Positions 1 to 64,000 of a stretch of DNA of 64,000 nucleotides are shown here, one piece after another. The translations under genes were made by a program, and so were the position numbers. Source of the stretch: Candidatus Woesearchaeota archaeon (GTDB lineage Archaea; Nanobdellota; Nanobdellia; Woesearchaeales; JAGVYU01); assembly GCA_018303105.1 (NCBI GenBank), contig JAGVYU010000061.1, positions 3,109 to 67,108 of the forward strand, read 5' to 3'. How positions within the stretch are numbered: position 1 is the stretch's first letter; each line of letters opens with the position of its first letter. Under the pieces are notes generated by a model, which worked only from the letters and a program-made list of their open reading frames with translations, searched no databases and was not told where the DNA came from.

Positions 1-1009
1 TTATGACATTATGGTCTTCAAGGAAAAACACAAGTTCGTGCTTTTTGAAGGCGCCGGATTTTATGACAATAGGATACATCATGAACACATGCGTGCTTCC
101 GGGCCTGATTTTAGGAAGCTGAAGATATTTTTCGTATTTTTTAAGACGATTTGTAAAAAACGCAGCGTTTTCCTGCCTTTTTTTCACGATTTCCTCCCAG
201 CGCTCAAGCTGCGCGCAGCCCAAAGCTGCTTCCATCTCGGTGATCCGATAGCTGTAGCCGAGCCGCTCAAATGAGAATCGCTTTGATATGATCGCATGCA
301 GCTCCCCATCATCTTTGTCCTTGTCATCATCTATGCTCATGTATGCTTCATTCCTGCCATGATTGCAGAGGCTTCTCAGCACAGCCGCATACTCGGGATT
401 GTTCGTAATGCACATGCCGCCGACACCCGTCGTGATAATATGCGCGACGTATGTGGAGAAACAGCCGATATCGCTTAATGTGCCAACAGGCCTTCCATTG
501 TATGTCGCGAAAATGGTCTCGCACGTGTCCTCAATCACTTTGAGATTATGTTTTTTCGCGATGGCTAGAATAGGATCCATGTCCGCGGGGAGTCCATAAT
601 GATGCACGACCATAATTGCCCTCGTTCTTGGAGTGATCGCTTCCTCGATTTTCTTAGGGTCAATGCAATAGTACTCTTTTTCGACATCGACAAAAACGGG
701 CTTCAGGTTATGCATTATAATGACATTTGATGTAGAGATGAATGTAGACGCGGGGGTGATGACTTCATCGCCGTCGTTCCAATCATGTAGTTCTTTCATG
801 CAGGCGATCGCGACCCTCAGCGCGCTTGTTCCTGAGTTGGAGATAATGCCATATTTCGCGCCGTGCCATTTCGCGATGAATTCTTCCATGCGTTTTGAAT
901 AGGGGCCATAACTCAAGCGCTGCCTCATAAGGACGTCTATTACATACTCTTTCGCCTTCTCGTCGATATTTGGGACCCCAAAACCGATACGGTGGTCAAT
1001 TTTTTGCAT
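1..1009 (-). CDS. DegT/DnrJ/EryC1/StrS family PLP-dependent sugar aminotransferase. The C-terminal part lies outside the window, so the ORF track shows nothing here.
   Basis: The reverse-strand translation reads MQKIDHRIGFGVPNIDEKAKEYVIDVLMRQRLSYGPYSKRMEEF...GYSYRITEMEAALGCAQLERWEEIVKKRQ. The GY(N/S)YRMTEMQAALG block is characteristic of this family. The ATG complement is at 1007-1009, and the reading frame stays open to position 1. Confidence 0.75.
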   Translation of the reverse strand, partial: MQKIDHRIGFGVPNIDEKAKEYVIDVLMRQRLSYGPYSKRMEEFIAKWHGAKYGIISNSGTSALRVAIACMKELHDWNDGDEVITPASTFISTSNVIIMHNLKPVFVDVEKEYYCIDPKKIEEAITPRTRAIMVVHHYGLPADMDPILAIAKKHNLKVIEDTCETIFATYNGRPVGTLSDIGCFSTYVAHIITTGVGGMCITNNPEYAAVLRSLCNHGRNEAYMSIDDDKDKDDGELHAIISKRFSFERLGYSYRITEMEAALGCAQLERWEEIVKKRQENAAFFTNRLKKYEKYLQLPKIRPGSTHVFMMYPIVIKSGAFKKHELVFFLEDHNVI

Positions 1010-1046
1010 GATGTTGTTGAATAGAGAAGCATTTAAATAGGTTTCT

Positions 1047-2012
1047 GTGCTCTATTCCCATATGAAACGCGCGCTGATCACGGGCATCGCAGGACAGGAT
1101 GGAAGCTATCTTGCCGAATTCCTTTTAAAAAAAGGGTATCAAGTATACGCTATTGATCGGAAACGAGATGTTCTTCCCCCATATCTCGAAGCGATTAAAA
1201 ACAAAATCACGCTTGTTCAGGCGGATTTGCTTGATATGCAAACTCTTGTAACGTGCATGCGCGAGGTTAAGCCTGATGAGATCTACAATCTCGCGGCGCA
1301 ATCGCTTGTACAGGATCCTCGCAATCCTCCGTCATATACATTTCAAGTCAATACGATCGCAGTGTATAACCTTCTTGAGGCAGTCCGTGTTTCTGGCATT
1401 ACTACACGGTTTTTTCAGCCGTCAAGCTCGGCGATGTACGGTGATGTGACTACTAGCCCACAGAATGAGAAGACACCGTTCAATCCCAAAACACCGTATG
1501 CGATCTCAAAACTCGCTGCGCATGAGCTCACGGAGTTTTATCGTGATCGTTACACTATGTTTTGCGGCATTGGCATTCTCTATAATCATGAAAGCCCTCG
1601 AAGAAGCCCGGAAGCGATCATGCGCAAGGTTGTCTCTACCGCAGTGAAGATCAAGCACGGCGAGGAAAATAAGCTCAAAATGGGCACACTCGATACGCAC
1701 CGCGATCAGGGCTTTGCGGGCGATTATGCTGAAGCGATGTGGATGATCCTGCAACATGAAAAACCAGACGTGTTTGTCATCGCAACGGGAGAAGTGCACA
1801 GCATACGAGAACTTGTTGACGCTGTTTTCAAAGAACTTGGCATGGGCTATGAGCAATATTATGAGTTTGATGAGCGGTTTGCACGGCTTCCTGAAAAAGG
1901 AGTTCTTGTTGGGGATATTTCAAAGATCAAGATGACGCTGGGCTGGCAGCCAAGGACGAAGTTCAAAGAGCTTATTAAGATGATGATTGAATCGGAAAAC
2001 AGCAAGCGCTAG
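1047..2012 (+). CDS. gmd: GDP-mannose 4,6-dehydratase
   Basis: The N-terminus KRALITGIAGQDGSYLAEFLLKKGYQVY matches the Rossmann fold of short-chain dehydratases. The catalytic Y..K region and overall length fit Gmd. It is divergent from the DegT gene. Confidence 0.85.
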   Translation: MLYSHMKRALITGIAGQDGSYLAEFLLKKGYQVYAIDRKRDVLPPYLEAIKNKITLVQADLLDMQTLVTCMREVKPDEIYNLAAQSLVQDPRNPPSYTFQVNTIAVYNLLEAVRVSGITTRFFQPSSSAMYGDVTTSPQNEKTPFNPKTPYAISKLAAHELTEFYRDRYTMFCGIGILYNHESPRRSPEAIMRKVVSTAVKIKHGEENKLKMGTLDTHRDQGFAGDYAEAMWMILQHEKPDVFVIATGEVHSIRELVDAVFKELGMGYEQYYEFDERFARLPEKGVLVGDISKIKMTLGWQPRTKFKELIKMMIESENSKR

Positions 2013-2094
2013 GTGTTGATCGCGCTTTGAACGGAAGCCTATCCCATATTGCCAGTCGAAAGATTTAAATAGTATATCTCAGTTATACTATTAT

Positions 2095-2646
2095 ATGGCA
2101 AGTCTGAGTAAAGAAGAGAATATACTGAAATTAATTTTAGAAAACAGCCCTTTGAAAGAATGGCACTTTGAAGAGATCGTAAGAGAAGCAAAGGTTACAA
2201 GAGCAGTTGCAAACAAGTGGCTGAAAAAATATGTGTCTGAAGGAATATTGAAGTACATTAGAGAAAAAGGAAAGTTTCCCTATTACACTGCAGGCACGAA
2301 TAATCCCGTATATCACTCTCTAAAACGAGTATACGCATTACAGCAGCTTCATAAAAGCGGGCTTATCCCTAAACTTTTATCTCTCAAAACGGCCAAAGCG
2401 GTCATATTGTTTGGCAGTATTGTGAAGGGGGACTGGTACAGAGATTCTGATATTGATATCTTTATTTTCGGATATGTTTCGGATTTTGATAAAAACATTT
2501 ATGAACGTAAACTTCATAAGCACATTGAATTACATGTCTTTCAAAACAGAAAAGAGATTGAAGAAGTCAAAACCGGATTGATAAAAAATATCATGAATGG
2601 TTATATCATAAAAGGGCAGATACAGGATTTTGCAGAGGTCGCATAA
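2095..2646 (+). CDS. Nucleotidyltransferase-domain protein (MNT-like) with an N-terminal winged-helix region
   Basis: ILFGSIVKGDWYRDSDIDIFIF fits the G[SG]x9-13DxD nucleotidyltransferase motif. Its stop abuts the next ORF's start (2646/2647). Confidence 0.6.
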   Translation: MASLSKEENILKLILENSPLKEWHFEEIVREAKVTRAVANKWLKKYVSEGILKYIREKGKFPYYTAGTNNPVYHSLKRVYALQQLHKSGLIPKLLSLKTAKAVILFGSIVKGDWYRDSDIDIFIFGYVSDFDKNIYERKLHKHIELHVFQNRKEIEEVKTGLIKNIMNGYIIKGQIQDFAEVA

Positions 2647-3120
2647 ATGAAGATTACAATTGACGATCTGAACAAAACATACCAGCTGTGCATGAGCACA
2701 GGCAGCATAAAAGAGAAAAATCCAGATGTTGAGCTCATACGATCACTCAAGACTGTTGCGGAAAAATGCCTCGAGTTCATAAACCGTAAGTCAAAAGACA
2801 TTCCAAGGGACAGCACAGACTGGACATTTGTTTTTCGGGATTACTACGAGTCATTAAGAGGATTCATCGAAGCATATCTTCTATTTGAAGGAATTGAAGC
2901 GGATAATCACCAATGCAAAAACGCATACCTGTGCTTTAAACATCCGGAGCTTGATCTCGACTGGGAATTCCTCGAAACAATACGACTGAGAAGAAACGCG
3001 GTTAATTACAAAGGACAACTACTTAAACATGAGGACTGGAAACTGTTTAAACTGAAATTTGAGTTGCATATCAATGCGTTGAGAAGAGAGATCGAGAAGA
3101 AGTTAGAAAAAGATTTATAA
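2647..3120 (+). CDS. HEPN-domain protein, partner of the preceding MNT
   Basis: It is alpha-helical and contains an R(x4-6)H-like segment (RLRRNAVNYKGQLLKH). Arrangement is adjacent to the MNT gene in an operon. Confidence 0.45.
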   Translation: MKITIDDLNKTYQLCMSTGSIKEKNPDVELIRSLKTVAEKCLEFINRKSKDIPRDSTDWTFVFRDYYESLRGFIEAYLLFEGIEADNHQCKNAYLCFKHPELDLDWEFLETIRLRRNAVNYKGQLLKHEDWKLFKLKFELHINALRREIEKKLEKDL

Positions 3121-3275
3121 ATATCTGATATGCTTTTGGGGACATATGAATGATTTTAATATCCGGGGCATCTTCCGAGCTTCGCCAAAGCGTTCTAATT
3201 ATGCCGTATGGAACGGAAACGTTCTCTGATTAGAAATAAACGCTGCTTAACTGAATAAAAAGCGAGAGTAGATCG

Positions 3276-4205
3276 CTACGTCCTAATTGAAAGCTGATTC
3301 TGCTCCGTTGTTTTCAATGATTCGCCCAATCCATATCCCATATTAAACGAGTATTGCTCGGCCACGGAGCTTAAGAAGTCTAGGAATGATACGGGGGGTT
3401 CGAGCTCCGCCACCGTTATCGTCTCATTCAACTGCTGCCTGAGATACTCCTCTGCGTCTCTCCTACCGCCAAGCGCGTCAATCAATCCAAGCTCTTCTGC
3501 CTCGATACCAAGGTAAATCCTGCCTGTAGCGAGCTCTTTGACCTGCTCCTTTGTCAGGTTTCGGTTCCTCGCAACCTCCTCGATGAAGAATATGTGGATA
3601 CGATCAAGCTCGCCTTGAAGAATTGCGCGCTCTTCTTTGGTTAGCGGTTTGAAGGGAATGCCCATGTCCTTATGTTCTCCTGAGATGAGCTGTTCATACG
3701 TGATATTCCAATCCCTGAGAAGGCCTGAAAACTCAAGATATGAGCCAATGACACCAATAGATCCTGTGACAGACATGCGGTTTGCGAAGATGTAATCTGT
3801 TGAGGAGGCAATCCAATATCCTCCAGATGCTCCGACTTCCCTGATATAACTTACGGTTGGCTTATTGAGCGCCTTCATTGCGGTTCCGATCTCATCACTC
3901 GCTACAGCGCTCCCTCCAGGGGAGTTTATCTCGATCATAATCGCTTTAATAGAGGGGTCTTCTTCCGCTGTCTCCAGAAGATCAATGATCGTGTCGGAGG
4001 CAGCAACATCCTCAGCGAAAAAACCGCTTTGCTCCCCAGAGACTATGGGCCCGTGAATTTTGATGAGCGCGACATTTCCTGATGCGCTCGGTGTCTCCGT
4101 TGCCGTGAGCAGGGCTATACAGCCCGCAAAAAAACTGCTCACGAGGAACAACCCGGCAAGGAATACTATCACAATCCAAAGTTTCGCGCGCGGTTCTGTT
4201 TTCAT
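3276..4205 (-). CDS. sppA: Signal peptide peptidase SppA (S49 family)
   Basis: It has an N-terminal TM anchor and the IEINSPGGSAVASDEI ... YIREVGASGGYWIASSTD blocks typical of the ClpP/crotonase-fold S49 peptidases. Confidence 0.8.
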   Translation of the reverse strand: MKTEPRAKLWIVIVFLAGLFLVSSFFAGCIALLTATETPSASGNVALIKIHGPIVSGEQSGFFAEDVAASDTIIDLLETAEEDPSIKAIMIEINSPGGSAVASDEIGTAMKALNKPTVSYIREVGASGGYWIASSTDYIFANRMSVTGSIGVIGSYLEFSGLLRDWNITYEQLISGEHKDMGIPFKPLTKEERAILQGELDRIHIFFIEEVARNRNLTKEQVKELATGRIYLGIEAEELGLIDALGGRRDAEEYLRQQLNETITVAELEPPVSFLDFLSSVAEQYSFNMGYGLGESLKTTEQNQLSIRT

Positions 4206-4228
4206 GATGGTTTTGGAAGTGCCTCTCT

Positions 4229-4738
4229 TTATAAAGATTGTTCAAAATTGTGCTGCTCAACAACATTCGCCTTCACGATGACATCTGAAAGGCGCTTGTT
4301 TTCTTTTGAAAACACGATCCATAAGGGATCAAGGAGCCAAAGGAGGATGAATGGGATGACGGGCAGCAAGAAAAGGTTTCTGGCAAGCACGCGCCAGAAC
4401 CCTAGGTCTCCATTCTCGGACACGACATGCAAGCCGAGCAGCATTTTCCCAATACTCTGGCCAAACCAATACTCAAGAAATGTGAAATAACAGATGGAAA
4501 GGATGCTGGCGTAGAGGAAGATGAGAAAAATAAGATTAGCGGCATACGGATTCTGCGTGAAGAGCTGGAGGTTATCGGACATCGTGCCGAGAGGCACAAT
4601 GCCCATGATGAGATTCCGCAAGGGAAAAAGGATGAGCGTGTCCAGAACGATAAGATCAACAAGGAACGCCAACCCCCTCCTGAGAAGATTAGCGGGAGCC
4701 TGGAATGATTTCCGCCGGGGAAGGTTTAATCGCATCAC
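4229..4738 (-). CDS. RDD-family membrane protein
   Basis: The RRGLAFLVDLIVLDTLILFP start and three TM segments fit the RDD family. Confidence 0.55.
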   Translation of the reverse strand: MMRLNLPRRKSFQAPANLLRRGLAFLVDLIVLDTLILFPLRNLIMGIVPLGTMSDNLQLFTQNPYAANLIFLIFLYASILSICYFTFLEYWFGQSIGKMLLGLHVVSENGDLGFWRVLARNLFLLPVIPFILLWLLDPLWIVFSKENKRLSDVIVKANVVEQHNFEQSL

Positions 4739-4789
4739 TCGGGTTGAGCGCAGGGGCTATTTAAAGATTGTGACATAAGTTAGTAAGAT

Positions 4790-5045
4790 TTGATTTGTAT
4801 TTCTTGCACGCCACCATGTCGGCGGCTTACGGCCATGCATCGCATGGCCTACTCGCCACCCCGGATGTCTAAGAAATCGAAGATTTCTGAGATCTTAAAA
4901 ATTGCAGAGCAATTTTTCAGAGGGCATCCCCCGGCTCGTCCAGCGCCGACGTGGCGTGCGGCGAGGGTGGGGATGCGCCGTCCGGGCTCCCGAGCAGGAC
5001 AGATTTACGAAGTAAATCTGGACGTCGCACCGCCACTGTCGGCGC
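4790..5045 (+). ncRNA. Candidate GC-rich structured non-coding RNA of unknown class, strand uncertain
   Basis: This is the highest-GC non-coding stretch in the window. It holds several perfect hairpins: GGCCATGC/GCATGGCC at 4831-4849, AGAAATC-GAA-GATTTCT at 4872-4888, AAAAATTGC-AGA-GCAATTTTT at 4896-4916, GCATCCCC...GGGGATGC at 4924-4976, and CAGATTTAC-GAA-GTAAATCTG at 5000-5020. The only ORFs here are Arg-rich shadow frames. Confidence 0.3.
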
Positions 5046-5113
5046 AAATATTGTTAACAACTGAAGATCATTGACCACAATCCTTATAAACTGCGTTCCG
5101 TTCCATAAACTCA

Positions 5114-5452
5114 ATGCAAAGAAAACCGTTCAGGCAACCTGAAGCGCCCGAGGCGCAGATTGCACGCATATTTTTACCGCGTGATAAGCAGGTATTCGGA
5201 CTTCTTGAGCAGAGGCTTGGCGCTTCGCGAATCAGAGTGCGCTGCCTTGATGGCAAGACTCGGATCTGCAGGATTCCAGGAAGGCTCAAGAGGAAGTTAT
5301 GGGTGCGTGAGGGCGATATCGTGATTGTGGAGCCCTGGGAGTTTGGGGGAGACGCGAAAGGCGATGTCGTGTACAAGTATACGCCCACGCAAGTGCAGTT
5401 TTTGAAGAATAAGGGCTATCTGAAACAGCTTGATGAGTTCTCAGAGTTTTAA
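5114..5452 (+). CDS. eif1a: Translation initiation factor aIF-1A
   Basis: GKTRICRIPGRLKRKLWVREGDIVIVEPWEF is the S1-like OB fold of eIF-1A. A TATA-like cttataaa box sits about 25 nt upstream, consistent with a leaderless mRNA. Confidence 0.9.
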   Translation: MQRKPFRQPEAPEAQIARIFLPRDKQVFGLLEQRLGASRIRVRCLDGKTRICRIPGRLKRKLWVREGDIVIVEPWEFGGDAKGDVVYKYTPTQVQFLKNKGYLKQLDEFSEF

Positions 5453-5512
5453 AACGTATCACTACTCGACCATAGAAATCCTTATATACGAGTTTTCAAC
5501 TTCAAAAACTGT

Positions 5513-5947
5513 ATGTGGGGACAAAAATTCATACAGTTTTCGATCATCTTATTCATAACATACGTCTGCACGATCCTGCTTATCTTCAAAACGTCAGGAT
5601 GGCTGTTTAAGATTGAGTTTTTCGTGTTTTTGCTGTTTATCCTCGTTAGCTTTTTGTTCATGCTGGGCTTATTTGTCGAAGAGCGCTGGGGCTATGTTGT
5701 TGGATTTATGCTGTTCCTGCTTGTGCTCGTCAATCTGCTTGTCCTGAAGTTTATGCTCGTGGACAATCTCGCGGTTTTTGCCATAGCGATGATTGCGGCA
5801 CTCATTGGCTTCATCATATGCATAGCAAATATGAAGAAAGAGCCATTGGAAGTTCCCGAGCCTGTACCGGAGCACAAGATTTTACCGTATGGCGTTGGGG
5901 GCAAGAAAGCCCCGGCTAAGAATCAAAGAAAGCGCAAGAAGCGCTAG
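5513..5947 (+). CDS. Small polytopic membrane protein with a basic C-terminal tail
   Basis: It has four hydrophobic segments and ends in KKAPAKNQRKRKKR. Confidence 0.4.
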   Translation: MWGQKFIQFSIILFITYVCTILLIFKTSGWLFKIEFFVFLLFILVSFLFMLGLFVEERWGYVVGFMLFLLVLVNLLVLKFMLVDNLAVFAIAMIAALIGFIICIANMKKEPLEVPEPVPEHKILPYGVGGKKAPAKNQRKRKKR

Positions 5948-7083
5948 AGCATTCTAATATCCACTTCCATTCCATCACGTGTGGGATACTCCTCAACGAT
6001 CGCGGGGAGGAGGCGAAGGCGTTTTACATCCTTACGCTTCTTGAATAACTCTTGTGGATCGCAGAGAAGCCTGAGCTTTTCGTGGTCAATGATGCTTTGG
6101 AGCGGGAGTTTCGCTTGTTTTTCCCTGAGGCGCTTGAGAACATTGTTTTTCTCTACAGGTGTTAAGCTCTGCAAGCGCTTCCGATACGAGAATCCGGGCT
6201 CAAGATCTGGTAAATATGCCACTCCGCGAATGAGTAAACCGTCCTTTGTGATTGTGTCGAAAGGCAATGCTATGCGTTTAGCTCTTCGCCTAATCCTTTG
6301 AGTGAGTTGCACCTTGTCTTTGAGTTTTGACGTGCAGAAGTGAATGGGATACGAGTGAGGATCACGCATGAGCCTTAATGCGAGTGCTTTGCTTCCCTTA
6401 ACCGCGTATGATGTTTTGTCTTTCGCTTCATATTTTAGCTTTCTGAGCATGGACGCGTTCGTGTCAGAAAGCTCAAGCTCATTCATGTTGACGAAGTCAA
6501 CTTTATGGTCAAGAAAATGTAAGAGTTTCTTTGTTTGTTTTTCATAGCTGGGGATTGAGGGAATCTCAACACCAATTGTCCAAGGGAATTTTCTTGCTAT
6601 GTCAATGCGGTTCCATAACGTATCATTCCATAGCACTGGATGAAAACGGATTTCATCCAATCCGGCATTGCATAATGCTTTGAGCCTTTTTGGTTCGACA
6701 TGCTCAAAGCCCGTGTACAGGTGGATGTGGAAGTTTTTTCCAAACTCTTTTTTTAATGCTTTAATTGCCTTTACAGTGCGCTGCCATTGGATTAAAGGAT
6801 CCCCACCTGTGATACCTGCGCCTTCCGCACCGCAAAGCTTCGCTTCTTTGATTATGATGTCTAGATGTTTTTTTTCGAGTTTGTTCGTAAAGCCAGTATC
6901 CCACTCATTCGCGAACACTTTATCCGTCCTTCTGATCTCTGACAACGGGCAGTAAAAGCATTTCCTGAAACAATCGCCTGTGATGAAGAGCACGAGTTTC
7001 TTACCCTGCACGCAGAGTTCGCAGCCTTTAGGGAGTTTGCCTGTCGTATAGGAATAATACACGGTTTTATGGATTGAGGGCAT
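5944..7083 (-). CDS. Radical SAM domain protein
   Basis: It carries the CxxxCxxC cluster motif (GDCFRKCFYCP) followed by GGDPL, then an extended basic C-terminal region. Confidence 0.7.
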   Translation of the reverse strand: MPSIHKTVYYSYTTGKLPKGCELCVQGKKLVLFITGDCFRKCFYCPLSEIRRTDKVFANEWDTGFTNKLEKKHLDIIIKEAKLCGAEGAGITGGDPLIQWQRTVKAIKALKKEFGKNFHIHLYTGFEHVEPKRLKALCNAGLDEIRFHPVLWNDTLWNRIDIARKFPWTIGVEIPSIPSYEKQTKKLLHFLDHKVDFVNMNELELSDTNASMLRKLKYEAKDKTSYAVKGSKALALRLMRDPHSYPIHFCTSKLKDKVQLTQRIRRRAKRIALPFDTITKDGLLIRGVAYLPDLEPGFSYRKRLQSLTPVEKNNVLKRLREKQAKLPLQSIIDHEKLRLLCDPQELFKKRKDVKRLRLLPAIVEEYPTRDGMEVDIRML

Positions 7084-7244
7084 GGCTTGAGTTGTTTTTG
7101 GAGGATTTATAAATTCGCACTATTCAGAACGGAAACTTTTCGGACATCAAATTGTTTATTCAAAATTGTGTCGAAATACCTCGAAAAATATCCGAATTTT
7201 ATTGGGAAAGATATATTAAGGGGAAGATCATAAGATATAAATAG

Positions 7245-7475
7245 GTGTTATACATGAATTATACTATGGCATTCGAAGTGAAAGTGAAAAAGTGGGGGAA
7301 CTCCCTGGGTGTTGTCATCCCCCGGGAAGTCATTGCAGAAAAACGATTGCGTGAGGGAGAGCGCATTGCACTTGAGGTCTTTAAAGTGGGAAACTTGAAG
7401 GACTTATTCGGAAAATATCCTGATCTTCCATCCGGGATGCATGTGAAGAGAATTGTAAGGAAAGGATGGAAATAA
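7245..7475 (+). CDS. AbrB/MazE/SpoVT-family antitoxin (VapB-like)
   Basis: VKKWGNSLGVVIPREV is a swapped-hairpin beta-barrel motif. It overlaps the PIN gene by 10 nt. Confidence 0.6.
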   Translation: MLYMNYTMAFEVKVKKWGNSLGVVIPREVIAEKRLREGERIALEVFKVGNLKDLFGKYPDLPSGMHVKRIVRKGWK

Positions 7476-7834
7476 TGAACACATTCTTTTTTGACACGTA
7501 TGCGCTAATAGAGATGTTGAAGGGAAATCCGAATTATGACGCATATACCAGCGCAATCCTGATCACGGGCAGATTAAACCTGATGGAACTCTACTATTAT
7601 TTTCTTCGTGAACGCAATGAGCCGAGAGGAAGAAAGGCCTTTTTAGACTTGCGCGCATTTTGTGTCGCGTTCTCAGATGATGAGCTCATGGAGGCGTGCC
7701 ACTTGCGACGTACAATAAAGAAGGCCTCTTATGTGGATGCGCTTGGCTATGTCCTTGCGAAGCGATGCCGGGCGCGCTTCCTGACAGGGGATCCTGCGTT
7801 CAAGGGTGTGGAAGATGTGGAGTTTGTGGTGTGA
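7466..7834 (+). CDS. PIN-domain ribonuclease (VapC-like toxin)
   Basis: The FFFDTYALIE start carries the first acidic residue of a PIN domain. Size and operon position with the AbrB-like gene fit VapC. Confidence 0.6.
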   Translation: MEIMNTFFFDTYALIEMLKGNPNYDAYTSAILITGRLNLMELYYYFLRERNEPRGRKAFLDLRAFCVAFSDDELMEACHLRRTIKKASYVDALGYVLAKRCRARFLTGDPAFKGVEDVEFVV

Positions 7835-7846
7835 GGGGTTGCATGT

Positions 7847-8236
7847 ATGAACGTTCATCCAGCTTACAGCTTTTTTGAGAAACATTGGAACGATCCAAAA
7901 CACGATATTCATTGTAGCGCTGTCCTCAAGGCCTGTTTGGGCATGATTCAGGATACGGATTTGAATCCTGAGGTTTTTATCGTTGCTGCCTGGATTCATG
8001 ATATGGGCAAATTAAGGGATAAGGAAAACCACCACGTTGAGAGCATGCATTATCTTGATCTCTTTATGCAAGAGTATCCGCAATTCCGTGGGATTTATGA
8101 TACCGTGAAAGATTGCATCATTCACCATCGCACTCATGGAACGCCTCAAATACTCTATGGTCAGATTTTCCAAGTCGCGGACAAAGTTGCGCTTGAGAAT
8201 AAGGAATGGAAGGCGTTTAAGAAAGCGCAGAAGTGA
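7847..8236 (+). CDS. HD-domain phosphohydrolase
   Basis: H..H...D is spread through the sequence, including AAWIHDMGK (the HD motif). Confidence 0.6.
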   Translation: MNVHPAYSFFEKHWNDPKHDIHCSAVLKACLGMIQDTDLNPEVFIVAAWIHDMGKLRDKENHHVESMHYLDLFMQEYPQFRGIYDTVKDCIIHHRTHGTPQILYGQIFQVADKVALENKEWKAFKKAQK

Positions 8237-8302
8237 TAATTGTAACTTACTAGTAGTAAATAGCGAAACATTTATATATGAGTTTATCTTTAAGCACCCA
8301 TT

Positions 8303-9289
8303 ATGCTAAGACGAGGGCCTCCGGGTGGACCGCGAAGAATACAAGGCGAAAGATTGATGTTCGGGCCAGGCGGAGAATTATGTTCTATTACTGGAAATCC
8401 TAAAACCTCAGATGTACAGGGATGCGCGGCTTCTCTGAGTGATGCTTGTATAGATCCTGCATCAACAATATCTAGAGTGTATGATGATTTGGAGCAACGA
8501 GTATTCGCTTTCTTGAGAAAAGCAAGAAATACGGGAGCAGCCATTATCGCTGGAGCGTATTTAGCCTTCACACCTTGCCATGCACGCGCAGACCAAGCGC
8601 TTGCAGATGAAGTTGTGGATTATCTTCTCACGGCAACCGAACAACCCACAACGGCCGTAATAAACCAATACGATCATAACGATGATGGAACAATAGACGC
8701 GGCAGACGTTGTTCGCGCAATGAGCATGCCGGCGGAATGGCACACGGTCTATGAGAATGAGTTTGATGATGGAATATGGCCGGATCCCGGAATTGTTTAT
8801 TTGAGTGGGAGCGTACATGGGGATTCCGAAGCAAACGGCGTGTTAAATTTGAGTGGGTTGCCGGCGGCGAATGATTTGATTGGTATAGGCCTCCCTTATG
8901 ATGGACAAGTTAGAGTATCTTGCAGTTTTGAAGGTGCAGTTCCAACTGGTTCCGGGGGTTATGGTATCGCACTTGCTAACACTGATCAAAATAAAAGGGT
9001 GATTGTAGGCGTTCAAAATAGGGCAACTGAAGGGATTCAGTTGCGTTTTCAGGAAACGGGGGGTCCCATATATTGGACGCCGATAAGTGATGTTTCTAAT
9101 CTACAACTGCGCCTAATAAGAAATGATCAAGGATTAGTGACAGCAGAATACAATGAAGGTAATACTTGGAATAGTGTCAACGGCGTAAGTAATATTTTGC
9201 AGTTCTTGGATTGTGTTCCGTCTATTAACTGTTCATATCAAGGAACGGACGTCTATAGAATCAAAAGTGTTCAAATAGAACAACGCTAA
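8303..9289 (+). CDS. Secreted protein with a dockerin-like calcium-binding repeat. The start codon is uncertain.
   Basis: NQYDHNDDGTIDAADVVRAM matches the dockerin/EF-hand-like D.N.DG..D loop, and a beta-rich C-terminal domain follows. The first roughly 60 residues of the track ORF are probably not translated. Confidence 0.4.
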   Translation: MLRRGPPGGPRRIQGERLMFGPGGELCSITGNPKTSDVQGCAASLSDACIDPASTISRVYDDLEQRVFAFLRKARNTGAAIIAGAYLAFTPCHARADQALADEVVDYLLTATEQPTTAVINQYDHNDDGTIDAADVVRAMSMPAEWHTVYENEFDDGIWPDPGIVYLSGSVHGDSEANGVLNLSGLPAANDLIGIGLPYDGQVRVSCSFEGAVPTGSGGYGIALANTDQNKRVIVGVQNRATEGIQLRFQETGGPIYWTPISDVSNLQLRLIRNDQGLVTAEYNEGNTWNSVNGVSNILQFLDCVPSINCSYQGTDVYRIKSVQIEQR

Positions 9290-10570
9290 TCAATTACAGG
9301 TGCCCGGTAATCCGGCAAATGTGTCACAATCATTGCTTGCACATTCGCTGTAGTAATAGCAGGATACTCCCCCGCAGAGCCCACAATCAGGATTGTTAGT
9401 TGGGGATATTGGATTGCTAGGATTATAACAGACACCAGAGCAAGTTGCCGTATCCACCGCCCCTTCAATAATCCCCTGAAACTCTTTCTTGCAATTGTGC
9501 AAAATTTCTTTTTTAATTTTGTATCCTATATCCTCTCCTGCATCAAGAAGCTGCCCTGCGTTGCCGTAAAAATTCCAAACCAAAAGCGGATCGTCTTGCT
9601 TAATTATCAGATCATTCTCTCCTGCAAAAGTTCCTTCAACGATTCTATTATCTGGGGCGAGATAAATACTATTTCTAGCAGTCGGAATAATAGCCGCATC
9701 ATTTGAGAAGAAAAACCGGTCACTTCCAATCTCATCACTCAATTGCTCATTCAACGCACTCAACGCACATTTCGGTATTTTTTCCCAATATTTGAGTCTT
9801 GTAAGGGTTCCTTCAGGGTCTATCTTCACGCGCACCGTTGTCTCTCCCGTTGTTTCATCGTATTCAAACGTTCTCTCTATTTTAACTCTGTCCTGTTCAT
9901 CAAAGATCTTATCGCATTCCGGTCCAAGTTCAGAATCTGATATTAATCTAAGGGGAACATCTCGCTTTGCTGCCATTATCTCCCTTACTATTTCACAAAA
10001 ATCCTTTTTCGTCAATTCAACATTCACCTCATCAATGAATGTGCAGTCATAGAGACTATTCTCTGACTCATCCGTTTGTCTAAATATGGCAAACTGCCCT
10101 TTGCCTTCAATCTTAGCTTGTAACCTTCCTTCATGCACGGCATAGCATTCAAAGTATGGCCAGGAGATGTCAATCTCGCCAATGTCAAAACTGCTCACAA
10201 TGGCGCCTTTCCTCATCATGAACACATCATCACCCATGCCAGACTCAATATTATCCTGAATAAGAGGATACTGCGCAAAAGAAGATGAAATCTCTTTCTT
10301 AGCGTCAATAAGATACACTTTATCCACGCCGCACGGCACCGTATACGTTTTAATCTGCTGATCACCGCGCTTTAAACCAACAACACGTGTATCATGCTTC
10401 AAATCCCCGGAAAACACCTGCAATTCTGTTTTACACCCGGCATTCTTGAAATCATAATACATCTTAAACCCAAAAACAATGATCAAGCCAACTATGACTA
10501 AGACAATAATAAACGCGAACTGTTCGCCTTCGATTTGCGCTTTTTTCAATTTGATAATTTTTCTTATCAT
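9290..10570 (-). CDS. Membrane-anchored extracellular protein with a Cys-rich C-terminus
   Basis: An N-terminal TM segment (FAFIIVLVIVGLIIVFGF) is followed by a large ectodomain that ends in a Cys cluster (CGLCGGVSCYYYSECASNDCD). Confidence 0.4.
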   Translation of the reverse strand: MIRKIIKLKKAQIEGEQFAFIIVLVIVGLIIVFGFKMYYDFKNAGCKTELQVFSGDLKHDTRVVGLKRGDQQIKTYTVPCGVDKVYLIDAKKEISSSFAQYPLIQDNIESGMGDDVFMMRKGAIVSSFDIGEIDISWPYFECYAVHEGRLQAKIEGKGQFAIFRQTDESENSLYDCTFIDEVNVELTKKDFCEIVREIMAAKRDVPLRLISDSELGPECDKIFDEQDRVKIERTFEYDETTGETTVRVKIDPEGTLTRLKYWEKIPKCALSALNEQLSDEIGSDRFFFSNDAAIIPTARNSIYLAPDNRIVEGTFAGENDLIIKQDDPLLVWNFYGNAGQLLDAGEDIGYKIKKEILHNCKKEFQGIIEGAVDTATCSGVCYNPSNPISPTNNPDCGLCGGVSCYYYSECASNDCDTFAGLPGTCN

Positions 10571-10606
10571 GTGATATCTTTTGTTATCAGTTGATACTTT
10601 TTATTA

Positions 10607-11683
10607 TCACTTTTTACTTAGGGTTATTTCCCTTAGCAATCTTCCAAACTTCCGATACCCTGAGAATTTATTGAAATGCCCTGCACCTTTGATAACGGTA
10701 ACAGATGCTTCGAGCTTTTTAGCGAGCATCTCAGCTTTTGCCAGGGGAACATACGGATCATTATTCGAGTGAATTATGGTAAAATGAGCACAGTGTTTTC
10801 TGATGTTATCCCAGTTGAACGACTTTGTGACAAAGGATCTGTTTACAGCGTCAAACTTGTTTCTTAACAATCCCGTAAACCCTGAAACAAAATACGCAGA
10901 CTTTACTTTTTTACGCTCAAGCACGTCAAGCAAAAACGCGCAGCCTAAACTATGGCCTATGACAATCGAATCTGGTTTTATCTTCTTCTCGTACTTTCTA
11001 AACTTTCTTCTCCACGTCTGCAGCGACTGTTTTGGGGGCTTCGGAAGTTTAGGGACATAGACACGATACCCTAAACGCTCAAGCTCTCCGCGGAGCCACG
11101 GATACCAGTTCTCCCCGGGACTGCCATAGGATCCGTGAATAATGAAAACACGCTGCGCATTTCTCTTCAGCCTGCTCTTGATACGGCCGGGAATCCTTTT
11201 GATCCTTTGCGGGATCTCCTGAACCGCCTCGCTTTTCCTGAAGTGCCATAATAAACCGAGCGCGCCTATGACGATCGCGCTGTCCGCGATATTAAACGTC
11301 GGCCAATGGTCATTCATGAGGAAAAAATCAAAAAAATCGGTCACATGCTGAAACGCAAACCGATCAATCATGTTGCCAATCGTGCCTCCGAGAATAAGTG
11401 CGGTTGCGAGCAGTGTTGTCCTTTCCTTTATCGCCTCATCAAAGTAATACAAGATAAAACCCAGGACTATTACTGAGATCCACGCGAGCATCAATGTCCA
11501 TTCCTTGAATAAGCCAAATCCTGCTCCCGTATTCTGCACATACCATAATGAGAAAAAGCCGTCAATAATAGGCATTGTCTGCCCAGGAATCAGAGAAGCA
11601 CGGACAACATGCTTCGTCCACTGATCAACGATCAAAATTAATAATGCAATTCCAAAGAATTGGAAGCCGCGATAGTCTCTCAT
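10607..11683 (-). CDS. lspA: Fusion of lipoprotein signal peptidase II (LspA) with a YdeN/RBBP9-type serine hydrolase
   Basis: Residues 1-160 read FQFFGIALLILIVDQWTKHVVRASLIPGQTMPIIDGFFSLWYVQNTGAGFGLF and NIADSAIVIGALGLL, the LspA signature blocks. The C-terminal 190 aa read VFIIHGSYGSPGENWYPWL...VIGHSLGCAF...GAGHFN, a Ser-Asp-His alpha/beta hydrolase. It is a single uninterrupted ORF. Confidence 0.7.
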   Translation of the reverse strand: MRDYRGFQFFGIALLILIVDQWTKHVVRASLIPGQTMPIIDGFFSLWYVQNTGAGFGLFKEWTLMLAWISVIVLGFILYYFDEAIKERTTLLATALILGGTIGNMIDRFAFQHVTDFFDFFLMNDHWPTFNIADSAIVIGALGLLWHFRKSEAVQEIPQRIKRIPGRIKSRLKRNAQRVFIIHGSYGSPGENWYPWLRGELERLGYRVYVPKLPKPPKQSLQTWRRKFRKYEKKIKPDSIVIGHSLGCAFLLDVLERKKVKSAYFVSGFTGLLRNKFDAVNRSFVTKSFNWDNIRKHCAHFTIIHSNNDPYVPLAKAEMLAKKLEASVTVIKGAGHFNKFSGYRKFGRLLREITLSKK

Positions 11684-11811
11684 CAGCCTATAAAGAACTC
11701 AGCGGTTTAAATATGTTTCTTGTCAGTGCCTTCCATAGCATAGCTTCTGCCCTGTTATAGCAGCTCACACTCTCACGTTGCTCAACACAAGAATTTATAA
11801 ATGCGAAGAGG

Positions 11812-12483
11812 ATGTGCTTACGATTTATGAATTTGTACTCTAAACTTTTTTTGTTTGGACAATTTGGATGCACGACCATACCCGCTACCGAGCCTACAGG
11901 ACAAGCGATGATGGACTCTGACAAATGTTCCTCATGGGTTCGTAACTATTTTAGGCCATTTACAAACGAGGATCTTCTCGATCTTGTTGAGGATTATCCG
12001 AATAACCCCCACATCCAACGCTTGAAGGAAGAAGGCCAGCCGAAAACCGGGCCGGGCATTGTTGAACAAGCGTATTGCGAGCTTGCTGCACGCCACAAGG
12101 GCATACGACTGGCTGCCCCCTTCTATCGAGACGATGCTCATAATACAGAAGTTGACGCACTGGATGAGCTCATCGGAGGAGTCTCTGGTTTTAAGCACAG
12201 AGGCCTTACCGCAATGGACAATTTTACAGGCACAACAGTAACAGCAGCTGGAATCGCATGGATCGTTTGCTGTGGGATGCTCAAAGGCCTGGACGGTATG
12301 CTTCCTGAGCTCGGATCATTTGAGCCAGCGTTTCACTGGGTTCAGAATTATGCGCCTGTTTTTTTCACACTCAGCCTCGCTCCCGTCTATGGCATGTTAA
12401 CGCATATGTTCAGAAGACATGTCAGTCCTGACGCCCTAGTCCGCGCGCGGACTTTAGATGACCATTTTGGGCAGGTTTATTGA
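11812..12483 (+). CDS. Hypothetical protein. The true start is probably an internal Met.
   Basis: Long ORF with membrane-like segments and no recognisable motif. Confidence 0.3.
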   Translation: MCLRFMNLYSKLFLFGQFGCTTIPATEPTGQAMMDSDKCSSWVRNYFRPFTNEDLLDLVEDYPNNPHIQRLKEEGQPKTGPGIVEQAYCELAARHKGIRLAAPFYRDDAHNTEVDALDELIGGVSGFKHRGLTAMDNFTGTTVTAAGIAWIVCCGMLKGLDGMLPELGSFEPAFHWVQNYAPVFFTLSLAPVYGMLTHMFRRHVSPDALVRARTLDDHFGQVY

Positions 12484-12499
12484 ATTTCTCAGGGTAAGA

Positions 12500-12913
12500 T
12501 TACCACCGTCTTGAATAACTCGGCTGCTGCTCCCGCATCGCAATTCTTTCAATGTTCATAAGCCTTTGATTAATGCTTTCCAAACTTGCCTGCAGCGCAT
12601 CCATCTTTGAGGATAGAATCTCAATGTTTTTTCCAATGATGACCGTATCTTGATTAGGATATGCTTGTTGTTGATAAGCGGGCTGAGCGAAACTAGGCTG
12701 CAATTGAGGCGTCATGAACGGCCTAGGCTCCTGGAATGGCTCAATGCGGTCAAGACCCAAACCAGACTGCGTGTTCTGGCCATAACGCTGCTGGCCAAAC
12801 GGATCATTCACGCCGGGAATACTTGTGTCTGTTGGATTCAAATCCGTCGGAAGCTCAGGAAGCCCTGAATCCTTCTTCCAGAACATCAGCTTGTCCATGA
12901 AACCCATGACCAC
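12500..12913 (-). CDS. Hypothetical Q/P-rich protein with a C-terminal coiled coil
   Basis: ORF with a low-complexity N-terminus and a heptad-like C-terminus (ILSSKMDALQASLESINQRLMNIERI). Confidence 0.3.
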   Translation of the reverse strand: MVMGFMDKLMFWKKDSGLPELPTDLNPTDTSIPGVNDPFGQQRYGQNTQSGLGLDRIEPFQEPRPFMTPQLQPSFAQPAYQQQAYPNQDTVIIGKNIEILSSKMDALQASLESINQRLMNIERIAMREQQPSYSRRW

Positions 12914-13233
12914 ACCTCTTTTTCAATATAGCTACGGAAACCACTATTTAAAGGTTACGAGCGAAGTTAAGATGAATGAATCGTTTGTTAGAAGGCAACA
13001 ACAAGAATGGCTTCGGACGACCTCATTGCATTCGGCCTCCTCGGGACTCCGGAGGTTATGGAAATCGCAAATTTCCAGAACTTCTGGAAACCCTTCAGGT
13101 TTCCATAAGAGCCAACCCTCCCCTCGGCCTCGCCTACGGCGCCAGAACTGGAGTTGAAGTCCGCCGCCTGCAACCGGCGCCGCGGTGACCACATTTAGAG
13201 GGTTTTGTAGTCATCTCTATAGATAGCAAATCC

Positions 13234-13692
13234 ATGAAATCGATAATGAGAGTGTTAGTATTACAAACATATAAGGAGTATTTAGCATTATTTGTTAGTA
13301 TCATTAACACGTTATCACTACTAACCATAAAGCTTAAATATTACCCCATGGTTATTATAGCTAACATGACCTCAAAGCAGCACATTCTCACATTCAAGCG
13401 CTCTGCTGATGCAGTATACGCTATGGGGGACTTTACAAGCGCCACGATTCTGTACTTTAAAACGCTCTTTGCTCTCCATGATTATCTCTTGCTCGAGAAA
13501 ATTGGATATGCTCCTAAAGATCACACAGAACGATTCAGGCTCCTGCAACAAGAGTTTCCGGAACTCTATGCCGAGTTAGACGCTGAATTCAACACGTACA
13601 GAAGTACATACACAAGAATTGCCTCCAAGGAGACATGCAATCGTATAAAAAAGATGATTGAACATGCCATCACTACTCACCACATTGCATAA
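13234..13692 (+). CDS. HEPN-like helical protein, upstream partner of an MNT
   Basis: It is alpha-helical and overlaps the start of the downstream nucleotidyltransferase ORF, so the arrangement looks like an operon. Confidence 0.35.
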   Translation: MKSIMRVLVLQTYKEYLALFVSIINTLSLLTIKLKYYPMVIIANMTSKQHILTFKRSADAVYAMGDFTSATILYFKTLFALHDYLLLEKIGYAPKDHTERFRLLQQEFPELYAELDAEFNTYRSTYTRIASKETCNRIKKMIEHAITTHHIA

Positions 13693-14254
13693 AGCGGCAA
13701 AGGCCGTTTACAACGAGTATAAAGACAAAATAGAAGATATCATTCTCCTAGGGTCATTCATGAAGGGAAAAGAAGATCCAGAGGACATTGATGTGCTCAT
13801 CATTTTTAAGGAACAGGTGGATAAGCCTGTTGAGTCTGCGTTGAAAAAGGCATTGCATTTGAACAACTTGGACTTGAATTCGATCACACTCCAGGAACTT
13901 GAGGGAGACGGATTCATTGCCAAAGAGGGCGTTTACCTTGAAGGGTTTAGTCTTCTCCGGAATGCCCCTGTGAGCTCGAGGCTTGGGTTCTACAGTGTCG
14001 CATTCCTTTGCTATAATTTGAGTTCTCTTAAAGGATCTGCGCGCGTGAGATTCTACTACGCGCTTCAGGGAAGAGGTGTTGCTCCCGGATTTCTTAAAAC
14101 CCTGCAGGCAGCGCGATATTCTGACAATATCATACTCTGCGCATATGGAGAGATCGAGAAGCTAAAAAGTTTTTTTGAACAGTGGAAGATTCCGTATGTG
14201 ACTACACCCGCCCTGATTCCAAAAAGGTTGAAGCAAGTGCTGTTGGGGAAGTGA
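13658..14254 (+). CDS. Nucleotidyltransferase-domain protein (MNT-like) with a C-terminal extension
   Basis: IILLGSFMKGKEDPEDIDVLIIF fits the GS..DxD nucleotidyltransferase motif. Confidence 0.55.
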   Translation: MNMPSLLTTLHKAAKAVYNEYKDKIEDIILLGSFMKGKEDPEDIDVLIIFKEQVDKPVESALKKALHLNNLDLNSITLQELEGDGFIAKEGVYLEGFSLLRNAPVSSRLGFYSVAFLCYNLSSLKGSARVRFYYALQGRGVAPGFLKTLQAARYSDNIILCAYGEIEKLKSFFEQWKIPYVTTPALIPKRLKQVLLGK

Positions 14255-14293
14255 TTCACAATGAGTCGTGGGACTAGATAGAAATGATGGCTG

Positions 14294-14590
14294 TTGAGGG
14301 GAGGGTCATGCACTATTGAAATGGTGCTGGAGTTGGAAGGGTTGTGGTGGATATCTGTGTGTTTACCCGCAAGCATTATAAAGAATCCGGAAGTGAGTAT
14401 CCTAATGAGCAGTTATATTTGTAATGTATGCAAAAATCCAGTTGAACACGATGAAAATACCCAGATATTAGAGTTTAATGGTTATTTTGTCTGTAGCGGA
14501 TGCTACCTAAAGCTGAATGGAGCAGAGCTATCTGATATTAAAGAGATACTTTTGAGAATTGAAAAGAAGATTGATTCAAAGATGAAATAG
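14294..14590 (+). CDS. Small zinc-ribbon protein
   Basis: It has two CxxC pairs (CNVCKN ... CSGCY). Confidence 0.3.
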   Translation: MRGGSCTIEMVLELEGLWWISVCLPASIIKNPEVSILMSSYICNVCKNPVEHDENTQILEFNGYFVCSGCYLKLNGAELSDIKEILLRIEKKIDSKMK

Positions 14591-14905
14591 TTCTAGTTGC
14601 CATAAGAGACAATATGTGTCGGTAATGATCTATTATCCCTACGCTGGTTAGCGTGAAGTTACTCAACTGAATTCTTTTTGGTTCCATACGTTTTAGCACA
14701 GAATCTTGCTGACTTTTTGTGGTTTTTCTACCATGCTAAATGATAATCTCTTCAGAGATTGCTTAGCAAAGATTTACATGATGGCAAAACCCAATATGTA
14801 CATGGGCCTCGCCCAAAGTGAGGTCTAGGCGTTAACTAAAGACAGGGGATCACAATGTACGTTGGACTATAACAAGATTTATATAATCTCGGTAGTACGG
14901 GCGTC

Positions 14906-15298
14906 ATGTGGGGTTTAGTGGGAAAGATATACCTGATCATTGTGCTTCTTTTTGTGCTGTCGTGCGCCCCTCTAAGCAGAGAATACGTTAACAATTGTGA
15001 ACAATCCGGGGGAGATTATACTTCTGGTTTCTCTGAAACCAAAGGCCAATATTATTTTTGTGAATGTCCAGATGGCAAATACGAATCAGGAGGGATCTGT
15101 CACGATATCGCTGCTCAACAGGTGGAACTCTGCGAAAAAGTATCTAACAAATTTGTAAACTGTGCGGTTGATGGCAGCGAGTGCATATGCACATTTATAG
15201 ATTCTGGAACAGTCTCTTTTTTACCAATTGGAGTATTGGAAACTTCAAATTGTGAATGCTTTGATGGAGGATGTGGATGCGGACCAAACCTAAACTAA
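14906..15298 (+). CDS. Small Cys-rich secreted lipoprotein
   Basis: A signal peptide ends in the lipobox LFVLSC. The protein has 16 Cys and overlaps the start of the giant gene. Confidence 0.4.
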   Translation: MWGLVGKIYLIIVLLFVLSCAPLSREYVNNCEQSGGDYTSGFSETKGQYYFCECPDGKYESGGICHDIAAQQVELCEKVSNKFVNCAVDGSECICTFIDSGTVSFLPIGVLETSNCECFDGGCGCGPNLN

Positions 15299-18200
15299 TG
15301 GCGTTGCTGAATATATCCGTCTTTTTTCTCTTCATCCTTGTCCAAGTAGCTTATGCTGATTTAGAAGGATATGTGTATAAAGTTAAAGACGGACCAGAAG
15401 GATACTACGCAAGTTCTTCATTTTCTTCAGGAACGCTTCATTTTTTCTTCGATAACGCTGAGGAAATTTCAACTCAACTAAATGAAGATGGCTCTTTTGA
15501 GATCGATCCGGGTGACCTGTTTTGTTGGGAGGGGTGTAATATTTACCCTGCAATCACCCTAAAAGAAATTCGCGTATATGAGGGGGAAGAGCCCCTAAGT
15601 TCATTATTAATCCCTTATTCAAATATAAATCAGTCATACAATGCTATCAATCCCGTTTTTATAAATTTATTTTTAGATAACAAAGAGATTAATGACGACG
15701 TGATAACCTGGGATTCATCGTTTATAAGTGCTGAAGACCTAATTGGAATACAATCCTCGGAGGAATCTATTTATTTTGTGTCCTGGAATGGAACAATAGT
15801 TATCCCAGAGGAGGAGGAATATTTTTTTAGTTTTGAGGGGATGGGAAGTGTAAACTTTTGGATTGATGGTCAACAGGGGATATTCAAAGGTAAGGTGGGG
15901 GAGGGAATAAAACTTACTCCGGGAGAACACGAACTAAGAGCAGAATATTTTATACTCAATAGTACTTCATCTCCGAATATACTTTGGCGATACAACGAGG
16001 TTTCTGGGTTTGTCCCTTTGGAAAATCTTCGAATTACTTCAGGAGAATCCAAGAAAGTAATGAAGGACTCGCGTTTCCAGACGTTATCATTATCTGATTA
16101 TGGACTTTCTGAGATTTATCCATCTTGGAGCTGGTGGGGATATGTTACGTACAATACGCAAAAAAGACCATTACTTTTGATACATGGTTGGTCTAATAAT
16201 AATCTCGGTCCAGCGCAGACTAATCTCTGGACACAGTGGGGGACATTGCCGGGGGGCTTGGAGAATTTGGGAGATGAAATACTTGAAGTGGTTTATAACC
16301 CTGCAAATTTGGACAATCGGAAAAATGCGGGAATGCTGAATTTAGTCCTGTCCCAAATAAAGAATTACGGCTATAATTTTGAAAAAATAGATGTTGCCGC
16401 TCATAGCATGGGCGGATTAGCTGTCAGGGGGTATATACAAAACATGGGATTAACATCGAGTGGGAACTCTGTTTCATACGGATCTAACATTAGGAAAGCG
16501 ATATTTATTGGTAGTCCACTCCAGGGAACATATTTAGCAAATCTGATAAATGATGGATATAACTTCCCAGGTTCCTGTGATGCTTTGGATTTTTTCTTCA
16601 ACCTCAATGTAGTATCAGAGGCTACCAAGAACATGGAAATTGGTAGTGATTACTTATGGAACTTGAATACTGCATCTTTCAACAGCAATGTTGATTACTT
16701 AACGATCGGAGGATTTAATCAGTATGTTGCCTGCTTATATAATAGTAATATGGTAGAGGATGGCGTTGTGCCTATGAGCAGCTCCAACTTATTAGGGTAT
16801 AACGTCCCACATATTACACTAGATAGAGTCCACACAACAATCGTGGACAATCCGCAGGTGCTCGGAGTTATCGATGATTTTCTAAATAATCGAGGAACAA
16901 ATGAAATTAAATCCAACTTATATTATTCAGGAGAGTATTATATTGATCCAAGCTCCCATTATTATTTGGCACTAGGAGGTATTACCATTTCATTCACGGA
17001 CAAAAATCGGGTGACCGGAGTTCAAATTTATAACCCGACTACCGGATGGAAGAATTTATACCAAAATTCAAGAACCAAACGGTGGTTTTATCTTAATCCA
17101 GTTCCGCCAAATTTCAATTTTAACTCGTTTACAACTGAACTTCCTGTAGGGACTTACAACATTTACTATAATGAAGGGTCGGGTTTCTTTTATTCGGGTC
17201 AAAATGCATATATAGACTATGACAGTACAACTTATGTAACAATAAATAACTTGGATTCTGACAACGACGGAATAAAAGATGTAAACGATAACTGTCCTTA
17301 TAGTTATAACCCAAATCAAGCCAATTATGATGGAGATTCTGCCGGAGATAACTGTGACCCAGATGATGATAATGATGGGTTCAATGATAATCAGGATGTT
17401 TGCCAGTTTCAATATGGAACGTGTAGGGGCTGTCCGTTAAATCCAAATTGGACATTAAATTCAACTTGGTCTGCATGCACTGTCCAAGATACACAATTCA
17501 AAAATTATTATGACACAAATATGTGCGGGCAGACACCTCCACCTCCAGTATCGCAAGCTTGCAATTTCTGCAATTACTCACCAACTAACACCAGCTGGTC
17601 CTTTTTTGCTAACGTAAGCTTATGCCGCACCAACGACACTCAGCTTATCAATGTGAGCAGAAAAGAATACGATTCAAATTACGCATCCTGCTATCAAATT
17701 ACGGGGATTTCATTCGACCTTTGGAACAATGGGCAGAATAAGACCCATTACACAACAAATCAAACATCCTGTGATTACTGCTATCCAATACCCCTGAACT
17801 CCTCATGGGGCGACTGGTACAATATCACTGTATGTAGAGCGAATAAGACTAAAGTCCAGGAGAGGGAAAAAACCGAGTTTGACTCCGCCTACAGCATGTG
17901 CTATGCTCTTACACAGAATCCATTAGATAAATGGAATAATGGGAACAACAAAACGCACTATCAGCAGACAACGATACCCTGTTGTGATCCTATCCTTACA
18001 AATACATCGCCCAGTCAGTGGACAAACGTCTCCTGCCTAATCAATGATACTATGAATCAAACTCGGTTCAAGATAGAGTATGATTCTAATAGTTGCGGTA
18101 CGGTCCAAAACAGAACAATTATTGAATACCAACAAATAGAAAAATGCGACTTCTGCAAACCAAATCCTATAAACACGAGCTGGAGTCCATGGCAAAACGC

Positions 18201-20067
18201 GACTCAGTGTATGCCCAATGATAAGTATGTCCAGAATTCCTCCAAGACAGAGTACGATGCTAATTATCAAAGTTGTTATGCAGTGACTAATTTATCCACT
18301 GATCGATGGAATAATGGCATTAATAAGACTTATTGGAATTTCACAAACAAGACGTGCGACTTCTGCACTCCCTCGTGGAGTTGCTCAGGATACGGCGCTT
18401 GTCAGATGAATGGAACTCAGAGGTGCAATGCCGCACTCGATGCAAACTCCTGTTTCGCCCAGACCCATCTAAATAATGATAATTACCCGGGCAATTATTC
18501 AGAATTCCCAACGAACATGTGCCCCATCGAGTGCTCAACGAATTCTGATTGCAATGATGGGAATCAAAGCACAGAGGATAGCTGCATTAACGCCTCAACG
18601 ATAATCTCTAACTGTACATATTCCACTATCAACTGCTTCACAGACTCTGAATGTGGCGAGACTGGATTTATTGGCTCTTTGTTCTGCGGGGGTAATGATA
18701 TTCAACAGAATTATCAAACCGCCACTTGTTCCAATCCGGGAACGTCACAAAGCAATTGTTCCGTAACACTCTCTCCAGAATACATCCAAACGTGCGATTT
18801 TGCATGCTTTGAAGGAGTGTGCAAGGAGTGCGATGAAGATGCGGACTGTAATGACAACAATGCTGCAACAGAGGACACTTGTCAAAATGAGGGAACGTCA
18901 AATGCCATTTGCAGAAGTCTACCCATCAGATGCTTCACTGATATAGATTGCGGAATTAACGGTTACGAAGGAGATGAGTTTTGTAGCGGAGATAATATCC
19001 AACAAGAGTACAGATCATTTACATGCTTAGATCCAGCAACATCCGATAGCTCCTGCACATCGAGTACAACACCGTTAACCAATAATATTTGCGATTACGC
19101 CTGCCTCGAAGGCTCATGCATTCGATGCAATGAAAACGCTGATTGTAATGACAACAATAGCCTAACAGCAGACACTTGTATTAACCCTGCAACATTCCAA
19201 AGCAATTGCTCAAACAAACTTAGTCCTCTAGTTATCAACTCTCCTGCGGATGCAGTATTCGGTGTAAAACGTATTCCCGTAAATATCTCCACGAATGAAG
19301 CCATTGATGAAATAACATACCGGGATTTACGAGATGCCCGAGGCAGAGAAAGAACACTATGTAGTAGAGGATGCGAAGGCTACGGCAATGACAAGAAGAA
19401 AACCATCACCTTTAATGACGGGGAGCATGAAGTCAGCTTTAAAGCATACAACCCAACAGGACAGGTTATAGACGAAGAGATCGTAACTTTTAGGGTAGAC
19501 AGCAAAAAACCAAAAATAACCAAAACAAGCCCAACATCAGGATTTGGAACGGGAATTTTTGAGGTGGAGTTTAAAGAAGAAAACCCTGCAGAGCTCATGC
19601 TCCATTATGGCAGCGAAGATCCAAGACTGGTTAACATAGAAGATGAATGCACGTTGGAGAAGGATACATACGCCTGCGCGCCAGAAGTGGATGTATCCCA
19701 GTATGATGGAAGCTCTTTGAGCTATTGGTTTGGCCTTAAAGACATTGCTGGAAGTATGGACTCTTCGCGACCGCGTAGTATTGATGTGGATATAACACCG
19801 CCAGTCATCAATTCATTTGGCTTCCCGCCACCTGATGGAAGAAGCGTCACATTTACATTCAACGTAACTGAACAGAACTTCGATTCCATCAAATATGAAG
19901 ATTGGAGCAACGGAAAGCCAAAAACAGGCACACTCTGCACACGATTAAAGAATGGGATATGTGAAGCTAGGAAAACATTTAGTAAAGGAAGTCATAACGT
20001 CATCTTTACAATAGCAGATTATGCGGGGAATGAAGAGCAAACGAGTGCGGTGTTTACGATAACATAG
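15271..20067 (+). CDS. Giant secreted surface protein: PGAP1-like lipase domain, thrombospondin type-3 calcium-binding repeats, and two families of Cys-rich repeats rich in N-glycosylation sequons
   Basis: A signal peptide is present. AAHSMGGLAVRGY is the GHSMGG nucleophile elbow. DSDNDGIKDVNDNCPYSYNPNQANYDGDSAGDNCDPDDDNDGFND is a TSP3-type DxDxDG repeat. A roughly 60-aa module (CxxC...NxSW...YDSNYxSCY...WNNGxNKTHY) occurs at least 5 times. A second roughly 95-aa module (CxTDxDCG...NCS...CDxAC.EG.C..C.E.ADCND.N..T.D.C) occurs 3 times. There are dozens of NxS/T sites. Confidence 0.8.
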   Translation: MWMRTKPKLMALLNISVFFLFILVQVAYADLEGYVYKVKDGPEGYYASSSFSSGTLHFFFDNAEEISTQLNEDGSFEIDPGDLFCWEGCNIYPAITLKEIRVYEGEEPLSSLLIPYSNINQSYNAINPVFINLFLDNKEINDDVITWDSSFISAEDLIGIQSSEESIYFVSWNGTIVIPEEEEYFFSFEGMGSVNFWIDGQQGIFKGKVGEGIKLTPGEHELRAEYFILNSTSSPNILWRYNEVSGFVPLENLRITSGESKKVMKDSRFQTLSLSDYGLSEIYPSWSWWGYVTYNTQKRPLLLIHGWSNNNLGPAQTNLWTQWGTLPGGLENLGDEILEVVYNPANLDNRKNAGMLNLVLSQIKNYGYNFEKIDVAAHSMGGLAVRGYIQNMGLTSSGNSVSYGSNIRKAIFIGSPLQGTYLANLINDGYNFPGSCDALDFFFNLNVVSEATKNMEIGSDYLWNLNTASFNSNVDYLTIGGFNQYVACLYNSNMVEDGVVPMSSSNLLGYNVPHITLDRVHTTIVDNPQVLGVIDDFLNNRGTNEIKSNLYYSGEYYIDPSSHYYLALGGITISFTDKNRVTGVQIYNPTTGWKNLYQNSRTKRWFYLNPVPPNFNFNSFTTELPVGTYNIYYNEGSGFFYSGQNAYIDYDSTTYVTINNLDSDNDGIKDVNDNCPYSYNPNQANYDGDSAGDNCDPDDDNDGFNDNQDVCQFQYGTCRGCPLNPNWTLNSTWSACTVQDTQFKNYYDTNMCGQTPPPPVSQACNFCNYSPTNTSWSFFANVSLCRTNDTQLINVSRKEYDSNYASCYQITGISFDLWNNGQNKTHYTTNQTSCDYCYPIPLNSSWGDWYNITVCRANKTKVQEREKTEFDSAYSMCYALTQNPLDKWNNGNNKTHYQQTTIPCCDPILTNTSPSQWTNVSCLINDTMNQTRFKIEYDSNSCGTVQNRTIIEYQQIEKCDFCKPNPINTSWSPWQNATQCMPNDKYVQNSSKTEYDANYQSCYAVTNLSTDRWNNGINKTYWNFTNKTCDFCTPSWSCSGYGACQMNGTQRCNAALDANSCFAQTHLNNDNYPGNYSEFPTNMCPIECSTNSDCNDGNQSTEDSCINASTIISNCTYSTINCFTDSECGETGFIGSLFCGGNDIQQNYQTATCSNPGTSQSNCSVTLSPEYIQTCDFACFEGVCKECDEDADCNDNNAATEDTCQNEGTSNAICRSLPIRCFTDIDCGINGYEGDEFCSGDNIQQEYRSFTCLDPATSDSSCTSSTTPLTNNICDYACLEGSCIRCNENADCNDNNSLTADTCINPATFQSNCSNKLSPLVINSPADAVFGVKRIPVNISTNEAIDEITYRDLRDARGRERTLCSRGCEGYGNDKKKTITFNDGEHEVSFKAYNPTGQVIDEEIVTFRVDSKKPKITKTSPTSGFGTGIFEVEFKEENPAELMLHYGSEDPRLVNIEDECTLEKDTYACAPEVDVSQYDGSSLSYWFGLKDIAGSMDSSRPRSIDVDITPPVINSFGFPPPDGRSVTFTFNVTEQNFDSIKYEDWSNGKPKTGTLCTRLKNGICEARKTFSKGSHNVIFTIADYAGNEEQTSAVFTIT

Positions 20068-20207
20068 CTTTTCTGGAAACCCCCGGAACTATTCCGACGC
20101 TCTCCCAAAGGTTTAAATAGATAAACTTTTGAAAGATAACTCATGGCTTTTATGACAATTAAAGCTCCCACCAGCAATCTTTTTAAACGTTCTAATAACC
20201 ACAGAGG

Positions 20208-21026
20208 ATGGTGAGGGGTGTGTTGCTAACAAAAGATGAGGCTATATGCCTCATATTGAAACTGTCAAAAAACGGAGAAGTCTCGTCTCCAACTAAATTA
20301 AACAAGCTGCTGGCAAGATTAAACCTCTTCTTTATTCCCATTGAATTTAAATTTTCATTGAATAAGTTTGGTTCCTTTAGCGCTGACGTATCTGATTTGC
20401 AGGACAACGATTATTTTGGCGTGGTGCCCTATGAGTATATGGGAAAAATCACCAGGAAATTCGTGTTAAAACCGGAAGGAAGCGTACTTTTTGCACAGAC
20501 CATCAAGCCAAAGATTGATAAGATACTTAAACCAGAAGAATTCGAGGAACTGAAAGAAACGATTCAACATCTTAGCTCATTACGCGCAGCTGAAATTTCT
20601 GATAATGAACACAAAAAACTTCTTGTTGATATTGATGACCGGTTTAAGCTCGCACAAAAGATCAACTCAACATTTGTAGAACTGTCTGAGATTTACCAGA
20701 AGATAAACACGATACAAGAGAACACCATTGCAGAAATAGGGTTAAAAGCATTGATAGAATACTGTTATCACCTCATCAAGTATTTGAAGGAAAAAAGGTT
20801 TAAACACCTTCCAGAGGAGGAATATGATTTTGATGCTCACATGTTTGACTATTATTTCTTGGAGAACGTATCCAAAATAATACCTTTTTTAAATGAACAA
20901 ATCTCGAGTCAGGAGAAAGATGCTATAAAAATAAATAAGTTTTATCAATATTTTGTAAATTCCGTAAGAGAGGAGTATCCCTTCTCGATTGATAATAAGC
21001 ATCTGAAAGAATTGATCACTTGCTGA
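20208..21026 (+). CDS. Hypothetical protein in the AT-rich cassette
   Basis: Open reading frame with codon usage distinct from its neighbours (about 35% GC) and a helical C-terminal half. Confidence 0.4.
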   Translation: MVRGVLLTKDEAICLILKLSKNGEVSSPTKLNKLLARLNLFFIPIEFKFSLNKFGSFSADVSDLQDNDYFGVVPYEYMGKITRKFVLKPEGSVLFAQTIKPKIDKILKPEEFEELKETIQHLSSLRAAEISDNEHKKLLVDIDDRFKLAQKINSTFVELSEIYQKINTIQENTIAEIGLKALIEYCYHLIKYLKEKRFKHLPEEEYDFDAHMFDYYFLENVSKIIPFLNEQISSQEKDAIKINKFYQYFVNSVREEYPFSIDNKHLKELITC

Positions 21027-21610
21027 CCATGCCAAATACGTATGCCTTCGATGATTGCTCAATCTTAAAATTGTGTTCAATACATATCCCGGTAGCATTT
21101 CAGGCATTCTTCCATAAAACCAGCGTGACTGCAAAAAACGGTAATAACGTGAAAGCACTCATTGATAAGCTGGCAGCGGCGGGATATCCCAAGTATAGAT
21201 TTGTCCCTTCTGAGAATATGGATGGGAACATAATAAAAGTTGCGAACCAGCTCTTAGAAGGATACAATATTCGTATGCTTTCCCCCGTATTCAAATACGA
21301 AGTTATAGGTCAATTAAAGGAGTTTAATGGCCGGATTAACGAAGAATTCCTGAAGATCAATAAAGGGGAGGATATTGCTGAGATTAAACAAATGTTTAAA
21401 CAAAGTATAAGAGAACTCAGTAAACAGGATTCTATGCCTCAGGATGACGACTTAAAGATTATTCAAGGATACTGCAAGTTTGAATGCGCTGGAGACAAAT
21501 ATCTCATTACTGAAGACGAACATTTTTGGGGTTATGCGGATTTAATTCTTAAACGATATAATATCTATGTAGTTAAAGAATGGGAATGTCATACCCTCAG
21601 TATCTCATAA
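21020..21610 (+). CDS. Hypothetical protein in the AT-rich cassette
   Basis: It overlaps the previous ORF by 7 nt, which suggests an operon. Confidence 0.4.
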   Translation: MLTMPNTYAFDDCSILKLCSIHIPVAFQAFFHKTSVTAKNGNNVKALIDKLAAAGYPKYRFVPSENMDGNIIKVANQLLEGYNIRMLSPVFKYEVIGQLKEFNGRINEEFLKINKGEDIAEIKQMFKQSIRELSKQDSMPQDDDLKIIQGYCKFECAGDKYLITEDEHFWGYADLILKRYNIYVVKEWECHTLSIS

Positions 21611-21650
21611 TCCCATGATTACCGACAAATAAATCTTTAAGTGGAGTAAA

Positions 21651-21890
21651 ATGACACAATGCCATCATTGCGGTGGACAAATGAAAAAGAGCGTAGATTT
21701 GATTATCCATAGTGGAAGAACTATTCCGCAAAGAGCACTGAAATGCGTTTCCTGCGGCAAATCCACCGTGAGCATGGAGGAGTACGAACGGGTCAGGAAG
21801 GTTCTGCATCCTTCTCTTTTTGATAAAATCAGGTCTTTTTTTAAGCCCAGCACGGAAGCCGTTGATCTTTTTAAGGGAAGGGTTCTTTAA
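21651..21890 (+). CDS. Small zinc-ribbon protein
   Basis: CHHCGG...CVSCGK gives two CxxC pairs. Confidence 0.4.
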   Translation: MTQCHHCGGQMKKSVDLIIHSGRTIPQRALKCVSCGKSTVSMEEYERVRKVLHPSLFDKIRSFFKPSTEAVDLFKGRVL

Positions 21891-21893
21891 TTT

Positions 21894-23351
21894 TTATAAT
21901 AGACTCTGCCTTTTTTGCTGCCGGGATTTAGGGGAGAAATATGAATGATCATCAAACATTCTCTCAATCTCTTTCAGGCTGAGGAATATGCCGTGTATCT
22001 CTTTGATTCTTGTTATGGCCTTTTCCGTGAATCCGTTTTTTGATATAAATATAAATTTGTATTCTCCCAAAAATGGGATGAGCTTGGATTTTTTCATCAA
22101 GCTATCGACAACGTCTATATCGACTGGCGCATTGGTCCATTTTACCTCTCCGACAAGTATCTTTCTGGATTTGTGATTATATGCGACAATATCTATTTCT
22201 TCGCCGGTCCTGTTCCACCAAGCGCCAATATTTTCAAAATCGAGAACATACTCATCTACCTCTTTGTTTATGTAGGTGATAAGCAGCTCTTTGCATATTC
22301 CCTCGAATACCCTCCCAACGTATGCATTAAGGTTTTCTTTAATTTCATCTTCTACAAGTTTACTATTGCCGATATTAAGGGCAGTCTGATTTGGAAATAC
22401 AAACCGATACCAAAAACTAAAGAAATTATCTTTTAATCCGTACCTTCCAAGCCGTTCCTTGCCCAGTACAGGGTCTTTTCTTCCCAGCAGATCTAGCAAT
22501 TCATCAAGTCTTTTTATGTATGCAGGCATAGTATTTACATCAATTCCTGTAAAATCATGGATTTCTTTGATCGTTTCCTTACCTGCAGAAGCTGCCTGCA
22601 ATATCGAGTTATATTTAGCATGTATTCGCACATTCTCGTATTCAAGCAAGTTTTTTGGCTCTTCAAATAATTCTGCTCCTTTCTTTAGTAATAGCTCATA
22701 TATTTTTTTGTGGATGTCTCCCCCTACTCTTTTGACTTTTTCAAGATAATAAGGTGTACCGCCAAAGACCGCATAGGTAGTTATTTTTTCTTCTTCATTT
22801 AACTCTTTAAACATTAATCTGAAATCAGAATATTTAAAAGGAGCTATTTTTATCCTTGCTGCTCGCCCATATAACGCTCCTGCTTTGCTATTCGTTATCT
22901 TTTGTATCATGCCAATTGATGAGCCAACAAGGAGGAGCATAAGTTTTTTATTCTTTAACTTTTGATCCCAATAATTCTGTAATTCTGTTATAAACTGGGG
23001 TGAAATTTCCAGAAACCTTTGGAATTCATCAATGACTAAGACAAAAACCGTATCCGACTTTCCCGCTATAAAATCCAAAAAATCGCTAAAATCTGCAAAC
23101 GCTCTCACTTCGCCTAGTTGCTCTTGAACTGTTTTCGATAAAGAGTCTAGTATTCCTTGCTTTTCCACCAGATCTACATAGAAATACAGTTTATTTTCCG
23201 GCAGTGATTTAATAAACTGCCGTATTAACTCTGTTTTACCTACTCTTCGCCTTCCATAGACAACGAACATTTTGCCAGACTGCAAATTAGCAAACTCTTC
23301 TTTTAGCAGTTTGAACTCCTGCTTCCTATCGTAAAACGTGCTGTTTTCCAT
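21894..23351 (-). CDS. Archaeal-ATPase family protein (PF01637-like AAA) with a C-terminal DUF234/PD-(D/E)xK-like domain
   Basis: Walker A is VVYGRRRVGKTELI and Walker B is VLVIDEFQ. The C-terminus reads EIDIVAYNH...ILVGEVKW, a D...E.K nuclease-like motif. Confidence 0.75.
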   Translation of the reverse strand: MENSTFYDRKQEFKLLKEEFANLQSGKMFVVYGRRRVGKTELIRQFIKSLPENKLYFYVDLVEKQGILDSLSKTVQEQLGEVRAFADFSDFLDFIAGKSDTVFVLVIDEFQRFLEISPQFITELQNYWDQKLKNKKLMLLLVGSSIGMIQKITNSKAGALYGRAARIKIAPFKYSDFRLMFKELNEEEKITTYAVFGGTPYYLEKVKRVGGDIHKKIYELLLKKGAELFEEPKNLLEYENVRIHAKYNSILQAASAGKETIKEIHDFTGIDVNTMPAYIKRLDELLDLLGRKDPVLGKERLGRYGLKDNFFSFWYRFVFPNQTALNIGNSKLVEDEIKENLNAYVGRVFEGICKELLITYINKEVDEYVLDFENIGAWWNRTGEEIDIVAYNHKSRKILVGEVKWTNAPVDIDVVDSLMKKSKLIPFLGEYKFIFISKNGFTEKAITRIKEIHGIFLSLKEIERMFDDHSYFSPKSRQQKRQSLL

Positions 23352-23476
23352 TTTATATTAGCATGATAATGTTATAACATTAACAAACTAATGTTATATA
23401 TAAATCTTTCGAATTTGGCCATATTAATTACTATGGCCGCGCTCGAAGTACTTGGGGATGAAGGGATGAAAGTTAA

Positions 23477-23603
23477 TCCGGCTTAAAGAACAACCTCTGC
23501 GTAGCACGAACGACCTTTAGCAAGGGAAACCACAATGTCCTCTTTACGATAGCAGATGATGCAGCAAATAACGAGCAAACGAGTGCGGTGTTAACAATTT
23601 GAT
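23477..23603 (+). pseudogene. Remnant of the last roughly 42 codons of a paralogue of the giant surface-protein gene
   Basis: It translates as SGLKNNLCVARTTFSKGNHNVLFTIADDAANNEQTSAVLTI*. The end of the 15271..20067 gene reads LKNGICEARKTFSKGSHNVIFTIADYAGNEEQTSAVFTIT*. The two are about 80% identical in nucleotides over 80 bp. An in-frame stop lies immediately upstream of the fragment. Confidence 0.55.
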
Positions 23604-23835
23604 ACTCCAGCAATTCCACACAGACTTAGTCAAGATGGACGTCTCAATAGAAGATGCGGAAAAGCTCTTTAAAGAAGCAATACAAACCTTAAAAGAAGAA
23701 ATTCCGTATAAAGCGGAAGACTGCCAGTATTGTGTATACATAGACGAAAATAATGCGTAACTCCACATTCTAACTCGGAATTATTCCGACAAATTCTAAG
23801 AAGCCTATGTAAACCCCATAATTTAAATCTAAGGC

Positions 23836-24189
23836 ATGCAGACAAGGATCAGAGCAGAAAATCCTGAGAAAATCAAAAGCATTCTGAGAACATACAAAGA
23901 GCAGGATATTGAGTATAATGAGGTTAATGACCACTTTAACCACAAACTAAAGAGAGAAGGTGTCAACAAGCAGGATGTGATAAGAAACCTATTAAACCCA
24001 GAAAACCTAATATTCGTCGGGGTCTCAAAATCGAAAAATCCACGGTTTGAGTATGTCCATGATCTTTACTTCAAAATTGGCAAAAACAGAATCATAAAAA
24101 TACCGACGAGCATGAAAGCGAAATCTTTATATCTTATCACAATAATCGGAATGAGGAGGATTGATGATGAAGCGCGAAAATACGAGTAA
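23836..24189 (+). CDS. DUF4258-like small protein (putative toxin of a DUF4258/DUF2283 pair)
   Basis: Size and overlap with the downstream DUF2283-like ORF support the pairing. This is a weak motif-level call. Confidence 0.35.
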   Translation: MQTRIRAENPEKIKSILRTYKEQDIEYNEVNDHFNHKLKREGVNKQDVIRNLLNPENLIFVGVSKSKNPRFEYVHDLYFKIGKNRIIKIPTSMKAKSLYLITIIGMRRIDDEARKYE

Positions 24190-24520
24190 GGAAATGGAAT
24201 TCAGCTATGATGCAATAAATGACTTACTCTATGTCTATAAAAAAGACACAAAAGTTGACTACAACGAGGCTATCGGAGATATTCACATCGAATTCACAAA
24301 ATCCGGAAAAGCTATCGGTGTTGAGATCCTGAACGCCTCGGATATCCTCAAGGAATTTGACATCCCTCAGAAGATGCTTGATCATTTAACCGGAGCTGAA
24401 CTAAAAGTTGTAAAAAACGGAGCCGCATTCTTGGTTTTGCTTACACTCCATTCTGAAAACAATGAGAAATCAGCGATGATCGCGCTGAGTCCAACGGCAC
24501 AAGCGATTCACGCGGTATAA
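24161..24520 (+). CDS. DUF2283-like small protein
   Basis: MEFSYDAINDLLYVYKK...IHIEFTKSGKAIGVEILNAS is the DUF2283 pattern (YD...D.LY..F, then G...G.EI..AS). Confidence 0.45.
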   Translation: MMMKRENTSKEMEFSYDAINDLLYVYKKDTKVDYNEAIGDIHIEFTKSGKAIGVEILNASDILKEFDIPQKMLDHLTGAELKVVKNGAAFLVLLTLHSENNEKSAMIALSPTAQAIHAV

Positions 24521-24618
24521 ACATCCATACCCTTGTCCTAAACTATTTGTTTATTAGAGAAACATTTATATATCAGTTGATATTTTAATAGTATCAATTG
24601 ATACTTTGAGGGATCAAT

Positions 24619-24903
24619 ATGCAAAAACTCACCAAAAAGAAAAATAGTTTTACCGGACGCTACCCTAACCTCAATACTGTCTTAATGGTCGAAGATTATC
24701 TCAATAGTCATAGGGATATTCCCATCACACTTGCTGAGTTAAGAACCGTATTACCGAGACAGGTCATGAACCAAACCTTAAAAATAATTCTTGAGTACCT
24801 TTGGGCAAGCGGAAAAATCATTTATGGGCCACGCGGAGTACAATGGATTTATCAGGAGCCGGATCACATTAAGAAGATGCTGGAGAATAGCCTGGAGATC
24901 TAG
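24619..24903 (+). CDS. Small winged-helix-like protein
   Basis: A 94-aa ORF. ITLAELRTVLPRQVMNQTLKIILEYLWASGKIIY reads as a helix-turn-helix plus wing. Confidence 0.3.
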   Translation: MQKLTKKKNSFTGRYPNLNTVLMVEDYLNSHRDIPITLAELRTVLPRQVMNQTLKIILEYLWASGKIIYGPRGVQWIYQEPDHIKKMLENSLEI

Positions 24904-24949
24904 CATGTACTTTGGAAAAGAAGTCATCCTCGCCATTGTTGCTGCAGAA

Positions 24950-25618
24950 CTAATTCGAGAACGGATTCACGTTCAACGGCATATACTTCATAATCTTGAA
25001 GATTATTGTTTCCGGATAAATTTGGATCATGCCCTTCCTAAACTGCGAAGCGAAGAGCGTTGGATCCCCTGAACCCACAACATAGATGCGAATAAGCTCA
25101 TTGAACACATACGCCCTTAATTCATGCGGTTTTTCAAAAAACAACTCTTGAGATGTTGCGTTTAAAATCGCGTCATCGGAGAGCAATTGAAGTATATGCT
25201 GTTTCTCAAACGACTGCCCGGCCACGATGATTTTGAGATCGTCCATGCCCTCAAACATCGCTTTTTCATAAATAATGAGTTTATACACCTCTCCCTGAGC
25301 TTCCTCTTTGCGGTCTTGACTCCACAGAGCTTCGAAAGCATGGAGTTCGCCAGAAGTAAGCGGCAATGCTTCCGCGGGCGTTACTGTAAATCCAGAAAGC
25401 ACTCTGCCCTGATCCATGAGGATCACGAGCTTATTCTGCGTTGGCATATTCTCGCGGAGGTCCCGAACATCCTGATATGTCATATAACCCAGGGCGAGCA
25501 CAGCAAGAACGAGCAGGATTCCAGCTACAAAAAATGCAGTGATGATCTTCTTCACAAACCACCAAACGACAAGAATGACCGCAACATAGATGATAATCGT
25601 GATGAGCAATGGATTCAT
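24950..25618 (-). CDS. Membrane protein, hypothetical
   Basis: It has two N-terminal TM helices followed by a soluble domain. Confidence 0.4.
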   Translation of the reverse strand: MNPLLITIIIYVAVILVVWWFVKKIITAFFVAGILLVLAVLALGYMTYQDVRDLRENMPTQNKLVILMDQGRVLSGFTVTPAEALPLTSGELHAFEALWSQDRKEEAQGEVYKLIIYEKAMFEGMDDLKIIVAGQSFEKQHILQLLSDDAILNATSQELFFEKPHELRAYVFNELIRIYVVGSGDPTLFASQFRKGMIQIYPETIIFKIMKYMPLNVNPFSN

Positions 25619-26256
25619 ACGCGCTTTCTACCCTTGCGGTTATTTAATCTTTGCGTTTTCCCCCATGCGACAATCAACGCGTGAAACTCGTTATAAACTT
25701 TGAAATCGTGTGGAAGCTCACGCATACAGCGCTGTTGAATCTCATCATATGTTTTTTCCTTGAAGCCATGGAGGGCAAATAATCGCTTTGTATACGCGTC
25801 GACAACGAAAATTGGACGCCTGAACGCATACAAAAGGATTGAATCCGCGGTTTCAGGGCCAATGCCATGCACATGAAGAAGTTTTTCCCTCTGTTTCTCA
25901 AGAGAGAGCATGCGAAAATAAGGATTCCGCTTGAAAAATGATGCGATTTCCTTCAATTTTATCGCTTTCTGATTAAAATAACCCGAAGAGCGAATGCATG
26001 TTGCGAGTGTTGACTTTGGACATTTCAGCAGAGCAGAAAACGAGAGCAGTTTATTTTTTCTTAATTGCTCAAGCGCCTTCTCCACATTCTTCCAAGATGT
26101 GTTTTGCGTGAGGATCGCGCCTATGATAATTTCCTCGCGTTGTTGTTGATTCCTCGGACACGAATAATCACGCGGATGATATTTTCCCGCGATGGGCCAC
26201 CAGCCTTGAGGATGATGGTTCTTGAGAAGCATTTTGAAAAGGGTTTGCATATGCAT
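25615..26256 (-). CDS. HhH-GPD base-excision DNA glycosylase (endonuclease III family)
   Basis: LHVHGIGPETADSILLYAFRRPIFVVDAYTKRLF is the helix-hairpin-helix GPD motif with a catalytic Asp. Confidence 0.75.
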   Translation of the reverse strand: MHMQTLFKMLLKNHHPQGWWPIAGKYHPRDYSCPRNQQQREEIIIGAILTQNTSWKNVEKALEQLRKNKLLSFSALLKCPKSTLATCIRSSGYFNQKAIKLKEIASFFKRNPYFRMLSLEKQREKLLHVHGIGPETADSILLYAFRRPIFVVDAYTKRLFALHGFKEKTYDEIQQRCMRELPHDFKVYNEFHALIVAWGKTQRLNNRKGRKRV

Positions 26257-26305
26257 CAGTCATGAAATGTAAACCGCAATTAAAGCATTATGTGATTACT
26301 TTAGA

Positions 26306-27388
26306 GTGACTACTATACAAATATTTAAAAAGAGGGAACACTTAGCAGCGCCTATGGTGGAAAAAACGTTCTTCAGGACAAGAAGTATCGCTGAGCGAAG
26401 GCATCTCCGCAGAAGGCGCGTCTATGGAGTAAAGAATATTGTTGAAAGAGTACTCCAAGAGATTGATCCAACAACAGACTGCCTTGAAGTCAGGGCGCAA
26501 TTGCTTCCCCCGACATTGCAGCATTTGCCATCTGCCATTGCATCGCGGAAGAACCTCAGGCATGGACATTATCTAAGGCTCCCCGTACCAAAAACATGGG
26601 AACAAGCGATTGCAATGAAGGAATCCCCGCTGGAACTTGTCGCACGCGAGATAGATAGCTTACACTTCGTCCAACCTGAAAACCTCCATTTTCTCGGATA
26701 CCAATGGACAGCTCCCCTCGGACGAGGAGTTGATAACAGGCCAAGGATGGCGCCATTCGCATTTATCGATGAGGCAGCGCGATTGCACGCATACATGCAC
26801 CAGGCGCCCGGAAGGGTGAAGGATTATTCTGCTGCCCAAAGAGTCCAGCGTGAAGGAGCGGTATTCATCGTCACGATTCCATCTAGAACAGAGAAAAAAC
26901 AACAGTACACGATACAACTCGCACATGTGCCAATACATGATGATCCGGCACGAAAAGCGTCCGTCTGGCTGCTTGGAACAACCCAACGAAGCGACGTGTC
27001 AGAACACGAGCTGCACCAGTTTGGATACCGGCTCATGCAGGACCAGAGGGGAAGCGACTTTTACATGTTCTATCCGCAAACCATTGCGGCATACTTTCTT
27101 ATAGCCGCAACGCTTGCGCGGCCACGCAAGGCAAATCTCATTCCAAGGCATACTTCACCATTTGCGATGCCGTCAAAAGAGCACGCTGAGTTTTATCGCA
27201 GGCTCCTTAACAATACGCTCATTTACGATGCCCAAGTAAAAGCGCCGGAACATCTCAGACCCTTGCATCTCGATGAAATCAGCAGGCTCATCGGAATCTA
27301 CATCGCGCGCGTTGGCGCTGAGCGCGCTATCTGGTACCAAGACCGCGACGGCGGCATCAAAGACTATGATTACAGCATACCACGATGA
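26306..27388 (+). CDS. Hypothetical protein, first gene of a GC-rich two-gene operon
   Basis: A 360-aa ORF with a 4-nt overlap (ATGA) onto the next gene. No recognised motif. Confidence 0.45.
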   Translation: MTTIQIFKKREHLAAPMVEKTFFRTRSIAERRHLRRRRVYGVKNIVERVLQEIDPTTDCLEVRAQLLPPTLQHLPSAIASRKNLRHGHYLRLPVPKTWEQAIAMKESPLELVAREIDSLHFVQPENLHFLGYQWTAPLGRGVDNRPRMAPFAFIDEAARLHAYMHQAPGRVKDYSAAQRVQREGAVFIVTIPSRTEKKQQYTIQLAHVPIHDDPARKASVWLLGTTQRSDVSEHELHQFGYRLMQDQRGSDFYMFYPQTIAAYFLIAATLARPRKANLIPRHTSPFAMPSKEHAEFYRRLLNNTLIYDAQVKAPEHLRPLHLDEISRLIGIYIARVGAERAIWYQDRDGGIKDYDYSIPR

Positions 27389-30351
27389 CGCTGCAGCACC
27401 TTGAGGCGATTGTTGAAGAAGTCGGGTATCGGTATGATCGACCGTGGATCTCGTTAAGAGGGCTTGGCGGATTCTATGTTGAAGGATATGAGCATTGGTT
27501 TTCCTCAAAACGGCTGACGCGCCGAGAAGCAAAGCAGCTCTATAAACGACTCAAGCAGAAGTTTGGAAGCCGTGTCATTTTTCCAGAGAGCGCAGAATGG
27601 GACGTGAGGAATAACTTCTACAACACGATTGTCGTACAGCTCCCGCGCTCCCAAAGCAGTCAACTCCCTGACGAATTCAGAGCTCAAGGAAGAGCCACTG
27701 CACATTACAAAAAACAGCTCAAGTACAGGACGATCACTCCGGGAATGGTTGCCGCGCTGGATGAACGCGCCGTTGAAATTCTCAAGAAGAGAGCAGAATT
27801 TGAACGAAAAAAAGAAGCAGTTGATCATCTTCTCAGTACAGCGCTCGCTCCTCACTATAAGGGGCAGGCTACTATGACTAAAGCAAAGGGAGATTGGTAT
27901 GACACCGTAACGCACGCATATGCTGGCGAATCCACCCTTGAGGAAGCTGCGTTGAATACTTCTTTTTTCAGAAAACTTGACACTGATCAACAACAAGAAC
28001 TCATGCGCATAACGCAAAAACTCTTTGAAGAGGTCATCTGTTTCAACAAACAACATGAAGCGTATGGCAAAAGAGTCATCACATTCAGGGATCGGAATCG
28101 ACAGAACGCGACCACGCAGAGAGCATACGAATTCCAGGCACATCTCAGAGAGGATGTGATTCAAAGCAAGCGACCCATGACCTTTGAGGAATGGCTGGGC
28201 CTCACCTTCCTCTTCAAGGATATTGAAATCCCAAGATTCACAGACGAAGATAGAGAAATTTCGCATGTCGGGATGCATTACATTGAGCAGGGCAAGCATG
28301 TCAAGGTCATTCACACGCTGCGCAACCCAGGCCGCAAACATATTAAGGGTTACAGCGTGCCTGTCCACGAAAACGAGGCAGCGCTCATTAACGCAGTCGT
28401 TGAATCCGTTCAAACCCATGACCCTTTCTGGTTCTCTGCATTCAACGCAAAATTTGATCTCATCCAATTGCGTGAAAATCTTTCTGGCGAGTGCTATGGT
28501 GTTTCAAACCGGCAGAGTCCTCCAACAAAAGATGTCGCAATCCAAATGTTTGAGCGCGTTGGAATTACGGGAAGGCAAGTCATCTGTGAATGGCTGCTCG
28601 CGCGCACTGGATACAAGGACCTACCGAACAGAAAATTCGAAATGGTCTCGCAAATGGCGCTCGGGGACGACGGATTGCACAAGAGCATCACCTATCCTGA
28701 ACAGGAAAGCCTCGAGCGTTTCGCAATGGGGCGAGGAAACCTCACAGACTCCGCCCGTGAGAAATTTCAAAAACGGTTTGGTAGGCTGCCGGGGCAATCC
28801 GTGCAGGATCGGCAGGATGCAGCATGCATGATTCTGGAATATCTAGTTGACGACGTTGAGGCGATGCCACGCTTCCTTGAAGAAACACCGTTCTTCAGGC
28901 ATGTACACGCAATCTCGAGCATTTTTGAGCTTGAGCCGACGCGCGCCGCGTACGGTCCCATGACTATGCGCAACGTGCTTGACCATTATTTCTGGAAAAA
29001 ATATCATGTTGATCCCGAGACCGTTTTCCCGATCACGAGCGCGACGATTGACTTCCAAGAGGGTCTAAAGGCTCATGTGGAAAAGCTTTTAGAAGAGCAT
29101 TTTCCCGTAAAACCGCAACAGGGCATTCATCATCATGTGGCAAAGGTACAGCTCGCACTTGGCCAGCTTTTTCTCCCCTTAATCAAACAAGGCATTGCTG
29201 ATGATCCGGATCTTTTGGCACGGGTCACTGAATTCGAGACGTATATCGGGGAGCAGCACGACGTGCGATCTCGCATGTTCCTTGAGGAATATCTTCTGAC
29301 ATGGGCAAATGAAATCTTGGTTGATTTCGCGCATTATGACCGGCCGCGCAGGCAGTTCGAGGAAAAACTGAAGACGTATGAAATCACGACGGGAGCGTTC
29401 GCGCAGCAATGGCATCGGATTACAGATGAACTCTTCGAGCGGGATCTTCAGTCGCTTCGACAAGGAAGAATCACGAAGAAAGCGTACAAAAAGCTCGAAG
29501 CGTATCATGATTTTGCGGATACGTACGGGCTTGATGAAGACGAGGCTAAAGAAATCTTGAACATCCGCGGCAGGATGATGACGGGCAAGGGGCTCGTCAT
29601 GGGAAGACATAACATAGACCCTGATGTTGTTCCCGCATTTCTCAAACAGCTCCAGTTCCAGGTCAATGTATTTATGCAGAGACATGGTATTGAACCCATA
29701 GGCCGAAGTTCCCATTTCTTTTATTTCATCAAATTTCCAGAAGGAGTAGACTCCCCACTCATCGTTGCTGATACTCTTGAGTCAGTTGTTGTCGCAGACA
29801 AAATATATTATCCAAAAGGAAGATGGATTTCAGGACTGCCACAGAGCGATGATCCAGCATATAATGCGTCTTTGTTTGAAATGCGCGTGTTTGGCGACTA
29901 TATTCGCGAACTCTGCCGCGGAGAAGTGCAACAAGCGGAATCACACATACAAAGGGAGCTGCTCGCATTTCCGCACAACACAGATCCGCACGAGCTTGTG
30001 GGAAAAATTAAATCGCGCAACACATTTTGGACATACGTGAAAAATCAGGAGGAAAAATTCATGTTTTTCGAGCCTGAAGAGTTCGCGAGAATTCATGAGA
30101 TTAACATGACTGAGATTTCAACGTATTCTGGTGTCAGCAAAGATGCCACATCGGGGCTTTTGATGTACACTGAGAACAATGAAGAGGGTGTTGCGATTCG
30201 TTCAACATTCATAGCTCCTCTGTTTGCTCTCGACATAGATTATGACCGATGGAGAACACATCTCAATGAGCGCTACAAAGAGATGAGCAGATGGAAACCA
30301 AAGAGGAAATTTGCAGAAGAAGGACAATTAGGTCTTACGTTGGTGCACTAA
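27385..30351 (+). CDS. Large (988 aa) hypothetical protein with DEDD-exonuclease-like motifs
   Basis: LTFLFKDIEIPRF is Exo I-like, with a DxE preceded by hydrophobic residues. About 75 aa downstream, WFSAFNAKFDLIQL is Exo II-like (NxxxFDxxxL). No Walker motifs are present. Codon usage is more GC-rich than the flanks. Confidence 0.5.
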   Translation: MTLQHLEAIVEEVGYRYDRPWISLRGLGGFYVEGYEHWFSSKRLTRREAKQLYKRLKQKFGSRVIFPESAEWDVRNNFYNTIVVQLPRSQSSQLPDEFRAQGRATAHYKKQLKYRTITPGMVAALDERAVEILKKRAEFERKKEAVDHLLSTALAPHYKGQATMTKAKGDWYDTVTHAYAGESTLEEAALNTSFFRKLDTDQQQELMRITQKLFEEVICFNKQHEAYGKRVITFRDRNRQNATTQRAYEFQAHLREDVIQSKRPMTFEEWLGLTFLFKDIEIPRFTDEDREISHVGMHYIEQGKHVKVIHTLRNPGRKHIKGYSVPVHENEAALINAVVESVQTHDPFWFSAFNAKFDLIQLRENLSGECYGVSNRQSPPTKDVAIQMFERVGITGRQVICEWLLARTGYKDLPNRKFEMVSQMALGDDGLHKSITYPEQESLERFAMGRGNLTDSAREKFQKRFGRLPGQSVQDRQDAACMILEYLVDDVEAMPRFLEETPFFRHVHAISSIFELEPTRAAYGPMTMRNVLDHYFWKKYHVDPETVFPITSATIDFQEGLKAHVEKLLEEHFPVKPQQGIHHHVAKVQLALGQLFLPLIKQGIADDPDLLARVTEFETYIGEQHDVRSRMFLEEYLLTWANEILVDFAHYDRPRRQFEEKLKTYEITTGAFAQQWHRITDELFERDLQSLRQGRITKKAYKKLEAYHDFADTYGLDEDEAKEILNIRGRMMTGKGLVMGRHNIDPDVVPAFLKQLQFQVNVFMQRHGIEPIGRSSHFFYFIKFPEGVDSPLIVADTLESVVVADKIYYPKGRWISGLPQSDDPAYNASLFEMRVFGDYIRELCRGEVQQAESHIQRELLAFPHNTDPHELVGKIKSRNTFWTYVKNQEEKFMFFEPEEFARIHEINMTEISTYSGVSKDATSGLLMYTENNEEGVAIRSTFIAPLFALDIDYDRWRTHLNERYKEMSRWKPKRKFAEEGQLGLTLVH

Positions 30352-30361
30352 ATTTTGCAAA

Positions 30362-31225
30362 TTAAAGAAGCGATACTTGGGGATCTGCAGGCAGGTAATC
30401 TTGTAATGACTTGATCTCACGCTCAAGCATTCTCAGCTCAGGCTGTGTCAGCGCAGCATACTCTTTTTGAAGAACATCTGTAACTTCGCACTGATGCCTT
30501 TTGTCGCCAACTTCCTCAGCAAGTCGCAATTGGCTCAGCAAATACTGAAATCGAGGAGCCAATGCAGATCTTGATCCTGGTTTCGCCATGATTCCTATAC
30601 GAGGTCTGCAAGAAGGATCTGTCCCTGGATTAAATACAAAATGCCCGAGTAGGGGAGGAAGCAAAGAAGCAGTCTCTGAAAGAATTGACTCGCTCGGGTA
30701 GCGCTCCGGAGTATGATAGATTCCCTTTTCTCTATTTTCTGCTGTAATTGTGTCAAGATGCGCAACTCCTGAGTGCATTGTCTCTGCGATGATTTCAGGA
30801 AGTGAAATCGACGCTAGCCTGCCGACGGTATGACGCGCTCTCGTGAATGAAGTATCATCGAGCCCTGCAAAGAATGCGATGAGAGGGTGTACATGATCAG
30901 AAAAATGTTCATAGAAGCCGTCGGGCAAATGAGTTTCGTATCCGTTCATTCCTGCCACAATCGCGAAGAGATGCAGCTTGTTGTACATTGATAACAATCG
31001 CGGGGAGTGCACGTGGTGCTCAGCGAAGTGATCATGCACAAACTGCGCAAGATCTTCATCTCTGTACACATGTTCAAATCGACCTACATTGAGAGCTGAG
31101 CCTCGAATCAGCGCACGCACAACGCTGTCTTTGAGCTCCGGCGGAGCACTTTGAATGCGTGTATTAAGCGATCCCATGCGTGCTAGGAATGTCGAGAAGT
31201 ATATAAATATTCTTATTTTAACCAC
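30362..31225 (-). CDS. Hypothetical protein
   Basis: A 287-aa ORF with several His-rich segments (HDHFAEHHVHSP) and no recognised family. Confidence 0.4.
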   Translation of the reverse strand: MVKIRIFIYFSTFLARMGSLNTRIQSAPPELKDSVVRALIRGSALNVGRFEHVYRDEDLAQFVHDHFAEHHVHSPRLLSMYNKLHLFAIVAGMNGYETHLPDGFYEHFSDHVHPLIAFFAGLDDTSFTRARHTVGRLASISLPEIIAETMHSGVAHLDTITAENREKGIYHTPERYPSESILSETASLLPPLLGHFVFNPGTDPSCRPRIGIMAKPGSRSALAPRFQYLLSQLRLAEEVGDKRHQCEVTDVLQKEYAALTQPELRMLEREIKSLQDYLPADPQVSLL

Positions 31226-31242
31226 TATATAGTAACAATACT

Positions 31243-31623
31243 CTATTCAACGAGAACTGCGTTAATCGTTCCATGCTGGCCCGGACGGGAAGTCACTCTG
31301 GCTTTGCCAAGCTCAGTATTAATAATCGCGCCACGAGTCATGATGTTTCTTCGCACGAAAAATGAGTTCGCCGGATTTTCGACGACGCTGATGATTTTCG
31401 CCTTCGTATATTTCTTGGATTTCGCATTAAACACGTTTGCAACGTCTGTCGCGAGGAGCTTCACTTTGCGGTTGCCGCCCATGCCGCGAATGTTGCGAAC
31501 GTTGCGCGATGCCGTGAGGGTATTCGCGGGAAGGCTTCCTTTTTCATATCTGCGCTTTTTCCTAGCGGCGATATAGCGAGATCCCGACGGCTTCAAGCGC
31601 GATCTGTTTTGTGTAACGACCAT
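31243..31623 (-). CDS. rps8e: 30S ribosomal protein S8e
   Basis: MVVTQNRSRLKPSGSRY...ENPANSFFVRRNIMTRGAIINTELGKARVTSRPGQHG matches S8e. The start is taken at the internal Met at 31621-31623, not at the track's start codon. Confidence 0.85.
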   Translation of the reverse strand: MVVTQNRSRLKPSGSRYIAARKKRRYEKGSLPANTLTASRNVRNIRGMGGNRKVKLLATDVANVFNAKSKKYTKAKIISVVENPANSFFVRRNIMTRGAIINTELGKARVTSRPGQHGTINAVLVE

Positions 31624-31807
31624 GCATACAAGGAGTTTTTGTTCTTTTATAAATGTTGTTGTGCAGTACTTTGAAAAAATATCAAGAAAAATAGTTAATC
31701 TAGTATACACTTCATGTAGAATAACCTACTATCTATTAGTATAATAAGTAAGGATTTCATCTTTCTAACAAAACAAATAAGATATAATGATTCCTTGCTG
31801 GCAATAA

Positions 31808-32770
31808 ATGGCTAAATTAGTCACAGCAATAACAAAATTTATATATTATCTATACTTTCTAACCATTATGATTCCCACACGTCCGCAAGGAGCCGAAATC
31901 ACAGATTATGTGGATGATCCCATTCTGTTTGCCTTGCTCAGAGTCAACCTTGAGCACAACTATCTCGGACATCCCGAAGCGGCTGGCTTGAAAAAAGAAG
32001 GGGAAGAAAACAGGGACTTAGTCGGCGCACTACTCATCGCAAACGGCAATCGCTTTCCGGGGCCCCATCACAAATACACAAGGGATAGAATACAATTCGA
32101 ACATATCCCCCTTCACGAAGATATGTCGCAAGCTTTAGAACAGCGCATTATCGAGACAAAGGACGGCGCACGCATTGTCGGAGAACGCAGCATAAGCGCT
32201 CCACTGCACTTCGATGGAGCGATTCTTGACGCTTATGATGAATTAAAACACACTGCCCTGCCTTGGTATAAGCGCGCCGCCCACCGCATCACTCGTGCAT
32301 CTCCTACAAATGGCACGGGATTTGAAGCGCTGCTTGAACGCTACTTGCCCCCCGACTACCAACATCTTGGAGCAGAAACTCTTGATCCGACCGAACTTAG
32401 CGGCAGAACGAAAACCGCGCTCGCGTTCGCGCTTTTAGGAGGAACTTCATACCTGCTGCGTCAGACTATATATGACGGGGCGCACACGGGAGCAGTCGTG
32501 CGCATGGAAGGGCGGAAAGACGGCGCCGGTAATTTAATCTCATACGAGCTCGTACAGGCATTTATCCAAGAGGGAGTAGAACTCCCCAACAAGAAAGCAT
32601 ACATCAATGAAGGACGAAAGGCTGTAATGCGCGTGCGCAAATACAGTTTTGATATCGCGTCACAACAGCTCAGACTCGTGAATGACGGCTTCATTAATCC
32701 CAGTGAATTGCGCAGCCGTGAAACGCCCATTGTCCCTGTGTACCATGCGAGAGCCCAGCGCTCAGTATGA
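31808..32770 (+). CDS. Hypothetical protein
   Basis: A 320-aa ORF with an N-terminal hydrophobic segment. Confidence 0.4.
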   Translation: MAKLVTAITKFIYYLYFLTIMIPTRPQGAEITDYVDDPILFALLRVNLEHNYLGHPEAAGLKKEGEENRDLVGALLIANGNRFPGPHHKYTRDRIQFEHIPLHEDMSQALEQRIIETKDGARIVGERSISAPLHFDGAILDAYDELKHTALPWYKRAAHRITRASPTNGTGFEALLERYLPPDYQHLGAETLDPTELSGRTKTALAFALLGGTSYLLRQTIYDGAHTGAVVRMEGRKDGAGNLISYELVQAFIQEGVELPNKKAYINEGRKAVMRVRKYSFDIASQQLRLVNDGFINPSELRSRETPIVPVYHARAQRSV

Positions 32771-32817
32771 GATTTTCTAAGCAATATTAATAAAGAGAGC
32801 TCATTTCAATTGCCGAT

Positions 32818-33414
32818 ATGAAGGTGTACAAAGCAACGACTCCTTTTTCAAGAGCCACGTCAGCACTTCTCACGGTCATGCACCACTATAAGCCCGGGAT
32901 TCCGCTCACGCGGGAGCTTGAATTCTCAATGTGGCAGCGCTCAGCAAGCCTCCCTGTGCTCACATCATCGATATTTGCGCTTGCGTCCCTGGCACATGAC
33001 GCCGGGATTAAAGTGCACGTCGTTGTAGGAGATCTCGACTATAAATTCCCGGATTACCGGTTTCAGGGCTACACGAAGCAAGAGATTCAGGATGCTGAGT
33101 TTTCCGCAAAAATCCATTATGACGGGCTGCTCAAACGCGGTGTTGAAGTGGAGGAGAAGGAGTTTACCTTGGATGATGTAAAATATTATTTGCGGCAGGG
33201 AAAAATCATCCTGCTGCGGCTCAACGCGGGCGTGCTCCGCGATACGAAAAGCGTTTCCAACTATATCATTGTCACCGCATACAAAGACAAGATCTTTCAC
33301 TGCATCGATCCGATCATCGGGGAAGAAGAAGTCCCGAGGGATAAGCTTGAGCATGCATTCGTCACGCTCGAAACCATAAAGAAACGCGATAATCGAATGA
33401 TTATATTTGGATAA
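32818..33414 (+). CDS. Hypothetical protein, possibly a papain-like/C39-like fold
   Basis: A 198-aa ORF with Cys and His spaced as in small peptidase-like domains. Weak call. Confidence 0.3.
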   Translation: MKVYKATTPFSRATSALLTVMHHYKPGIPLTRELEFSMWQRSASLPVLTSSIFALASLAHDAGIKVHVVVGDLDYKFPDYRFQGYTKQEIQDAEFSAKIHYDGLLKRGVEVEEKEFTLDDVKYYLRQGKIILLRLNAGVLRDTKSVSNYIIVTAYKDKIFHCIDPIIGEEEVPRDKLEHAFVTLETIKKRDNRMIIFG

Positions 33415-33420
33415 CGATAG

Positions 33421-34110
33421 TTGTTCTTGTGTTTTGCATCAGCCAAAATCTTTTATACGATGCTCTCATGGCCAGTATATGGTGATAGCTTGAAATACGC
33501 TCCGCTCATATTTGCCGTTGTTGTCCTCTTGATGCCATTTGTGGTTGCGGAGGAGCGCATCTACAAAGGGCAGCATGAAGTATTGCTCATGCGCAACGAC
33601 CAGCTCTGGATTGGAGATATCGCAGTGAAACTTGTAGACGCGGATCATCGATATGGAACCGCGAAGCTGCGCTTTCGCATCAATGACGGGGGAAGCTCGT
33701 ACGTCACATTGAGCAAAGGCACATCCACATTGTTCCAGGGAAGGCTCAAAATCACCGTCGAGGATGTTTTCAGGAGAAAAGTGTATGAGGGATCACGCAC
33801 AGAATTCGCGCGCGTCAGCATCGAACAACGCGCAGGAGGATCACTCAGCGCCGCATATGATTATGGAAGAAGATTCTCGTTCTTTGTTGAAAACACGGGA
33901 GCAAAGCCTCAGACGTATTACCTGAGTGCCAAGGCAGCGCATCAGCAATATGACGTTGAGCTGTACAAACAGGCGGTAACGCTTGAGCCGTTTGAATCAC
34001 GCAGAGTATATGGAAAGCTCACACATCAAGGCACGGACAGCGAGGATACGATTGTAGTCACGCTCTCGGATGGAAACAACGTTGTGGATACGGTTAGGAT
34101 ACCGGTTTAG
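33421..34110 (+). CDS. Secreted or membrane-anchored hypothetical protein
   Basis: An N-terminal hydrophobic segment (LIFAVVVLLMPFVVA) is followed by a beta-rich sequence. Confidence 0.4.
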   Translation: MFLCFASAKIFYTMLSWPVYGDSLKYAPLIFAVVVLLMPFVVAEERIYKGQHEVLLMRNDQLWIGDIAVKLVDADHRYGTAKLRFRINDGGSSYVTLSKGTSTLFQGRLKITVEDVFRRKVYEGSRTEFARVSIEQRAGGSLSAAYDYGRRFSFFVENTGAKPQTYYLSAKAAHQQYDVELYKQAVTLEPFESRRVYGKLTHQGTDSEDTIVVTLSDGNNVVDTVRIPV

Positions 34111-34972
34111 CTTCTCTTCGTTCTCTTATTTCTTTCCATTGTATCCAATCCCGCTCCGTACTTGGCAATAGAATCCAATTCTCTTGCGCGATTTTCTCGC
34201 GGATACGGGCATGCATATCAGGATCATAACGCTCGCTCAAGCGGTATTGAATACCTGCTTCAACGTCCTTGCCTTCCATCACGTGACCTTTCATTGCAGA
34301 TGTCACAGTCATTCCGGCAATCGCATCAAGCGTTCTGTCTACTAGGTGAGGATACGCCTCATAAAACTCTCTTCTGATTTCAGGACTAGGATTTGGCCAC
34401 CAGAGAATTGCCATGGCGAGCCAAAAGGGGCTTAATGGAGGATGCGTATTCAATGATTCCTGCAGCTCTTTCCAGGAGTTATGTTCCGCAAATAATGTAT
34501 GATATTCAGAGAATCCACACCAATACAGCCGTCGGTTGACAATAATATCTCCCACAAGCCACGGCTCTTTCATGCGTTCCACATGATTCTGACTGTAGAA
34601 ATAATTGAGTCCATCAAGATAATCAAGTACACTGAGTAGAGCACGTTCCCGCACAGGTTTTTGCAGTGAGGGATACATGAGCCCAACAACATTGAGCACA
34701 GGAACCGTCCAGTCATGATTCGGACCCCCTGCAGCCGCCTCTACAAACGCCCGATCTGTATTAATGTCGCGAACCTCCTCAAGGAAGCCATGCAGGGAAG
34801 CGATCGCTTTGTCCGTGTCCTCGAGAAAAAGGTCCTCGAGGCGCTCTGCGGCATCCGCTGCAATGCAATGCCCTCTCACAAAGATATTCCTCAGTTGATC
34901 CATCAGCTCGTCAACGGGCCATGAAGGGATGTCTTCCATGCGCGATGGAATACTACAGCAAGATATAAGCAT
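34094..34972 (-). CDS. Hypothetical protein
   Basis: A 292-aa helical ORF that overlaps the 3' end of the upstream gene on the opposite strand. Confidence 0.4.
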   Translation of the reverse strand: MLISCCSIPSRMEDIPSWPVDELMDQLRNIFVRGHCIAADAAERLEDLFLEDTDKAIASLHGFLEEVRDINTDRAFVEAAAGGPNHDWTVPVLNVVGLMYPSLQKPVRERALLSVLDYLDGLNYFYSQNHVERMKEPWLVGDIIVNRRLYWCGFSEYHTLFAEHNSWKELQESLNTHPPLSPFWLAMAILWWPNPSPEIRREFYEAYPHLVDRTLDAIAGMTVTSAMKGHVMEGKDVEAGIQYRLSERYDPDMHARIREKIAQENWILLPSTERDWIQWKEIRERREAKPVS

Positions 34973-35093
34973 TATTCGACTGCATTAGAATGAACCGGGA
35001 ATCATGTTTGCAAAGCGGAGATTTCATGCTGCGCCAGCGCAACCTTTATATAGACACTGGATTTTCTCTTGTATACGATTTTCGGGGGTTACC

Positions 35094-35321
35094 ATGAACG
35101 AATTATCACGGCCATTGGACGCGCTCAATAAAGCACGAGACAAACGCGTCATTGTAGAGCTTAAGAACGGCAGGCAGTACGTTGGAAAGCTGCACGCATT
35201 CGACATCCACATCAACGTTGTCCTGCATGAAGCGGAGGAGCGCGTTGACGGCGAGGTTAAGCGCAAGCTCGGCGTCACGTTCATCAGGGGCGACACGATC
35301 ATTATGATTTCTGCAGAGTAG
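35094..35321 (+). CDS. Sm-like archaeal protein (LSm)
   Basis: RVIVELKNGRQYVGKLHAFDIHINVVLHEAEE...GDTIIMI carries the Sm1 and Sm2 motifs. The start is taken at the internal Met. A tttatata box lies about 45 nt upstream. Confidence 0.85.
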   Translation: MNELSRPLDALNKARDKRVIVELKNGRQYVGKLHAFDIHINVVLHEAEERVDGEVKRKLGVTFIRGDTIIMISAE

Positions 35322-35328
35322 ATGATCC

Positions 35329-35499
35329 ATGAGCAAAGGAACAGCGTCCATGGGTGTTAAGTCTGGCAAGAAGAATCATATCTATTGCAGACGCTGTGGG
35401 AGAAAGACGTATCACCTTACTCGAAAGCGCTGCTCAAGCTGCGGGTATGGAAAGAGTGCCCGAATCAGAGCATACACGTGGGCTAAGAAGAAGCATTAG
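35329..35499 (+). CDS. rpl37e: 50S ribosomal protein L37e
   Basis: [56 protein letters not shown] is a C4 zinc ribbon typical of L37e. This frame was not listed in the track because of length. Confidence 0.85.
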
Positions 35500-36196
35500 C
35501 GCGTTCTACGCAAAACGATTTTGGCTCGGATTCCTTGATGAGATCACAGGCTGATTCATTCTGCTGGAGCCGGGCGATTCTCGAGATGCATGTCACCCGC
35601 AAGCCGAAATCCTCAATCGTGAGGCATCCTGACGTATTCTGCGTCTTTGTATAAACACGAAATTTACAGCCTTGTGCCTCATATGAATTATCGATGAATG
35701 AGCAGATGGAATCCGTTGTCGTGTTGACTGCAACTTTGTTATAACATTCATTGCGGTCTACGCCTTCATCGACCTCATGGCAGAGCTCTATGTTATTTGT
35801 CGCAATGCCAATATTCTTAAAGCATACATCCGACCAGTATGAGTTCGTGAGGTCATAACAATCATTCCCTGCAAGCTGCTCCTGAGCAACCCCGGCGAAG
35901 CAAAAATTCCTGCGCTTGTCATCCACAACAGATGCACATATCGACTTGTTCATCGTCTGAACGCCTATCTCCGCAGTGCACTGATCCCTGAATTTTTGAT
36001 CCGTCACTTGCGCACAGAGCTCAAGGGAGTGTGCCGAGACCGCGGTGTCAGCATAACAGTTCTGCCTATCCGTGTCTGAAGAGAATTGTTTGCACGGATC
36101 AGGTGTGCACGCTACAAGGAGCGCGAGCATCCCAAAGAGTAATAGTAACCGCATACAGCTGCGGAAAAAAACGAGTTTATAAAAGTTATGGAACAT
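35483..36196 (-). CDS. Cys-rich secreted lipoprotein
   Basis: The signal peptide [16 protein letters not shown] ends in a lipobox, and the protein has about 20 Cys. The true start is probably the internal MRLLL. Confidence 0.5.
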
Positions 36197-36225
36197 TTAT
36201 ATATATTTCCGATTCAAAGACGCGC

Positions 36226-37929
36226 ATGAAGATCTCGCCCATATTCACATTTGGAATAGTTGTCTTTCTTGCCGCGGTGCTTATGTATGTCAACACGATC
36301 CCAAATGAGTTTGCATGGGATGACCGCGACTTTATTTTTGAGAATCCGCAGATTACGTCGCTCTCAAATGTCCCCAGCTTCTACGTTACAGAGTCAAGCC
36401 ATGGGCTTTGGAGGCCACTGCGCGAAACGGTATACGCATTGACGTATGCTATATGGAAATTGAATCCTGTTGGTTATCATATAAATGGCATTGTGTTACA
36501 TGCGTTCATTTCTTTGTTATGTTACGGTATTACGCTAAGACTTTCCAAAAAACCTATGCTTGCATTATTTACTGGGTTATTGTTTGCAGTGCATCCCCTC
36601 CACACAGACAGAGTCACGAACATGACCGCGGGATTTGACCTCTGGGGGATATTGTTTATGCTCCTTGCATTCTATGTGTTCATTAGATATCGCGAGTCTG
36701 CAAAAATTTCGTTGTATGGAGCAAGCCTCATCATGCTCATACTTGCGTTGTTGGCGTCGGAGGAAGCAGTCGTGTTCGTTCTTCTGCTGCTGCTCTTTGA
36801 TTTTGTGTATACGTATGGTTGGAGCCTCAGAAAAACTGTTGCATCATGGAGATCATATGTCCCGTTCATCCTTATCACGCTGCTCTTTGTTTTTGCGCAC
36901 ATCATGATCGTGGGCAGAGTCGGACGCGCATCACATTATTTTTACAATAGCTTTTTAGCCACACAACTCACGAGCATTAAAGCGCTGGCACTCTATGTTG
37001 GATATTTCTTTCTCCCATTCAAGCTGACGATCCACCATGAACTCGCGGCTACCACGTCATTGCTCAGCATTCCACTGCTCATCTCCACCATTGTGCTGCT
37101 CGCGCTCTTCGTTCTCGTATGGGCATCGTATAAGAAAAACAAAATTATCTTTTTCTCGATCGCGTGGTTTTTCATCACGATGCTCCTGTTCATGAACTTC
37201 CTGCCTAAGCCAACGATCTTTGCTGAACGGTATGCGTATCTCGCGTCATTCGGGTTTTGCCTGGCGGTTGCCTATGGATTACATCAACTAACTTCACAGA
37301 AGAAGTCTAAGTTCCTGGGATTTGCGCTCATTCTTTTGATCGTCATTGCGTTCAGTGCCCGTACGTATGCGCGAAACATGGACTGGCGTGACGAGGAAAC
37401 ACTGCTCGTGAAAACGCTCGAAACCTCCCCACTCAGCACGAGCGCGCACTCCGACATTGGGGAATTCTACAAACGCGCAGGAGATTTTGAAAAAGCGGAG
37501 GAGCATTTGCTTAGAGCCGCAGAATTGTCACGGAATAATTTCCGGGCGCGGGATGAGTTAGGAACACTCTACGCCGAGCAGCAGCGCTATGACCTCGCGG
37601 AACAATACCTTATAGAAGCTATTGATGCCTACCAAGAGGACGATCGCGGGTATTACAAAGGGTACAACGACCTCGGAGTGCTCTATCTGCGCTGGGGAAA
37701 GATTGATGAGGCCATATTCACCCTGAAAAAAGCCATTGCAATTCGGCCAGATTTCGCAAAAGCACATCATGACATGGGGCTCGCATACGCGCAGAACGGA
37801 TTACTCGAGGAAGCGGAGCAGGAAATGCGAACCGCGATCGCGATTAATCCTTATGAACCCATGTATCAAAACAATTTGCGTATCCTTCTAGAAAAACGTA
37901 AAAGCTTAAATACGGAAGAATCGCCGTGA
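36226..37929 (+). CDS. TMTC-like GT-C membrane glycosyltransferase with C-terminal TPR repeats
   Basis: It has about 11 TM segments and a first-loop acidic motif NEFAWDDRDFIFEN (DD/DE as in PMT/TMTC GT-C enzymes), then at least 6 TPR units. The start is taken at MKISPIF, not the upstream GTG. Confidence 0.65.
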   Translation: MKISPIFTFGIVVFLAAVLMYVNTIPNEFAWDDRDFIFENPQITSLSNVPSFYVTESSHGLWRPLRETVYALTYAIWKLNPVGYHINGIVLHAFISLLCYGITLRLSKKPMLALFTGLLFAVHPLHTDRVTNMTAGFDLWGILFMLLAFYVFIRYRESAKISLYGASLIMLILALLASEEAVVFVLLLLLFDFVYTYGWSLRKTVASWRSYVPFILITLLFVFAHIMIVGRVGRASHYFYNSFLATQLTSIKALALYVGYFFLPFKLTIHHELAATTSLLSIPLLISTIVLLALFVLVWASYKKNKIIFFSIAWFFITMLLFMNFLPKPTIFAERYAYLASFGFCLAVAYGLHQLTSQKKSKFLGFALILLIVIAFSARTYARNMDWRDEETLLVKTLETSPLSTSAHSDIGEFYKRAGDFEKAEEHLLRAAELSRNNFRARDELGTLYAEQQRYDLAEQYLIEAIDAYQEDDRGYYKGYNDLGVLYLRWGKIDEAIFTLKKAIAIRPDFAKAHHDMGLAYAQNGLLEEAEQEMRTAIAINPYEPMYQNNLRILLEKRKSLNTEESP

Positions 37930-37933
37930 ATGC

Positions 37934-39610
37934 ATGAAAAAGCACATTCTGTCCATCATTCTCATCCTCGTCCTAACGCTCATCGCGTACGGGAATATTT
38001 TTTCGAACGAATTCGTTTGGGATGATCGGATTTATCTTGAGGAGAATCTTGTCATAAGGTCTTTAGCGAACACGCCCACCTTTTTTGTAACTCCTACACA
38101 CGGGAATCTCTACAGACCACTGCGCAGTGTCCTGCAGGCGTTCGTTTTTTCCATATGGGAGTTTGATGTGTTCGGATACCACCTTAATGCGTTGCTTTTA
38201 CACATGATAGCGAGCGTTCTCGTTTACGTTATTGTGCTCAAGCTATTTCAAAAAAGAAAACTGGCGCTCTTCACCGGAATTTTATTCGCCGTGCATCCTA
38301 TCCACACAGACAGAGTCACAAATATGACTGCGGGATTTGATCTGCTTGGAATTGTACTCATGCTTGCCGCGTTTCTCGCATATCTTCTCTATAAGGAATC
38401 CCGAAAGAAGATTCCACTAGTAATCAGCATTGTGTTATTCGTTCTCGGGCTTTTCTCAAGCGAGGAGGCGTTCATGCTGCCATTCCTCATCTTGCTCTAT
38501 GAGTTAGCGTTTGCGAAAACAACGCTCATGGAAAGAGCCCGTGAACTTGCCAAGCATAAGGCGCTCTATGTGTTTCCCGCGCTTCTTGTTCTTTACTTGA
38601 TCATTCGCATCGCCGTCACAGGAAGTCTTGGACGTGCTGCCCAATATCCTGCCGGAACATTCTCAGCAACGATAGTCATCACGATCAAAATCCTCGCTCA
38701 TTACCTCGGCCTGCTCATCCTTCCCATCAATCTGTCGCTTCAGCGCGTAGTTCCCGTGGCAACATCGCTCTTTGATCCTCTTGTGTTTATCTCTCTCCTA
38801 CTACTTCTTGCATTGATTGCTGTCGCATTTTGGTCGCGAACGCGACGGCCCATCATCTTCTTCGCGATCGGATGGTTTTTTCTCACGCTAGTCCCCTTCA
38901 TGAATATCCTCCCAAACTTCTCGCTCATGGAAGAACGGTATACATACGTTGCAAGCATCGGTTTTTGTTTGCTTATCGCATACGCATTCACGCTTGCATA
39001 TCAAAAAAAGGAGTGGAAAATCCCTACGCTTGTCGTTTTCGCATTGGTTTTGATCCTCTACACGGTGGGAACGATGCAGCGTAACGCGGAATGGAGAGAC
39101 GACATCACGCTCTGGGAACGCACGGTAATCACCTCGCCGAACAGCGCACGGGCTTGGGACAACCTTGGGCAGAGTTACGAAGCACTCGGCAGGTTTGATG
39201 ACGCGCTTGAGGCGATTGATACGTCGTTAACAATAGACGAGAATAACGCATTCGCGCATAACAACCTTGGCATTGTATTTGCAGAAAAAGGCCTCTATAA
39301 TTATTCCATCGCTGAGTTTCTCATCGCTATTGAGCTTGAGCCTAATTACGCTCGGGCGTATGACCATCTGGGGCTTGCATATCTGCGATTGAATGATACG
39401 GACAAGGCCATAGCGGCATTCGCAACCGCGATCCAACTTGAACCGGGACTTTACAAAGCATACAATGACCTGGGAACAGCATTAGTGTATACAGGAGAAA
39501 TGGACCGCGCTGAACTCGCGTTTCAGCAAGCGCTCAAAATCAACCCGCGCTATGAAGCAGCGCAGAAGAACCTGGAATCATTGCAGCGTCTGAAGGCGAA
39601 GACGCAATGA
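37934..39610 (+). CDS. TMTC-like GT-C membrane glycosyltransferase with C-terminal TPR repeats (tandem paralogue)
   Basis: Same architecture as the upstream gene. It carries NEFVWDDRIYLEEN, HPIHTDRVTNMTAGFDLLG (compare HPLHTDRVTNMTAGFDLWG in the upstream copy), and TPRs at the C-terminus. Confidence 0.65.
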   Translation: MKKHILSIILILVLTLIAYGNIFSNEFVWDDRIYLEENLVIRSLANTPTFFVTPTHGNLYRPLRSVLQAFVFSIWEFDVFGYHLNALLLHMIASVLVYVIVLKLFQKRKLALFTGILFAVHPIHTDRVTNMTAGFDLLGIVLMLAAFLAYLLYKESRKKIPLVISIVLFVLGLFSSEEAFMLPFLILLYELAFAKTTLMERARELAKHKALYVFPALLVLYLIIRIAVTGSLGRAAQYPAGTFSATIVITIKILAHYLGLLILPINLSLQRVVPVATSLFDPLVFISLLLLLALIAVAFWSRTRRPIIFFAIGWFFLTLVPFMNILPNFSLMEERYTYVASIGFCLLIAYAFTLAYQKKEWKIPTLVVFALVLILYTVGTMQRNAEWRDDITLWERTVITSPNSARAWDNLGQSYEALGRFDDALEAIDTSLTIDENNAFAHNNLGIVFAEKGLYNYSIAEFLIAIELEPNYARAYDHLGLAYLRLNDTDKAIAAFATAIQLEPGLYKAYNDLGTALVYTGEMDRAELAFQQALKINPRYEAAQKNLESLQRLKAKTQ

Positions 39611-39999
39611 GAGAAAGAATTTCTGCCATCATCATCAAAGACAAAAAGATCCTCCTCGTCACAGGATATGATGAATCCTTTTATTGGACGCCGGGAGGGA
39701 AAGTGGAACCAGGAGAATCGCACCAAGAGGCGATGAAGAGGGAACTTAAAGAGGAGATATCCGTCAAACTCGTTGAGATGCGCCCATATTGTGCGTACAA
39801 GGCAACGAACGAGACAACCGGACAACCTCAAAAAGTTCACTGTTATCTTGTTGAGATTAAAGGAACTCCTTCCCAAAAAGCGGAGCTGACAAAAAGCATG
39901 TGGTGTTCATCTCAGGATATTTTGACTGGAAAGACCAAAGTATCCAAAAGGATATCTTCTCAACTCTTGCCAAGACTAATGAAGGATAAAATTCTTTGA
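39607..39999 (+). CDS. NUDIX hydrolase
   Basis: The Nudix box is GGKVEPGESHQEAMKRELKEEISV (Gx5Ex7REUxEExGU). Confidence 0.8.
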   Translation: MRERISAIIIKDKKILLVTGYDESFYWTPGGKVEPGESHQEAMKRELKEEISVKLVEMRPYCAYKATNETTGQPQKVHCYLVEIKGTPSQKAELTKSMWCSSQDILTGKTKVSKRISSQLLPRLMKDKIL

Positions 40000-40050
40000 G
40001 ATGCTTCTAAGAAATGTTTATAAGGGCTGTGCAATTTATGATTTTAGTAA

Positions 40051-40134
40051 GCGGGGATGCCGGAGAGGTCAAACGGGCTACGTTCAGGGCGTAGTAGCTT
40101 AGTGCTTACGGGGGTTCGAATCCTCCTCCCCGCA
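40051..40134 (+). tRNA. tRNA-Leu (anticodon CAG), class II with long variable arm, no encoded CCA
   Basis: The acceptor stem pairs GCGGGGA with TCCCCGC. The D arm is CCG/CGG around an 11-nt loop. The anticodon stem is CTACG/CGTAG with loop TTCAGGG, giving CAG with G37. The variable arm has an AGC/GCT stem. The T arm is GGGGG-TTCGAAT-CCTCC. The discriminator is A. Confidence 0.75.
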
Positions 40135-40258
40135 GCCTTTTTACAAAAAAGTCTGGCCAAAAAGAAGGGAGTTGAACTCACGTTCAAGCTCCCTAAGTTT
40201 AATTCGTGGGCTCGAGCGGTAGCGAGACCCACAGACGCCAGCGGGCTTCCGCTGGTGG

Positions 40259-40275
40259 GAATCCTCCTCCCCGCA
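40259..40275 (+). repeat. Direct repeat of the tRNA-Leu 3' end (GAATCCTCCTCCCCGCA; other copy at 40118-40134)
   Basis: An exact 17-nt repeat. The 3' flank is similar in both copies (A-rich linker plus hairpin), but the 5' side has no acceptor or T-arm partner, so the second copy is not a functional tRNA. Confidence 0.5.
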
Positions 40276-40359
40276 ATCCTTTTAAAAAAAGGCTTGACCG
40301 AAAAAAGAGGGTTGCTCTCACGAGCAAGCCCTCTGAGTGTTTTTTGAGGGCTTGAGGTG

Positions 40360-41121
40360 TTATTTACTTACTTTTTTGGCGATCACAAGAAAGCGTTCAT
40401 CCGTAAACGCTAGGAGCTCACCTTGATCTAGACGAGTTTGGAGGTTGTACAGTACTGACTTATATTTGTCTACTGTAAATCCAGGCACAATCCACGGGAT
40501 CGCCTTGAGAAAATACACGATTGCGCCAACATCATGGAAGACCCGTTTGCCGGACCATTCCTCCGACTTCACAATGGTGAGACCATCTGAAGTCAGATTT
40601 TTCTGAACTTTCGCTGCTCCCCAGTCCGATTTTTTCTTAACTCTGAAGAGTGAAATCAAATCATGGAGGTTTTTACCTCCGACTTGCTGCGTACAAAAGA
40701 CTCCGTTAGGCTTTAGGAGACGCCTTATTTCGACAGCGTTAAAGGTGCCATGTCTGTTCAGAATGACATCAAAATACCCCTCTGGAAATGAAAGAGGGGC
40801 GTCCCCCATACAATGAATAACGTGTATGCCGAGCGGTGAAAGCCTTCTCTTTGCCAATTCATAATTTGGTGCGTATCCCTCTGTCGCATACATTTTCGTT
40901 GGAAGCGGCTTGAGAGAGCTGAGAAATTCGCCTCCCCCCGTTTCCAAATCAATTGCTGACTCAGCATTTGCCAAATACTCGCGCACAATATCGGTGTAAT
41001 CCCAAGGAGGTGATTCAGATGCCATTCGGTTCCGAATGTAAGAAAAATCCCAACCGTGCATAGGTGCAGATTCATCATGCCTCCACCGCTCAAGCAAAAT
41101 TTCAGCACTGTTTTTCTTCAT
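40360..41121 (-). CDS. Class I SAM-dependent methyltransferase
   Basis: It has a glycine-rich motif I region (IDLETGGGEFL) and size and fold-level features of a Methyltransf_11/23-type enzyme. Confidence 0.55.
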   Translation of the reverse strand: MKKNSAEILLERWRHDESAPMHGWDFSYIRNRMASESPPWDYTDIVREYLANAESAIDLETGGGEFLSSLKPLPTKMYATEGYAPNYELAKRRLSPLGIHVIHCMGDAPLSFPEGYFDVILNRHGTFNAVEIRRLLKPNGVFCTQQVGGKNLHDLISLFRVKKKSDWGAAKVQKNLTSDGLTIVKSEEWSGKRVFHDVGAIVYFLKAIPWIVPGFTVDKYKSVLYNLQTRLDQGELLAFTDERFLVIAKKVSK

Positions 41122-41837
41122 TTACCGTATCTCCCCATCACATCATTCCACCGTATCCTCAAAAGATCAAGCATCATCTTCATGGGATCTCTTAAAATTC
41201 GCACTTTAGAGTTCGGATCATTTCTCCATGACACCGGAACCTCTTTGATGGAATAGCCATGTTTTTGTGCAAGGTAGAGTAATTCGACGTCAAACGCCCA
41301 GCCATGCAAACGCTGCTGTTTGACAAGCTTCTTTGCAATAGCTGTTTTGAACAGTTTAAATCCGCATTGAGTATCCTGTATTCCCTTTACTCCCAGCATG
41401 CGAACGAGTAATGGGAAGAGTTTTCCCATTGAGCTTCTCAGGAAAGGTTGCGGCTTCGTGATTTTCGATTCTGGAAGGTTCCTTGAGCCGACCACAATAT
41501 CATATTTAAGATACTGGGAAAACACATCAAGGGTATGTATGGGTGTGGAATGGTCCGCGTCGCAGAACAGTACGTGAGGCATTTTTGCAGCAAGAATTCC
41601 TTTTTTTACTGCGCTGCCTTTACCCTCATTACTGCTTCCACGAATGACTCGTATAGGTGCCTTGCTTTGGGTTGCGGCGTTACGAGCAACAGACGCCGTG
41701 CTATCCGCGCTTCCGTCATCAACTACAATTATCTCGTAAACGATATTTCGCTTCCTGCAGTATGCTATGATATCTGTCAATGTCTTTCGAATTCGTTTCT
41801 CTTCATTATATGCGGGAATAACGATTGAAAGCCTCAC
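41118..41837 (-). CDS. Family 2 glycosyltransferase (dolichyl-phosphate sugar synthase-like)
   Basis: MRLSIVIPAYNEE...IIVVDDGSADST is the GT-A DxD-type N-terminus, and a conserved QCGFK-type block follows. It overlaps the upstream MTase gene by 4 nt. Confidence 0.8.
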   Translation of the reverse strand: MRLSIVIPAYNEEKRIRKTLTDIIAYCRKRNIVYEIIVVDDGSADSTASVARNAATQSKAPIRVIRGSSNEGKGSAVKKGILAAKMPHVLFCDADHSTPIHTLDVFSQYLKYDIVVGSRNLPESKITKPQPFLRSSMGKLFPLLVRMLGVKGIQDTQCGFKLFKTAIAKKLVKQQRLHGWAFDVELLYLAQKHGYSIKEVPVSWRNDPNSKVRILRDPMKMMLDLLRIRWNDVMGRYGK

Positions 41838-42285
41838 ACAGTAACTAAAAGTTAGGTTATATAAATATTATATGAAGCGATTTACTAATTACTAGTAAGA
41901 ATTGCTGGGTATCGAATATAATCCGAAACATTTTATACTCTAAAGGGATCCTTATAAAAGGAAGAGCAAAATAAGCGCGGTTCCCGCAAGAAAAGGGGGG
42001 TCTTGGTCAAACACCATCAAAAAGTAACAACGGTCTATAAACTGCCTTTCTGGCATTAATAGCGATCAAGGTTGCCTTGTACTGCATAAAAAAGCCATTT
42101 TTTGCGAAATGTTTATAAGCCAGTTTTTTCTCTATGCCTAAATAGCCAGTTAGAACTATCAAATATAGGTTCTCCAATGGGTATATTGGAGTGTCTAGAG
42201 TACGCAGAAAGGCTTAAATACGAAAAACCTTTCACTGGCATAAAACTCAATGAGAGGGGTGTAACAATCACCCAACCACAAGGAG

Positions 42286-44910
42286 GTGTGTAGATTGAGA
42301 CTAAGTAAAGCGATTAAGAAGGTCGCTGCAGTCGGCATTGGTGCATCAATGATCGGCGCTACACTATTCGGTGCAGCAGCAGCAAACCTAAGCGAGTATC
42401 CGTCGCCGTTCGTCATGGACGGTAAGTTTAACGGCATTCTCGTTGTAGGAACTGGAGGAACGGATGCGGCCGGACTCGCAGCCGATATTATCGGCGTGAC
42501 CGACATCATCAGCAGCCTGCAGTTCGCAAGCACGACACCTGGAACCGGTGCGAAGAAATCAGTAACGGTACAGGGAGACTCGTGGAAAGTAGGAACCGCA
42601 ACGAAGAAGCTTGAGATAAGCAACGAATGGACGAACAGTTCTGGAAGCCGAGAAAACTTCAAGAGCCAAATTGATTTCATCGATGATGGTGATTTGGACG
42701 CATTGAAGTCGGGAAGTGTTGACAACACGAAAGGAAACGCGCAGTACAACCAATACTTGCGATTCCGCAACTCAACAACCGGCGGCGCGAAAGACACAGG
42801 ATATGTCGTGTACAAGGAAGATAGCGACAACAATGTCGGAGACTTCCTCTTCTTTAAGAGCGGCCAAGAAATAGCGCAATATGAGATGGAGTTTACGTCT
42901 TCATTTGACTCAGACGTTGAAGATTCCGGTGGAGCAGTTACTTCAACGGGAACGTATCTGTCTGATTACGAAGATGAGACGATCACCCTCTTGGGCAAGG
43001 AGTACACAATCGTGAAAGCACGAGTACCTACCGCTGGAGCTTGGCATGGCATGGAGCTCACGTTGATGGGTGGAGCCGTAAAGGACATCCTCCAGGAAGG
43101 CGAGACAAAGACGTATACTATCGCTGGCAAGCCGTACGAGGTTACTGTTGACGCGATCACGGACCAAGGCACAATCATTGCCAAGTTCACCGTGAACGGC
43201 GAGTCGACAAAATCCATTTCGGATGGTGACTCGGACAAACTTGCAGACGGAACAGAGATTGGCGTAACCGATCTTATTCCGAACGAGGCAGGAGACGTCA
43301 CGCAGGATCTCGTTGAGTTCTTCATCGGAGCCCAAAAGGTCGTGTTGAAGGATACAAACATCAGCGTTGTTGGAACAGGAGACACCGCGATCAAGGTGAA
43401 TGATGAAAGCATTGATGGATCTCTTGTAACCATTAAGGGTACACCAACAGCAACTGAGAGCCAGGTCAACAACATCCTCGTGAACATGGATGCTGATGAT
43501 GACTACTATGTCCCTGCAGGCAAGAAACTCAGTGAAGTCATTGCAGCAGAGGGTGATGAGAAAGAAGTTCTCTTCACGAACAACTGGGACATCGAGTACC
43601 TTGGCTTAGAGGAAGCAGAGGCAGAAGAGATCAGCATCAAGACGAGCGGCAAAGACAAGTATAGGCTCAGCTTTATGGACTGGGGCGGAAATCTTGTCCA
43701 AGCACCATTAGCGTACGCATCCGCAGCAAGTGTCCTGAAGATGGGAGACGATGATGACGACTTTATCATCAACGAAAGCCGAAACGTCAGCAAAGATGAC
43801 TACTTCATCATAACGGACGCGACGAAAGATGCTGGAGAGCGACCAACGTACCTGCTGCGCTACAAGGGAGCTGACAAGTCAACGGACGAAAACCCGAAGT
43901 TTAAAATCGAGAACGTCGGTTCAAAAGAGACTCTAGAAAAGACGTACACAGCAGCTGGCGGATCAGCTACGGCTACCTTCAATATTGGAGGAGGCTCATA
44001 TAAGGTTGAGAACCACGAAGCCATTACAAGCAACGACTTCTCAATCAAGGTCGACCTTGATGGAGACGGAACCATTAACGAGTCGAACGCGGTCTCAATA
44101 ACCACACGTGCAGGTGCCCAAATAGCGATAGCGGGCAACCAGACAGGTGGAGCCGCGACAATTGATCTTGCCGATAAGCTAACGGTAACGATCAGCACAC
44201 CTGATTCGGACGACTACGAGGACCTGACACCAGCAAACATCCAATACAACATCTCAGCAACGTCTGATACAGAAGTTGACCTGACAAAGTTGGATGTCTA
44301 TAGCCTTGTGACACCAGACGACGAGGACAACGTGCAGTACGGATACAACTCACTTGGTGCGTTCATTAAATACACAAACCCATCAAGCGACCCCGATGAG
44401 CTCATCATCGACTATCCAGAAGCGCAGAGACTGCCTCAGGTGTACATCACCTCGGGAGCATCCTCGAGTTCAGGTGGCGTAGGAGCGGGCTCTGAAAACG
44501 TCAACATCAATAAGATTGAAGTTGGCGCTGCAAAGCTCGACAAGGACGTCAGCTCAGCGGATCTCGCGGCGAACAACGTGCTATCCATCGGTGGATCTTG
44601 CGTCAACGCTATCAGCGCAGAGATCATGGGTCTTGAAGCAGGAACCTGTGGCGCGGCCTCAGGAATCCCGCAAAACAAGGCTTTGATCAAGCTGTTCGAG
44701 AACGGTGAGAAGGTTTCCATGGTCATCGCAGGTTGGACTGCTGAAGACACACAGAGAGCATCGAGAGTCCTTGCAAATTACGAGGACTATGCACTCAGTG
44801 GCATGGAAGTCGAAGTGACTGGAACGAGCTTGTCTGACATCTCCGTAGGAGCACCTTCCCCAGTGATGGAAGAAGAAGAAGCCCCTGCTGAAGACGAAGC
44901 AGCTGAATAA
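42286..44910 (+). CDS. S-layer protein of the Methanococcales/Thermococcales type (S_layer_N plus S_layer_C)
   Basis: A signal peptide is followed by ILVVGTGGTDAAGLAADIIGVTDIISSL, the S_layer_N hallmark. The C-terminus carries ALIKLFENGEKVSMVIAGWTAEDTQRASRVLANYEDY, the S_layer_C hallmark, and an acidic tail. A GGAGGTG Shine-Dalgarno-like element lies 5 nt upstream. The start may instead be the TTG at 42295. Confidence 0.8.
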   Translation: MCRLRLSKAIKKVAAVGIGASMIGATLFGAAAANLSEYPSPFVMDGKFNGILVVGTGGTDAAGLAADIIGVTDIISSLQFASTTPGTGAKKSVTVQGDSWKVGTATKKLEISNEWTNSSGSRENFKSQIDFIDDGDLDALKSGSVDNTKGNAQYNQYLRFRNSTTGGAKDTGYVVYKEDSDNNVGDFLFFKSGQEIAQYEMEFTSSFDSDVEDSGGAVTSTGTYLSDYEDETITLLGKEYTIVKARVPTAGAWHGMELTLMGGAVKDILQEGETKTYTIAGKPYEVTVDAITDQGTIIAKFTVNGESTKSISDGDSDKLADGTEIGVTDLIPNEAGDVTQDLVEFFIGAQKVVLKDTNISVVGTGDTAIKVNDESIDGSLVTIKGTPTATESQVNNILVNMDADDDYYVPAGKKLSEVIAAEGDEKEVLFTNNWDIEYLGLEEAEAEEISIKTSGKDKYRLSFMDWGGNLVQAPLAYASAASVLKMGDDDDDFIINESRNVSKDDYFIITDATKDAGERPTYLLRYKGADKSTDENPKFKIENVGSKETLEKTYTAAGGSATATFNIGGGSYKVENHEAITSNDFSIKVDLDGDGTINESNAVSITTRAGAQIAIAGNQTGGAATIDLADKLTVTISTPDSDDYEDLTPANIQYNISATSDTEVDLTKLDVYSLVTPDDEDNVQYGYNSLGAFIKYTNPSSDPDELIIDYPEAQRLPQVYITSGASSSSGGVGAGSENVNINKIEVGAAKLDKDVSSADLAANNVLSIGGSCVNAISAEIMGLEAGTCGAASGIPQNKALIKLFENGEKVSMVIAGWTAEDTQRASRVLANYEDYALSGMEVEVTGTSLSDISVGAPSPVMEEEEAPAEDEAAE

Positions 44911-44950
44911 GGCTAACGCCTTTTTTTCTTTTTATTTTTTTTATTTAACT
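44911..44950 (+). terminator. Oligo-T transcription terminator after the S-layer gene
   Basis: The sequence is gcctttttttctttttattttttttattt. Consecutive T runs are the usual archaeal intrinsic termination signal. Confidence 0.5.
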
Positions 44951-45242
44951 TTGATGCGAATTCTGGGAGATTGATTGGGAGTAAAGTATCCAAATAAGGC
45001 CCTTTGCGAACTCCATGCAATCCCTGTCTTTGCGAGCCAGCCATGGCGGCGGCGAGGGAGGGGATGGTTGCCGAGCGAAGCGAGCGCAACTAGGAAAATC
45101 CATGATTTTCCGTGCTCCATACGGGAATCCCGAGCAGGGCATTTTGTGCAGCAAAATGACCGTCGCCCGCCATGATTGGCTGGCTCATCCTAAATACCTG
45201 CCGCCTGACTGTGATTTTATCAACAACATTTAAATAGAAAAC

Positions 45243-45983
45243 GTGCTCAAAACCCCTAAAAAGGAGGTTTCTCATATGAAAACAGGACTATGGATACTGT
45301 GTGTACTTACATTGTTTATTGTGGCATGCGCGCCAACACCGCCTGAAGCGCCGCCCGCTCCAGAACCCGCGGCTCCACAGGAACAGGTTACAGAGCCTGT
45401 AACACCCGCCCCGGAACCTACTAAGGAGATCGACTCCCCAACACGGGAATTCCTTGCCAAACATGATAAAGTGACGAGTTATAGCTACGGATTCGGCGAG
45501 CTCAACCAGCGTGACAAGATTAACGTAAAAGGTGACTTCATACGCATTGATCTCAGCGAGCGCAGAGGCAAGAATGATGAGGAGCGCTATGATGTTGTTT
45601 TCCTCGACGTGAAGGCGAAAACAGCGAAGGGAACGTGCGAAGCGAGCATCTGTGAGCCGAATTATTACAAAACGTATGTCGAGGCCGTCTATGGAGCGCA
45701 TGACCTAGAAAAGCTGCCATTGGATTACTTGGGAGATATCGCATATGCGGAGCTGGGCAAGAACACGCAGCTTCTTGAGAATAGAAAAACACAGGAAGTC
45801 CTTGTCGAGATGAAGGATGGCAGCACAGGAACGATGTGGCTGGACGAGTTTTATGGCTTCCCGTTCCAGATCGAGCTGACAAAAAACGACAAGAAAACAA
45901 CGATAACGTTCTATGATGTAGCCATAAACAGCCTCAACGACGATGACGTGAAGGTGCCTTCAAGCTTTACGCTGCGCCAATGA
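45243..45983 (+). CDS. Secreted lipoprotein, hypothetical
   Basis: The signal peptide ends in the lipobox LFIVAC, and a Pro/Glu-rich linker follows. Confidence 0.5.
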   Translation: MLKTPKKEVSHMKTGLWILCVLTLFIVACAPTPPEAPPAPEPAAPQEQVTEPVTPAPEPTKEIDSPTREFLAKHDKVTSYSYGFGELNQRDKINVKGDFIRIDLSERRGKNDEERYDVVFLDVKAKTAKGTCEASICEPNYYKTYVEAVYGAHDLEKLPLDYLGDIAYAELGKNTQLLENRKTQEVLVEMKDGSTGTMWLDEFYGFPFQIELTKNDKKTTITFYDVAINSLNDDDVKVPSSFTLRQ

Positions 45984-46576
45984 ACGGACTCCAACATTTT
46001 GCCCTGATCACAGGGCTTCTTATTCTTATTGCTTCATTTCTTATTTTTCAGAATGCGTTGACGGACAGGCCGCCCCCAGAGCCGCAGACAACTCCTCTCG
46101 ACTCTGTGATTCCTGAAGTCCCTTTAGCGCCGCCCGTGCCGGAAGAGGTATTTATTCCAGAAGATTCTCAGCAAGAGGTCTTTGTCGAGATAAAAAACCT
46201 TCAATTCCAGCCTAAGGTCATAACCATACTGCCCGGGACAACCGTAACCTGGATTAACAAGGACGAGCTTCCGGGAAGCCCGGGAAGGGCAAGAACACAC
46301 ATGATAAAAGGATTCGCCGGATTCAGAAGCGAACGCCTTGAACTCAACCAAAGTTACAGCTACACGTTCACTGAGGTCGGGGAATACCGCTACATAGATA
46401 CAATCTTCACAAAACAAATGGAAGGAACGGTTGTCGTTTCCGAGAAGGCTCTGGATGCTGTCACGGGAAATGTCATTCTGAATGTGCCATCGTCTCTCGG
46501 CCCGGGAACGTTAGTCATGGTCGTATTCTTCGTGAGCATGGCCGGAGCGCTCATTGTTACTCACAGACATGCTTAA
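45980..46576 (+). CDS. Cupredoxin-like beta-sandwich protein with a C-terminal PGF-CTERM-like sorting tail
   Basis: It has an N-terminal TM segment and a PE-rich linker. The block ITILPGTTVTWINKDE...YSYTFTEVGEYRYID is paralogous to the 50089..50574 protein. The C-terminus GPGTLVMVVFFVSMAGALIVTHRHA reads as Gly-Pro-Gly, a TM helix, then a basic tail. Confidence 0.45.
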   Translation: MNGLQHFALITGLLILIASFLIFQNALTDRPPPEPQTTPLDSVIPEVPLAPPVPEEVFIPEDSQQEVFVEIKNLQFQPKVITILPGTTVTWINKDELPGSPGRARTHMIKGFAGFRSERLELNQSYSYTFTEVGEYRYIDTIFTKQMEGTVVVSEKALDAVTGNVILNVPSSLGPGTLVMVVFFVSMAGALIVTHRHA

Positions 46577-47769
46577 ACGGCAAAACCATAGAAGATGTTG
46601 TGCTTGCTCCGCGTGATCTTCACTTTGACTTTTTGCTTACCCTGAGGACATTTCAGCACGGTAATGCAGCGATCCTTCGCAACCGCAATGACCTCCCCGG
46701 GCAGTCTCCCTGGACATTTCACGTCTGCTTCAACAATATCCCCTTTCTGAAAAGGCTTAGGAAGCTTCGCGCTTGGCACAATGTCAAATTTTGGATGCAG
46801 GTCAAATCCCTTCTCGCGCTCGAGTTCATCGAGGTAGTTATAGAAAGCGTTCCACGGGAGTTCTTTAGCCGGCTTTTTTCCATACTCATACGATAAGAAA
46901 TTCTGAATCCCGATTTTCACTGGAAATTTTCCCTGAACGGACTTCGCAAAGTCTATAATCAACGGGATTTCTGCGTCATTAATGCCCATCATGAGAACCG
47001 GGGCAATGACAATCTCAAAATACTTAGCGGCGTAGCGGACATTGTCTTTAATATGCTCAATGTTAATAGGAGCGCCTTCAACTTTTTTTGCCTTCTCTGG
47101 ATTCATGGCATGCAGGGAAACGCTGCACTGGTCTAATCCTGCCACTGCTAATTCATCGACGAGCTTTTTGCTTAAGAGCACGGCATTCGTGTATATCGCG
47201 ACGGTTTTTACCCCTTTTATTTTTTTAAGGTCACGCACGAGCGGGGCAAGATCATGGTACAATGTCGGATCCCCATGCGGATTAATCACGATATGAATAT
47301 TCTCCGTATTCTTGAACGCGACAACCTTTTCAGTCTCCTGAACAAGATAGTCTTTTTCAACAATGAAATCACGCTCGCGCCTTCCCATATCCACCGAACA
47401 GAAGATGCAATCGATATTGCAACCGGTTATAGGCTTGAGGTCGATGACATTCGTGTTTCTGTCCACAATGCCAAAGTAGAGCGTGCCCAGAAGCGGAATC
47501 CCCGAGTTTTTATGGATGTATGTTGTCTCATTTTTCTTGATCCTGTTTATTAAGTGGGGAAAATGCTTTTGCAGAAGGGTATTGAGCGCATGCTCAGCCA
47601 CATACTGCTTTTCGGTTTTGAACACGAGCTCTTTTTTCCTCACTTCAACGATGCCTGAAGCCTCAATTTCATCCTGAGGCACATCAAAATAGTACAGCGT
47701 GAGGAAGTTAAACCGCACATATTCTGGCTTTGCATCGAACGTAAAGTCCTGAAAGGAGAGTGTAACCAT
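46573..47769 (-). CDS. Radical SAM protein with a C-terminal TRAM-like domain
   Basis: The CxxxCxxC cluster motif is ITGCNIDCIFCS. The C-terminus GDIVEADVKCPGRLPGEVIAV...KVKI looks like a beta-barrel TRAM fold. Confidence 0.65.
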   Translation of the reverse strand: MVTLSFQDFTFDAKPEYVRFNFLTLYYFDVPQDEIEASGIVEVRKKELVFKTEKQYVAEHALNTLLQKHFPHLINRIKKNETTYIHKNSGIPLLGTLYFGIVDRNTNVIDLKPITGCNIDCIFCSVDMGRRERDFIVEKDYLVQETEKVVAFKNTENIHIVINPHGDPTLYHDLAPLVRDLKKIKGVKTVAIYTNAVLLSKKLVDELAVAGLDQCSVSLHAMNPEKAKKVEGAPINIEHIKDNVRYAAKYFEIVIAPVLMMGINDAEIPLIIDFAKSVQGKFPVKIGIQNFLSYEYGKKPAKELPWNAFYNYLDELEREKGFDLHPKFDIVPSAKLPKPFQKGDIVEADVKCPGRLPGEVIAVAKDRCITVLKCPQGKQKVKVKITRSKHNIFYGFAV

Positions 47770-47918
47770 TATTTACGAGAAGCACAGCGGTCTTTTAAAG
47801 GTTATGTTAGAGCATGGTTTCGATTCTAATTAATTAGGAGAGTTTTTTGTGTAATCCCAAGTTTGGCAAATGTAAATCTTAATAAAGGATCCACAGAACG
47901 GTGTTTCATGAATTGGCA

Positions 47919-48669
47919 GAAACGAGGAGGGCAGCACATTCACTGGGGAAGTCCTTCGTTGCATTTGACTTCAGGATTAAGGCGAAGAATTGCAGTTGTT
48001 CAGCCATATGTTTCTTTTCGGGGTAAGCGCGTGCTGGACATCGGATGCGGAACAGGCATCTTTCTCAAAAGCTTCAAAAAGCTTGGCGCTCGTGCATATG
48101 GTGTGGATATCGACAGAAAGAAGATTCGAAAAGTGCCATTTGCAGTTTATGGCAATGCCGAGCAGCTCCCTTTTAAAGACGAAATCTTCGATATCGTATG
48201 GTCGCATGAAGTTCTTGAACACGTCGATGATGATAAGAAAGCGGCAGTGGAATCGTTTAGAGTGCTTAAGCCCGGAGGGTATCTCATTGTGTTTGCGCCG
48301 AATAGAGCGTGGCCGTTCGAAACTCATGGGATTTATGTCGGCAAGAAATATATTTTTGGAAATATCCCTCTGATCCCATGGCTTCCAAAATGGATGACCC
48401 GAAGACTCACGCCCCATGTAAGAAATTACACCAATAAGCAATTACGGTCTCTTTTTCTTGGCGGCAAGGTTATTCTTCATAAGCATGTTTACCCTGGATT
48501 TGATAAACTGTCAAGACATTCGAAAGCCCTTGGTCAAATACTACAATTCTTCTTTCATAATCTGGAGCGGCGTTTTCACCACCTTGGCATATCTCATGTT
48601 TTAATAGTGCAAAAACCAAAGCGTAATCCAATAGCACGCTCGGATTTGGTATTCCTCGGGCACAATTAA
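47919..48669 (+). CDS. Class I SAM-dependent methyltransferase (type 11)
   Basis: Motif I is VLDIGCGTGIF. An acidic residue follows after the beta2 strand (GVDID). Confidence 0.7.
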
Positions 48670-48684
48670 GCTTAAATAATAGCA

Positions 48685-49329
48685 GTGCTGCCTTCGGAAG
48701 GGGGAATAATGGACGATCACATTAAAATTACGTATGAGACGCTGTTTGAGCTGCTTAGAAAAGAGAAAAGCAGCGCGGATATTCATAAAGTTTCTCCCTC
48801 ATTCTACACTGACGTTGCGCATTATATCCAGGAGAAGATGATGATTATTGAGCAGGGCCAGCATAAGCTTGATCTTTTCTCTGCTACGGAGCGCGAGAAC
48901 GTGCAGCAGCAGCTCAAGAACATCCATAGAATCCTGAAGGAGATTTATGAACGGCGTGAGAAGAAGATCATGGAGCTCGCGCTCGCGAAGTCCATCACCC
49001 AAAGCCCGCTCATTGACGTTACCGCGCTGCTTCCTGAAGAACGGGAGCTGTTCGAGGATGCCGTGCATCTCTTTACACAATACCGGAGCAAACTCCTCCA
49101 CAATATCCTGCTTGGCAAATATCCTTTAGCGACGGAGCAAAAAACGGATACCAAAATAGTTCGATTCCTCAATCCTGTGCCAAAGTTTGTGGGCAAAGAA
49201 CTCGAAAGCTATGGCCCATTTCAAGAAGATGATATCGCGAATCTTCCCCTGAAAATCGCGGACATTCTCATCAAGAAAGGCTCTGTTGAGGAGATCAGGG
49301 AAGGCGATGCGGAGAAAAAGTTTATATAA
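48685..49329 (+). CDS. Hypothetical helical protein
   Basis: A 214-aa ORF with a good Kozak-free archaeal context and no motif recognised. Confidence 0.4.
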   Translation: MLPSEGGIMDDHIKITYETLFELLRKEKSSADIHKVSPSFYTDVAHYIQEKMMIIEQGQHKLDLFSATERENVQQQLKNIHRILKEIYERREKKIMELALAKSITQSPLIDVTALLPEERELFEDAVHLFTQYRSKLLHNILLGKYPLATEQKTDTKIVRFLNPVPKFVGKELESYGPFQEDDIANLPLKIADILIKKGSVEEIREGDAEKKFI

Positions 49330-49350
49330 GGATTAGATATTTGCCCTATT

Positions 49351-49737
49351 ATGAGTGTTCCGGGTGCGGTTCAATCCGCGCTTACCGAAGAAGAAGCTTT
49401 ACTGTTGCGCATTCTTCAGCTTGCGAAGTCCGGTCTTGATGCGCCTAAACTCACCGTGTCCGCTGCTTCCCTGCATGACTTGATTGATCGGGTGAGATAT
49501 GTTCTACCCGGGGATGTCCCGGATTATCTCGAGTGTTTTTCTGATCCATCTAGGATCGCGAGTGCACTAGAACACCTCGCTGCGGAGGGAGCCTTGCATA
49601 ACGGCAATGGAGTATATGAAACCGCAGATTTGCTCATGCACCTTGAAGGCTCGCAGTATCTTAATGGTCCATATTCTGCAGGCTTGAAAGCGGTTCTTCC
49701 CGAATGGCTGGATGCAAATACCTCTCCGAGGCCTTGA
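49351..49737 (+). CDS. Hypothetical protein
   Basis: A 128-aa ORF following the previous gene. Confidence 0.35.
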   Translation: MSVPGAVQSALTEEEALLLRILQLAKSGLDAPKLTVSAASLHDLIDRVRYVLPGDVPDYLECFSDPSRIASALEHLAAEGALHNGNGVYETADLLMHLEGSQYLNGPYSAGLKAVLPEWLDANTSPRP

Positions 49738-49775
49738 CAGCAAGCTTTTTAAATACACCGTGATCCCTGATTCTT

Positions 49776-50084
49776 ATGAAGAAACCTAAAGAGGTTAACC
49801 GATATTGTCCTTTTTGCAAGAAACATACTTCGCATAAAGTTTCTCAATCGAAGAAAAGGCAGGCGAGCTCTTTGACATACGGAAGCAAGTATCGAGCACG
49901 TCTTCGAGGGAAAGCCCGCGGCCTTGGCAATCTCGGAAGATATTCTAAGCCCGCAGTCACGAAATTCAAGCGCGCCGGAAAAAAATCAACGAAGAAGACA
50001 GATCTTCGGTATGAATGCAAGGTGTGCAAGAAGCAGCATACGCAGAAAAAAGGATTCAGGGCAAAGCGCGTTGAGTTTGTGTAA
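49776..50084 (+). CDS. rpl44e: 50S ribosomal protein L44e
   Basis: RYCPFCKKHTSHKV...KKTDLRYECKVCKKQH is a C4 zinc ribbon with the characteristic KKTDL block of L44e/L36a. Confidence 0.9.
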   Translation: MKKPKEVNRYCPFCKKHTSHKVSQSKKRQASSLTYGSKYRARLRGKARGLGNLGRYSKPAVTKFKRAGKKSTKKTDLRYECKVCKKQHTQKKGFRAKRVEFV

Positions 50085-50088
50085 AATT

Positions 50089-50574
50089 CTAAATAACCCT
50101 AATAATCAAATTAAAATCTTCCCGTAATTGCTCATCTTCAATGCTGACATCTATGACCTCATACGTTCCTTTGGTTTCAAACGTGTATGACCAATTAGCT
50201 CCGGAACGGACTGCTGCGGAAGAGAATCTGTCCTTCGTGTTTTTACGATTCCAGCCGATGAGCGAATGCCCCTGCTGCGTGAGATCATTGTTTATGAATT
50301 CAAGCGTTTCTCCTCTGGGGATGGTAATATTGTTGGGTAGAAAACCAAGCTCATCGATTAGGATTTGGGGATTCTTCGGCTCCTCAACAACGGGAGGTTC
50401 TTCGATTGGTTCTTCCTCCTCAGCTTCTGGCCCCTCAACAATGGGCTCAGGCGTTTCTTCTACAGGAATTTCTTCAATGGGGACTTCAGGCTCTTGAACA
50501 ACGACTTGCTGGGGAAATGCTGGAGCGCATGCTACGAGAAGCACAATGCACACAAGGATTGCTGCTATTCTCAT
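50089..50574 (-). CDS. Cupredoxin-like secreted lipoprotein (paralogue of the 45980..46576 protein)
   Basis: The signal peptide MRIAAILVCIVLLVAC ends in a lipobox. A PE-rich linker follows, then ITIPRGETLEFINND...WSYTFETKGTYEVID. The start is taken at the internal Met at 50574. Confidence 0.5.
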   Translation of the reverse strand: MRIAAILVCIVLLVACAPAFPQQVVVQEPEVPIEEIPVEETPEPIVEGPEAEEEEPIEEPPVVEEPKNPQILIDELGFLPNNITIPRGETLEFINNDLTQQGHSLIGWNRKNTKDRFSSAAVRSGANWSYTFETKGTYEVIDVSIEDEQLREDFNLIIRVI

Positions 50575-50835
50575 TTCTTCACGCTCTTGCAGGGCTGATC
50601 CGCGTACGCGCAAATGACACAATGCGCGTCTCGTGGGCATGGGATGATCATGCCGCAGCCTCTGCAGCTATAAAATGGCAATACCCCCCTGTCCGGAGCC
50701 TTAATGTCCTGCGTATGCTTACAGTCAGGGCATGTGATGCGCATGCATTGTAAGTGGTGATCCCCTATTTATACATTTGGATGCCGGAATGGATGCACGA
50801 AACCTTTATAAACGAACGGAAACCTCTTTTACCTT

Positions 50836-51093
50836 ATGAAAGCCGTCATCGCGCACTTCAGGCAAAACCGGCATAGGACCGTTGGGAATCACATGATCGT
50901 GAGGGTAGACGGTGTAGAAGATCGAAAAAAAGCTTCTGACCTCCTTGGAAAAACCGTAGTGTGGAAAAGTCCAAAAGGAAAAGAAATCAAGGGAAAAGTC
51001 GCTGCTCCTCATGGGAATAAAGGCGCAGTCCGCGTCATCTTTGAGAAAGGCATGCCGGGACAGAGCATCACGCAGCATGTTGAGATTAGTTGA
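50836..51093 (+). CDS. rpl35ae: 50S ribosomal protein L35Ae
   Basis: HMIVRVDGVEDRKKASDLLGKTVVWKSPKGKEIKGKVAAPHGNKGAVRV is an L35Ae beta-barrel. Confidence 0.85.
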   Translation: MKAVIAHFRQNRHRTVGNHMIVRVDGVEDRKKASDLLGKTVVWKSPKGKEIKGKVAAPHGNKGAVRVIFEKGMPGQSITQHVEIS

Positions 51094-51133
51094 GTTCTCG
51101 ATATATTTTTAGAGTTATGATGTGATTACGATT

Positions 51134-51236
51134 TCGATTGCAACACCCCAACTGGCTTCGGACGGCCTTCGGCCTCCGCGGGAGCCCGGAGGGCGCGTCC
51201 CCACCCGCGGCCTCGCCAGTGGTGTTGCATACATTA
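51134..51236 (+). ncRNA. Candidate structured small RNA of unknown class, about 100 nt
   Basis: An atatattttt TATA-like box at 51101-51110 would place the start near 51134. A 15-bp terminal stem pairs TGCAACACC[CCA]ACTGGC with GCCAGTGGTGTTGCA. It encloses a three-way junction carrying a GGCC-TTC-GGCC hairpin and a CCGCGGG/CCCGCGG stem. GC is far above local background. ACA lies 1-2 nt 3' of the closing stem. Confidence 0.35.
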
Positions 51237-51665
51237 ACTTCTATGATATGCTGTCGCGATATGCTCAACAGAATTCCTTATGCGGTTCTTATGAGTTCTT
51301 CTTAACGTCGTGACATCACCATGGAGATTCGCATGGAACCTTCTGCTCTGGTCAAGCTCGCGCAATAATAAGTCACGCTGCTTAGCGTCTTTGGGAGTTG
51401 CGTGTTTTTTATGATCAATATCCCTTATACGCCCTCTGAGATCGGACTCCAAGGTTCGAATGGATGCGGCGAGCTTCATGTTTTTTATGGCGATAATCGA
51501 AGCGAGCGCGTGCAATAACTCAACCTCCTGCTTCATGCGGTTAACGCGCTGCACAATATCCGTTGTATAATGCCGGTGCTGCTCAGACTGGATGAGGATC
51601 TGTGCTGTTTCCAGAATTTTTTTTGAAAGGTCAATATCGCTTGATAGGATTGACAGGGCTGCCAT
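51234..51665 (-). CDS. Hypothetical coiled-coil protein
   Basis: ORF with heptad periodicity. The start is taken at MAALSIL. Confidence 0.35.
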   Translation of the reverse strand: MAALSILSSDIDLSKKILETAQILIQSEQHRHYTTDIVQRVNRMKQEVELLHALASIIAIKNMKLAASIRTLESDLRGRIRDIDHKKHATPKDAKQRDLLLRELDQSRRFHANLHGDVTTLRRTHKNRIRNSVEHIATAYHRS

Positions 51666-51764
51666 ACCACACCTCGTTTTCAAGGATTGAGCGCATCTTG
51701 TTTAAAAAGATTTCCCACCGGAATGTTTTTATTTGCTCTTATACTTCTCTGATTATGGAAGAAA

Positions 51765-52102
51765 AAGAATCCATGGGGATCGTAGAAATAGAAGGATTTG
51801 GAGGAGAGGGAGGATTTAGGGCAAACACGCTTGAAAAGATTCTTGTTAATGTTTGTACCCCCTTAGGGGTTGTGTGTTATAAAGCATTCCCCTTCGTCCG
51901 TTATTTTGAAATTGGCGATTTTGAGTCACAACCTTTCCGAGAGGAATTCATGTGGCTCTGCAGGGAGAATATTGCAGCATATGAACATCTCATTGGGTTA
52001 AAGAGGCATTACGGCGGCAACATTCCTCAGGAGATAAGAGAAGTAGCTGGTCAAACCGTATGCGGGAAGATATGGCTGAAAGTGGCGTACTTCCGAAGAT
52101 AG
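51765..52102 (+). CDS. Hypothetical protein
   Basis: ORF starting at MEEKESMGIVEIEGFGGEGG. The upstream part of the track ORF is probably untranslated. Confidence 0.35.
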
Positions 52103-52156
52103 GCCATAGAAAAGTTTAAATACTGTTTTGGCTCGAACAGCTCAAAGAGGGATAGA

Positions 52157-53647
52157 TTGAAAGCACTGAAGCGATTCACCATTCTCGGCGTGTTGGCGAC
52201 TGTTGCGAGCTTGCAGGTTGTGCATGCTGATATCATTCCGAGATTTATCACAGATAATATTCGCAATTGGTTTACACTGGGTGTCCAAGATTGGTTCTTG
52301 AAGGTTTTACTCTGGGTGCTCATCTTCTGTATCATGTACGTTGGGGCAATCAAGATCCCTGCATTCGCAGACCACAAGAACATCGTTATCACGTTCGCTT
52401 TTGTAATAGCAACTTTAAGCGCTGTCATGGCACCTGCAGATATGCTCCGCAGCATCGCGAAAAGTTACGGATTCCTCTCAAATGCTATACTCCTCCTAAT
52501 TCCCGTTGCTGGCGGTTTGTACCTTGCGCACACCTTCGATAAGTCTACTGGGTGGGGCAGAGGAATGCGAGCAATGATATTTGCGATCGCCGCATGGATG
52601 ATAGGCAGCGCGGCTATTTATGTGCAACAAACAGGCGTAGGACAATGGTCCTGGCGAGATCTCTTTGACCTTTCCACAACAATATTGTTTGTGCTTGCGA
52701 TTGCTAATTTGGTGATGGCGTTTAAGGGAAGCGGTTCTTCAAGTTCAGTAACTTCCACCCCTGCTGCGCAAGCCGAACAAAAAGCGGAATCGCAAAAAGC
52801 GCAGAAACAGGTTGCCGAGGCTGATGCGGAGGAAAAGGAGTTAGAAGCGGAAGAGAAAAAGGAAAAGCAGGCCGAGAAAAAGCTGCTCAAGGATATTGAG
52901 AAGATACGACAGCGCGATGTCCATGAAGTGGACAAACAGATAGCTGATCTTAACCTGATTATTACCGCGCTGCAGCAGGGCATCATTCCAGATGATACGA
53001 AGAAGAAAGTCAACAAAGCGATAGCGAGCCTGAAAGAAGAGATCAGCAGGGAGGATGAATTTGAGCGACAGTTTATTCAACGCTCCGCTGAATTTCAAAA
53101 TATCGTTAACAAAGATTTCTCCATCTTGAAAAAACTTGGTGACGCAACACAGTTTGATGCGATTGCGGTTAAACTCAAGGAGGTTATGGATGCAAATCAG
53201 GCATCATATGGATGGCATACCCCTGAACCAGGTAGGCTAGCTAAGATTAGGCAAGCACTTGGAGGACCCTTTGGAGGTGCTCCGTTAGCTGCTACTGCAC
53301 CTCTGAAAGCGCTTTTTGATGACCTGAAAAAGGTCCGTGATGATGTTGGCAATGCAATTCGTACAGAAGTGGATCTACTCAAACAACATCAACAAAACTA
53401 CGAAACGTTGATCAATGAAGGTGTTGAACGCTACCAGGCAAGGGATAGAATCGCTGTTCAGGCCTTTGTGAATGCGCGTGAGGAGAAAAAAGAGCAGCAA
53501 AAAATCCTCAAAGATCTAGGCGGGGTCACTAAGATGGCACGAGACTGGACAAACCATGCGGTGCACGATCTTGAGAAGTTTAGATCAAATACGAACCTCA
53601 ATAACCACCGGATCTTAGCCTGGTTGGCGAAAGTCGACAAACCGTAG
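52157..53647 (+). CDS. Membrane-anchored long coiled-coil protein (paralogue 1)
   Basis: An N-terminal roughly 200-aa domain with 5 TM helices is followed by about 290 aa of charged heptad-rich sequence (AEAEEKKEKQAEKKLLKDIEKIRQRD...). Confidence 0.6.
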   Translation: MKALKRFTILGVLATVASLQVVHADIIPRFITDNIRNWFTLGVQDWFLKVLLWVLIFCIMYVGAIKIPAFADHKNIVITFAFVIATLSAVMAPADMLRSIAKSYGFLSNAILLLIPVAGGLYLAHTFDKSTGWGRGMRAMIFAIAAWMIGSAAIYVQQTGVGQWSWRDLFDLSTTILFVLAIANLVMAFKGSGSSSSVTSTPAAQAEQKAESQKAQKQVAEADAEEKELEAEEKKEKQAEKKLLKDIEKIRQRDVHEVDKQIADLNLIITALQQGIIPDDTKKKVNKAIASLKEEISREDEFERQFIQRSAEFQNIVNKDFSILKKLGDATQFDAIAVKLKEVMDANQASYGWHTPEPGRLAKIRQALGGPFGGAPLAATAPLKALFDDLKKVRDDVGNAIRTEVDLLKQHQQNYETLINEGVERYQARDRIAVQAFVNAREEKKEQQKILKDLGGVTKMARDWTNHAVHDLEKFRSNTNLNNHRILAWLAKVDKP

Positions 53648-53684
53648 AGCTAAATTTATATACTCTTTGTTCACGTTTTAATGG

Positions 53685-55343
53685 ATGGCAGTTAGACCCG
53701 GCTTCTGGAAATTAACATCTGTTGTTCTGGCATTCCTTATTTCACTTCCTTTCGCATTCGCCGCCCTCATCCCTGCCATTGTAACAGATAACCTCCGCGT
53801 CTGGTTTGGATCCGGTCTAGGTCTCGATCAAGTTTGGGTTGTGAGGTTTATGCTCTTCATTCTTCTTTACGCCATTATTTACTTCGGCGCGAGCAAAGTG
53901 TTTCAGGGGCATCAAAACATCGCGATCACGGTTTCAATTGTGCTCGGGCTGCTCGGGTCACTTACGGCTCCACCAGACATGCTTATGTCGATTGCCACAA
54001 CATATGGGTTGCTCGGGAATGTTCTTTTCCTCTTAGCGCCTGTTTTTGCAGGGTTGTATGTGGCCCATAAACTCAATACGGGCGGAGCGTATGGTCATGT
54101 CATTCGCGCGTTTATCTTCTTCATGCTCGCATGGTTATTGTCCACAGGGCTCACGATGTACGACATGCAGTGGAGCATGGGCAATTTCGAGTTTTCAGAC
54201 GGAGTACAGCTGGCGATGACTGCGTTTATTATCCTGGGCATATGGTCCTTGATAAAAGGATCCGGAGAAGCCGTTAGAGGAGATATCTCATCATCAGGCT
54301 CCGGATCCGGCTTTTTCGGGAGCAGCAGGGAACGCGGCAGCAGGATTATGGGAAAAATAGGAGATTGGTGGAGAGGAAGAAGGAGAGATCCGCGGGAGAT
54401 TCGACCAAAAAGAAGATGGTGGCAGTTTTGGAGGAGGAAAATGACTCCCGAACAGGAAGCGGATGCTGCTCTCGAAACAACAGATGTTGCCCAAATTGGA
54501 CAGACAACAGCCCAGATTGACAGAGCTATAGCAGAAAATCGCCAGGATGAAGAAGCGGAAGATACTCAGGCAGGCCGGGTGGCAACTACTGAAGATAACA
54601 TAGCGGGGGAAGAAGAACAAGAGCTGGAGGTATTAGCTGCAGATTTGGGGGGTTTATCGGGTGCACCTCAAGAAAAAAAGGAGGCTATCGTAACTGATAT
54701 GAAACGTAGAATTAGCACTCTAAAAAGATGGGATGCTGAGGATAGAGAGCTCATTAAAACTCTTGAAAACATCGAAGGACACATTAAAAAAACAGAAGAA
54801 AAACCAATGTTGATTGTGAGATGGGCTCGGAAAAACTTGCGAGACCAAGTAACGAAGCTGGCGAATATTGAATTAAAGAAGATTGAAAAGCGTAAAGACG
54901 AAATTATGAAAAGCGAGGGTAAAATACCTGAGAAGGACATGAAAGCTATTATGGAAGATAAGAAAAAAGTTGAATCATTGCTGGCTCAAGCAATTAAAAT
55001 GATTGAAGATGACGTTAATAAGGAAGCGGAAAGCTGGCAAAGACAAATCGTTGCTTCCTTAAATACTGTGCAACAATTAATTCCGCAGATAAGACAAGAT
55101 CAGCAGGCTTATGAAAACTATGTGTCGAAAGCTATTCAAGAGGTAAACGGTGGAAATCCGCAAGCTTTGCCCCTATCAGAGGAAGATTTCAGAGCAGCTC
55201 AGAAAATCAAATCAGATCAGAGAAAGAGATTAAAAAGACTTAAAGAGATTGTGAATTCCAAATTAAGATTCGATCAACGTGTAGTGGGGAAATACGATTT
55301 CAAGGATTTACAGAAGTTTGTAAAGAACAAATTCAAGGTTTAA
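53685..55343 (+). CDS. Membrane-anchored long coiled-coil protein (paralogue 2)
   Basis: The N-terminal TM domain aligns with paralogue 1. IPAIVTDNLRVWF aligns with IPRFITDNIRNWF, and PPDMLMSIATTYGLLGNVLFLLAPVFAGLYVAH aligns with PADMLRSIAKSYGFLSNAILLLIPVAGGLYLAH. An RG/RR-rich linker and a coiled coil follow. Confidence 0.6.
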   Translation: MAVRPGFWKLTSVVLAFLISLPFAFAALIPAIVTDNLRVWFGSGLGLDQVWVVRFMLFILLYAIIYFGASKVFQGHQNIAITVSIVLGLLGSLTAPPDMLMSIATTYGLLGNVLFLLAPVFAGLYVAHKLNTGGAYGHVIRAFIFFMLAWLLSTGLTMYDMQWSMGNFEFSDGVQLAMTAFIILGIWSLIKGSGEAVRGDISSSGSGSGFFGSSRERGSRIMGKIGDWWRGRRRDPREIRPKRRWWQFWRRKMTPEQEADAALETTDVAQIGQTTAQIDRAIAENRQDEEAEDTQAGRVATTEDNIAGEEEQELEVLAADLGGLSGAPQEKKEAIVTDMKRRISTLKRWDAEDRELIKTLENIEGHIKKTEEKPMLIVRWARKNLRDQVTKLANIELKKIEKRKDEIMKSEGKIPEKDMKAIMEDKKKVESLLAQAIKMIEDDVNKEAESWQRQIVASLNTVQQLIPQIRQDQQAYENYVSKAIQEVNGGNPQALPLSEEDFRAAQKIKSDQRKRLKRLKEIVNSKLRFDQRVVGKYDFKDLQKFVKNKFKV

Positions 55344-55398
55344 CCACTGGACATCCTCCTGCGCTTCATTTATATTCTCGCGTTTTTCACAAGCTACC

Positions 55399-56196
55399 AT
55401 GATTTTCAACACGTTTCTCTTCCTCAAAGGCATCAGCGCGAGTACGGAGGAGAAGCTCTGGAGCCTTGGCATTCAGGATTGGGAGTGTTTCCTTGCTGCA
55501 CGCACAATTCCCGGGATTTCTCAAAAGCGAAAACAAGCATTTAACGCATGCATCAAAGAGGCGAAACATAACTTATATTCCGGGAACATTGAGTACTTCA
55601 CGGGGCGTTTGCCAGCGGTTGAGCACTGGAGGCTCTATCCCTTCTTTAAAACAGAAGCAGTGTTCTTAGATATAGAAACTTCCGGAGTTGAGGGAGATGC
55701 ATATATCACCGTTATCGGCCTATATGACGGCGAGCGTACGAAGACGATGATTAAAGGTGTCAACTTGGATCCGGGTATATTAAAAAAAGAGTTGCAGCGC
55801 TACAAAATGATTGTAAGTTTTAATGGCAGCGCGTTTGATCTTCCGTACATTGAAAAGCGTTTTCCTGAACTGCTCCCAAAGGCATTACACATGGATTTGA
55901 GGCATCTCTGCGCGCGCATGGGCCTGAAAGGCGGTTTGAAGCAGGTAGAGAGAGAACTCGGCATAAAACGGACGAATCCGATCGTGGAGCGCTTATATGG
56001 GGGAGACGCATTAACCCTCTGGAAAATGTTCAGGGCAACAGGAGATGAGTACTATCTTCACCTGCTTGTGGAATATAATGAAGAAGACTGTGTCAACTTA
56101 CAGATTATCGCGGAAAAAATAATGAAAAAAATTCAAACAAACTTTTATGAGCTTAATGGCAGCATGCTCCCTTTGGCTTGCAGCAGCAGCCGGTGA
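55399..56196 (+). CDS. RNase H-like (DEDD-type) 3'-5' exonuclease of the YprB/PF13482-like family
   Basis: VFLDIETSGVEG is Exo I-like DxE. MIVSFNGSAFDLPYI is Exo II-like. An HLLVEYNEEDCVNL region lies at the C-terminus. Confidence 0.55.
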   Translation: MIFNTFLFLKGISASTEEKLWSLGIQDWECFLAARTIPGISQKRKQAFNACIKEAKHNLYSGNIEYFTGRLPAVEHWRLYPFFKTEAVFLDIETSGVEGDAYITVIGLYDGERTKTMIKGVNLDPGILKKELQRYKMIVSFNGSAFDLPYIEKRFPELLPKALHMDLRHLCARMGLKGGLKQVERELGIKRTNPIVERLYGGDALTLWKMFRATGDEYYLHLLVEYNEEDCVNLQIIAEKIMKKIQTNFYELNGSMLPLACSSSR

Positions 56197-56398
56197 ATGC
56201 AGTTACGAGGACCACTGCTCCTAACACAATTAAGGCTACTTGAGACCATGATGGATTCCACAGAGCGAGTATGATGACAAGCAATCCGAGAATCGCCTGA
56301 CACCAGCAGGCTTTCTTCTTATCCTGACAACATTCATGCATCTTTTCCATTTTCGCTTCAGACTTAGCAGATTTCTTCTTGACCATTGAAATAATCAC
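56153..56398 (-). CDS. Small Cys-rich membrane protein
   Basis: An 81-aa ORF with a basic N-terminus, one to two TM helices, and CCCKPKGACCH at the end. Confidence 0.3.
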   Translation of the reverse strand: MIISMVKKKSAKSEAKMEKMHECCQDKKKACWCQAILGLLVIILALWNPSWSQVALIVLGAVVLVTAFTGCCCKPKGACCH

Positions 56399-56632
56399 CT
56401 CATGAATAAGTTAAGCCTAGGAGTTTATAAAGGTATTGTTAATCTTAGTTAGGTTACCCTCTGACACTCCCAATCCGAAAAAACTCCGGTTTTTCCGTCG
56501 AAAACTATAAATAGCAGGAGGAACTTCTTGAAGGGATGGAACAAGTCGCTCTTCAAAAGTCAAAAGCGGCAAAGTGGCTCTATAAACGCCTTGAGGAATT
56601 CAAAAGGAACGCGCAGGATGAAATGTATGAGC

Positions 56633-56938
56633 TTAAGCATGGCGAATGCGTTCTCGTAAAGCATCGATAAGTTTATTCTGTGCCTTTGAGGAATGTTTCA
56701 TACGAATCTCTAGCAGATAGATAGAATCCCCCTCCACTTGAAAATATATTCTGAGAGGAGGCCGTTTGCACTTTGACTCATAGAGCTGATTATGAGCATC
56801 AAGAAGTTTTCCAGCTCGCGGACCGAGTGCATGTATCCGCAAGAGGTGTTTGCCGATGATCTCTTTGACTGTCGCACTTCTTGAGATTGCTTCCATCTGA
56901 CGCTGGACATGCTTATCGGTATATATCCTGAAAGGCAT
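56633..56938 (-). CDS. RelE/ParE-superfamily toxin-like protein with no recognisable antitoxin partner
   Basis: Size is about 100 aa. LRIYFQVEGDSIYLLEIRMKH resembles the conserved beta-strand core of RelE/ParE/HigB. No upstream antitoxin-sized ORF lies on the same strand. Confidence 0.45.
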   Translation of the reverse strand: MPFRIYTDKHVQRQMEAISRSATVKEIIGKHLLRIHALGPRAGKLLDAHNQLYESKCKRPPLRIYFQVEGDSIYLLEIRMKHSSKAQNKLIDALRERIRHA

Positions 56939-56999
56939 GTATTATTCTGAAAAACCCCTTGCTAAAATTGCTTAACTCTGTAGTACAGAAAAATCTCCA

Positions 57000-57860
57000 A
57001 TGGAATTGAAGAATCACCGGATACTTCGGAAATATAATGATATTTTTGAATTTATTCGAAAGTGCAATAAGAAAATCGCAGGTTTTGCTATGGCTGTTTT
57101 CACAGTATCCGAAACATATATATACAACGCTCTTAGAATTTTCTCAGGTGAGGATATGGCATTGCAACTGAAGAAAATACCGAAAAACCCGATTATTATC
57201 GAAGGATTCCCGGGATTTGGCCTTGTTGGCACGATCACGACGGAATTTCTCATGGATCATCTTAAAGTCGAAAAGATTGGAAAGATCACGTTTGACAACA
57301 TGCCTGCGATAGCGGCCGTGCATGAGGGCAAGCTTGTGGAGCCCATGGGAATCTTCTATAACAGCGATCATAATCTCGTGCTTGTGCACAGCATTCACGC
57401 TGCCCAGGGCAGCGAATGGGTAATGGCTGAGTCTATTGCGGAGCTCGCAAAAAAAGTCAGCGCGAAAGAAATCATCAGCATTGAGGGTGTAGGCACAGCA
57501 AATGCGACAGGTGAGAGAACTTTCTATTTTACGAAGAATCCTGAGTTGGAGAAGAAGCTCAAAGCGATTACGCAGCCTTTGAGGGAAGGGATTATTATGG
57601 GCGTAACAGGAGCTGTTTTGCTCCATGTGGATAAAGTGCCCATAAGCTGCCTTTTCGCCGAAACTACGGCAGAGATGCCTGACAGCAAGGCAGCTGCACG
57701 CATTATAGGGCTTCTTGACAAGTATCTTGGACTTAAGATAGATACTGGGCCATTGTTGAAACAGGCAGAGCAGTTTGAGGCGAAGCTTAAGGGAATACTC
57801 TCACAAAGCAAGCAAGTTGAGGAAATTAGCGAAAAAAAGAAGATGAGCTATGTAGGTTAA
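57000..57860 (+). CDS. PAC2-family protein (proteasome assembly chaperone-like). The true start is probably an internal Met.
   Basis: PIIIEGFPGFGLVGTITTEFL is the PAC2 hallmark G.PG.G.VG. A hydrophobic-Tyr near the C-terminus (SYVG) is weakly reminiscent of HbYX. Confidence 0.5.
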   Translation: MELKNHRILRKYNDIFEFIRKCNKKIAGFAMAVFTVSETYIYNALRIFSGEDMALQLKKIPKNPIIIEGFPGFGLVGTITTEFLMDHLKVEKIGKITFDNMPAIAAVHEGKLVEPMGIFYNSDHNLVLVHSIHAAQGSEWVMAESIAELAKKVSAKEIISIEGVGTANATGERTFYFTKNPELEKKLKAITQPLREGIIMGVTGAVLLHVDKVPISCLFAETTAEMPDSKAAARIIGLLDKYLGLKIDTGPLLKQAEQFEAKLKGILSQSKQVEEISEKKKMSYVG

Positions 57861-58497
57861 TTTTCTATTAAGCTTATTTTTTGTTTTAATAATGGCTATT
57901 AGCAAGTTTCTTATTATTTATTCATGGTGCCTAACTTCGCATATTGGCTCACTTTTCATATTGGGATATGCAAGACTGCTGCGTATGCTGAGAATCGCAG
58001 ATTGTTTGTCTTCAAATATTTTTTTACGCTAGTTATTAGTAAAACATGATTTTGGCATCGGGCATAATATCACTAGTTATTAGTATAAGATACCCAATAA
58101 ACTTTTCCACTAATTGTTATAGGAATTGTTCTTGATATATTCGATATTGTGCTTCTAATTTGATTCTGCTTTAAACTAGTTTTTGCTCTCACTTTTTATG
58201 CGTAAACAGCAAATTCAAACAATTGTTTTCATTATTGTAATTTATTAAATTATTTGTAGAAGAATTAGTAATAGATTATTTAAGTTATGATTAAAATATT
58301 TAGACTATTATATTTTTGAAAATTCCCTTTTTTAAGGCACATTGTATGCACATCCATGTCCAGAGTCACTTGGCTTCAAAATGTGGTTTATCGTCGACAA
58401 AAGGCACTGCCCAAAAAGCTTAAATAGGAGAAAGAATCAGCAGGCATTGGTAAGTACAAGTATTCTTGAGTGATTAACCATGAGGTGAGTTAAGTTG

Positions 58498-58980
58498 ATG
58501 AGTACTAATCCATTCGAGCCGCAAAGTGCACTAGCTAGGGAAATGTCCCGCCTGAGCCCTGTAGGAACTGTTTCAGGTGCAGCACAACCATCCGCCCAAA
58601 ATACGCTGGGATCGTCAAAGGATGCTGCGCAAAATCCGAACATTGGTCTCCTCGTAACGAGGATAAACGTTCTCGAGATGAAAATGCAGGAAATCCTCAT
58701 GAAAGCGCAGCAGCAGGAACAGGCGTTTCAGAGAAAGCTAGGGGAAGTGGAAACAATGCTACAGGCTGTCCAGAATATCCAGGACCAGCCTCAGAGGATT
58801 GAGATAAGCGCGGCAGCGCCTCCACAAGCAGCTCCGGCATCAGCAGTTACTGTTATGCCTCCCCCTCCAAAGACAACGGAAGGCGCCCAAATGCAGGGAA
58901 GGCCGCAGCGTGACCAAATGGATCCAAACCTGTTCAGCATAAACAAATTCTTCCACGCATCAAACATGAAGAAGAAGTAA
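58498..58980 (+). CDS. Hypothetical Q/P-rich protein with a central coiled coil
   Basis: ORF following a 600-bp AT-rich non-coding block. It is low-complexity, and INVLEMKMQEILMKAQQQEQAFQRKLGEVETMLQAVQNIQ is heptad-like. Confidence 0.35.
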   Translation: MSTNPFEPQSALAREMSRLSPVGTVSGAAQPSAQNTLGSSKDAAQNPNIGLLVTRINVLEMKMQEILMKAQQQEQAFQRKLGEVETMLQAVQNIQDQPQRIEISAAAPPQAAPASAVTVMPPPPKTTEGAQMQGRPQRDQMDPNLFSINKFFHASNMKKK

Positions 58981-59014
58981 CATATATTGTGTTTTTTGTT
59001 AAAAATTAAAAATA

Positions 59015-59110
59015 TGGTAAAACGCAACATAACTACCACTTTTGTTGCGTTTTTAGGGGGTTTTTTGGCAGAAACGCAACATATATATACAAGTGTTGCG
59101 TAAATTGTTG
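59015..59110. promoter_or_regulatory. Inverted-repeat cluster (AACGCAACA / TGTTGCGTT) immediately upstream of the recombinase gene
   Basis: IR1 is AACGCAACA (59021-59029) paired with TGTTGCGTT (59043-59051). IR2 is AACGCAAC (59073-59080) paired with GTTGCG (59095-59100). A further half-site TTGTTGC is at about 59106. Confidence 0.45.
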
Positions 59111-59137
59111 CTATGCAAGATATAGTTTCCAGCATAT

Positions 59138-59806
59138 ATGTGGGTTGTTTTCATGGCTAGAACGTATAATGAGTATTATCTCGGATGGCAGGAGATTAAC
59201 AGGATCATAGCCTGTGCCAAGAACCTCAAAGAGCGGGTAATTCTAAAGATTCTGGCGAGAACAGGCATGCGAAGATTCGAGCTTGCAAATCTTCGCGTAA
59301 AAGACGTCGATTTTGACCGCAAGCGCATCTATATCAGCAAGGGAAAAGGAGGAACTGACGAGGATCCAAAATCGAGGATCGTTCCTATCGACGATGACAC
59401 CCTTCAAGATATCAAGTTTTATCTCGAAGGACGCCGGGCCGGAATATTGATCCAGAGCAATAAAAAAGCGCATGACGGCATCTCTTTATCCGCAATAAAC
59501 AGGATTACCGAAGGGGCTGCTGAACGGGCAGGAATCCGGAATCCTAATCCAAAGCTTAAGCATCTCAATCCCCATATCTTCAGGCACAGTTTCTCACGGC
59601 TCAGCCTCATGGAGGGCATTCCCTTCAACATTGTGCAGAAAATTGTTGGACACGCCGATGCGCGAACAACGCTGCAAATGTACGGAGTACCGTCGATAAA
59701 TGACGCTCAGCATATGTACAACGAAAAGCTGACTATGCGCTTTCACCAAAAAGTGAGCCTTGAGGAAGATAACAAGCTTTCAAAATTTACGTCTGACAGA
59801 TCGTAA
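59138..59806 (+). CDS. Minimal tyrosine recombinase/integrase (catalytic domain only)
   Basis: The catalytic residues are R in TGMRRFEL, K in ISKGKGG, HxxR in HIFRHSF, the second R in HADARTT, and the nucleophile Y in LQMYG. No N-terminal SAM-like core-binding domain is present. Confidence 0.8.
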   Translation: MWVVFMARTYNEYYLGWQEINRIIACAKNLKERVILKILARTGMRRFELANLRVKDVDFDRKRIYISKGKGGTDEDPKSRIVPIDDDTLQDIKFYLEGRRAGILIQSNKKAHDGISLSAINRITEGAAERAGIRNPNPKLKHLNPHIFRHSFSRLSLMEGIPFNIVQKIVGHADARTTLQMYGVPSINDAQHMYNEKLTMRFHQKVSLEEDNKLSKFTSDRS

Positions 59807-59882
59807 TCCTGTTTTCTTACTAGTAATTAAGAGAAAGTAGCTAAATGCATATTATAATAAATGCTTAAATATTTTAATAATA

Positions 59883-60434
59883 TTATCCCCAGTTTTGAAT
59901 GTTCTGCTGCTCAATATGTAAGAGATTAGACTTTGCCTGGACGGTCTTAAAATCTCGATCCAGACAGAAATAGACCGTATTACGCGTATATTTTTTCAAA
60001 ATAGGGATTCCTTTTCGCATGAGGTTGCCAATATAATCCTGAGCGGTTTTATCCGTAACGCCCAGCCCACGAGCAAGATCGTGATAAGTGAGAGTTCCCT
60101 TTGCTTCTTCCAATGCGTACAAAACCATGAAGATTTCCTTCTCCTGCTTGGAAAGCGGCTCAATATTGTATCTGGGAGCATTTTCTGGGACAAAAGTATG
60201 ATTCTTTTCAAGAAATATCTGTATTTTATCAATTCTTTCAGCTAATTTATCTAATTTTTGCTCTATTTGAGAAAAAAGCTCAAAATTCGCCTGTATTTCA
60301 TTAGTGTTCTCATTAATGGCATTTAAATGATCATCAAATTGTTCCTGAATACTTTCAAGAGCACGCTTCAGCTGCTGCGCAGCATCATTCACGGCGTCGT
60401 GATCTAAAACCTCTTTCCTTGAAATATTAAACAA
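59883..60434 (-). CDS. Coiled-coil protein with a C-terminal winged helix-turn-helix (putative regulator)
   Basis: N-terminal heptads are followed by TLTYHDLARGLGVTDKTAQDYIGNLMRKGIPILKK, read as helix-turn-helix plus wing. Confidence 0.45.
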   Translation of the reverse strand: MFNISRKEVLDHDAVNDAAQQLKRALESIQEQFDDHLNAINENTNEIQANFELFSQIEQKLDKLAERIDKIQIFLEKNHTFVPENAPRYNIEPLSKQEKEIFMVLYALEEAKGTLTYHDLARGLGVTDKTAQDYIGNLMRKGIPILKKYTRNTVYFCLDRDFKTVQAKSNLLHIEQQNIQNWG

Positions 60435-60524
60435 TGAAATCTTACCACCCCAACACTCTAAGCGCTTCTAAAATTCGCTGGTTTATATAGTTTTTGAAAT
60501 AAAGAGGAATTTCATTAATACTGG

Positions 60525-61310
60525 CTATTGGGCATGTTTAATGAGCTTATAGAAGTAAAGTTTTTCCTTCCCCTGTTTAACAACCTCGATTTCTTCCAAG
60601 GCCTCAAGCTCATCTAGAATGCGATAAAAGGAGCTTTTAGACGCTATTCCCTGTTCCTCAACGATCATTTCCCTTAATTTGAGGGCGGAAATTTGCTCAT
60701 ACTTGCGGATATATGAAACCAAGAGGTTTTTGACATACTCCTTTGACCTCTGTGTAATTTTTTTGATAAGTCTCTCCCGCAGGGGCATTCTTTTAGGTAT
60801 TGTGGTTTTTTCAATTTGATCAACTTTCTGCCGCAACTCTTTGATCTCGCTCAGATACCCAATCTGAGCTGCCATACCAAATTGATTGTGTGTGCCGAAT
60901 TTTTCAAGTTTAGCATTTATACTAATTACTTCAGAATCGATTTCCTTAATTTTCCTAAGCTCTTTTTCGTTCGAATAATAATAATCAACCAGTTGTTTTA
61001 GCTGAGATTGCATGTGAGGAATTTCGCGAACTAATTTGCGCAGATCCTCAATCTCACTTCTGACTTTTCTTACTTCATTTGCATGCTCTCCGATCTGAAT
61101 TTTTGCATGATTGATCAACGCTTCCTGTGATGAAAGTTTTGAAGCGCTTGATTGAACGGATTCTATCAGCATGCCTTGGTTATCATACAGCAGCTGCATC
61201 CAGGAAGCGACGCTCTGAACGTCTTGCTTCACATTCGCAAATGCGAGTTGAAGAGACTGCTGCATAGCGCGCAGTTCCTGAGCCTCTCTTTTTTTTGAAA
61301 ATAATAGCAT
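60525..61310 (-). CDS. Coiled-coil protein with a C-terminal winged helix-turn-helix (paralogous architecture)
   Basis: About 180 aa of coiled coil are followed by SKSSFYRILDELEALEEIEVVKQGKEKLYFYKL. The start codon abuts the iteron array. Confidence 0.45.
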   Translation of the reverse strand: MLLFSKKREAQELRAMQQSLQLAFANVKQDVQSVASWMQLLYDNQGMLIESVQSSASKLSSQEALINHAKIQIGEHANEVRKVRSEIEDLRKLVREIPHMQSQLKQLVDYYYSNEKELRKIKEIDSEVISINAKLEKFGTHNQFGMAAQIGYLSEIKELRQKVDQIEKTTIPKRMPLRERLIKKITQRSKEYVKNLLVSYIRKYEQISALKLREMIVEEQGIASKSSFYRILDELEALEEIEVVKQGKEKLYFYKLIKHAQ

Positions 61311-61640
61311 TTTTTCTCATTCCCAGTGTCATTTTGGGAATATTATGGGACTATTCTAGGACTATTCTGGGAATGTCTTTTACGTCAATAAATCAAGGTT
61401 GTTTATATACTTTTTGGGAATGTTATGGGAAATTCCTGGGAATATCATGGGAATGAGCCAGTGAATACGGTTTTCCCAATGAGATTAGACGACGTAAGAT
61501 CCCTTGTTCTTTGTTCTTAATCCCATTGGGAATGTGCTGGGAATGAGGCTTATCGACGAGGAATTACGTGCAATCACGCTGTAAACAGCGTTGGGAATGA
61601 AACTGGGAATGATAAGTATCGACGAGCTTATCAGTTTTAA
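61305..61640. repeat. Iteron array: at least 13 copies of (C/T)TGGGAAT(G/A) in both orientations with about 10-11 bp phasing, plus two copies of a TATCGACGAG...GTGCAATCACG module
   Basis: Examples are cattcccag (61309), ttgggaatatt / atgggactatt / ctaggactatt / ctgggaatgtc spaced 10-11 nt apart (61334-61366), and ttgggaatgtt / atgggaaattc / ctgggaatatc / atgggaatgag (61403-61446). Further copies are ttcccaatgag (61453), cccattgggaatgtgctgggaatgagg (61513-61538), and ttgggaatgaaactgggaatgataag (61581-61604). TATCGACGAG occurs at about 61542 and 61607, and TGCAATCACG at about 61560 and 61645. Confidence 0.65.
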
Positions 61641-62147
61641 TGGCGCAAGCATGTGCAATCACGAGGAAGGGAAAAATACGAGGGGGAACCTTCTGATTAA
61701 TCAACCAGAGACATATATGCACAAAAATGTGCAAGATATGGATTTGTTTACTATTTCTAAAATAACGGTGGGAAGATGACGCGCGTGTGAAATTTATGCT
61801 TTGAAACTTTAAGAGTATGTGCGTTACGTAGATCATAATGTCATCAGCTAAATTGAACTCTTGAATGCTTTTAATCCATTGAGTATACGAAACTATTTAA
61901 AGGGGGATATGGCTGTTTTTAAGGAGTGTGTGGTGGAAAAGTGAGTGCAACAGCCATAAGAAAGGAGAAGGACAGAAGCGCAATAATTGCTTTTAATACC
62001 GATTCTACTAATGATTATATAATGGGATCAAGAAAGGTTATATCTTTGAGTACAAAAAGTGAGAGTACATGCTGGGTGCTTTGCAATGAAGAGCCATGGA
62101 AACATTAAGCGATATGGCACAGAGAGTTATACTAATATTTAGCAGAA

Positions 62148-62792
62148 GTGAATGTGATGGATCAAAAAACCATGTCAAAAGGGGCTTTGGCAATAGCTCT
62201 AAGTAAACTAGATGTTTTTCCCGAAGCAAAAGTGAGAGTTGAGCAATACCCCACAGACCCTGAAGTTGCCGCTGAAGTGCTCTGGGATGCCCATATTGCC
62301 GGGGACATGGAAAACAAGGCGATATTGGACCTCGGAGCCGGAACGGGCATCCTAGGCCTTGGCTGCCTCCTTTTGGGAGCTCGAAAAGTGACATTCATCG
62401 ACGCTGATCAAGCGGCTCTGGCCATCGCTGAAAAGAACTATGCTAAGCTCAAAAGTGAGATTTCAGGAAAAGCTGCCTTTGTTGCGATGGATATCCACAA
62501 ATTCCAAGAGGCTGCAGACGTCGTCGTCGAGAACCCGCCCTTCGGCACAAAGACAAAGCACGCTGACAGGGAGTTTCTGGAGAAAGCATTCACATTGGCT
62601 CCCGTGATTTACACGTTTCATAAGGCATCAACAAGCGCGTTTATCAATCAGCTCGCTACGCAGAGAGGGTTTAACGTCGAGAAAACACAGCGTTTTGCGT
62701 TTCCGCTCAAAAGGACAATGCCGTTCCACGCCAAGAATATCAAGAGGATCTCCGTGGACTGCTTCCGATTACGGAAACCACAACGCTTTTAA
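62148..62792 (+). CDS. METTL5-like putative rRNA/RNA N6-adenine methyltransferase (COG2263 type)
   Basis: Motif I is ILDLGAGTGILGLG. The NPPF catalytic motif is VVENPPFGTK. Confidence 0.7.
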   Translation: MNVMDQKTMSKGALAIALSKLDVFPEAKVRVEQYPTDPEVAAEVLWDAHIAGDMENKAILDLGAGTGILGLGCLLLGARKVTFIDADQAALAIAEKNYAKLKSEISGKAAFVAMDIHKFQEAADVVVENPPFGTKTKHADREFLEKAFTLAPVIYTFHKASTSAFINQLATQRGFNVEKTQRFAFPLKRTMPFHAKNIKRISVDCFRLRKPQRF

Positions 62793-62815
62793 ACATTTAG
62801 CAGTTTCCTCAAATA

Positions 62816-63094
62816 ATGGAGCTTAAAGTTCTCGAGGAATCTAAAACAAAGCTACACCTTGAAATTCAAGGGTTAGGGCATGGATTCTGCAACATTCTCA
62901 AGCAGGAGCTGTGGAATGATGAGCATATAAAAATCAGCGCGTACTCATTAAAACATCCACTGGTTGGTCATCCTATGCTCATCGTGGAGACGGATACGAA
63001 AAAATCTCCGCGTGACGCTATCGAAGATGCGATTAAACGCCTTCAGAAGACGAATGAAAAAACGTCCAAGGAATTTGACAAAGCGTTTAAGTGA
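62816..63094 (+). CDS. rpoL: DNA-directed RNA polymerase subunit L (Rpb11 homologue)
   Basis: MELKVLEESKTKLHLEIQGLGHGFCNILKQEL...HPLVGHPMLIVETD is the RpoL alpha-motif dimerisation fold. Confidence 0.75.
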   Translation: MELKVLEESKTKLHLEIQGLGHGFCNILKQELWNDEHIKISAYSLKHPLVGHPMLIVETDTKKSPRDAIEDAIKRLQKTNEKTSKEFDKAFK

Positions 63095-63175
63095 TACTAT
63101 AACCCCCTTTTTCTATGCTTATAGCCCGTATTGGTATGCAAACGTATATTAATCACATAGTGCCTAACCGCATAT

Positions 63176-63625
63176 ATGTTCATTCGTGTAAAACGTATAA
63201 AGAAACAAGAATATGCGTACCTCGTAAAAAACATGTGGATAAAAGGCAACGTCAAACAGCGTGTAGTAAAGTACTTAGGCAAACTCATGCGAACGCCAAG
63301 CGAACACACGTGCACATTTCAAGAATTCCATCACATACAAAATCTCTCAGACTACGTTGAGCGCACGTCCCGCTTAAAAATCCTCCAGGATATAAAAAAA
63401 TGGGAAATCGCAGCACATGGAATCACCTCTCATCGTGGACAGGTGTATGCTCTTCATGACGGATATGTGTGCGAATATACGTTCCGCAAGCTCGCACAAT
63501 TCCAGCCCGGAGAAGATGATCGCGCATCCGGACTTCAGCTTGCCCAGCTTTTCGTACATGCGGGCTTTCGTATACCTCAAGACCTCTTTGTTTTGTATTT
63601 CCAGAAGCTGACAAAAGATATTTAA
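63176..63625 (+). CDS. Hypothetical protein
   Basis: A 149-aa ORF with a basic N-terminus. No motif recognised. Confidence 0.3.
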   Translation: MFIRVKRIKKQEYAYLVKNMWIKGNVKQRVVKYLGKLMRTPSEHTCTFQEFHHIQNLSDYVERTSRLKILQDIKKWEIAAHGITSHRGQVYALHDGYVCEYTFRKLAQFQPGEDDRASGLQLAQLFVHAGFRIPQDLFVLYFQKLTKDI

Positions 63626-63648
63626 AACAGCTCACGATTCGCAACGCT

Positions 63649-64000
63649 ATGGAAAACGTGCCTCGTCACATTGGCATCATCATGGACGGCAATCGCAGAT
63701 TCGCGAAACGCCTCATGCTCAAACCCTGGAAAGGGCATGAGTGGGGCCCAAAAAAGCTTGCTGAGATCCTGGAATGGTGCAAGGAGTACGATATTCATGA
63801 ACTTACGTTGTACACGTTCTCCGTCCAGAACTTCAACAGGCCGAAAGAAGAGTTTGACTATCTTATGAACCTCTTTCGGGAAGAATTTGACAAACTCAAA
63901 GATGATAAGAGGATTCATGAAGAACAGATTCGCGTGAATGTGATAGGCAGAACATGGATGTTTCCCAAAGATGTGCAGGATAAGATTAAAGAAATCATGG
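63649..64000 (+). CDS. uppS: Undecaprenyl/dehydrodolichyl diphosphate synthase (cis-prenyltransferase). The 3' part lies outside the window.
   Basis: HIGIIMDGNRRFAKR ... GHEWG ... ELTLYTFSVQNFNRP are the UPPS signature blocks. The frame is open to the window end. Confidence 0.85.
   Translation, partial: MENVPRHIGIIMDGNRRFAKRLMLKPWKGHEWGPKKLAEILEWCKEYDIHELTLYTFSVQNFNRPKEEFDYLMNLFREEFDKLKDDKRIHEEQIRVNVIGRTWMFPKDVQDKIKEIM

What the first reader, a model, noticed from the sequence alone, without database searches (positions are those of the whole stretch)
40051..40345. tRNA-Leu followed by a decayed tandem duplicate of its 3' end, each copy trailed by a near-identical hairpin with a TCACG loop
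Unit A is the tRNA 3' end ...GAATCCTCCTCCCCGCA at 40118-40134, then an A-rich linker, then the hairpin GGGAGTTGAAC-TCACG-TTCAAGCTCCC at 40167-40193.

Unit B is the same 17-mer at 40259-40275, then the linker, then the hairpin GAGGGTTGCTC-TCACG-AGCAAGCCCTC at 40306-40334.

Upstream of the second 17-mer sits a D-arm-like CTCG-AGCGGTAG-CGAG. No acceptor 5' strand or intact T arm is present, so it is not a functional tRNA. Two explanations fit:
1. This is the scar of an integrase-mediated event at the tRNA 3' end. It would be an att core duplicate with most of the element since lost.
2. It is a tandem duplication with decay of the second tRNA copy.

The conserved hairpins may be processing or termination signals.
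Basis: seen in the sequence. Interest (0 to 1): 0.5.

Follow-up and report, generated by a model that had tools for sequence, protein, structure and literature searches.

The report
Duplicated tRNA-Leu tail with terminator hairpins
Behind a normal tRNA-Leu gene of a DPANN-type archaeon lies a second copy of the gene's last 17 bases plus its usual downstream hairpin; this is a non-functional leftover of DNA recombination at a strain-variable spot, not a second tRNA.

Summary
tRNA-Leu(CAG) lies at 40051-40134. Its last 17 nt recur exactly at 40259-40275. Each copy is followed by an A/T palindrome and an 11-bp bulged GC hairpin.

No tRNA, Rfam or intron-tolerant search finds a second tRNA.

The linker plus hairpin is a conserved ~70-nt module. 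It follows the tRNA-Leu 3' end in every related locus recovered. Its stem covaries, and it sits between convergent genes with T-runs on the opposite strand. It is most likely a terminator for the convergent protein genes.

Unit B and the adjacent bacterial-type methyltransferase form a 0.94-kb strain-specific segment:
- It is absent from a sister strain, where the tRNA+A block is inverted.
- It is 99.9-100% identical in a third strain whose flanks are 89-96% identical.
- An almost identical B unit lies behind tRNA-Leu(CAA) at another locus.

Extra direct copies of the tRNA-Leu 3' end occur 77-136 nt downstream in 12 of 70 distinct loci, none upstream or inverted. One is a clean 95-nt presence/absence difference.

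Best reading: a recombination-generated, att-like duplicate of a tRNA-Leu "tail unit" at a rearrangement hotspot. This is a member of a known kind and of modest interest. No integrase, attP or empty site was found, so the mechanism is inferred.

The parts
40017..40024 (+). TATA-like box (TTTATAAG) about 30 nt upstream of the tRNA; presumed archaeal promoter. It lies in a stretch (39989-40050) that does not align to strain X.
   Evidence: Sequence and blastn vs L035. The promoter role is inferred.
40051..40134 (+). tRNA-Leu(CAG), intact, no encoded CCA.
   Evidence: ARAGORN; Rfam RF00005 at 47.7 bits.
40118..40134 (+). Core copy 1: T-loop position 57 through discriminator A73 of the tRNA.
   Evidence: Exact 17-mer; position read from the Rfam alignment.
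40136..40151 (.). A/T palindrome CCTTTTT-ACA-AAAAAG: a T5 run on the + strand directly after the tRNA and a T6 run on the - strand.
   Evidence: I5. The oligo-T terminator role is inferred from archaeal biology.
40167..40193 (.). Hairpin A: GGGAG-TTGAAC / TCAC / GTTCAA-G-CTCCC. It reads as a GUGA (GNRA) loop on the - strand, followed there by TTCTTTTT.
40206..40232 (.). Hairpin C, which contains the D-arm-like motif. It is part of the 'body' that follows the hairpin module.
   Evidence: Homologous GAGCG(G/C)T motifs follow the hairpins in L064.
40238..40255 (.). Hairpin D: CCAGCGG-GCTT-CCGCTGG, perfect 7 bp.
40259..40275 (+). Core copy 2, an orphan tRNA-Leu 3' end. The 14 nt before it match the tRNA at 9/14 positions in register.
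   Evidence: D2.
40278..40293 (.). A/T palindrome CCTTTT-AAA-AAAAGG after core 2.
   Evidence: I4.
40307..40333 (.). Hairpin B: GAGGG-TTGCTC / TCAC / GAGCAA-G-CCCTC. It is preceded by A6 and followed by T6 (40340-40345). On the - strand it is followed by T6 and then T7.
   Evidence: (terminator-like call on the - strand).
40360..41121 (-). Class I SAM-dependent methyltransferase, convergent with the tRNA. Its start overlaps the stop of the upstream GT2 gene.
   Evidence: (PF08241).
40199..41141 (.). Segment absent from sister strain X: body + core 2 + unit B + methyltransferase.
   Evidence: blastn L035 vs window. Nearly identical in strain Y (L116).

Best explanation
**What it is.** The second 17-mer is the orphan 3' end of a tRNA-Leu "tail unit". 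A tail unit is the last 13-17 nt of the gene, an A/T palindrome, a bulged GC hairpin and a short hairpin-rich body. In this clade such a unit follows every tRNA-Leu gene recovered.

**How it arose (inferred).** A second, diverged unit (B) was joined behind the first (A) by DNA recombination. The recombination used the invariant T-loop-to-3'-end block that all tRNA-Leu isoacceptor genes share. It could be site-specific (tyrosine-recombinase type), short-homology exchange, or conversion between tRNA-Leu cassettes. The result is an att-like direct repeat.

**Context (shown).** Unit B lies at the inner edge of a 0.94-kb strain-specific segment that carries a bacterial-type methyltransferase. The locus is therefore a tRNA-adjacent flexible islet.

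**Function.**
- Unit B makes no tRNA.
- The GC hairpins, flanked by A-runs and T-runs, act as RNA 3'-end/terminator hairpins between convergent genes. They serve mainly the protein genes on the opposite strand.
- The T5 run directly after the tRNA ends the tRNA transcript.

**Shown versus inferred.**
- Shown: the anatomy, homology, covariation, strain alleles and recurrence.
- Inferred: the recombination mechanism, the order of events and the terminator activity.
For: 1. **No second tRNA**.
2. **Sharp identity block.** It is 17/17 identical, starts at T-loop position 57 and ends at the discriminator. The surrounding homologous sequence is only 70-77% identical. At 72% identity, 17/17 has a chance of about 0.004 (my calculation).
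3. **Conserved module.** The linker+hairpin module is found only directly after a tRNA-Leu 3' end or fragment: window A and B, L064 twice, L044/L052, and L035/L060/L015 (nhmmer E = 1e-17 to 1e-20; alignment).
4. **Hairpin covariation.** 97.7% of cells are paired and 4 of 11 pairs have double changes. Only 1 of 500 shuffles reaches the observed score.
5. **Terminator context.**
   - Three of four variants read as GNRA loops on the strand opposite the tRNA (sequence).
   - A terminator-like call on the - strand covers hairpin B.
   - In strain X, hairpin A directly follows the stop of the convergent NUDIX gene.
6. **Strain X (L035/L060).** It lacks 40199-41141, and its tRNA+A block is inverted between the same flanking genes.
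7. **Strain Y (L116).** It is 100% identical over 40072-40359 and 99.9% over the methyltransferase. It is only 96.5%, 93.8% and 89.1% identical in the next three segments. This suggests the block was recently exchanged.
8. **Foreign-looking methyltransferase.** There are no homologues between 98% and 51% identity. The named relatives are Patescibacteria and Dehalococcoidales. The best match among GTDB species genomes is 39%, in a bacterium.
9. **A near-identical B unit elsewhere.** TGGGNAT + core + linker + hairpin lies behind tRNA-Leu(CAA) in L064. The orthologous locus in a related strain, L044, lacks it and holds a different neighbouring gene.
10. **Recurrence.** 12 of 70 distinct tRNA-Leu loci sharing this 3' end have a direct extra copy 77-136 nt downstream. 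None has one upstream or inverted. L092 vs L106 is a clean 95-nt presence/absence difference bounded by the 13-nt repeat.
Against: - No integrase lies next to the locus. The nearest Phage_integrase-family ORF is 19 kb away.
- Only 124 non-coding nt lie between the repeats.
- The strain-specific gene lies outside the repeats, not between them.
- No empty site (tRNA joined directly to linker B) was seen.
- No attP-like copy was found in IMG/VR.
- The two units are homologous over their whole length, and the 14 nt upstream of core 2 still resemble the tRNA (9/14). Simple tandem duplication therefore remains possible.
- GC hairpins are rare at other gene ends in the window, so a terminator role is not a general habit of this genome.
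- The order of events between the W and X alleles could not be polarised because no outgroup strain was found.
Confidence: 0.5

Rival explanations
1. **In-situ tandem duplication.** A ~141-bp segment (variable arm through downstream module) was duplicated in place and the second tRNA copy then decayed neutrally. The 17-mer identity would be luck or local conversion.
For: - Head-to-tail units are 70-77% identical over at least 113 nt with a 140-141 nt period.
- 9/14 identity continues upstream of the 17-mer.
- L064 shows the same tandem layout.
Against: - 17/17 identity within ~72% surroundings has P of about 0.004.
- A-B divergence (about 25%) far exceeds W-X divergence (about 8%), yet X lacks B.
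- Window B is about 97% identical to the L064 second unit but only about 75% to its own neighbour A.
- Hairpins C and D are perfect, which is not expected for a decaying pseudogene.
Confidence: 0.25
2. **Miniature non-coding insertion element.** The ~140-nt unit (core + terminator hairpin + two small hairpins) is a mobile element that inserts site-specifically into the 3' end of tRNA-Leu genes. A recombinase supplied in trans would do this, and copies would accumulate in tandem.
For: - Extra 3'-end copies are directional and recurrent (12/70 loci).
- There is a clean 95-nt indel between L092 and L106.
- Nested accretion is seen by eye in L109 vs L083.
- One insert family is conserved behind Leu(TAA), Leu(TAG) and Leu(CAA) genes, with compensatory changes in 6 of 18 pairs.
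- A short Phage_integrase ORF lies in the window.
Against: - No free or attP form was found.
- A 141-bp circle is an implausible recombination substrate.
- Presence/absence can equally be deletion between direct repeats.
- In the window family, every tRNA-Leu gene has at least one unit, so the innermost unit could equally be the gene's native flank rather than an insert.
Confidence: 0.15
3. **A functional RNA.** Unit B would be a 3' piece of a split or intron-containing tRNA-Leu, or a tRNA-like small RNA whose tail mimics the tRNA-Leu 3' end.
For: - Hairpins C and D plus the perfectly kept tRNA tail.
- A TATA-like TTTAATT at 40198-40204.
- DPANN archaea are known for disrupted tRNA genes (PMC3218864, PMC4033280).
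Against: - No tRNA call even with introns allowed, and no Rfam hit.
- No 5' acceptor strand anywhere else in the window.
- No T-arm.
- I found no bulge-helix-bulge arrangement at any register of the repeat (inspection only).
- The fold of 40194-40280 is not exceptional (z = -1.8).
- Strain X lacks it.
Confidence: 0.05

Closest known systems
Displaced tRNA-gene 3' fragments (attL/attR direct repeats) left by tyrosine-integrase elements; T-loop sublocation class (Williams 2002, from memory; Islander database, PMC4383910)
   Same: - An exact direct repeat of the tRNA 3' end that starts in the T-loop and ends at the gene end.
- The intact tRNA is upstream and the orphan fragment downstream.
- The site lies next to strain-specific, foreign-looking DNA.
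   Different: - Only 124 non-coding nt lie between the repeats.
- There is no integrase between or beside them.
- The accessory gene lies outside the repeat pair.
- The flanks of both repeats are homologous to each other.
- No attP or empty site was found.
Tandem accretion / cis-mobilisable remnants (CIME-like elements bounded by att sites, without recombination genes; from memory)
   Same: - Gene-less DNA bounded by att-like repeats.
- One or two extra copies stacked behind one tRNA gene in related loci.
   Different: - Known CIMEs are kilobases long and derive from identifiable ICEs. Here the units are 80-140 nt.
- No parent element is known.
Hairpin plus oligo-T (intrinsic-type, bidirectional) terminators between convergent genes
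   Same: - A GC stem with a run of A before it and T after it.
- It sits between convergent genes.
- The structure is kept by compensatory changes.
   Different: - Archaeal termination generally needs only oligo-T.
- The outer stem and flanks are conserved in sequence.
- The module is tied specifically to tRNA-Leu genes.
Split, permuted or multi-intron archaeal tRNA genes (PMC3218864, PMC4033280)
   Same: - A DPANN host.
- A partial tRNA sequence standing alone.
   Different: - There is no complementary leader, BHB motif or partner 5' piece.
- An intact tRNA-Leu(CAG) already exists immediately upstream.

Membership tests
tRNA gene (second copy, possibly with intron) | Cloverleaf with acceptor stem and T-arm, detectable by ARAGORN or the Rfam tRNA model. 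| tested here: not met
   Only 40051-40134 is called by default ARAGORN and in intron mode. Rfam at E<=10 gives no hit on 40194-40345. Calls appear only at a lowered ARAGORN threshold and are not credible.
tRNA gene (second copy, possibly with intron) | A 5' acceptor strand complementary to TCCCCGC. | tested here: not met
   GCGGGGATGCCGG with up to 2 mismatches occurs only at 40051.
Integrase-generated att repeat at a tRNA gene | An exact direct repeat that includes the tRNA 3' end and begins in the anticodon loop or T-loop. | tested here: met
   The 17/17 repeat runs from T-loop position 57 to A73.
Integrase-generated att repeat at a tRNA gene | Mobile DNA with an integrase gene between or beside the repeats. 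| tested here: not met
   124 nt without an ORF lie between the repeats. The nearest PF00589 ORF is at 59138-59806.
Integrase-generated att repeat at a tRNA gene | An empty site (tRNA joined to the distal flank) in a relative. | tested here: inconclusive
   Strain X lacks B, but its tRNA is joined to A and inverted. No tRNA-linker B junction was seen. L092/L106 show a clean empty and filled pair, but for another insert family.
Integrase-generated att repeat at a tRNA gene | A matching attP on a virus or plasmid. | tested here: not met
   IMG/VR scans gave no hits for the B-specific sequences. The only 17-mer hit is a chance match in coding DNA.
Simple tandem duplication with neutral decay | Head-to-tail homologous units. 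| tested here: met
   140-141 nt period with 70-77% identity.
Simple tandem duplication with neutral decay | Even divergence along the unit, and sharing by sister strains that are less diverged than the two copies. | tested here: not met
   17/17 identity sits within ~72% surroundings. Strain X (about 92% identical) lacks B.
Hairpin/oligo-T terminator | A GC-rich stem followed by a T-run, downstream of a gene. | tested here: met
   Hairpin B on the - strand has T6 and lies 26 nt after the methyltransferase stop. Hairpin A on the - strand has TTCTTTTT and lies directly after the NUDIX stop in strain X.
Hairpin/oligo-T terminator | Transcript 3' ends map to the site. | not testable with these tools
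   No transcriptome data are available.
Split-tRNA half / BHB intron | A bulge-helix-bulge motif at the junctions, or a leader complementary to a partner piece. | tested here: inconclusive
   None was found by inspecting all registers of the 17-nt repeat and by folding. No dedicated BHB tool was available.
Integron attC site | A 57-141 nt imperfect palindrome with R/L boxes and extrahelical bases, with intI and attI nearby. | tested here: not met
   The hairpins are 27 nt. GTTRRRY fits A (GTTGAAC) but not B (GTTGCTC). No integron integrase context exists.

The most novel reading that the evidence does not exclude
DPANN archaea may carry families of miniature (80-140 nt), gene-less, hairpin-rich elements. 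These would insert precisely at the 3' end of tRNA-Leu genes, each time regenerating the tRNA tail and supplying a new terminator, and would pile up in tandem. The window's A/B units would be two diverged members. The extra tails might further serve as decoy att sites or as tRNA-like small RNAs.
Probability: 0.15. Interest if true: 0.6.

Novelty: new member of a known kind. Interest (0 to 1): 0.3.

Why it matters
- For annotation, it settles that there is one tRNA-Leu here plus an orphan 3' fragment, and that the hairpins belong to a conserved downstream module.
- It flags the NUDIX-GT2 interval as a flexible islet where a bacterial-type methyltransferase was gained or lost and the tRNA cassette flipped between strains of one Rifle aquifer population.
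- The wider pattern may deserve a dedicated survey. About one in six DPANN tRNA-Leu genes with this 3' end carries short downstream tail duplicates. These could record integration history, or reveal tiny mobile elements, in organisms whose mobilome is poorly known.

Tried and rejected
- **Second tRNA, intron-containing tRNA or tmRNA.** Rejected. The default ARAGORN tool misses intron-bearing tRNAs in related loci (vs 50), so I reran it locally with introns allowed.
- **Known RNA family for the hairpins or unit B.** None at E<=10.
- **Generic repeat in the window.** Only one further pattern match exists, inside an ORF, and it is an imperfect hairpin.
- **Viral or plasmid attP.** Seven IMG/VR scans gave only chance hits.
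- **GTDB species genomes.** The search with the methyltransferase found only distant bacterial homologues. This genome is not in that collection.
- **Synteny through NUDIX homologues of about 50% identity.** There is no tRNA next to them.
- **L015 layout (NUDIX-tRNA-A-inverted NUDIX).** I interpret this as a chimeric assembly of the W and X alleles through the ~148-bp shared block. The genuine X allele is in L035/L060.
- **Outgroup strain to polarise W vs X.** None was found between 98% and 55% GT2 identity.
- **Core-like sequence at the far end of the strain-specific segment.** There is only a 10/13 match at 41080-41092, inside the methyltransferase coding sequence, which is not convincing.
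- **Logan contig breaks at 40123 and 40234.** The first is probably graph branching caused by tRNA sequence shared between community members. The second is unexplained. I do not read either as evidence of excision.

Full report
**Source and setting.**
- The window matches contigs from Rifle aquifer groundwater metagenomes: ENA ANAN16-1 scaffold_1082, JGI 3300002502, and several Logan runs.
- Neighbouring genes include ribosomal protein S8e, LSM, GINS and an S-layer-like protein.
- The adjacent GT2 gene has its best named homologues in Woesearchaeota and Nanoarchaeota. I therefore treat the organism as a DPANN archaeon (inference).

**Checking the observation.**
- ARAGORN finds one tRNA in 64 kb, tRNA-Leu(CAG) at 40051-40134. 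Rfam's tRNA model scores 47.7 bits there.
- The 17-mer GAATCCTCCTCCCCGCA is present exactly at 40118-40134 and 40259-40275 and nowhere else, even with three mismatches. Shuffles give 0.05 matches.
- In the Rfam alignment the 17-mer runs from T-loop position 57 to the discriminator base.
- The two units repeat with a 140-141 nt period and are 70-77% identical outside the 17-mer, from 40104-40216 versus 40245-40356.
- Hairpins A (40167-40193) and B (40307-40333) share a 5+6 bp stem, a bulged G and a TCAC loop. They differ at four base pairs, all compensated.
- The "D-arm-like" motif is the inner part of hairpin C (40206-40232). A perfect 7-bp hairpin D (40238-40255) precedes the second 17-mer.

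**Is unit B a tRNA?** No.
- Rfam at E<=10 finds nothing on either strand of 40135-40500 except weak chance matches.
- ARAGORN with introns allowed, run locally, still calls only the one tRNA. Only at a lowered threshold do implausible calls appear.
- The intron-tolerant rerun was needed because the default tool missed intron-bearing tRNA-Leu genes in related loci (vs 50).
- No second 5' acceptor strand exists in the window.
- By inspection I found no bulge-helix-bulge arrangement at any register of the repeat.

**The linker+hairpin is a conserved tRNA-Leu tail module.**
- One metagenome scan for the tRNA 3' end returned 90 loci.
- A profile of the ~70-nt module finds it only directly after a tRNA-Leu 3' end or fragment (E = 1e-17 to 1e-20):
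  - window units A and B;
  - two copies in L064;
  - one copy in L044/L052;
  - unit A in L035/L060/L015.
- Four distinct hairpin variants keep the stem. 97.7% of cells are paired, 4 of 11 pairs have changes on both sides, and 1 of 500 shuffles reaches the observed covariation.
- On the strand opposite the tRNA, three of the four loops read GUGA, GUGA and GCGA, which are GNRA tetraloops. The hairpin is followed there by T-runs.
- In every context the tRNA converges on a protein gene:
  - the methyltransferase in the window;
  - NUDIX in strain X, where hairpin A lies 19 nt after the stop;
  - other genes in L044 and L064.
- I infer an RNA 3'-end/terminator hairpin for the convergent genes. 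The T5 run directly after the tRNA would serve the tRNA itself.
- GC hairpins are otherwise rare in the window, so this inference needs transcript data.

**Strain comparison.** Three alleles of the NUDIX-GT2 interval exist.
- **Strain X (L035/L060, about 92% identical flanks).**
  - The 148-bp tRNA+A block is 98.6% identical but inverted.
  - 40199-41141 is missing. That segment holds the body, core 2, unit B and the methyltransferase.
  - A different promoter stretch is present.
- **L015.** This contig shows NUDIX-tRNA-A-inverted NUDIX. It is best explained as a chimeric assembly of the two alleles through the shared block.
- **Strain Y (L116).**
  - It has the window's arrangement.
  - It shows 0 differences over 40072-40359 and 1 over the methyltransferase.
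  - Identity is 96.5%, 93.8% and 89.1% in the next three segments.
  - The tRNA-A-B-methyltransferase block therefore looks recently exchanged among strains.
- **The methyltransferase.** It is a class I SAM enzyme. It has no homologues between 98% and 51% identity, and its named relatives are bacterial. That fits an accessory, horizontally acquired gene.

**Unit B elsewhere.**
- In L064 an intron-bearing tRNA-Leu(CAA) is followed by its own module, a hairpin-rich body and then TGGGTAT-CCTCCTCCCCGCA plus a linker and hairpin. That last stretch matches window unit B almost exactly (1-2 differences in about 95 nt by eye).
- The preceding body and the following gene are different.
- The orthologous locus in a related strain (L044/L052, flanks 94-97% identical) lacks this second unit and holds a different convergent gene.
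- Window B is thus much closer to a unit at another tRNA-Leu locus than to its own neighbour A.
- L064 also carries two extra copies of the tRNA's first 13 nt upstream of the gene.

**Wider pattern.**
- Of 70 distinct tRNA-Leu loci that share the 22-nt 3' end, 12 have at least one further direct copy of CCTCCTCCCCGCA (up to 1 mismatch) within 400 nt downstream. The first copy lies at 77-136 nt.
- None has a copy upstream or in inverted orientation.
- The intervening sequences belong to several unrelated families.
- One family (L045, L055, L063, L092) is conserved behind Leu(TAA), Leu(TAG) and Leu(CAA) genes. It folds into three hairpins, and 6 of 18 pairs have compensatory changes.
- L092 and L106 differ by exactly one such 95-nt unit, bounded by the 13-nt repeat, in otherwise ~99% identical sequence.
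- This is the pattern expected from recombination at the tRNA 3' end. The difference between L092 and L106 could be insertion, or deletion between repeats.

**Interpretation.**
- The sharp, perfectly kept block is hard to reconcile with one local duplication that then decayed evenly. It begins in the T-loop, B is linked to a strain-specific foreign-looking gene, B recurs at another locus, and the DPANN-wide recurrence is directional.
- On the other hand, the unit-long homology fits duplication. So does the 9/14 in-register identity just upstream of core 2 (binomial P of about 0.002, my calculation). These show that B derives from a longer tRNA-Leu cassette, not from a bare 17-bp core.
- I therefore favour recombination between tRNA-Leu cassettes at their shared 3' block, producing an att-like repeat at a flexible islet. 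The recombination could be site-specific or by short homology.
- The classical integrase-scar model fails several defining tests:
  - no integrase beside the locus (the only PF00589 ORF is at 59138-59806);
  - no genes between the repeats;
  - no empty site;
  - no attP in IMG/VR.
- A functional tail RNA or split-tRNA piece is not excluded. It lacks support.

**Verdict.** This is a new example of a known kind: a tRNA 3'-end direct repeat at a recombination hotspot, accompanied by conserved terminator-type hairpins. The mechanism and the terminator role are inferred, not shown.

Noticed in passing
window 4810-5045 and 45040-45180 (+): Two GC-rich, hairpin-dense non-coding stretches share motifs: GGCGAGGG(T/A)GGGGATG and TCCCGAGCAGG(A/G)C, then a hairpin, then GAC(G/C)GTCGC(A/C)CCGCCA. 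There is no Rfam hit at E<=1. They may be two related, unannotated structured RNAs.
   Followed up: partly
window 59138-59806 (+): A 222-aa ORF with only the catalytic domain of the Phage_integrase family (PF00589, 97 bits). It is 28-30% identical to XerA-like genes of other DPANN loci. No flanking att-like repeat was found in 50-64 kb.
   Followed up: partly
L045, L055, L063, L092 (about 10-95 nt after the tRNA-Leu 3' end); L106 as the empty counterpart of L092: A conserved ~80-nt three-hairpin insert. It begins with GAGGATTCGAA, the reverse complement of the T-loop/T-stem 3' strand, and ends in a second CCTCCTCCCCGCA. It lies behind three different Leu isoacceptor genes. L092 and L106 show a clean 95-nt presence/absence difference.
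   Followed up: partly
L064 (reverse strand), about 60 and 130 nt upstream of tRNA-Leu(CAA): Two extra copies of the tRNA's first 13 nt (GCGGGGATGCCGG). Each is followed by an A/T-armed hairpin and a TATA-like run. tRNA ends are therefore duplicated on the 5' side too.
   Followed up: no
L109 and L083; L092: Up to two extra tRNA-Leu 3' ends are stacked behind one gene. The outer unit of L109 resembles the single unit of L083, as if units were added next to the tRNA over time.
   Followed up: no
window 1-64000 (Rfam search): The whole-window Rfam search at gathering thresholds returned no hit at all. The tRNA nevertheless scores 47.7 bits in a 600-nt search. This is a filter effect of the tool, worth remembering for other windows.
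   Followed up: no
window 30411-30428: A third exact match to TTGNNCTCACGNNCAAGC lies inside ORF 30362-31225 (-). The arms do not pair perfectly, so it is probably chance.
   Followed up: yes
L016 1-2993: In a distant relative, the NUDIX homologue sits directly after two tandem tyrosine-recombinase genes.
   Followed up: no

What the first reader, a model, noticed from the sequence alone, without database searches (positions are those of the whole stretch)
51134..51236. Compact GC-rich RNA-like element with a 15-bp closing stem and three-way junction downstream of rpl35ae
TGCAACACC[CCA]ACTGGC ... GCCAGTGGTGTTGCA forms a long bulged stem. It encloses a GGCC-TTC-GGCC hairpin and a CCGCGGG...CCCGCGG stem-loop. 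An atatattttt box sits about 25 nt upstream. ACA follows the closing stem, and T-rich sequence lies downstream.

This resembles an independently transcribed small RNA of about 100 nt. The three-way junction and the short pocket strands do not fit a canonical H/ACA or C/D guide, nor tRNA or 5S.
Basis: seen in the sequence. Interest (0 to 1): 0.5.

Follow-up and report, generated by a model that had tools for sequence, protein, structure and literature searches.

The report
Multi-copy GC-rich three-way-junction RNA element
The hairpin-rich element after the ribosomal protein gene is real and is one of at least seven diverged copies of an uncatalogued folded element in one tiny groundwater archaeon, probably a family of small non-coding RNAs of unknown role.

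Summary
Window 51139-51229 (+) is a 91-nt, 74% GC island in a 44% GC Woesearchaeota-type genome. It has a 9-bp + 3-nt bulge + 6-bp closing stem (fold z = -4.3).

It is not unique. The window holds four more homologous copies (4806-4959 +, 5045-4943 -, 12995-13134 +, 45186-45034 -). Two more lie on contigs that are probably from the same population genome.

All copies share one architecture: P1a, a 5' bulge, P1b, the P2 hairpin, then P3/P4 with a C-rich internal loop. They also share the motif CCU[CAG]C[GU]CG(GG|CC)A.

Helix sequences differ between copies but stay complementary: 26 of 38 pairs show double changes, and 0 of 500 shuffles reach this. A model built without this copy finds it at exactly these coordinates (E about 1e-4).

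Rfam, tRNA, H/ACA, C/D, SRP, 5S, MITE and attC tests all fail. A TATA-like box lies 35-50 nt upstream in 6 of 7 copies.

Best reading (about 0.45): a lineage-specific family of sibling small RNA genes. Main rival (about 0.3): a dispersed palindromic DNA repeat, favoured by the total absence of G-U pairs and by shuffled modules. Expression is untested.

The parts
51101..51110 (+). TATA-like box (ATATATTTTT). Possible promoter of the element. Its T5 (51106-51110) could instead be the rpl35ae terminator.
   Evidence: Sequence. A TATA-like hexamer lies 35-50 nt before P1a in 6 of 7 copies and none on the 3' side.
51111..51138 (+). Leader, homologous to the leader of copy e13k.
   Evidence: A local alignment extends upstream of the stem: AGTTATGATGTGATTACGATTTCGAT against AGTTAAGATGAATGAATCGTTTGTTAGAAG.
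51139..51156 (+). 5' strands of the closing helix: P1a 51139-51147, bulge CCA 51148-51150, P1b 51151-51156.
   Evidence: Covariation: P1a 8-9 of 9-10 pairs and P1b 5 of 7 pairs with double changes.
51159..51178 (+). P2 arm: CGGA / bulged C / GGCC-UUC-GGCC / UCCG.
   Evidence: The same bulged-hairpin design with unrelated sequences occurs in the other copies (9 of 13 pairs with double changes).
51173..51183 (+). Family signature CCUCCGCGGGA (J2/3 plus the P3 5' strand).
   Evidence: The regex CCT[CAG]C[GT]CG(GG|CC)A hits all 7 copies and only 2 other sites in 559 kb of low-GC sequence, the window and L317 included.
51179..51207 (+). P3 (CGGG 51179-82 / CCCG 51204-07), A51183, P4 hairpin GCCC-GGA-GGGC 51184-94, and the C-rich 3' internal loop GCGUCCCCA 51195-51203.
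   Evidence: P3 switches GG/CC to CC/GG in two copies. P4 is GCCC/GGGC, CCCC/GGGG or CUCC/GGAG.
51208..51229 (+). J3/1 CGGCCUC, then the P1b 3' strand (51215-20) and the P1a 3' strand (51221-29).
   Evidence: Leave-out model R2 aligns the whole of 51139-51229.
4806..4959 (+). Paralogue e4.9kA: GCACGCCAC[CAU]GUCGGCG...CGCCGAC GUGGCGUGC, with a 53-nt AT-rich hairpin insert in P4.
   Evidence: R2 33.4 bits, E 1e-5 (this copy was in the training set).
4943..5045 (-). Paralogue e4.9kB. It converges on e4.9kA and uses the same DNA (4943-4959) as its 3' closing strand.
   Evidence: (inverted repeat I3).
12995..13134 (+). Paralogue e13k. Its 5' P1 strands match L317b and its interior matches L317a, with a 54-nt insert. 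The 3' P1 partner is missing and a different GC-rich 3' domain runs to about 13195.
   Evidence: R2 core hit 13.4 bits, E 0.39 (this copy was left out of training).
45034..45186 (-). Paralogue e45k: GAGCCAGCC[AAUC]AUGGCGG...CCGCCAU GGCUGGCUC, with a 56-nt insert.
   Evidence: R2 50.5 bits (this copy was in the training set).

Best explanation
The element is one copy (e51k) of a lineage-specific, multi-copy family of GC-rich, modular elements that all fold into the same three-way junction. Most likely each copy is a small, very stable non-coding RNA gene, so that the copies are 'sibling sRNAs'.

Proposed working, with the status of each step:
1. Transcription starts about 25 nt after a TATA-like box, near 51128-51136 for this copy (inferred).
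2. The 5' and 3' ends are clamped by a bipartite closing helix, P1a-bulge-P1b, which would protect the RNA and define its 3' end near 51229-51233. The pairing is shown. The RNA ends are inferred.
3. The junction holds a bulged P2 hairpin and a P3/P4 arm in a fixed geometry (shown by compensatory changes).
4. The junction displays the parts that are conserved in sequence and unpaired, all pyrimidine-rich: J2/3 (CCUxCx), the single A after P3, the 3' internal loop ((A/U)UCCCC or ACCCUCCCC) and J3/1 (CGSC). I take these as the binding surface for one shared partner. That partner would be a protein, giving an RNP scaffold or sponge, or G-rich RNA such as GGAGG-type ribosome-binding sites (inferred, low confidence).
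5. P1a, P2 and the P4 loop are free to vary and accept hairpin inserts (shown).
For: - Real, non-random fold.
- Seven homologous copies: five in the window, two on L317-type contigs.
- On the hand-made structural alignment, 90.6% of cells pair against 65% in shuffles (0 of 500 reach it) and at most 47% when partners are slid. 26 of 38 pairs carry changes on both sides. My own count is 94% paired and 27 of 38.
- P1a and P2 of one copy do not pair with those of other copies, apart from identical or near-identical P2 sequences.
- Leave-out test: model R2, built from five other copies, finds 51139-51229 (+) end to end at 29.2 bits, E 9.5e-5. The best non-family hit has E 0.27, and there is no minus-strand hit.
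- The repeated unit starts with a TATA-like box at -35 to -50 in 6 of 7 copies, plus a homologous leader in three copies. It ends exactly at P1a. TATA-like boxes are absent on the 3' side.
- All copies are intergenic, and indels between copies are not multiples of three, so the element is not coding.
- GC is 57-74% in a 44% GC genome.
Against: - No expression data.
- All paired cells are Watson-Crick: 204 WC, 0 G-U, 1 A-C, and 65 WC with 0 G-U in the inserts. There are no one-sided changes in any pair. That is unusual for an RNA under RNA-level selection.
- The family is seen only in one population genome. The L317-type contig is binned in the same MAG, GCA_964533475.1, so there is no cross-species conservation. 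No copies were found in about 85 other Woesearchaeota and Pacearchaeota loci.
- Modules are shuffled between copies, and two copies form an inverted pair. This is repeat-like behaviour.
- Several TATA boxes could belong to divergent neighbour genes: aIF1A at 5114, the gene starting at 12913, and the lipoprotein ATG at 45272.
- L317a has no TATA box and starts 14 nt after a stop codon.
- There is no oligo-T terminator after most copies, while T4-T5 runs lie inside some.
- For e51k alone the consensus interior is 6-10 kcal/mol worse than the MFE.
- Strong Shine-Dalgarno motifs precede only 5 of 55 genes, which weakens the anti-RBS idea.
- The alignment was made by hand with pairing in mind.
Confidence: 0.45

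Rival explanations
1. The family is a dispersed palindromic DNA repeat. It would be a selfish or mutationally generated family of nested-hairpin intergenic elements, comparable in kind to ERIC, BOX, REP or Correia elements. Its stems would be created and kept perfect at the DNA level, by replication template switching or hairpin-templated correction, and its copies would spread and recombine. Any transcript would be incidental.
For: - Strictly Watson-Crick stems: 0 G-U in 269 pairs and no one-sided changes.
- Both strands fold almost equally well.
- Mosaic copies: e13k combines the L317b 5' end with the L317a interior, and e45k and L317a share about 45 identical nt with unrelated flanks.
- The tail-to-tail pair e4.9kA/B shares one arm.
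- Copies occur in either orientation relative to neighbours, whose genes are unrelated.
- The family is confined to one genome.
- Perfect short hairpins are a general feature of Woesearchaeota intergenic DNA, and the same hairpin types sit as inserts inside copies.
- Template switching is documented to create perfect stems and multi-base compensatory changes in one step (PMC8794818).
Against: - The outer stems differ completely between copies while the interior is conserved. This is the reverse of a transposase-dependent MITE.
- No target-site duplications.
- No transposase is associated, apart from an unrelated IS240-type gene about 2 kb from L317b in one strain.
- The conserved asymmetry (bulge always on the same strand, module order, TATA only on one side) and the strand-specific CM score point to an oriented functional unit.
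- All ten assemblies of the locus carry the copy, with no empty site.
- Template switching also operates on genuine RNA genes, so perfect stems do not exclude function.
Confidence: 0.3
2. The element is a cis-acting 3'-end structure. It would be a bidirectional terminator, insulator or RNA-stabilising structure for the convergent genes rpl35ae (+) and the 143-aa orphan gene (-, stop codon at 51234-51236, 4 nt from the element).
For: - The element sits between convergent genes, 45 nt after the rpl35ae stop and 4 nt after the other stop.
- L317a starts 14 nt after a NUDIX gene stop and is followed by T5.
- Strand-symmetric perfect pairing would suit a two-way element.
- Other Woesearchaeota have hairpin clusters downstream of rpl35ae.
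Against: - Three copies (e4.9kA, e4.9kB, e13k) lie between divergent genes, next to gene starts rather than gene ends.
- No oligo-T follows e51k on either strand, and the terminator scan found nothing.
- rpl35ae already has a T5 before the element.
- Archaeal termination does not need hairpins (established knowledge).
- A conserved junction sequence and a three-way fold are unnecessary for a terminator.
Confidence: 0.1
3. The element is a very divergent member of a known RNA class: an H/ACA guide, an SRP S-domain-like RNA, a 5S or tRNA-like RNA, or an undescribed riboswitch or ribozyme variant of a catalogued fold.
For: - ACA lies one base after the closing stem of e51k.
- The topology (long closing helix plus two hairpins, the second with an asymmetric loop and a GGA loop) resembles the SRP S domain. 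This is a resemblance from memory, not a test.
- DPANN RNAs are often atypical.
Against: - No Rfam hit at E up to 10, even in 250-600-nt searches around three copies, nor in the whole window.
- ARAGORN finds nothing here.
- No C, D or T-loop motifs.
- There is no internal-loop pocket or K-turn, and the ACA is 23 nt from the junction and absent in other copies.
- Seven divergent copies are incompatible with single-copy SRP or 5S RNA.
Confidence: 0.05

Closest known systems
Multi-copy 'sibling' regulatory sRNAs with C-rich unpaired motifs (LhrC1-5, RsaE, csRNAs and Qrr in bacteria; RBS-masking sRNAs such as Methanosarcina sRNA41). Cited from my own knowledge.
   Same: Several paralogous genes of about 100 nt per genome. 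Each has its own promoter, a stable stem-loop scaffold, and conserved pyrimidine-rich single strands (UCCCC, CCUCC).
   Different: No target, Hfq/Lsm partner or expression is known here. The fold is a closed three-way junction with paired ends rather than an open 5' seed plus terminator hairpin. SD-led genes are a minority in this genome.
GC-rich orphan ncRNAs found as GC islands in AT-rich archaeal genomes (Hgc and Ssc RNAs; Klein, Misulovin & Eddy 2002). Cited from my own knowledge; the families are in Rfam.
   Same: A GC island in a lower-GC archaeal genome, about 100 nt, intergenic, with a TATA-like box upstream and unknown function.
   Different: No Rfam match to any of them. The host is a mesophilic groundwater DPANN archaeon. 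This element is multi-copy and modular.
Bacterial dispersed structured intergenic repeats (ERIC/IRU, BOX, REP/BIME, Correia/NEMIS).
   Same: Multi-copy, intergenic, found in either orientation, strongly palindromic and modular, with internal insertions at fixed sites. They are sometimes transcribed and may carry promoters.
   Different: In those families the terminal arms are the conserved part, and target duplications or a cognate transposase exist. Here the outer arms are copy-specific, the interior is conserved, there is no TSD, and the host is archaeal.
Integron attC sites, reported in Nanoarchaeota and other Archaea (PMC9668308).
   Same: Folded, strictly base-paired sites whose stems are conserved in structure rather than sequence. 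They have a bulge on one strand and a variable, sometimes branched, terminal structure.
   Different: No RYYYAAC/GTTRRRY R boxes. The copies are not arranged as cassette arrays in one orientation. The interior sequence is conserved, and no IntI gene is adjacent.
Archaeal H/ACA guide sRNA.
   Same: A GC-rich hairpin RNA with a roughly 9-bp lower stem followed by ACA.
   Different: No pseudouridylation pocket, no K-turn or K-loop, wrong ACA spacing, and the ACA is not conserved among copies.

Membership tests
Any Rfam 15 family (including 5S rRNA, Archaea_SRP, RNase P, tRNA, Hgc RNAs, riboswitches, ribozymes) | Covariance-model score at or near the family's gathering threshold. | tested here: not met
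   0 hits at gathering for the window. 0 hits at E<=10 in 50900-51500. Nothing at the other copies in the whole-window E<=10 run or in local runs.
tRNA / tmRNA | Cloverleaf with T-loop GTTCRA and an anticodon arm. | tested here: not met
   ARAGORN finds only tRNA-Leu at 40051-40134. No GTTC[GA]A in any copy.
Archaeal H/ACA sRNA | Internal-loop pseudouridylation pocket between the lower and upper stems. | tested here: not met
   P1a and P1b are separated only by a 1-4-nt one-sided bulge. After P1b comes a three-way junction.
Archaeal H/ACA sRNA | ACA box 14-16 nt 3' of the pocket, conserved in the family. | tested here: not met
   The ACA at 51231-33 is 23 nt from the junction. The other copies have no ACA directly after P1.
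Archaeal H/ACA and C/D sRNA | K-turn or K-loop (tandem G-A pairs), or boxes C (RUGAUGA) and D (CUGA). | tested here: not met
   No box C in any copy. CUGA occurs only by chance in two copies. All helices next to bulges are Watson-Crick.
SRP RNA S domain | Single-copy gene with the conserved helix-8 loops and a GNAR tetraloop. | tested here: not met
   There are seven divergent copies. There is no Archaea_SRP hit. P2 loops are UUC, UGAG, AUC or CUGCR.
MITE / IS-derived non-autonomous transposon | Terminal inverted repeats conserved in sequence among copies. | tested here: not met
   P1a sequences are unrelated between most copies, and cross-pairing is poor.
MITE / IS-derived non-autonomous transposon | Target-site duplication flanking each copy. 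| tested here: not met
   No direct repeats at the borders of six copies.
MITE / IS-derived non-autonomous transposon | Insertion polymorphism or empty sites, and a cognate transposase in the genome. | tested here: inconclusive
   All 10 assemblies of the locus carry e51k. L358 only looked empty because of a 10-N scaffold gap. The whole genome could not be scanned.
Integron attC site | R''/R' boxes RYYYAAC...GTTRRRY, and arrays of same-orientation cassettes near intI. | tested here: not met
   No R box at any copy start. Copies are dispersed on both strands. A tyrosine recombinase lies about 8 kb away at about 59138-59806 but is not adjacent.
Intrinsic or oligo-T terminator | T run of at least 5 directly after the structure. 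| tested here: not met
   None after e51k on either strand. Only L317a is followed by T5.
New family defined here (working name: Woese-3WJ element) | P1a(7-10 bp)-5' bulge-P1b(xUGGC/GCCAx)...P2...CCU[CAG]C[GU]CG(GG|CC)A...C-rich loop...P1b'-P1a'. | tested here: met
   The descriptor recovers six complete copies, with only AT-rich false positives, in 704 kb. The motif is in all 7 copies. The leave-out CM gives E 9.5e-5 for e51k.
Functional small RNA gene (generic) | A discrete transcript with defined 5' and 3' ends. | not testable with these tools
   No transcriptome data were accessible.

The most novel reading that the evidence does not exclude
These could be a previously unknown class of DPANN-specific RNA genes. 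Each would be a promoter-bearing module encoding a closed three-way-junction RNA. The modules would multiply, exchange helices and acquire new perfect outer stems by replication template switching. The RNA would serve as the component of an unknown RNP, or as a new ligand-binding or catalytic fold whose conserved pyrimidine-rich junction is the active surface. In effect this would be an archaeal counterpart of a self-expanding small-RNA gene family.
Probability: 0.15. Interest if true: 0.8.

Novelty: new member of a known kind. Interest (0 to 1): 0.5.

Why it matters
DPANN archaea have tiny genomes with little spare DNA, and almost nothing is known about their non-coding RNAs. Here about 0.8 kb of conserved, highly structured, GC-rich intergenic sequence recurs at least seven times in about 120 kb. 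Either it does something, as a new sRNA or RNP family that could be tested by RNA-seq and pull-downs, or it documents how nested perfect hairpins arise and spread in a reduced genome.

The complete lack of wobble pairs, despite extensive 'compensatory' variation, also makes it a clean natural test case. It bears on whether template switching, rather than stepwise selection, builds and maintains RNA-like stems.

Tried and rejected
- **Rfam.** I ran the gathering threshold, E<=10 on the whole window, and four local regions. Nothing matched. The only real hit in the window is tRNA-Leu.
- **Synteny.** 79 other Woesearchaeota and Pacearchaeota rpl35ae loci have no GC island downstream. aIF1A neighbourhoods in relatives are not conserved and lack the element.
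- **Single-sequence CM R1**, built on the MFE four-way structure. It found only a weak hit at 13009-13134, which led to the family.
- **Collection scans.**
  - Two loose patterns returned only GC-rich chance hits in viral contigs, 3 for one and 117 for the other.
  - The final pattern gave 2 chance hits in viral contigs.
  - An exact 20-mer from e45k/L317a found nothing in viral contigs.
  - blastn against phages and plasmids found only chance GC-rich matches.
- **'Orthologues in a second species'.** I first read L317a and L317b this way. I withdrew it when the same locus turned up in the MAG that holds the window contig. An apparent empty site in L358 is a 10-N assembly gap.
- **Insertion into pre-existing GC-rich hairpins.** There are no solo GC-rich hairpins of that kind in the window.
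- **The 143-aa neighbour gene as a synteny anchor.** It is an orphan.
- **Extension about 8 kb beyond both window ends.** No further copies.
- **MAFFT on the raw copies.** It misaligns the helices. I therefore used a hand alignment padded with N (A5, A6).
- **Anti-Shine-Dalgarno role.** This is weakened because only 5 of 55 genes have a strong SD.
- **Coding potential.** The overlapping ORFs of 55-63 aa are not preserved between copies.
Full report
**Observation.** The region was read directly and the coordinates checked by script.
- TGCAACACC (51139-51147) pairs with GGTGTTGCA (51221-51229).
- A 3-nt bulge, CCA, follows on the 5' strand.
- ACTGGC (51151-51156) pairs with GCCAGT (51215-51220).
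- Inside lie GGCC-TTC-GGCC (51164-51174) and CCGCGGG...CCCGCGG (51176-51182 with 51204-51210), which encloses GCCC-GGA-GGGC.
- atatattttt is at 51101-51110, and ACA is at 51231-51233.

The 121-nt stretch folds at -53.6 kcal/mol against -38.8 +/- 3.4 for dinucleotide shuffles (z = -4.3, 0 of 200 as good). The opposite strand gives z = -2.7. The 91-nt element is 74% GC in a 44% GC window.

The upstream ORF is rpl35ae (Pfam). L44e and Gins51 lie nearby, so the host is an archaeon. Protein relatives and contig names place it in Woesearchaeota / GTDB Nanoarchaeota from Rifle groundwater.

The 'T-rich downstream' part of the finding does not hold. No oligo-T or terminator-like site follows the element.

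**Not a catalogued RNA.** Rfam 15 gives nothing at gathering thresholds for the whole window. It gives nothing at E<=10 in a 601-nt search around the element or at any copy in the whole-window E<=10 run. ARAGORN finds only tRNA-Leu(CAG) at 40051-40134. Boxes C and D, T-loop and attC R-box motifs are absent.

**Not tied to rpl35ae.** In ten assemblies of the same species the element is identical, apart from one SNP in one assembly that breaks a P1a pair. In 79 rpl35ae loci of other Woesearchaeota and Pacearchaeota species nothing comparable lies downstream.

**The key result: it is a family.**
- A single-sequence covariance model gave a weak hit at 13009-13134.
- Local alignment showed real homology there, extending into the upstream leader, and a further match near 4.9 kb on the other strand.
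- Reading these regions and a motif scan gave five copies in the window:
  - e51k (+) 51139-51229
  - e13k (+) 12995-13134
  - e4.9kA (+) 4806-4959
  - e4.9kB (-) 5045-4943
  - e45k (-) 45186-45034
- One metagenome pattern scan added contig L317, with two more copies: L317a (-) 3678-3580 and L317b (+) 266-361.
- All seven carry CCU[CAG]C[GU]CG(GG|CC)A. This motif has only two other occurrences in 559 kb of low-GC sequence, the window and L317 included.
- A structural descriptor (xUGGC...GCCAx closed by a perfect outer stem of at least 7 bp with a 1-5-nt 5' bulge) recovers the six complete copies, plus only four AT-rich false positives, in 704 kb.

**Shared architecture.** Every copy is built as follows:
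- P1a (7-10 bp, copy-specific sequence)
- a 5' bulge of 1-4 nt
- P1b (5-7 bp, xUGGC/GCCAx)
- a short junction (UUCGGAC, UUAC or GCGAC)
- the P2 hairpin, with a single bulged C or U and 2-4 further pairs
- J2/3 (CCUxCx)
- P3 (CGGG/CCCx, or CGCC/GGCx in two copies)
- one A
- the P4 hairpin (GCCC/GGGC, CCCC/GGGG or CUCC/GGAG), whose loop takes AT-rich hairpin inserts of 53-56 nt in three copies
- a C-rich 3' internal loop
- J3/1, and then the P1 3' strands.

For e51k alone RNAfold prefers a four-way interior by 6-10 kcal/mol. The CGG...CCG mini-hairpin of that alternative cannot form in the two CGCC-type copies, and those are exactly the copies in which P3 co-varies.

**Covariation.** MAFFT misaligns the helices, so I made a structural alignment by hand, padded with N (A5). 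Because I made it with the pairing in mind, it leans towards the structure.
- On A5, the count of structure pairs gives 90.6% paired cells against 65.0 +/- 2.4% in shuffles (0 of 500 reach it) and 34-47% when partners are slid by 1-3 columns. This is despite MAFFT shifting two rows in P1a.
- 26 of 38 pairs have changes on both sides.
- On the unshifted alignment my script gives 94% paired and 27 of 38.
- The P1a and P2 strands of one copy do not pair with those of other copies, unless the P2 sequences are identical or nearly so (e45k with L317a; e51k with e13k and, over its short stem, e4.9kA).
- As an independent test I built model R2 from five copies, excluding e51k and e13k. With filters off on both strands of the window, it finds e51k at exactly 51139-51229 (+), end to end, at 29.2 bits, E 9.5e-5.
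- The best non-family hit is a plain hairpin at E 0.27. The e13k core scores 13.4 bits (E 0.39). The minus strand of e51k is not reported.

**Distribution.**
- R2, the motif and the descriptor find no copy in about 85 loci from other Woesearchaeota and Pacearchaeota genomes.
- None occurs in 35-38% GC relatives from the same samples.
- None occurs in about 8 kb beyond either end of the window.
- I first took L317 for a second species. However, the same NUDIX-plus-element locus is on contig CAZHJH010000082.1 of MAG GCA_964533475.1, which also holds the window's rpl35ae contig.
- The contigs co-occur in the same samples and have 46-49% GC.
- So all seven copies probably come from one population genome, and there is no cross-species conservation to lean on.
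- An apparent empty site in that MAG contig is a 10-N scaffold gap inside the element. Assemblers evidently struggle here (compare L002).

**Promoter and ends.**
- A TATA-like hexamer lies 35-50 nt before P1a in six of seven copies, and none lies within 45 nt on the 3' side.
- e51k, e13k and L317b also share leader sequence between the box and P1a.
- The repeat unit therefore looks like promoter, then leader, then structured RNA ending at P1a. That is what a small RNA gene looks like.

Caveats:
- The box at 5084-5093 is ideally placed for leaderless aIF1A (5114).
- The box at 12944-12953 could serve the divergent gene starting at 12913.
- The box at 45226-45236 could serve the lipoprotein gene (ATG 45272, with a GGAGG Shine-Dalgarno).
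- The T5 in e51k's box could be the rpl35ae terminator.
- L317a has no box and begins 14 nt after a stop codon.
- Most copies lack a following oligo-T.

**Features that point the other way.**
- Every paired cell is Watson-Crick: 204 WC, 0 G-U and 1 A-C in the family helices, and 65 WC with 0 G-U in the inserted hairpins. No pair shows a one-sided change. At the roughly 4% G-U frequency I take as typical of structured RNAs (my assumption, not a tool result), about 10 would be expected.
- Modules are shuffled. e13k has the 5' end of L317b and the interior of L317a, but no 3' closing strand. e45k and L317a share about 45 identical nt although their flanks are unrelated.
- e4.9kA and e4.9kB form an inverted pair that uses the same DNA as their 3' closing strand.
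- Perfect hairpins with 3-4-nt loops are common in Woesearchaeota intergenic DNA (L012, L023, L062). The same types (GGAAAATC/GATTTTCC, AAAAATTGC/GCAATTTTT) are the inserts inside e45k and e4.9kA.

These traits fit a DNA-level palindromic repeat. They also fit stems made and repaired by replication template switching, a process shown to create perfect stems and multi-base compensatory changes even in genuine RNA genes (PMC8794818).

**Weighing.**
- Against a classical MITE:
  - the outer arms are copy-specific while the interior is conserved;
  - there are no target duplications;
  - there are no empty sites.
- Against attC: there are no R boxes, no cassette array and no adjacent intI, although attCs do occur in Nanoarchaeota.
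- Against a terminator: three copies (e4.9kA, e4.9kB, e13k) lie between divergent genes, and no T run follows e51k.
- My preferred reading is a lineage-specific family of sibling small RNA genes (0.45), followed by a dispersed DNA-level repeat (0.30), a cis-acting 3' structure (0.10) and a hidden member of a known class (0.05).
- Within the RNA reading, the conserved unpaired pyrimidine-rich strands are the most plausible binding surface for a shared protein or for G-rich RNA. Strong Shine-Dalgarno motifs precede only 5 of 55 genes, so a general anti-RBS role is unlikely.
- The flanking genes (rpl35ae, an orphan, RDD, aIF1A, an MNT/HEPN-like pair, a lipoprotein, NUDIX, ATCase, a protease) share no theme.

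**Verdict.** It is a new, uncatalogued family of a known general kind, an orphan structured small-RNA or intergenic repeat family. It is of moderate interest, and strand-specific RNA-seq together with a whole-genome CM scan would settle what it is.

Noticed in passing
window 40051-40345: A copy of the 3' end of tRNA-Leu(CAG) (GGGAATCCTCCTCCCCGCA, inside the GC island 40204-40276) lies about 140 nt after the real tRNA (40051-40134). Each is followed by an A/T run and a perfect hairpin with loop TCAC. This looks like a tandem duplication of about 145 nt or an att-like remnant.
   Followed up: partly
window about 59138-59806: A 222-aa tyrosine recombinase (Pfam Phage_integrase, from the L347 annotation) lies in the window. 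It could relate to the tRNA-Leu 3'-end duplicate, but no link to the element family was found.
   Followed up: no
window 40051-40134 (tool behaviour): The Rfam 'gathering' run on the whole window returned nothing. The 'evalue' run scored the tRNA at 47.7 bits, above its 29-bit threshold. The fast filters can therefore drop true hits.
   Followed up: yes
L023 3260-3390; L062 3360-3560; L012 3275-3315; window 4897-4917, 13072-13105, 45093-45111: Woesearchaeota intergenic regions carry clusters of perfect, mostly AT-rich hairpins (7-10 bp, 3-4-nt loops). Identical hairpin types (GGAAAATC/GATTTTCC, AAAAATTGC/GCAATTTTT) recur in different species and appear as inserts inside the GC-rich elements. 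They may form a separate small hairpin-repeat family or terminator type.
   Followed up: partly
window 4806-5045: Two family copies lie tail to tail and share one closing strand. Together they form a 240-nt imperfect palindrome between the RDD gene and aIF1A. The T5 runs inside e4.9kA's insert would read as terminators on both strands.
   Followed up: partly
window 13135-13195: e13k lacks its 3' closing strands. It continues instead into a different GC-rich domain (CGGCGCC...GGCGCCG stem) of unknown nature.
   Followed up: no
L008 1815 (equivalent to window 51145); L358 about 5793: The only variants seen inside copies are these two. An A-to-C change breaks a P1a pair in one assembly. A T-to-G change falls at the bulged U of P2 in the MAG contig. 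Two MAG contigs (L002, L358) have 10-N gaps at or in the elements, which suggests assembly trouble at these hairpins.
   Followed up: partly
window 47714-47778 (-), 10193-10237 (-): Weak C/D-box sRNA-like Rfam matches (21.4 and 16.7 bits, E about 6-9). They could be real but divergent C/D guides.
   Followed up: no
window 52157-53647 and 53685-55343: Two adjacent ORFs (496 and 552 aa) have similar membrane N-termini and long charged coiled-coil-like tails, and look paralogous. Neither has a Pfam match. The neighbouring 143-aa and 115-aa genes also lack Pfam matches, and a homology search on the 143-aa gene found only itself.
   Followed up: partly
L356 6587-6923 against L350 11381-13243: A strain-level structural variant. 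The fused pyrB-pyrI gene next to copy L317a is present in some assemblies and absent in others. The breakpoint is about 125 nt from the element.
   Followed up: partly
L259 1840-1942: A 45% GC metagenome contig shows the hairpin CCGCCGA-GTAA-TCGGCGG followed by CCTCCTCGCCA (the family motif). It sits at the edge of the fetched stretch and may be coincidence or coding sequence.
   Followed up: no

What the first reader, a model, noticed from the sequence alone, without database searches (positions are those of the whole stretch)
52157..55343. Tandem paralogous membrane-anchored proteins with 300-aa charged coiled-coil tails
Both proteins share a conserved five-helix TM domain, with alignable blocks such as I(P)..(I/V)TDN(I/L)R.WF and P(A/P)DML.SIA..YG(F/L)L(S/G)N. 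Each then extends into very long, K/E-rich heptad sequence. The second copy also carries an RG/RR-rich linker (WWRGRRRDPREIRPKRRWWQFWRRK).

This architecture is reminiscent of membrane-tethered filament or scaffold proteins. Cytoskeletal, S-layer-anchoring or cell-division roles are possible. I cannot assign either protein to a family.
Basis: seen in the sequence. Interest (0 to 1): 0.5.

Follow-up and report, generated by a model that had tools for sequence, protein, structure and literature searches.

The report
Unnamed DPANN five-helix membrane protein pair
Two neighbouring genes of a Woesearchaeota (DPANN) archaeon encode diverged copies of a widespread but never-described archaeal membrane protein whose conserved five-helix membrane core carries a fast-evolving, helical, charged tail that most likely faces the cytoplasm; its function is unknown, though a membrane-anchored scaffold is the best guess.

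Summary
ORFs 52157-53647 (496 aa) and 53685-55343 (552 aa) are real tandem paralogs: their N-terminal 190 residues are 39% identical (E 7e-40). Both continue into 300-350 aa charged, helical tails. The RW/RR-rich linker is present in copy 2.

New findings:
- The organism is a Candidatus Woesearchaeota archaeon, and both genes are deposited as "hypothetical protein".
- The N-terminal module defines an unnamed family (428 clusters at 50% identity). It has no consistent or above-threshold Pfam or NCBIfam match, no PADLOC match, and no significant match to solved structures or BFVD viral models.
- Every named member is a DPANN archaeon. The gene usually sits downstream of ribosomal protein L35Ae and often upstream of PAC2.
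- A cleavable signal peptide, five TM helices and a family-wide positive-inside pattern put the tail in the cytoplasm. This argues against S-layer anchoring through the tail.
- Tails are lineage-specific and broken by Pro/Gly into 30-70-residue helices. They are not one 300-aa rod.
- Between near-identical strains, copy 1 lies in a sharp divergence island.

Function is unproven. My best guess (0.4) is a membrane-anchored cytoplasmic scaffold or adaptor. Interest is moderate.

The parts
52115..52122 (+). TATA-like box (TTTAAATA) about 40 nt upstream of the p1 TTG, followed by an SD-like AGAGGGA at about 52146-52152
   Evidence: Read directly from the sequence. Promoter function is inferred, not tested.
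52157..53647 (+). p1 CDS, 496 aa (TTG start), family copy 1
   Evidence: ORF list. 100% identical over full length to NCBI J4464_07085. Family HMM E 5e-57.
52157..52228 (+). p1 signal peptide (aa 1-24, ...VVHA|D)
   Evidence: Family-wide pattern: KK n-region, hydrophobic core, P at -5, V at -3, A at -1 (A in 94% of 127 sequences). Cleavage is inferred.
52229..52735 (+). p1 conserved membrane module (aa 25-193): short ecto amphipathic helix plus five TM helices. K49 is the family-invariant basic residue.
   Evidence: BLASTP against p2, hydropathy, family alignment.
52736..53644 (+). p1 tail (aa 194-496): S/T linker, an E/K/Q/A-rich helix, then amphipathic helices broken by a G/P-rich loop at aa 352-382
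   Evidence: Composition and periodicity. Detectable similarity only to its ortholog P0002, one weak local match to P0034 (E 1.4e-4) and weakly to the p2 C-terminus.
53655..53662 (+). TATA-like box (TTTATATA) 30 nt upstream of the p2 ATG, inside the 37-nt intergenic spacer. This suggests p2 has its own, probably leaderless, transcript.
   Evidence: Read directly from the sequence. Inferred, not tested.
53685..55343 (+). p2 CDS, 552 aa, family copy 2
   Evidence: ORF list. Exact match to MBS3143126.1/J4464_07090. Family HMM E 1.7e-58.
53685..53762 (+). p2 signal peptide (aa 1-26, ...AFA|A)
   Evidence: Cleavage is inferred.
53763..54266 (+). p2 conserved membrane module (aa 27-194): ecto helix 31-42 and TM helices 50-72, 77-94, 97-129, 135-159, 170-198. 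Conserved residues are R54, P96, Y107 and P119.
   Evidence: AF2 model m55831ad8c337, pLDDT 85. Conservation table.
54267..54440 (+). p2 juxtamembrane linker (aa 195-252): G/S-rich stretch, then the Arg/Trp-rich WWRGRRRDPREIRPKRRWWQFWRRK (54366-54440)
   Evidence: Sequence. Family-wide, the 40 aa after TM5 are G-rich (17.8% against 4.9%) and W-enriched (2.4% against 0.6%). A strain-variable indel lies here.
54441..55340 (+). p2 helical tail (aa 253-552). On five other contigs it is called as a separate 300-aa ORF starting at M253.
   Evidence: AF2 single-sequence helices, periodicity, cluster members P0188 and P0191-P0194.
52240..53890 (.). Divergence island between otherwise 99-100% identical strains. 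It covers nearly all of p1, the spacer and the p2 signal peptide and ecto helix. A second patch lies at 54192-54491.
   Evidence: Sliding nucleotide identity of the window against L002, L003 and L004. dS is saturated in the p1 tail but 0.056 in the p2 tail and 0.10 in the next gene.
50836..51093 (+). Ribosomal protein L35Ae gene, the conserved upstream syntenic marker of the family locus
   Evidence: Pfam. L35Ae lies 0.7-4 kb from the family gene in L008, L009, L017, L018, L019 and L020.
57000..57860 (+). PAC2-family gene, the conserved downstream syntenic marker
   Evidence: Pfam. PAC2 lies downstream of the family gene in L009, L015 and L020.

Best explanation
p1 and p2 are two diverged tandem copies of an undescribed membrane protein family whose named members are all DPANN archaea (Woesearchaeota/Nanoarchaeota).

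Proposed mechanism:
- Each protein is targeted by a cleavable Sec signal peptide and inserts as a five-helix bundle with the N-terminus outside and the C-terminus inside.
- In p2 only a short acidic amphipathic helix and two short loops, about 45 residues in total, face outward.
- The conserved bundle is the anchoring, and probably self-associating, core. It carries an invariant Lys/Arg at the outer end of TM1, conserved Pro/Tyr/Pro in TM2-TM3, and basic cytoplasmic loops.
- A Gly/Trp-rich juxtamembrane linker lies at the inner membrane face. In p2 it is expanded into an Arg/Trp-rich stretch.
- The 300-aa charged tail folds into several amphipathic helices (hairpins, bundles or short coiled coils) in the cytoplasm.
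- I propose that the tail acts as a membrane-proximal scaffold or adaptor, possibly with p1 and p2 working as a pair, and that its partners vary between lineages.

Status of each step:
- Shown: paralogy, family membership, conservation pattern, synteny, tail variability.
- Inferred: signal-peptide cleavage, topology, helical bundle structure.
- Speculative: the scaffold or adaptor role and p1-p2 pairing.
For: Paralogy and family:
- Paralogy E 7e-40.
- A profile search over 1.84 billion representatives finds 428 clusters at E<=1e-3 and 143 at E<=1e-10. In almost all of the 150 listed hits the module is N-terminal, followed by tails of 70-670 aa.

Topology (127 sequences):
- The signal-peptide signature is near-universal: A at -1 in 94%.
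- Loops 1-2 and 3-4 carry about 2.5 K+R each, against about 0.5 in loops 2-3 and 4-5.
- The N-terminal ecto segment has net charge -2.3.
- p2 has 11 K/R in the 25 aa that begin about 35 residues after TM5.

Structure of the core:
- The AF2 model of the module is confident (pLDDT 85).

Tails:
- Tails are amphipathic-helical with 3.5-residue periodicity (z about 6) and are predicted helical.
- Tails share no detectable similarity across the family, while the TM module is under purifying selection (dN/dS 0.11-0.23).
- In a short-tailed subfamily an adjacent or overlapping gene encodes a long soluble charged helical protein. This fits a membrane core plus a helical cytoplasmic partner that can be fused or separate.

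Genomic behaviour:
- Tandem pairs recur in at least three lineages.
- The conserved chromosomal position L35Ae...X...PAC2 indicates a vertically inherited cellular gene, not a mobile one.
- Two viral-contig scans using motifs of two subfamilies found no relative, and PADLOC gave no defence-system match for p1, p2 or four other family proteins.
Against: - No experiment, interaction datum or homology to any characterised scaffold supports the functional part.
- The strong conservation of the TM module, including an invariant charged residue, could mean that the module itself is the functional unit (transporter, channel or enzyme) and the tail is only regulatory.
- Rare members carry two PKD domains (P0033) or a papain-like C1 peptidase (P0058; L008/L006) in the tail. 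These domains are usually extracellular and conflict with a cytoplasmic tail.
- S/T- and P-rich linkers in some members are also typical of extracellular stalks.
- The tail structure rests on a low-confidence single-sequence model, with overall pLDDT 53.
- p1-p2 interaction is pure conjecture.
Confidence: 0.4

Rival explanations
1. The five-helix module is itself the functional unit: a small transporter, channel, lipid-handling protein or insertase-like protein that uses the invariant basic residue. The variable cytoplasmic tail only regulates or spaces it.
For: - The module is the only conserved part. K/R54 is 100% conserved, with P96 92%, Y107 95% and P119 98%.
- dN/dS is 0.11-0.23.
- Tails are freely replaced (coil, P/G/Q-rich, papain-like, PKD) and vary from 70 to 670 aa.
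- The N-out/C-in five-TM topology with an amphipathic helix before TM1 and a charged C-tail resembles YidC/Oxa1 in outline. That comparison comes from my own knowledge.
Against: - Pfam and NCBIfam give only scattered sub-threshold hits, such as Yip1 and Mem_trans in 3-4 of 40 members.
- The TM1-TM2 loop is about 6 residues, so the YidC C1 hairpin is absent.
- Few conserved polar residues lie inside the bundle.
Confidence: 0.25
2. The locus is a variable determinant in an arms race or recognition process, for example a receptor for viruses, a host-symbiont contact or self-recognition factor. Alleles would be exchanged by recombination.
For: - A sharp divergence island lies exactly over p1, the spacer and the p2 N-terminus (identity falls to 53-87%) within flanks that are 99-100% identical. 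A second variable patch lies in the p2 linker.
- dS is saturated in the p1 tail against 0.06-0.10 nearby, which implies import of an old divergent allele.
- Tandem duplication recurs and tails are hypervariable family-wide.
Against: - Only two haplotypes were seen.
- p1 dN/dS is 0.11, so there is no sign of positive selection.
- The most divergent part is the predicted cytoplasmic tail, and very little of the protein is exposed outside.
- The conserved core-genome position argues against an accessory or defence island.
- No PADLOC match for p1 or p2.
Confidence: 0.15
3. The tail is extracellular: an envelope or S-layer-associated stalk anchored by the polytopic domain.
For: - Rare members have PKD x2 or papain-like C1 domains and P-rich or S/T-rich linkers in the tail. 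These are typical of archaeal surface proteins.
Against: - A cleaved signal peptide (N-out) followed by five hydrophobic helices gives C-in.
- The family-wide positive-inside pattern agrees.
- The highly basic p2 linker is unlikely to be translocated.
- No S-layer or envelope gene is adjacent.
Confidence: 0.08

Closest known systems
YidC/Oxa1/Alb3 membrane insertases, especially Gram-positive YidC and mitochondrial Oxa1 (comparison from my own knowledge of the family)
   Same: - N-terminal signal sequence.
- An amphipathic helix on the outer face before the first core TM.
- A five-TM core with N-out/C-in topology.
- A conserved basic residue in the first core TM.
- A charged, partly helical cytoplasmic C-tail. 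In Oxa1 and YidC2 this tail binds ribosomes.
- The gene here is syntenic with a ribosomal protein gene, which is suggestive only.
   Different: - No Pfam 60KD_IMP or DUF106 hit.
- The TM1-TM2 loop is about 6 aa instead of the cytoplasmic C1 coiled-coil hairpin.
- The basic residue sits at the outer end of TM1, not in a mid-membrane hydrophilic groove.
- The tails are net-neutral K/E-rich, not simply basic.
Generic polytopic-anchor plus cytoplasmic coiled-coil scaffold proteins, such as eukaryotic TMCC/TMCO-type proteins and bacterial coiled-coil-rich membrane scaffolds
   Same: - A membrane anchor joined to long charged amphipathic helices with heptad-like periodicity.
- Tails evolve quickly and are compositionally biased.
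   Different: - No sequence relationship.
- Here the anchor, not the coil, is the conserved element, and it has its own invariant residues.
- Coils are short segments broken by Pro/Gly.
SMC-like proteins and methyl-accepting chemoreceptors (the families named in the finding as possible refutations)
   Same: Long charged helical segments.
   Different: - No SMC_N, hinge, HAMP or MCPsignal domains in p1 or p2 at E<=1.
- The membrane topology is different.
Woesearchaeota/Pacearchaeota-specific protein-family module of mostly unknown function (module 98 of Castelle et al. 2021, PMC8204110)
   Same: - Lineage distribution: all named members are Woesearchaeota or Nanoarchaeota.
- No functional annotation.
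   Different: Whether this family is one of those 51 families was not checked. The paper describes no such protein.

Membership tests
Unnamed signal-peptide + 5-TM + variable-tail family, named members all DPANN (defined here from 127 sequences) | Significant match to the profile of the N-terminal membrane module | tested here: met
   p2 E 1.7e-58 and p1 E 5e-57 against the A3 HMM, which includes both sequences. Independent support: P0003, at 29-32% identity, was found with E 3e-16. The library search gave 428 clusters.
Unnamed signal-peptide + 5-TM + variable-tail family, named members all DPANN (defined here from 127 sequences) | Sec-type signal peptide with a small residue at -1 and -3, followed by a short amphipathic ecto helix | tested here: met
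   p1 has VHA|DIIPRFITDNIRNWF and p2 has AFA|ALIPAIVTDNLRVWF. Cleavage itself was not tested.
Unnamed signal-peptide + 5-TM + variable-tail family, named members all DPANN (defined here from 127 sequences) | Invariant K/R at the start of TM1 and conserved P96, Y107 and P119 (p2 numbering) | tested here: met
   p2 has R54, P96, Y107 and P119. p1 has K49, P93, Y104 and P116.
Unnamed signal-peptide + 5-TM + variable-tail family, named members all DPANN (defined here from 127 sequences) | Gly-rich, Trp-containing juxtamembrane linker after TM5 | tested here: inconclusive
   p2 meets it (GSGSGFFGSS...GDWWRG...). p1 has an S/T-rich linker without Trp. Family-wide, 72 of 115 members have a Trp.
Unnamed signal-peptide + 5-TM + variable-tail family, named members all DPANN (defined here from 127 sequences) | Chromosomal position near L35Ae and/or PAC2 | tested here: met
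   In the window, L35Ae is at 50836 and PAC2 at 57000. The same markers appear in L008, L009, L015, L017, L018, L019 and L020, but not in L011, L012 or L013.
SMC / SMC-like | ABC-type ATPase head (SMC_N), hinge and antiparallel coiled-coil arms | tested here: not met
   No such Pfam or NCBIfam hits for p1 or p2 at E<=1.
Methyl-accepting chemotaxis proteins | HAMP and MCPsignal domains after 2 TM helices | tested here: not met
   No hits. The proteins have five TM helices plus a signal peptide.
YidC/Oxa1 insertases | 60KD_IMP/DUF106 profile match or YidC fold | tested here: not met
YidC/Oxa1 insertases | Cytoplasmic coiled-coil hairpin (C1) between the first and second core TM | tested here: not met
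   The TM1-TM2 loop is about 6 residues, consensus FKDNK.
YidC/Oxa1 insertases | N-out/C-in five-TM core with a conserved basic residue in TM1 | tested here: inconclusive
   The topology and an invariant K/R are present, but the residue lies at the outer boundary of TM1.
ESCRT-III / PspA / Vipp1 (for the tails) | Snf7 or PspA_IM30 profile match | tested here: not met
   No hit at E<=1.
Yip1 domain (five-TM) | PF04893 match above the gathering threshold | tested here: not met
   Only 3 of 40 module sequences match (best E 0.031), and 1 of 115 full-length members (E 4e-5). Neither p1 nor p2 matches.
Archaeal S-layer anchors (SlaB-like; architecture from my own knowledge) | Extracellular coiled-coil stalk with a single C-terminal TM anchor | tested here: not met
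   The architecture is reversed: an N-terminal polytopic module and a predicted cytoplasmic tail.

The most novel reading that the evidence does not exclude
The family could be a core membrane module specific to DPANN archaea, with a previously unseen fold. It would organise the inner face of the membrane of these tiny symbiotic cells, for example as a cortical scaffold or a docking platform for ribosomes, proteasomes or contact-site machinery. Its cytoplasmic tails would be exchanged between strains by recombination and duplicated repeatedly to diversify partners.
Probability: 0.15. Interest if true: 0.7.

Novelty: new variant of a known kind. Interest (0 to 1): 0.4.

Why it matters
DPANN archaea have tiny genomes, and most of their lineage-specific proteins have no known function. 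A membrane protein retained at a fixed chromosomal position across Woesearchaeota/Nanoarchaeota is therefore a concrete candidate for a lineage-specific cell-envelope or cell-cortex function. The features that make it a candidate are:
- It has been duplicated repeatedly.
- It has no detectable relative among curated families or solved structures.
- Its cytoplasmic tail is hypervariable.

At minimum it deserves a family definition (a DUF-type entry), and the module is a candidate new membrane fold. On present evidence, however, it remains a well-delimited protein of unknown function, not a demonstrated new system.

Tried and rejected
**Searches that failed or found nothing**
- Word-indexed homology searches failed. 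Full-length p1 retrieved only itself and its ortholog. TM-domain profiles retrieved 1 and 3 proteins, because charged-coil or hydrophobic words swamp the candidate list.
- Curated libraries gave nothing consistent: Pfam, NCBIfam and PHROGs on p1 and p2 and on 40-115 family members; PADLOC had no match for p1, p2 or four other family proteins.
- PDB by sequence found nothing significant, with single proteins or with the profile.
- Two viral-contig scans, each limited to one subfamily's motifs, found none, so a viral origin has no support.
- The metagenome scan with the p1/p2 subfamily returned a single locus. The broad alignments had no stretch conserved enough to scan with.

**Hypotheses not supported**
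- YidC-like insertase: not supported by the fold search or by loop architecture.
- Tail homology: the soluble partner of the short-tail subfamily (L001) has no detectable similarity to the p1 or p2 tails. No tail motif is shared across the family.
- Small neighbouring ORFs of the window (149, 166, 128, 81, 101 and 161 aa) are not conserved next to family genes elsewhere.
- The 'phage integrase' 4 kb downstream lies in a block whose order recurs in L019 and L020 and largely in L013. It is therefore more likely a XerA-like chromosomal recombinase, not evidence of a mobile element.

**Literature**
- Searches found no description of such a protein.
Full report
**1. What is at the coordinates**

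The window carries two same-strand ORFs separated by 37 nt. p1 is 52157..53647 (TTG start, 496 aa) and p2 is 53685..55343 (ATG, 552 aa). Both exist in public databases as hypothetical proteins J4464_07085 and J4464_07090 (MBS3143126.1) of a Candidatus Woesearchaeota archaeon.

The surrounding genes are archaeal housekeeping genes:
- radical SAM enzyme, methyltransferase, Gins51, L44e, a cupredoxin-like protein and L35Ae upstream;
- an RNase H-fold protein (PF13482), PAC2, a tyrosine recombinase and an HTH protein downstream.

No S-layer or envelope gene is adjacent. The nearest large surface-type protein is 32 kb away. Each of p1, p2 and the next gene is preceded by a TATA-like box: TTTAAATA at 52115, TTTATATA at 53655 and TTTATATT at 55369. 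The two copies are therefore probably transcribed separately. This is an inference from sequence only.

**2. Checking the observation**

- **Paralogy.** BLASTP of p1 against p2 gives 39% identity over 188 residues, E 7e-40, confined to residues ~12-195.
- **TM module.** Hydropathy shows an N-terminal hydrophobic segment plus five further ones. An AlphaFold2 model of p2 residues 1-207, built with a 40-sequence alignment, is confident (mean pLDDT 85). It shows helices 5-20 (signal peptide), 31-42 (amphipathic), 50-72, 77-94, 97-129, 135-159 and 170-198.
- **Tails.** They are charged (K+R 17-20%, D+E 17-18%). Their 3.5-residue hydrophobic periodicity is about 6 SD above shuffles.
- **Not one long rod.** Pro/Gly clusters interrupt the tails every 30-70 residues. 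The single-sequence model of full-length p2 (overall pLDDT 53, but 70-90 for much of residues 330-530) predicts separate helices 329-372, 374-411, 416-488 and 499-526. The tails are helical and heptad-like, but more likely hairpins or bundles than one 300-residue coiled coil.
- **Linker.** The Arg/Trp-rich linker is p2 residues 228-252.
- **Tail-to-tail similarity.** Beyond the TM module, p1 and p2 align only over their last 75-95 residues, colinearly but weakly (BLAST E 0.009; hhalign E 4.5e-4, probability 33%). The whole gene was probably duplicated and the tails have since diverged almost beyond recognition.

**3. A large unnamed family**

Curated libraries give no consistent or above-threshold match for either protein or for 40-115 relatives: Pfam, NCBIfam and PHROGs returned only scattered sub-threshold hits, and PADLOC had no match for p1, p2 or four other family proteins. 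Word-indexed searches failed.

An exhaustive HMMER search with a profile of the TM module found 428 clusters (50% identity) at E<=1e-3 and 143 at E<=1e-10. In almost all of the 150 listed hits the module is at the N-terminus of proteins mostly 270-870 aa long.

All source names are 'hypothetical protein'. The members that carry an organism name are Candidatus Woesearchaeota, Nanoarchaeota or Candidatus Nanoarchaeia. Informative contexts carry archaeal markers: L35Ae, PAC2, RNA polymerase subunits H and L, and NOG1. A few short MAG contigs are labelled Methanosarcinales or Gammaproteobacteria. One of them carries an L35Ae gene visibly similar to the window's (by eye, not aligned), so I suspect mis-binning. 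This was not tested.

Conservation across 127 sequences (p2 numbering):

| Feature | Conservation |
|---|---|
| Signal peptide | KK n-region, Pro at -5, Val at -3, Ala at -1 (94%) |
| Ecto amphipathic helix | I33, D35, L37, L40, F41 |
| Basic residue at outer end of TM1 (position 54) | K/R in 100% |
| Cytoplasmic TM1-TM2 loop | consensus FKDNK |
| P96 | 92% |
| Y107 | 95% |
| P119 | 98% |
| Position 141 | K/R in 76% |
| Trp-Asn in TM5 | common |
| 40 residues after TM5 | G 17.8% against 4.9% in the rest of the tail; W 2.4% against 0.6% |

p2's RG/RW linker is thus an elaborated version of a family feature. p1 lacks the Trp.

The module model has no significant structural neighbour:
- Foldseek against PDB gives a best E of 0.96.
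- Foldseek against BFVD gives a best E of 0.53.
- The profile against PDB sequences finds nothing.
- AFDB could not be searched.

**4. Topology**

Three lines of evidence converge on a cytoplasmic tail:
- A near-universal cleavable signal peptide puts the mature N-terminus outside.
- Five hydrophobic helices then put the C-terminus inside.
- Loops 1-2 and 3-4 each carry about 2.5 K+R per sequence, against about 0.5 in loops 2-3 and 4-5. The N-terminal ecto segment has net charge -2.3.

The 11 K/R in p2's 25-residue linker fit this picture. In p2, roughly 45 residues of the mature protein are outside.

The counter-evidence is real but rare. One member has two PKD domains in the tail (P0033). 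Two lineages have a papain-like C1 peptidase domain there: P0058, and the L008/L006 protein (Pfam 44.9 bits). Such domains are usually extracellular.

**5. Genomic behaviour**

- **Fixed position.** L35Ae lies 0.7-4 kb from the family gene in the window and in L008, L009 (a 497-kb contig), L017, L018, L019 and L020. PAC2 follows in the window, L009, L015 and L020. The recombinase/methyltransferase block of the window recurs in L013, L019 and L020. This looks like a vertically inherited cellular gene, not a mobile or viral one. Two viral-contig scans, each limited to one subfamily's motifs, found no relative.
- **Recurrent tandem pairs.** p1 and p2 are each other's best non-orthologous hits (about 120 bits against <=85 for others). 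The two copies in the L008/L006 genome are likewise closest to each other (172 bits). The L018 pair is older (84 bits).
- **Unrelated tails.** Across the family the tails are charged helices, P/G/Q-rich stretches or the rare domains above, with a median of about 200 aa and a range of 81-666 aa. None apart from the orthologs shows more than one weak local match (P0034, E 1.4e-4) to the tails of p1 or p2.
- **A soluble partner in a short-tailed subfamily.** In L001, L005 and L006 the next gene, overlapping or adjacent, encodes a long soluble charged helical protein. These partners are related to each other (E 8e-13) but not detectably to the p1 or p2 tails.

**6. Strain-level variation**

Contigs L002, L003 and L004 come from three different assemblies: a groundwater metagenome, a second ENA metagenome and an NCBI genome assembly (a MAG, judging by the accession). 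All three carry the same alternative haplotype.
- Against L003 and L004 the window is 99-100% identical on both sides (91-100% against L002), but identity falls to 53-87% from about 52240 to 53890. That span covers nearly all of p1, the spacer and the p2 signal peptide.
- A second patch at 54192-54491, the p2 linker, falls to 75% in its most divergent 150-nt window and has a 21-nt indel.
- dS is saturated in the p1 tail, 0.45 in the p1 module, 0.056 in the p2 tail and 0.10 in the next gene. p1 dN/dS is 0.11.

This indicates replacement by an old divergent allele through recombination, not rapid point-mutational adaptation. On five other contigs the p2 tail is called as a separate 300-aa ORF starting at M253. 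This hints at frameshift or split variants in the linker.

**7. Interpretation**

Shown:
- a real tandem pair;
- membership of a large, unnamed family whose named members are all DPANN archaea, with a conserved five-TM module;
- a conserved chromosomal position;
- hypervariable tails.

Inferred:
- signal-peptide cleavage;
- N-out/C-in topology;
- a helical-bundle tail.

My preferred mechanism (confidence 0.4): the module is a membrane anchor, and probably an oligomerisation core, holding a cytoplasmic helical scaffold or adaptor against the inner membrane face. The Gly/Trp (in p2 Arg/Trp) linker would lie at the interface, and paralog pairs would diversify the partners.

Rivals:
- The module itself is a small transporter, channel or insertase-like unit with a regulatory tail (0.25). 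It shares an outline with YidC/Oxa1 but fails that family's fold and loop tests.
- The locus is a recombining recognition or arms-race determinant (0.15).
- The tail is an extracellular stalk (0.08). This is disfavoured by topology.

**8. Novelty and score**

The genes are already deposited as hypothetical proteins, and the general architecture (polytopic anchor plus charged helical tail) is a familiar kind. Three things appear to be undescribed: the family, its module (no match among curated families or solved structures), and its fixed position in the Woesearchaeota/Nanoarchaeota genomes examined. Function remains unknown. I rate it a new variant of a known kind, interest 0.4.

Noticed in passing
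window 52240-53890 and 54192-54491 (against L002, L003, L004): A sharp divergence island (identity falls to 53-87%) sits inside flanks that are 99-100% identical between strains. It covers p1, the spacer and the p2 N-terminus. A second variable patch with a 21-nt indel lies in the p2 Arg/Trp linker. Synonymous divergence is saturated in the p1 tail, which implies import of an old allele by recombination.
   Followed up: partly
window 54441-55340 (p2 residues 253-552): On five other metagenome contigs the p2 tail is called as a stand-alone 300-aa protein starting at M253 (P0188, P0191-P0194). This suggests frameshifted or split variants at the linker, or assembly errors there.
   Followed up: no
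L001 2211-3323; L005 4645-5112; L006 2163-4175: In a short-tailed subfamily the membrane protein is followed, overlapping or adjacent, by a long soluble charged helical protein. These partners share an N-terminal MA..I.D....(Y/F).KLV motif (by eye) and are mutually related (L001 against L006, E 8e-13). They may be a split version of the tail.
   Followed up: partly
L012 8001-9344 (P0033); L011 8001-10610 (P0058); L008 5962-7158 with L006 1-1137: Family members carry two PKD domains or a papain-like C1 peptidase domain (Cys/His/Asn motifs visible by eye in P0058) in the tail that topology predicts to be cytoplasmic. This is an unresolved conflict.
   Followed up: partly
L001 283-489: A short ORF (…QQEYWNGVPFPPPGGHPDPGIKPVSLTSPALA…) resembles, from memory, the pseudo-ORF of artiodactyl SINE repeats. 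The 3.3-kb contig carrying P0003 may be chimeric or host-contaminated.
   Followed up: no
window 59138-59806: The 'phage integrase' gene lies in a block (recombinase, HTH protein, MTS methyltransferase) whose order recurs in L019 and L020 and largely in L013. It is more likely a XerA-like chromosomal recombinase than a mobile-element integrase.
   Followed up: partly
L009 10049-13654; L015 2-2329: In one relative a 1201-aa coiled-coil protein (faint TPR hits) converges on the family gene. In another, an SMC gene lies directly upstream. Any functional link is unknown.
   Followed up: no
window 45980-46576 and 50089-50640: Two small cupredoxin-like (plastocyanin/azurin family) proteins. The second has an N-terminal hydrophobic segment and a very acidic E/P-rich linker.
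   Followed up: no
window 15271-20067; 36031-39610: A 1598-aa protein has sub-threshold PA14, thrombospondin type 3, Ig-like and alpha/beta-hydrolase-like hits, so it is probably surface-exposed. Two adjacent TPR proteins follow, the second with a PMT_2 glycosyltransferase domain.
   Followed up: no
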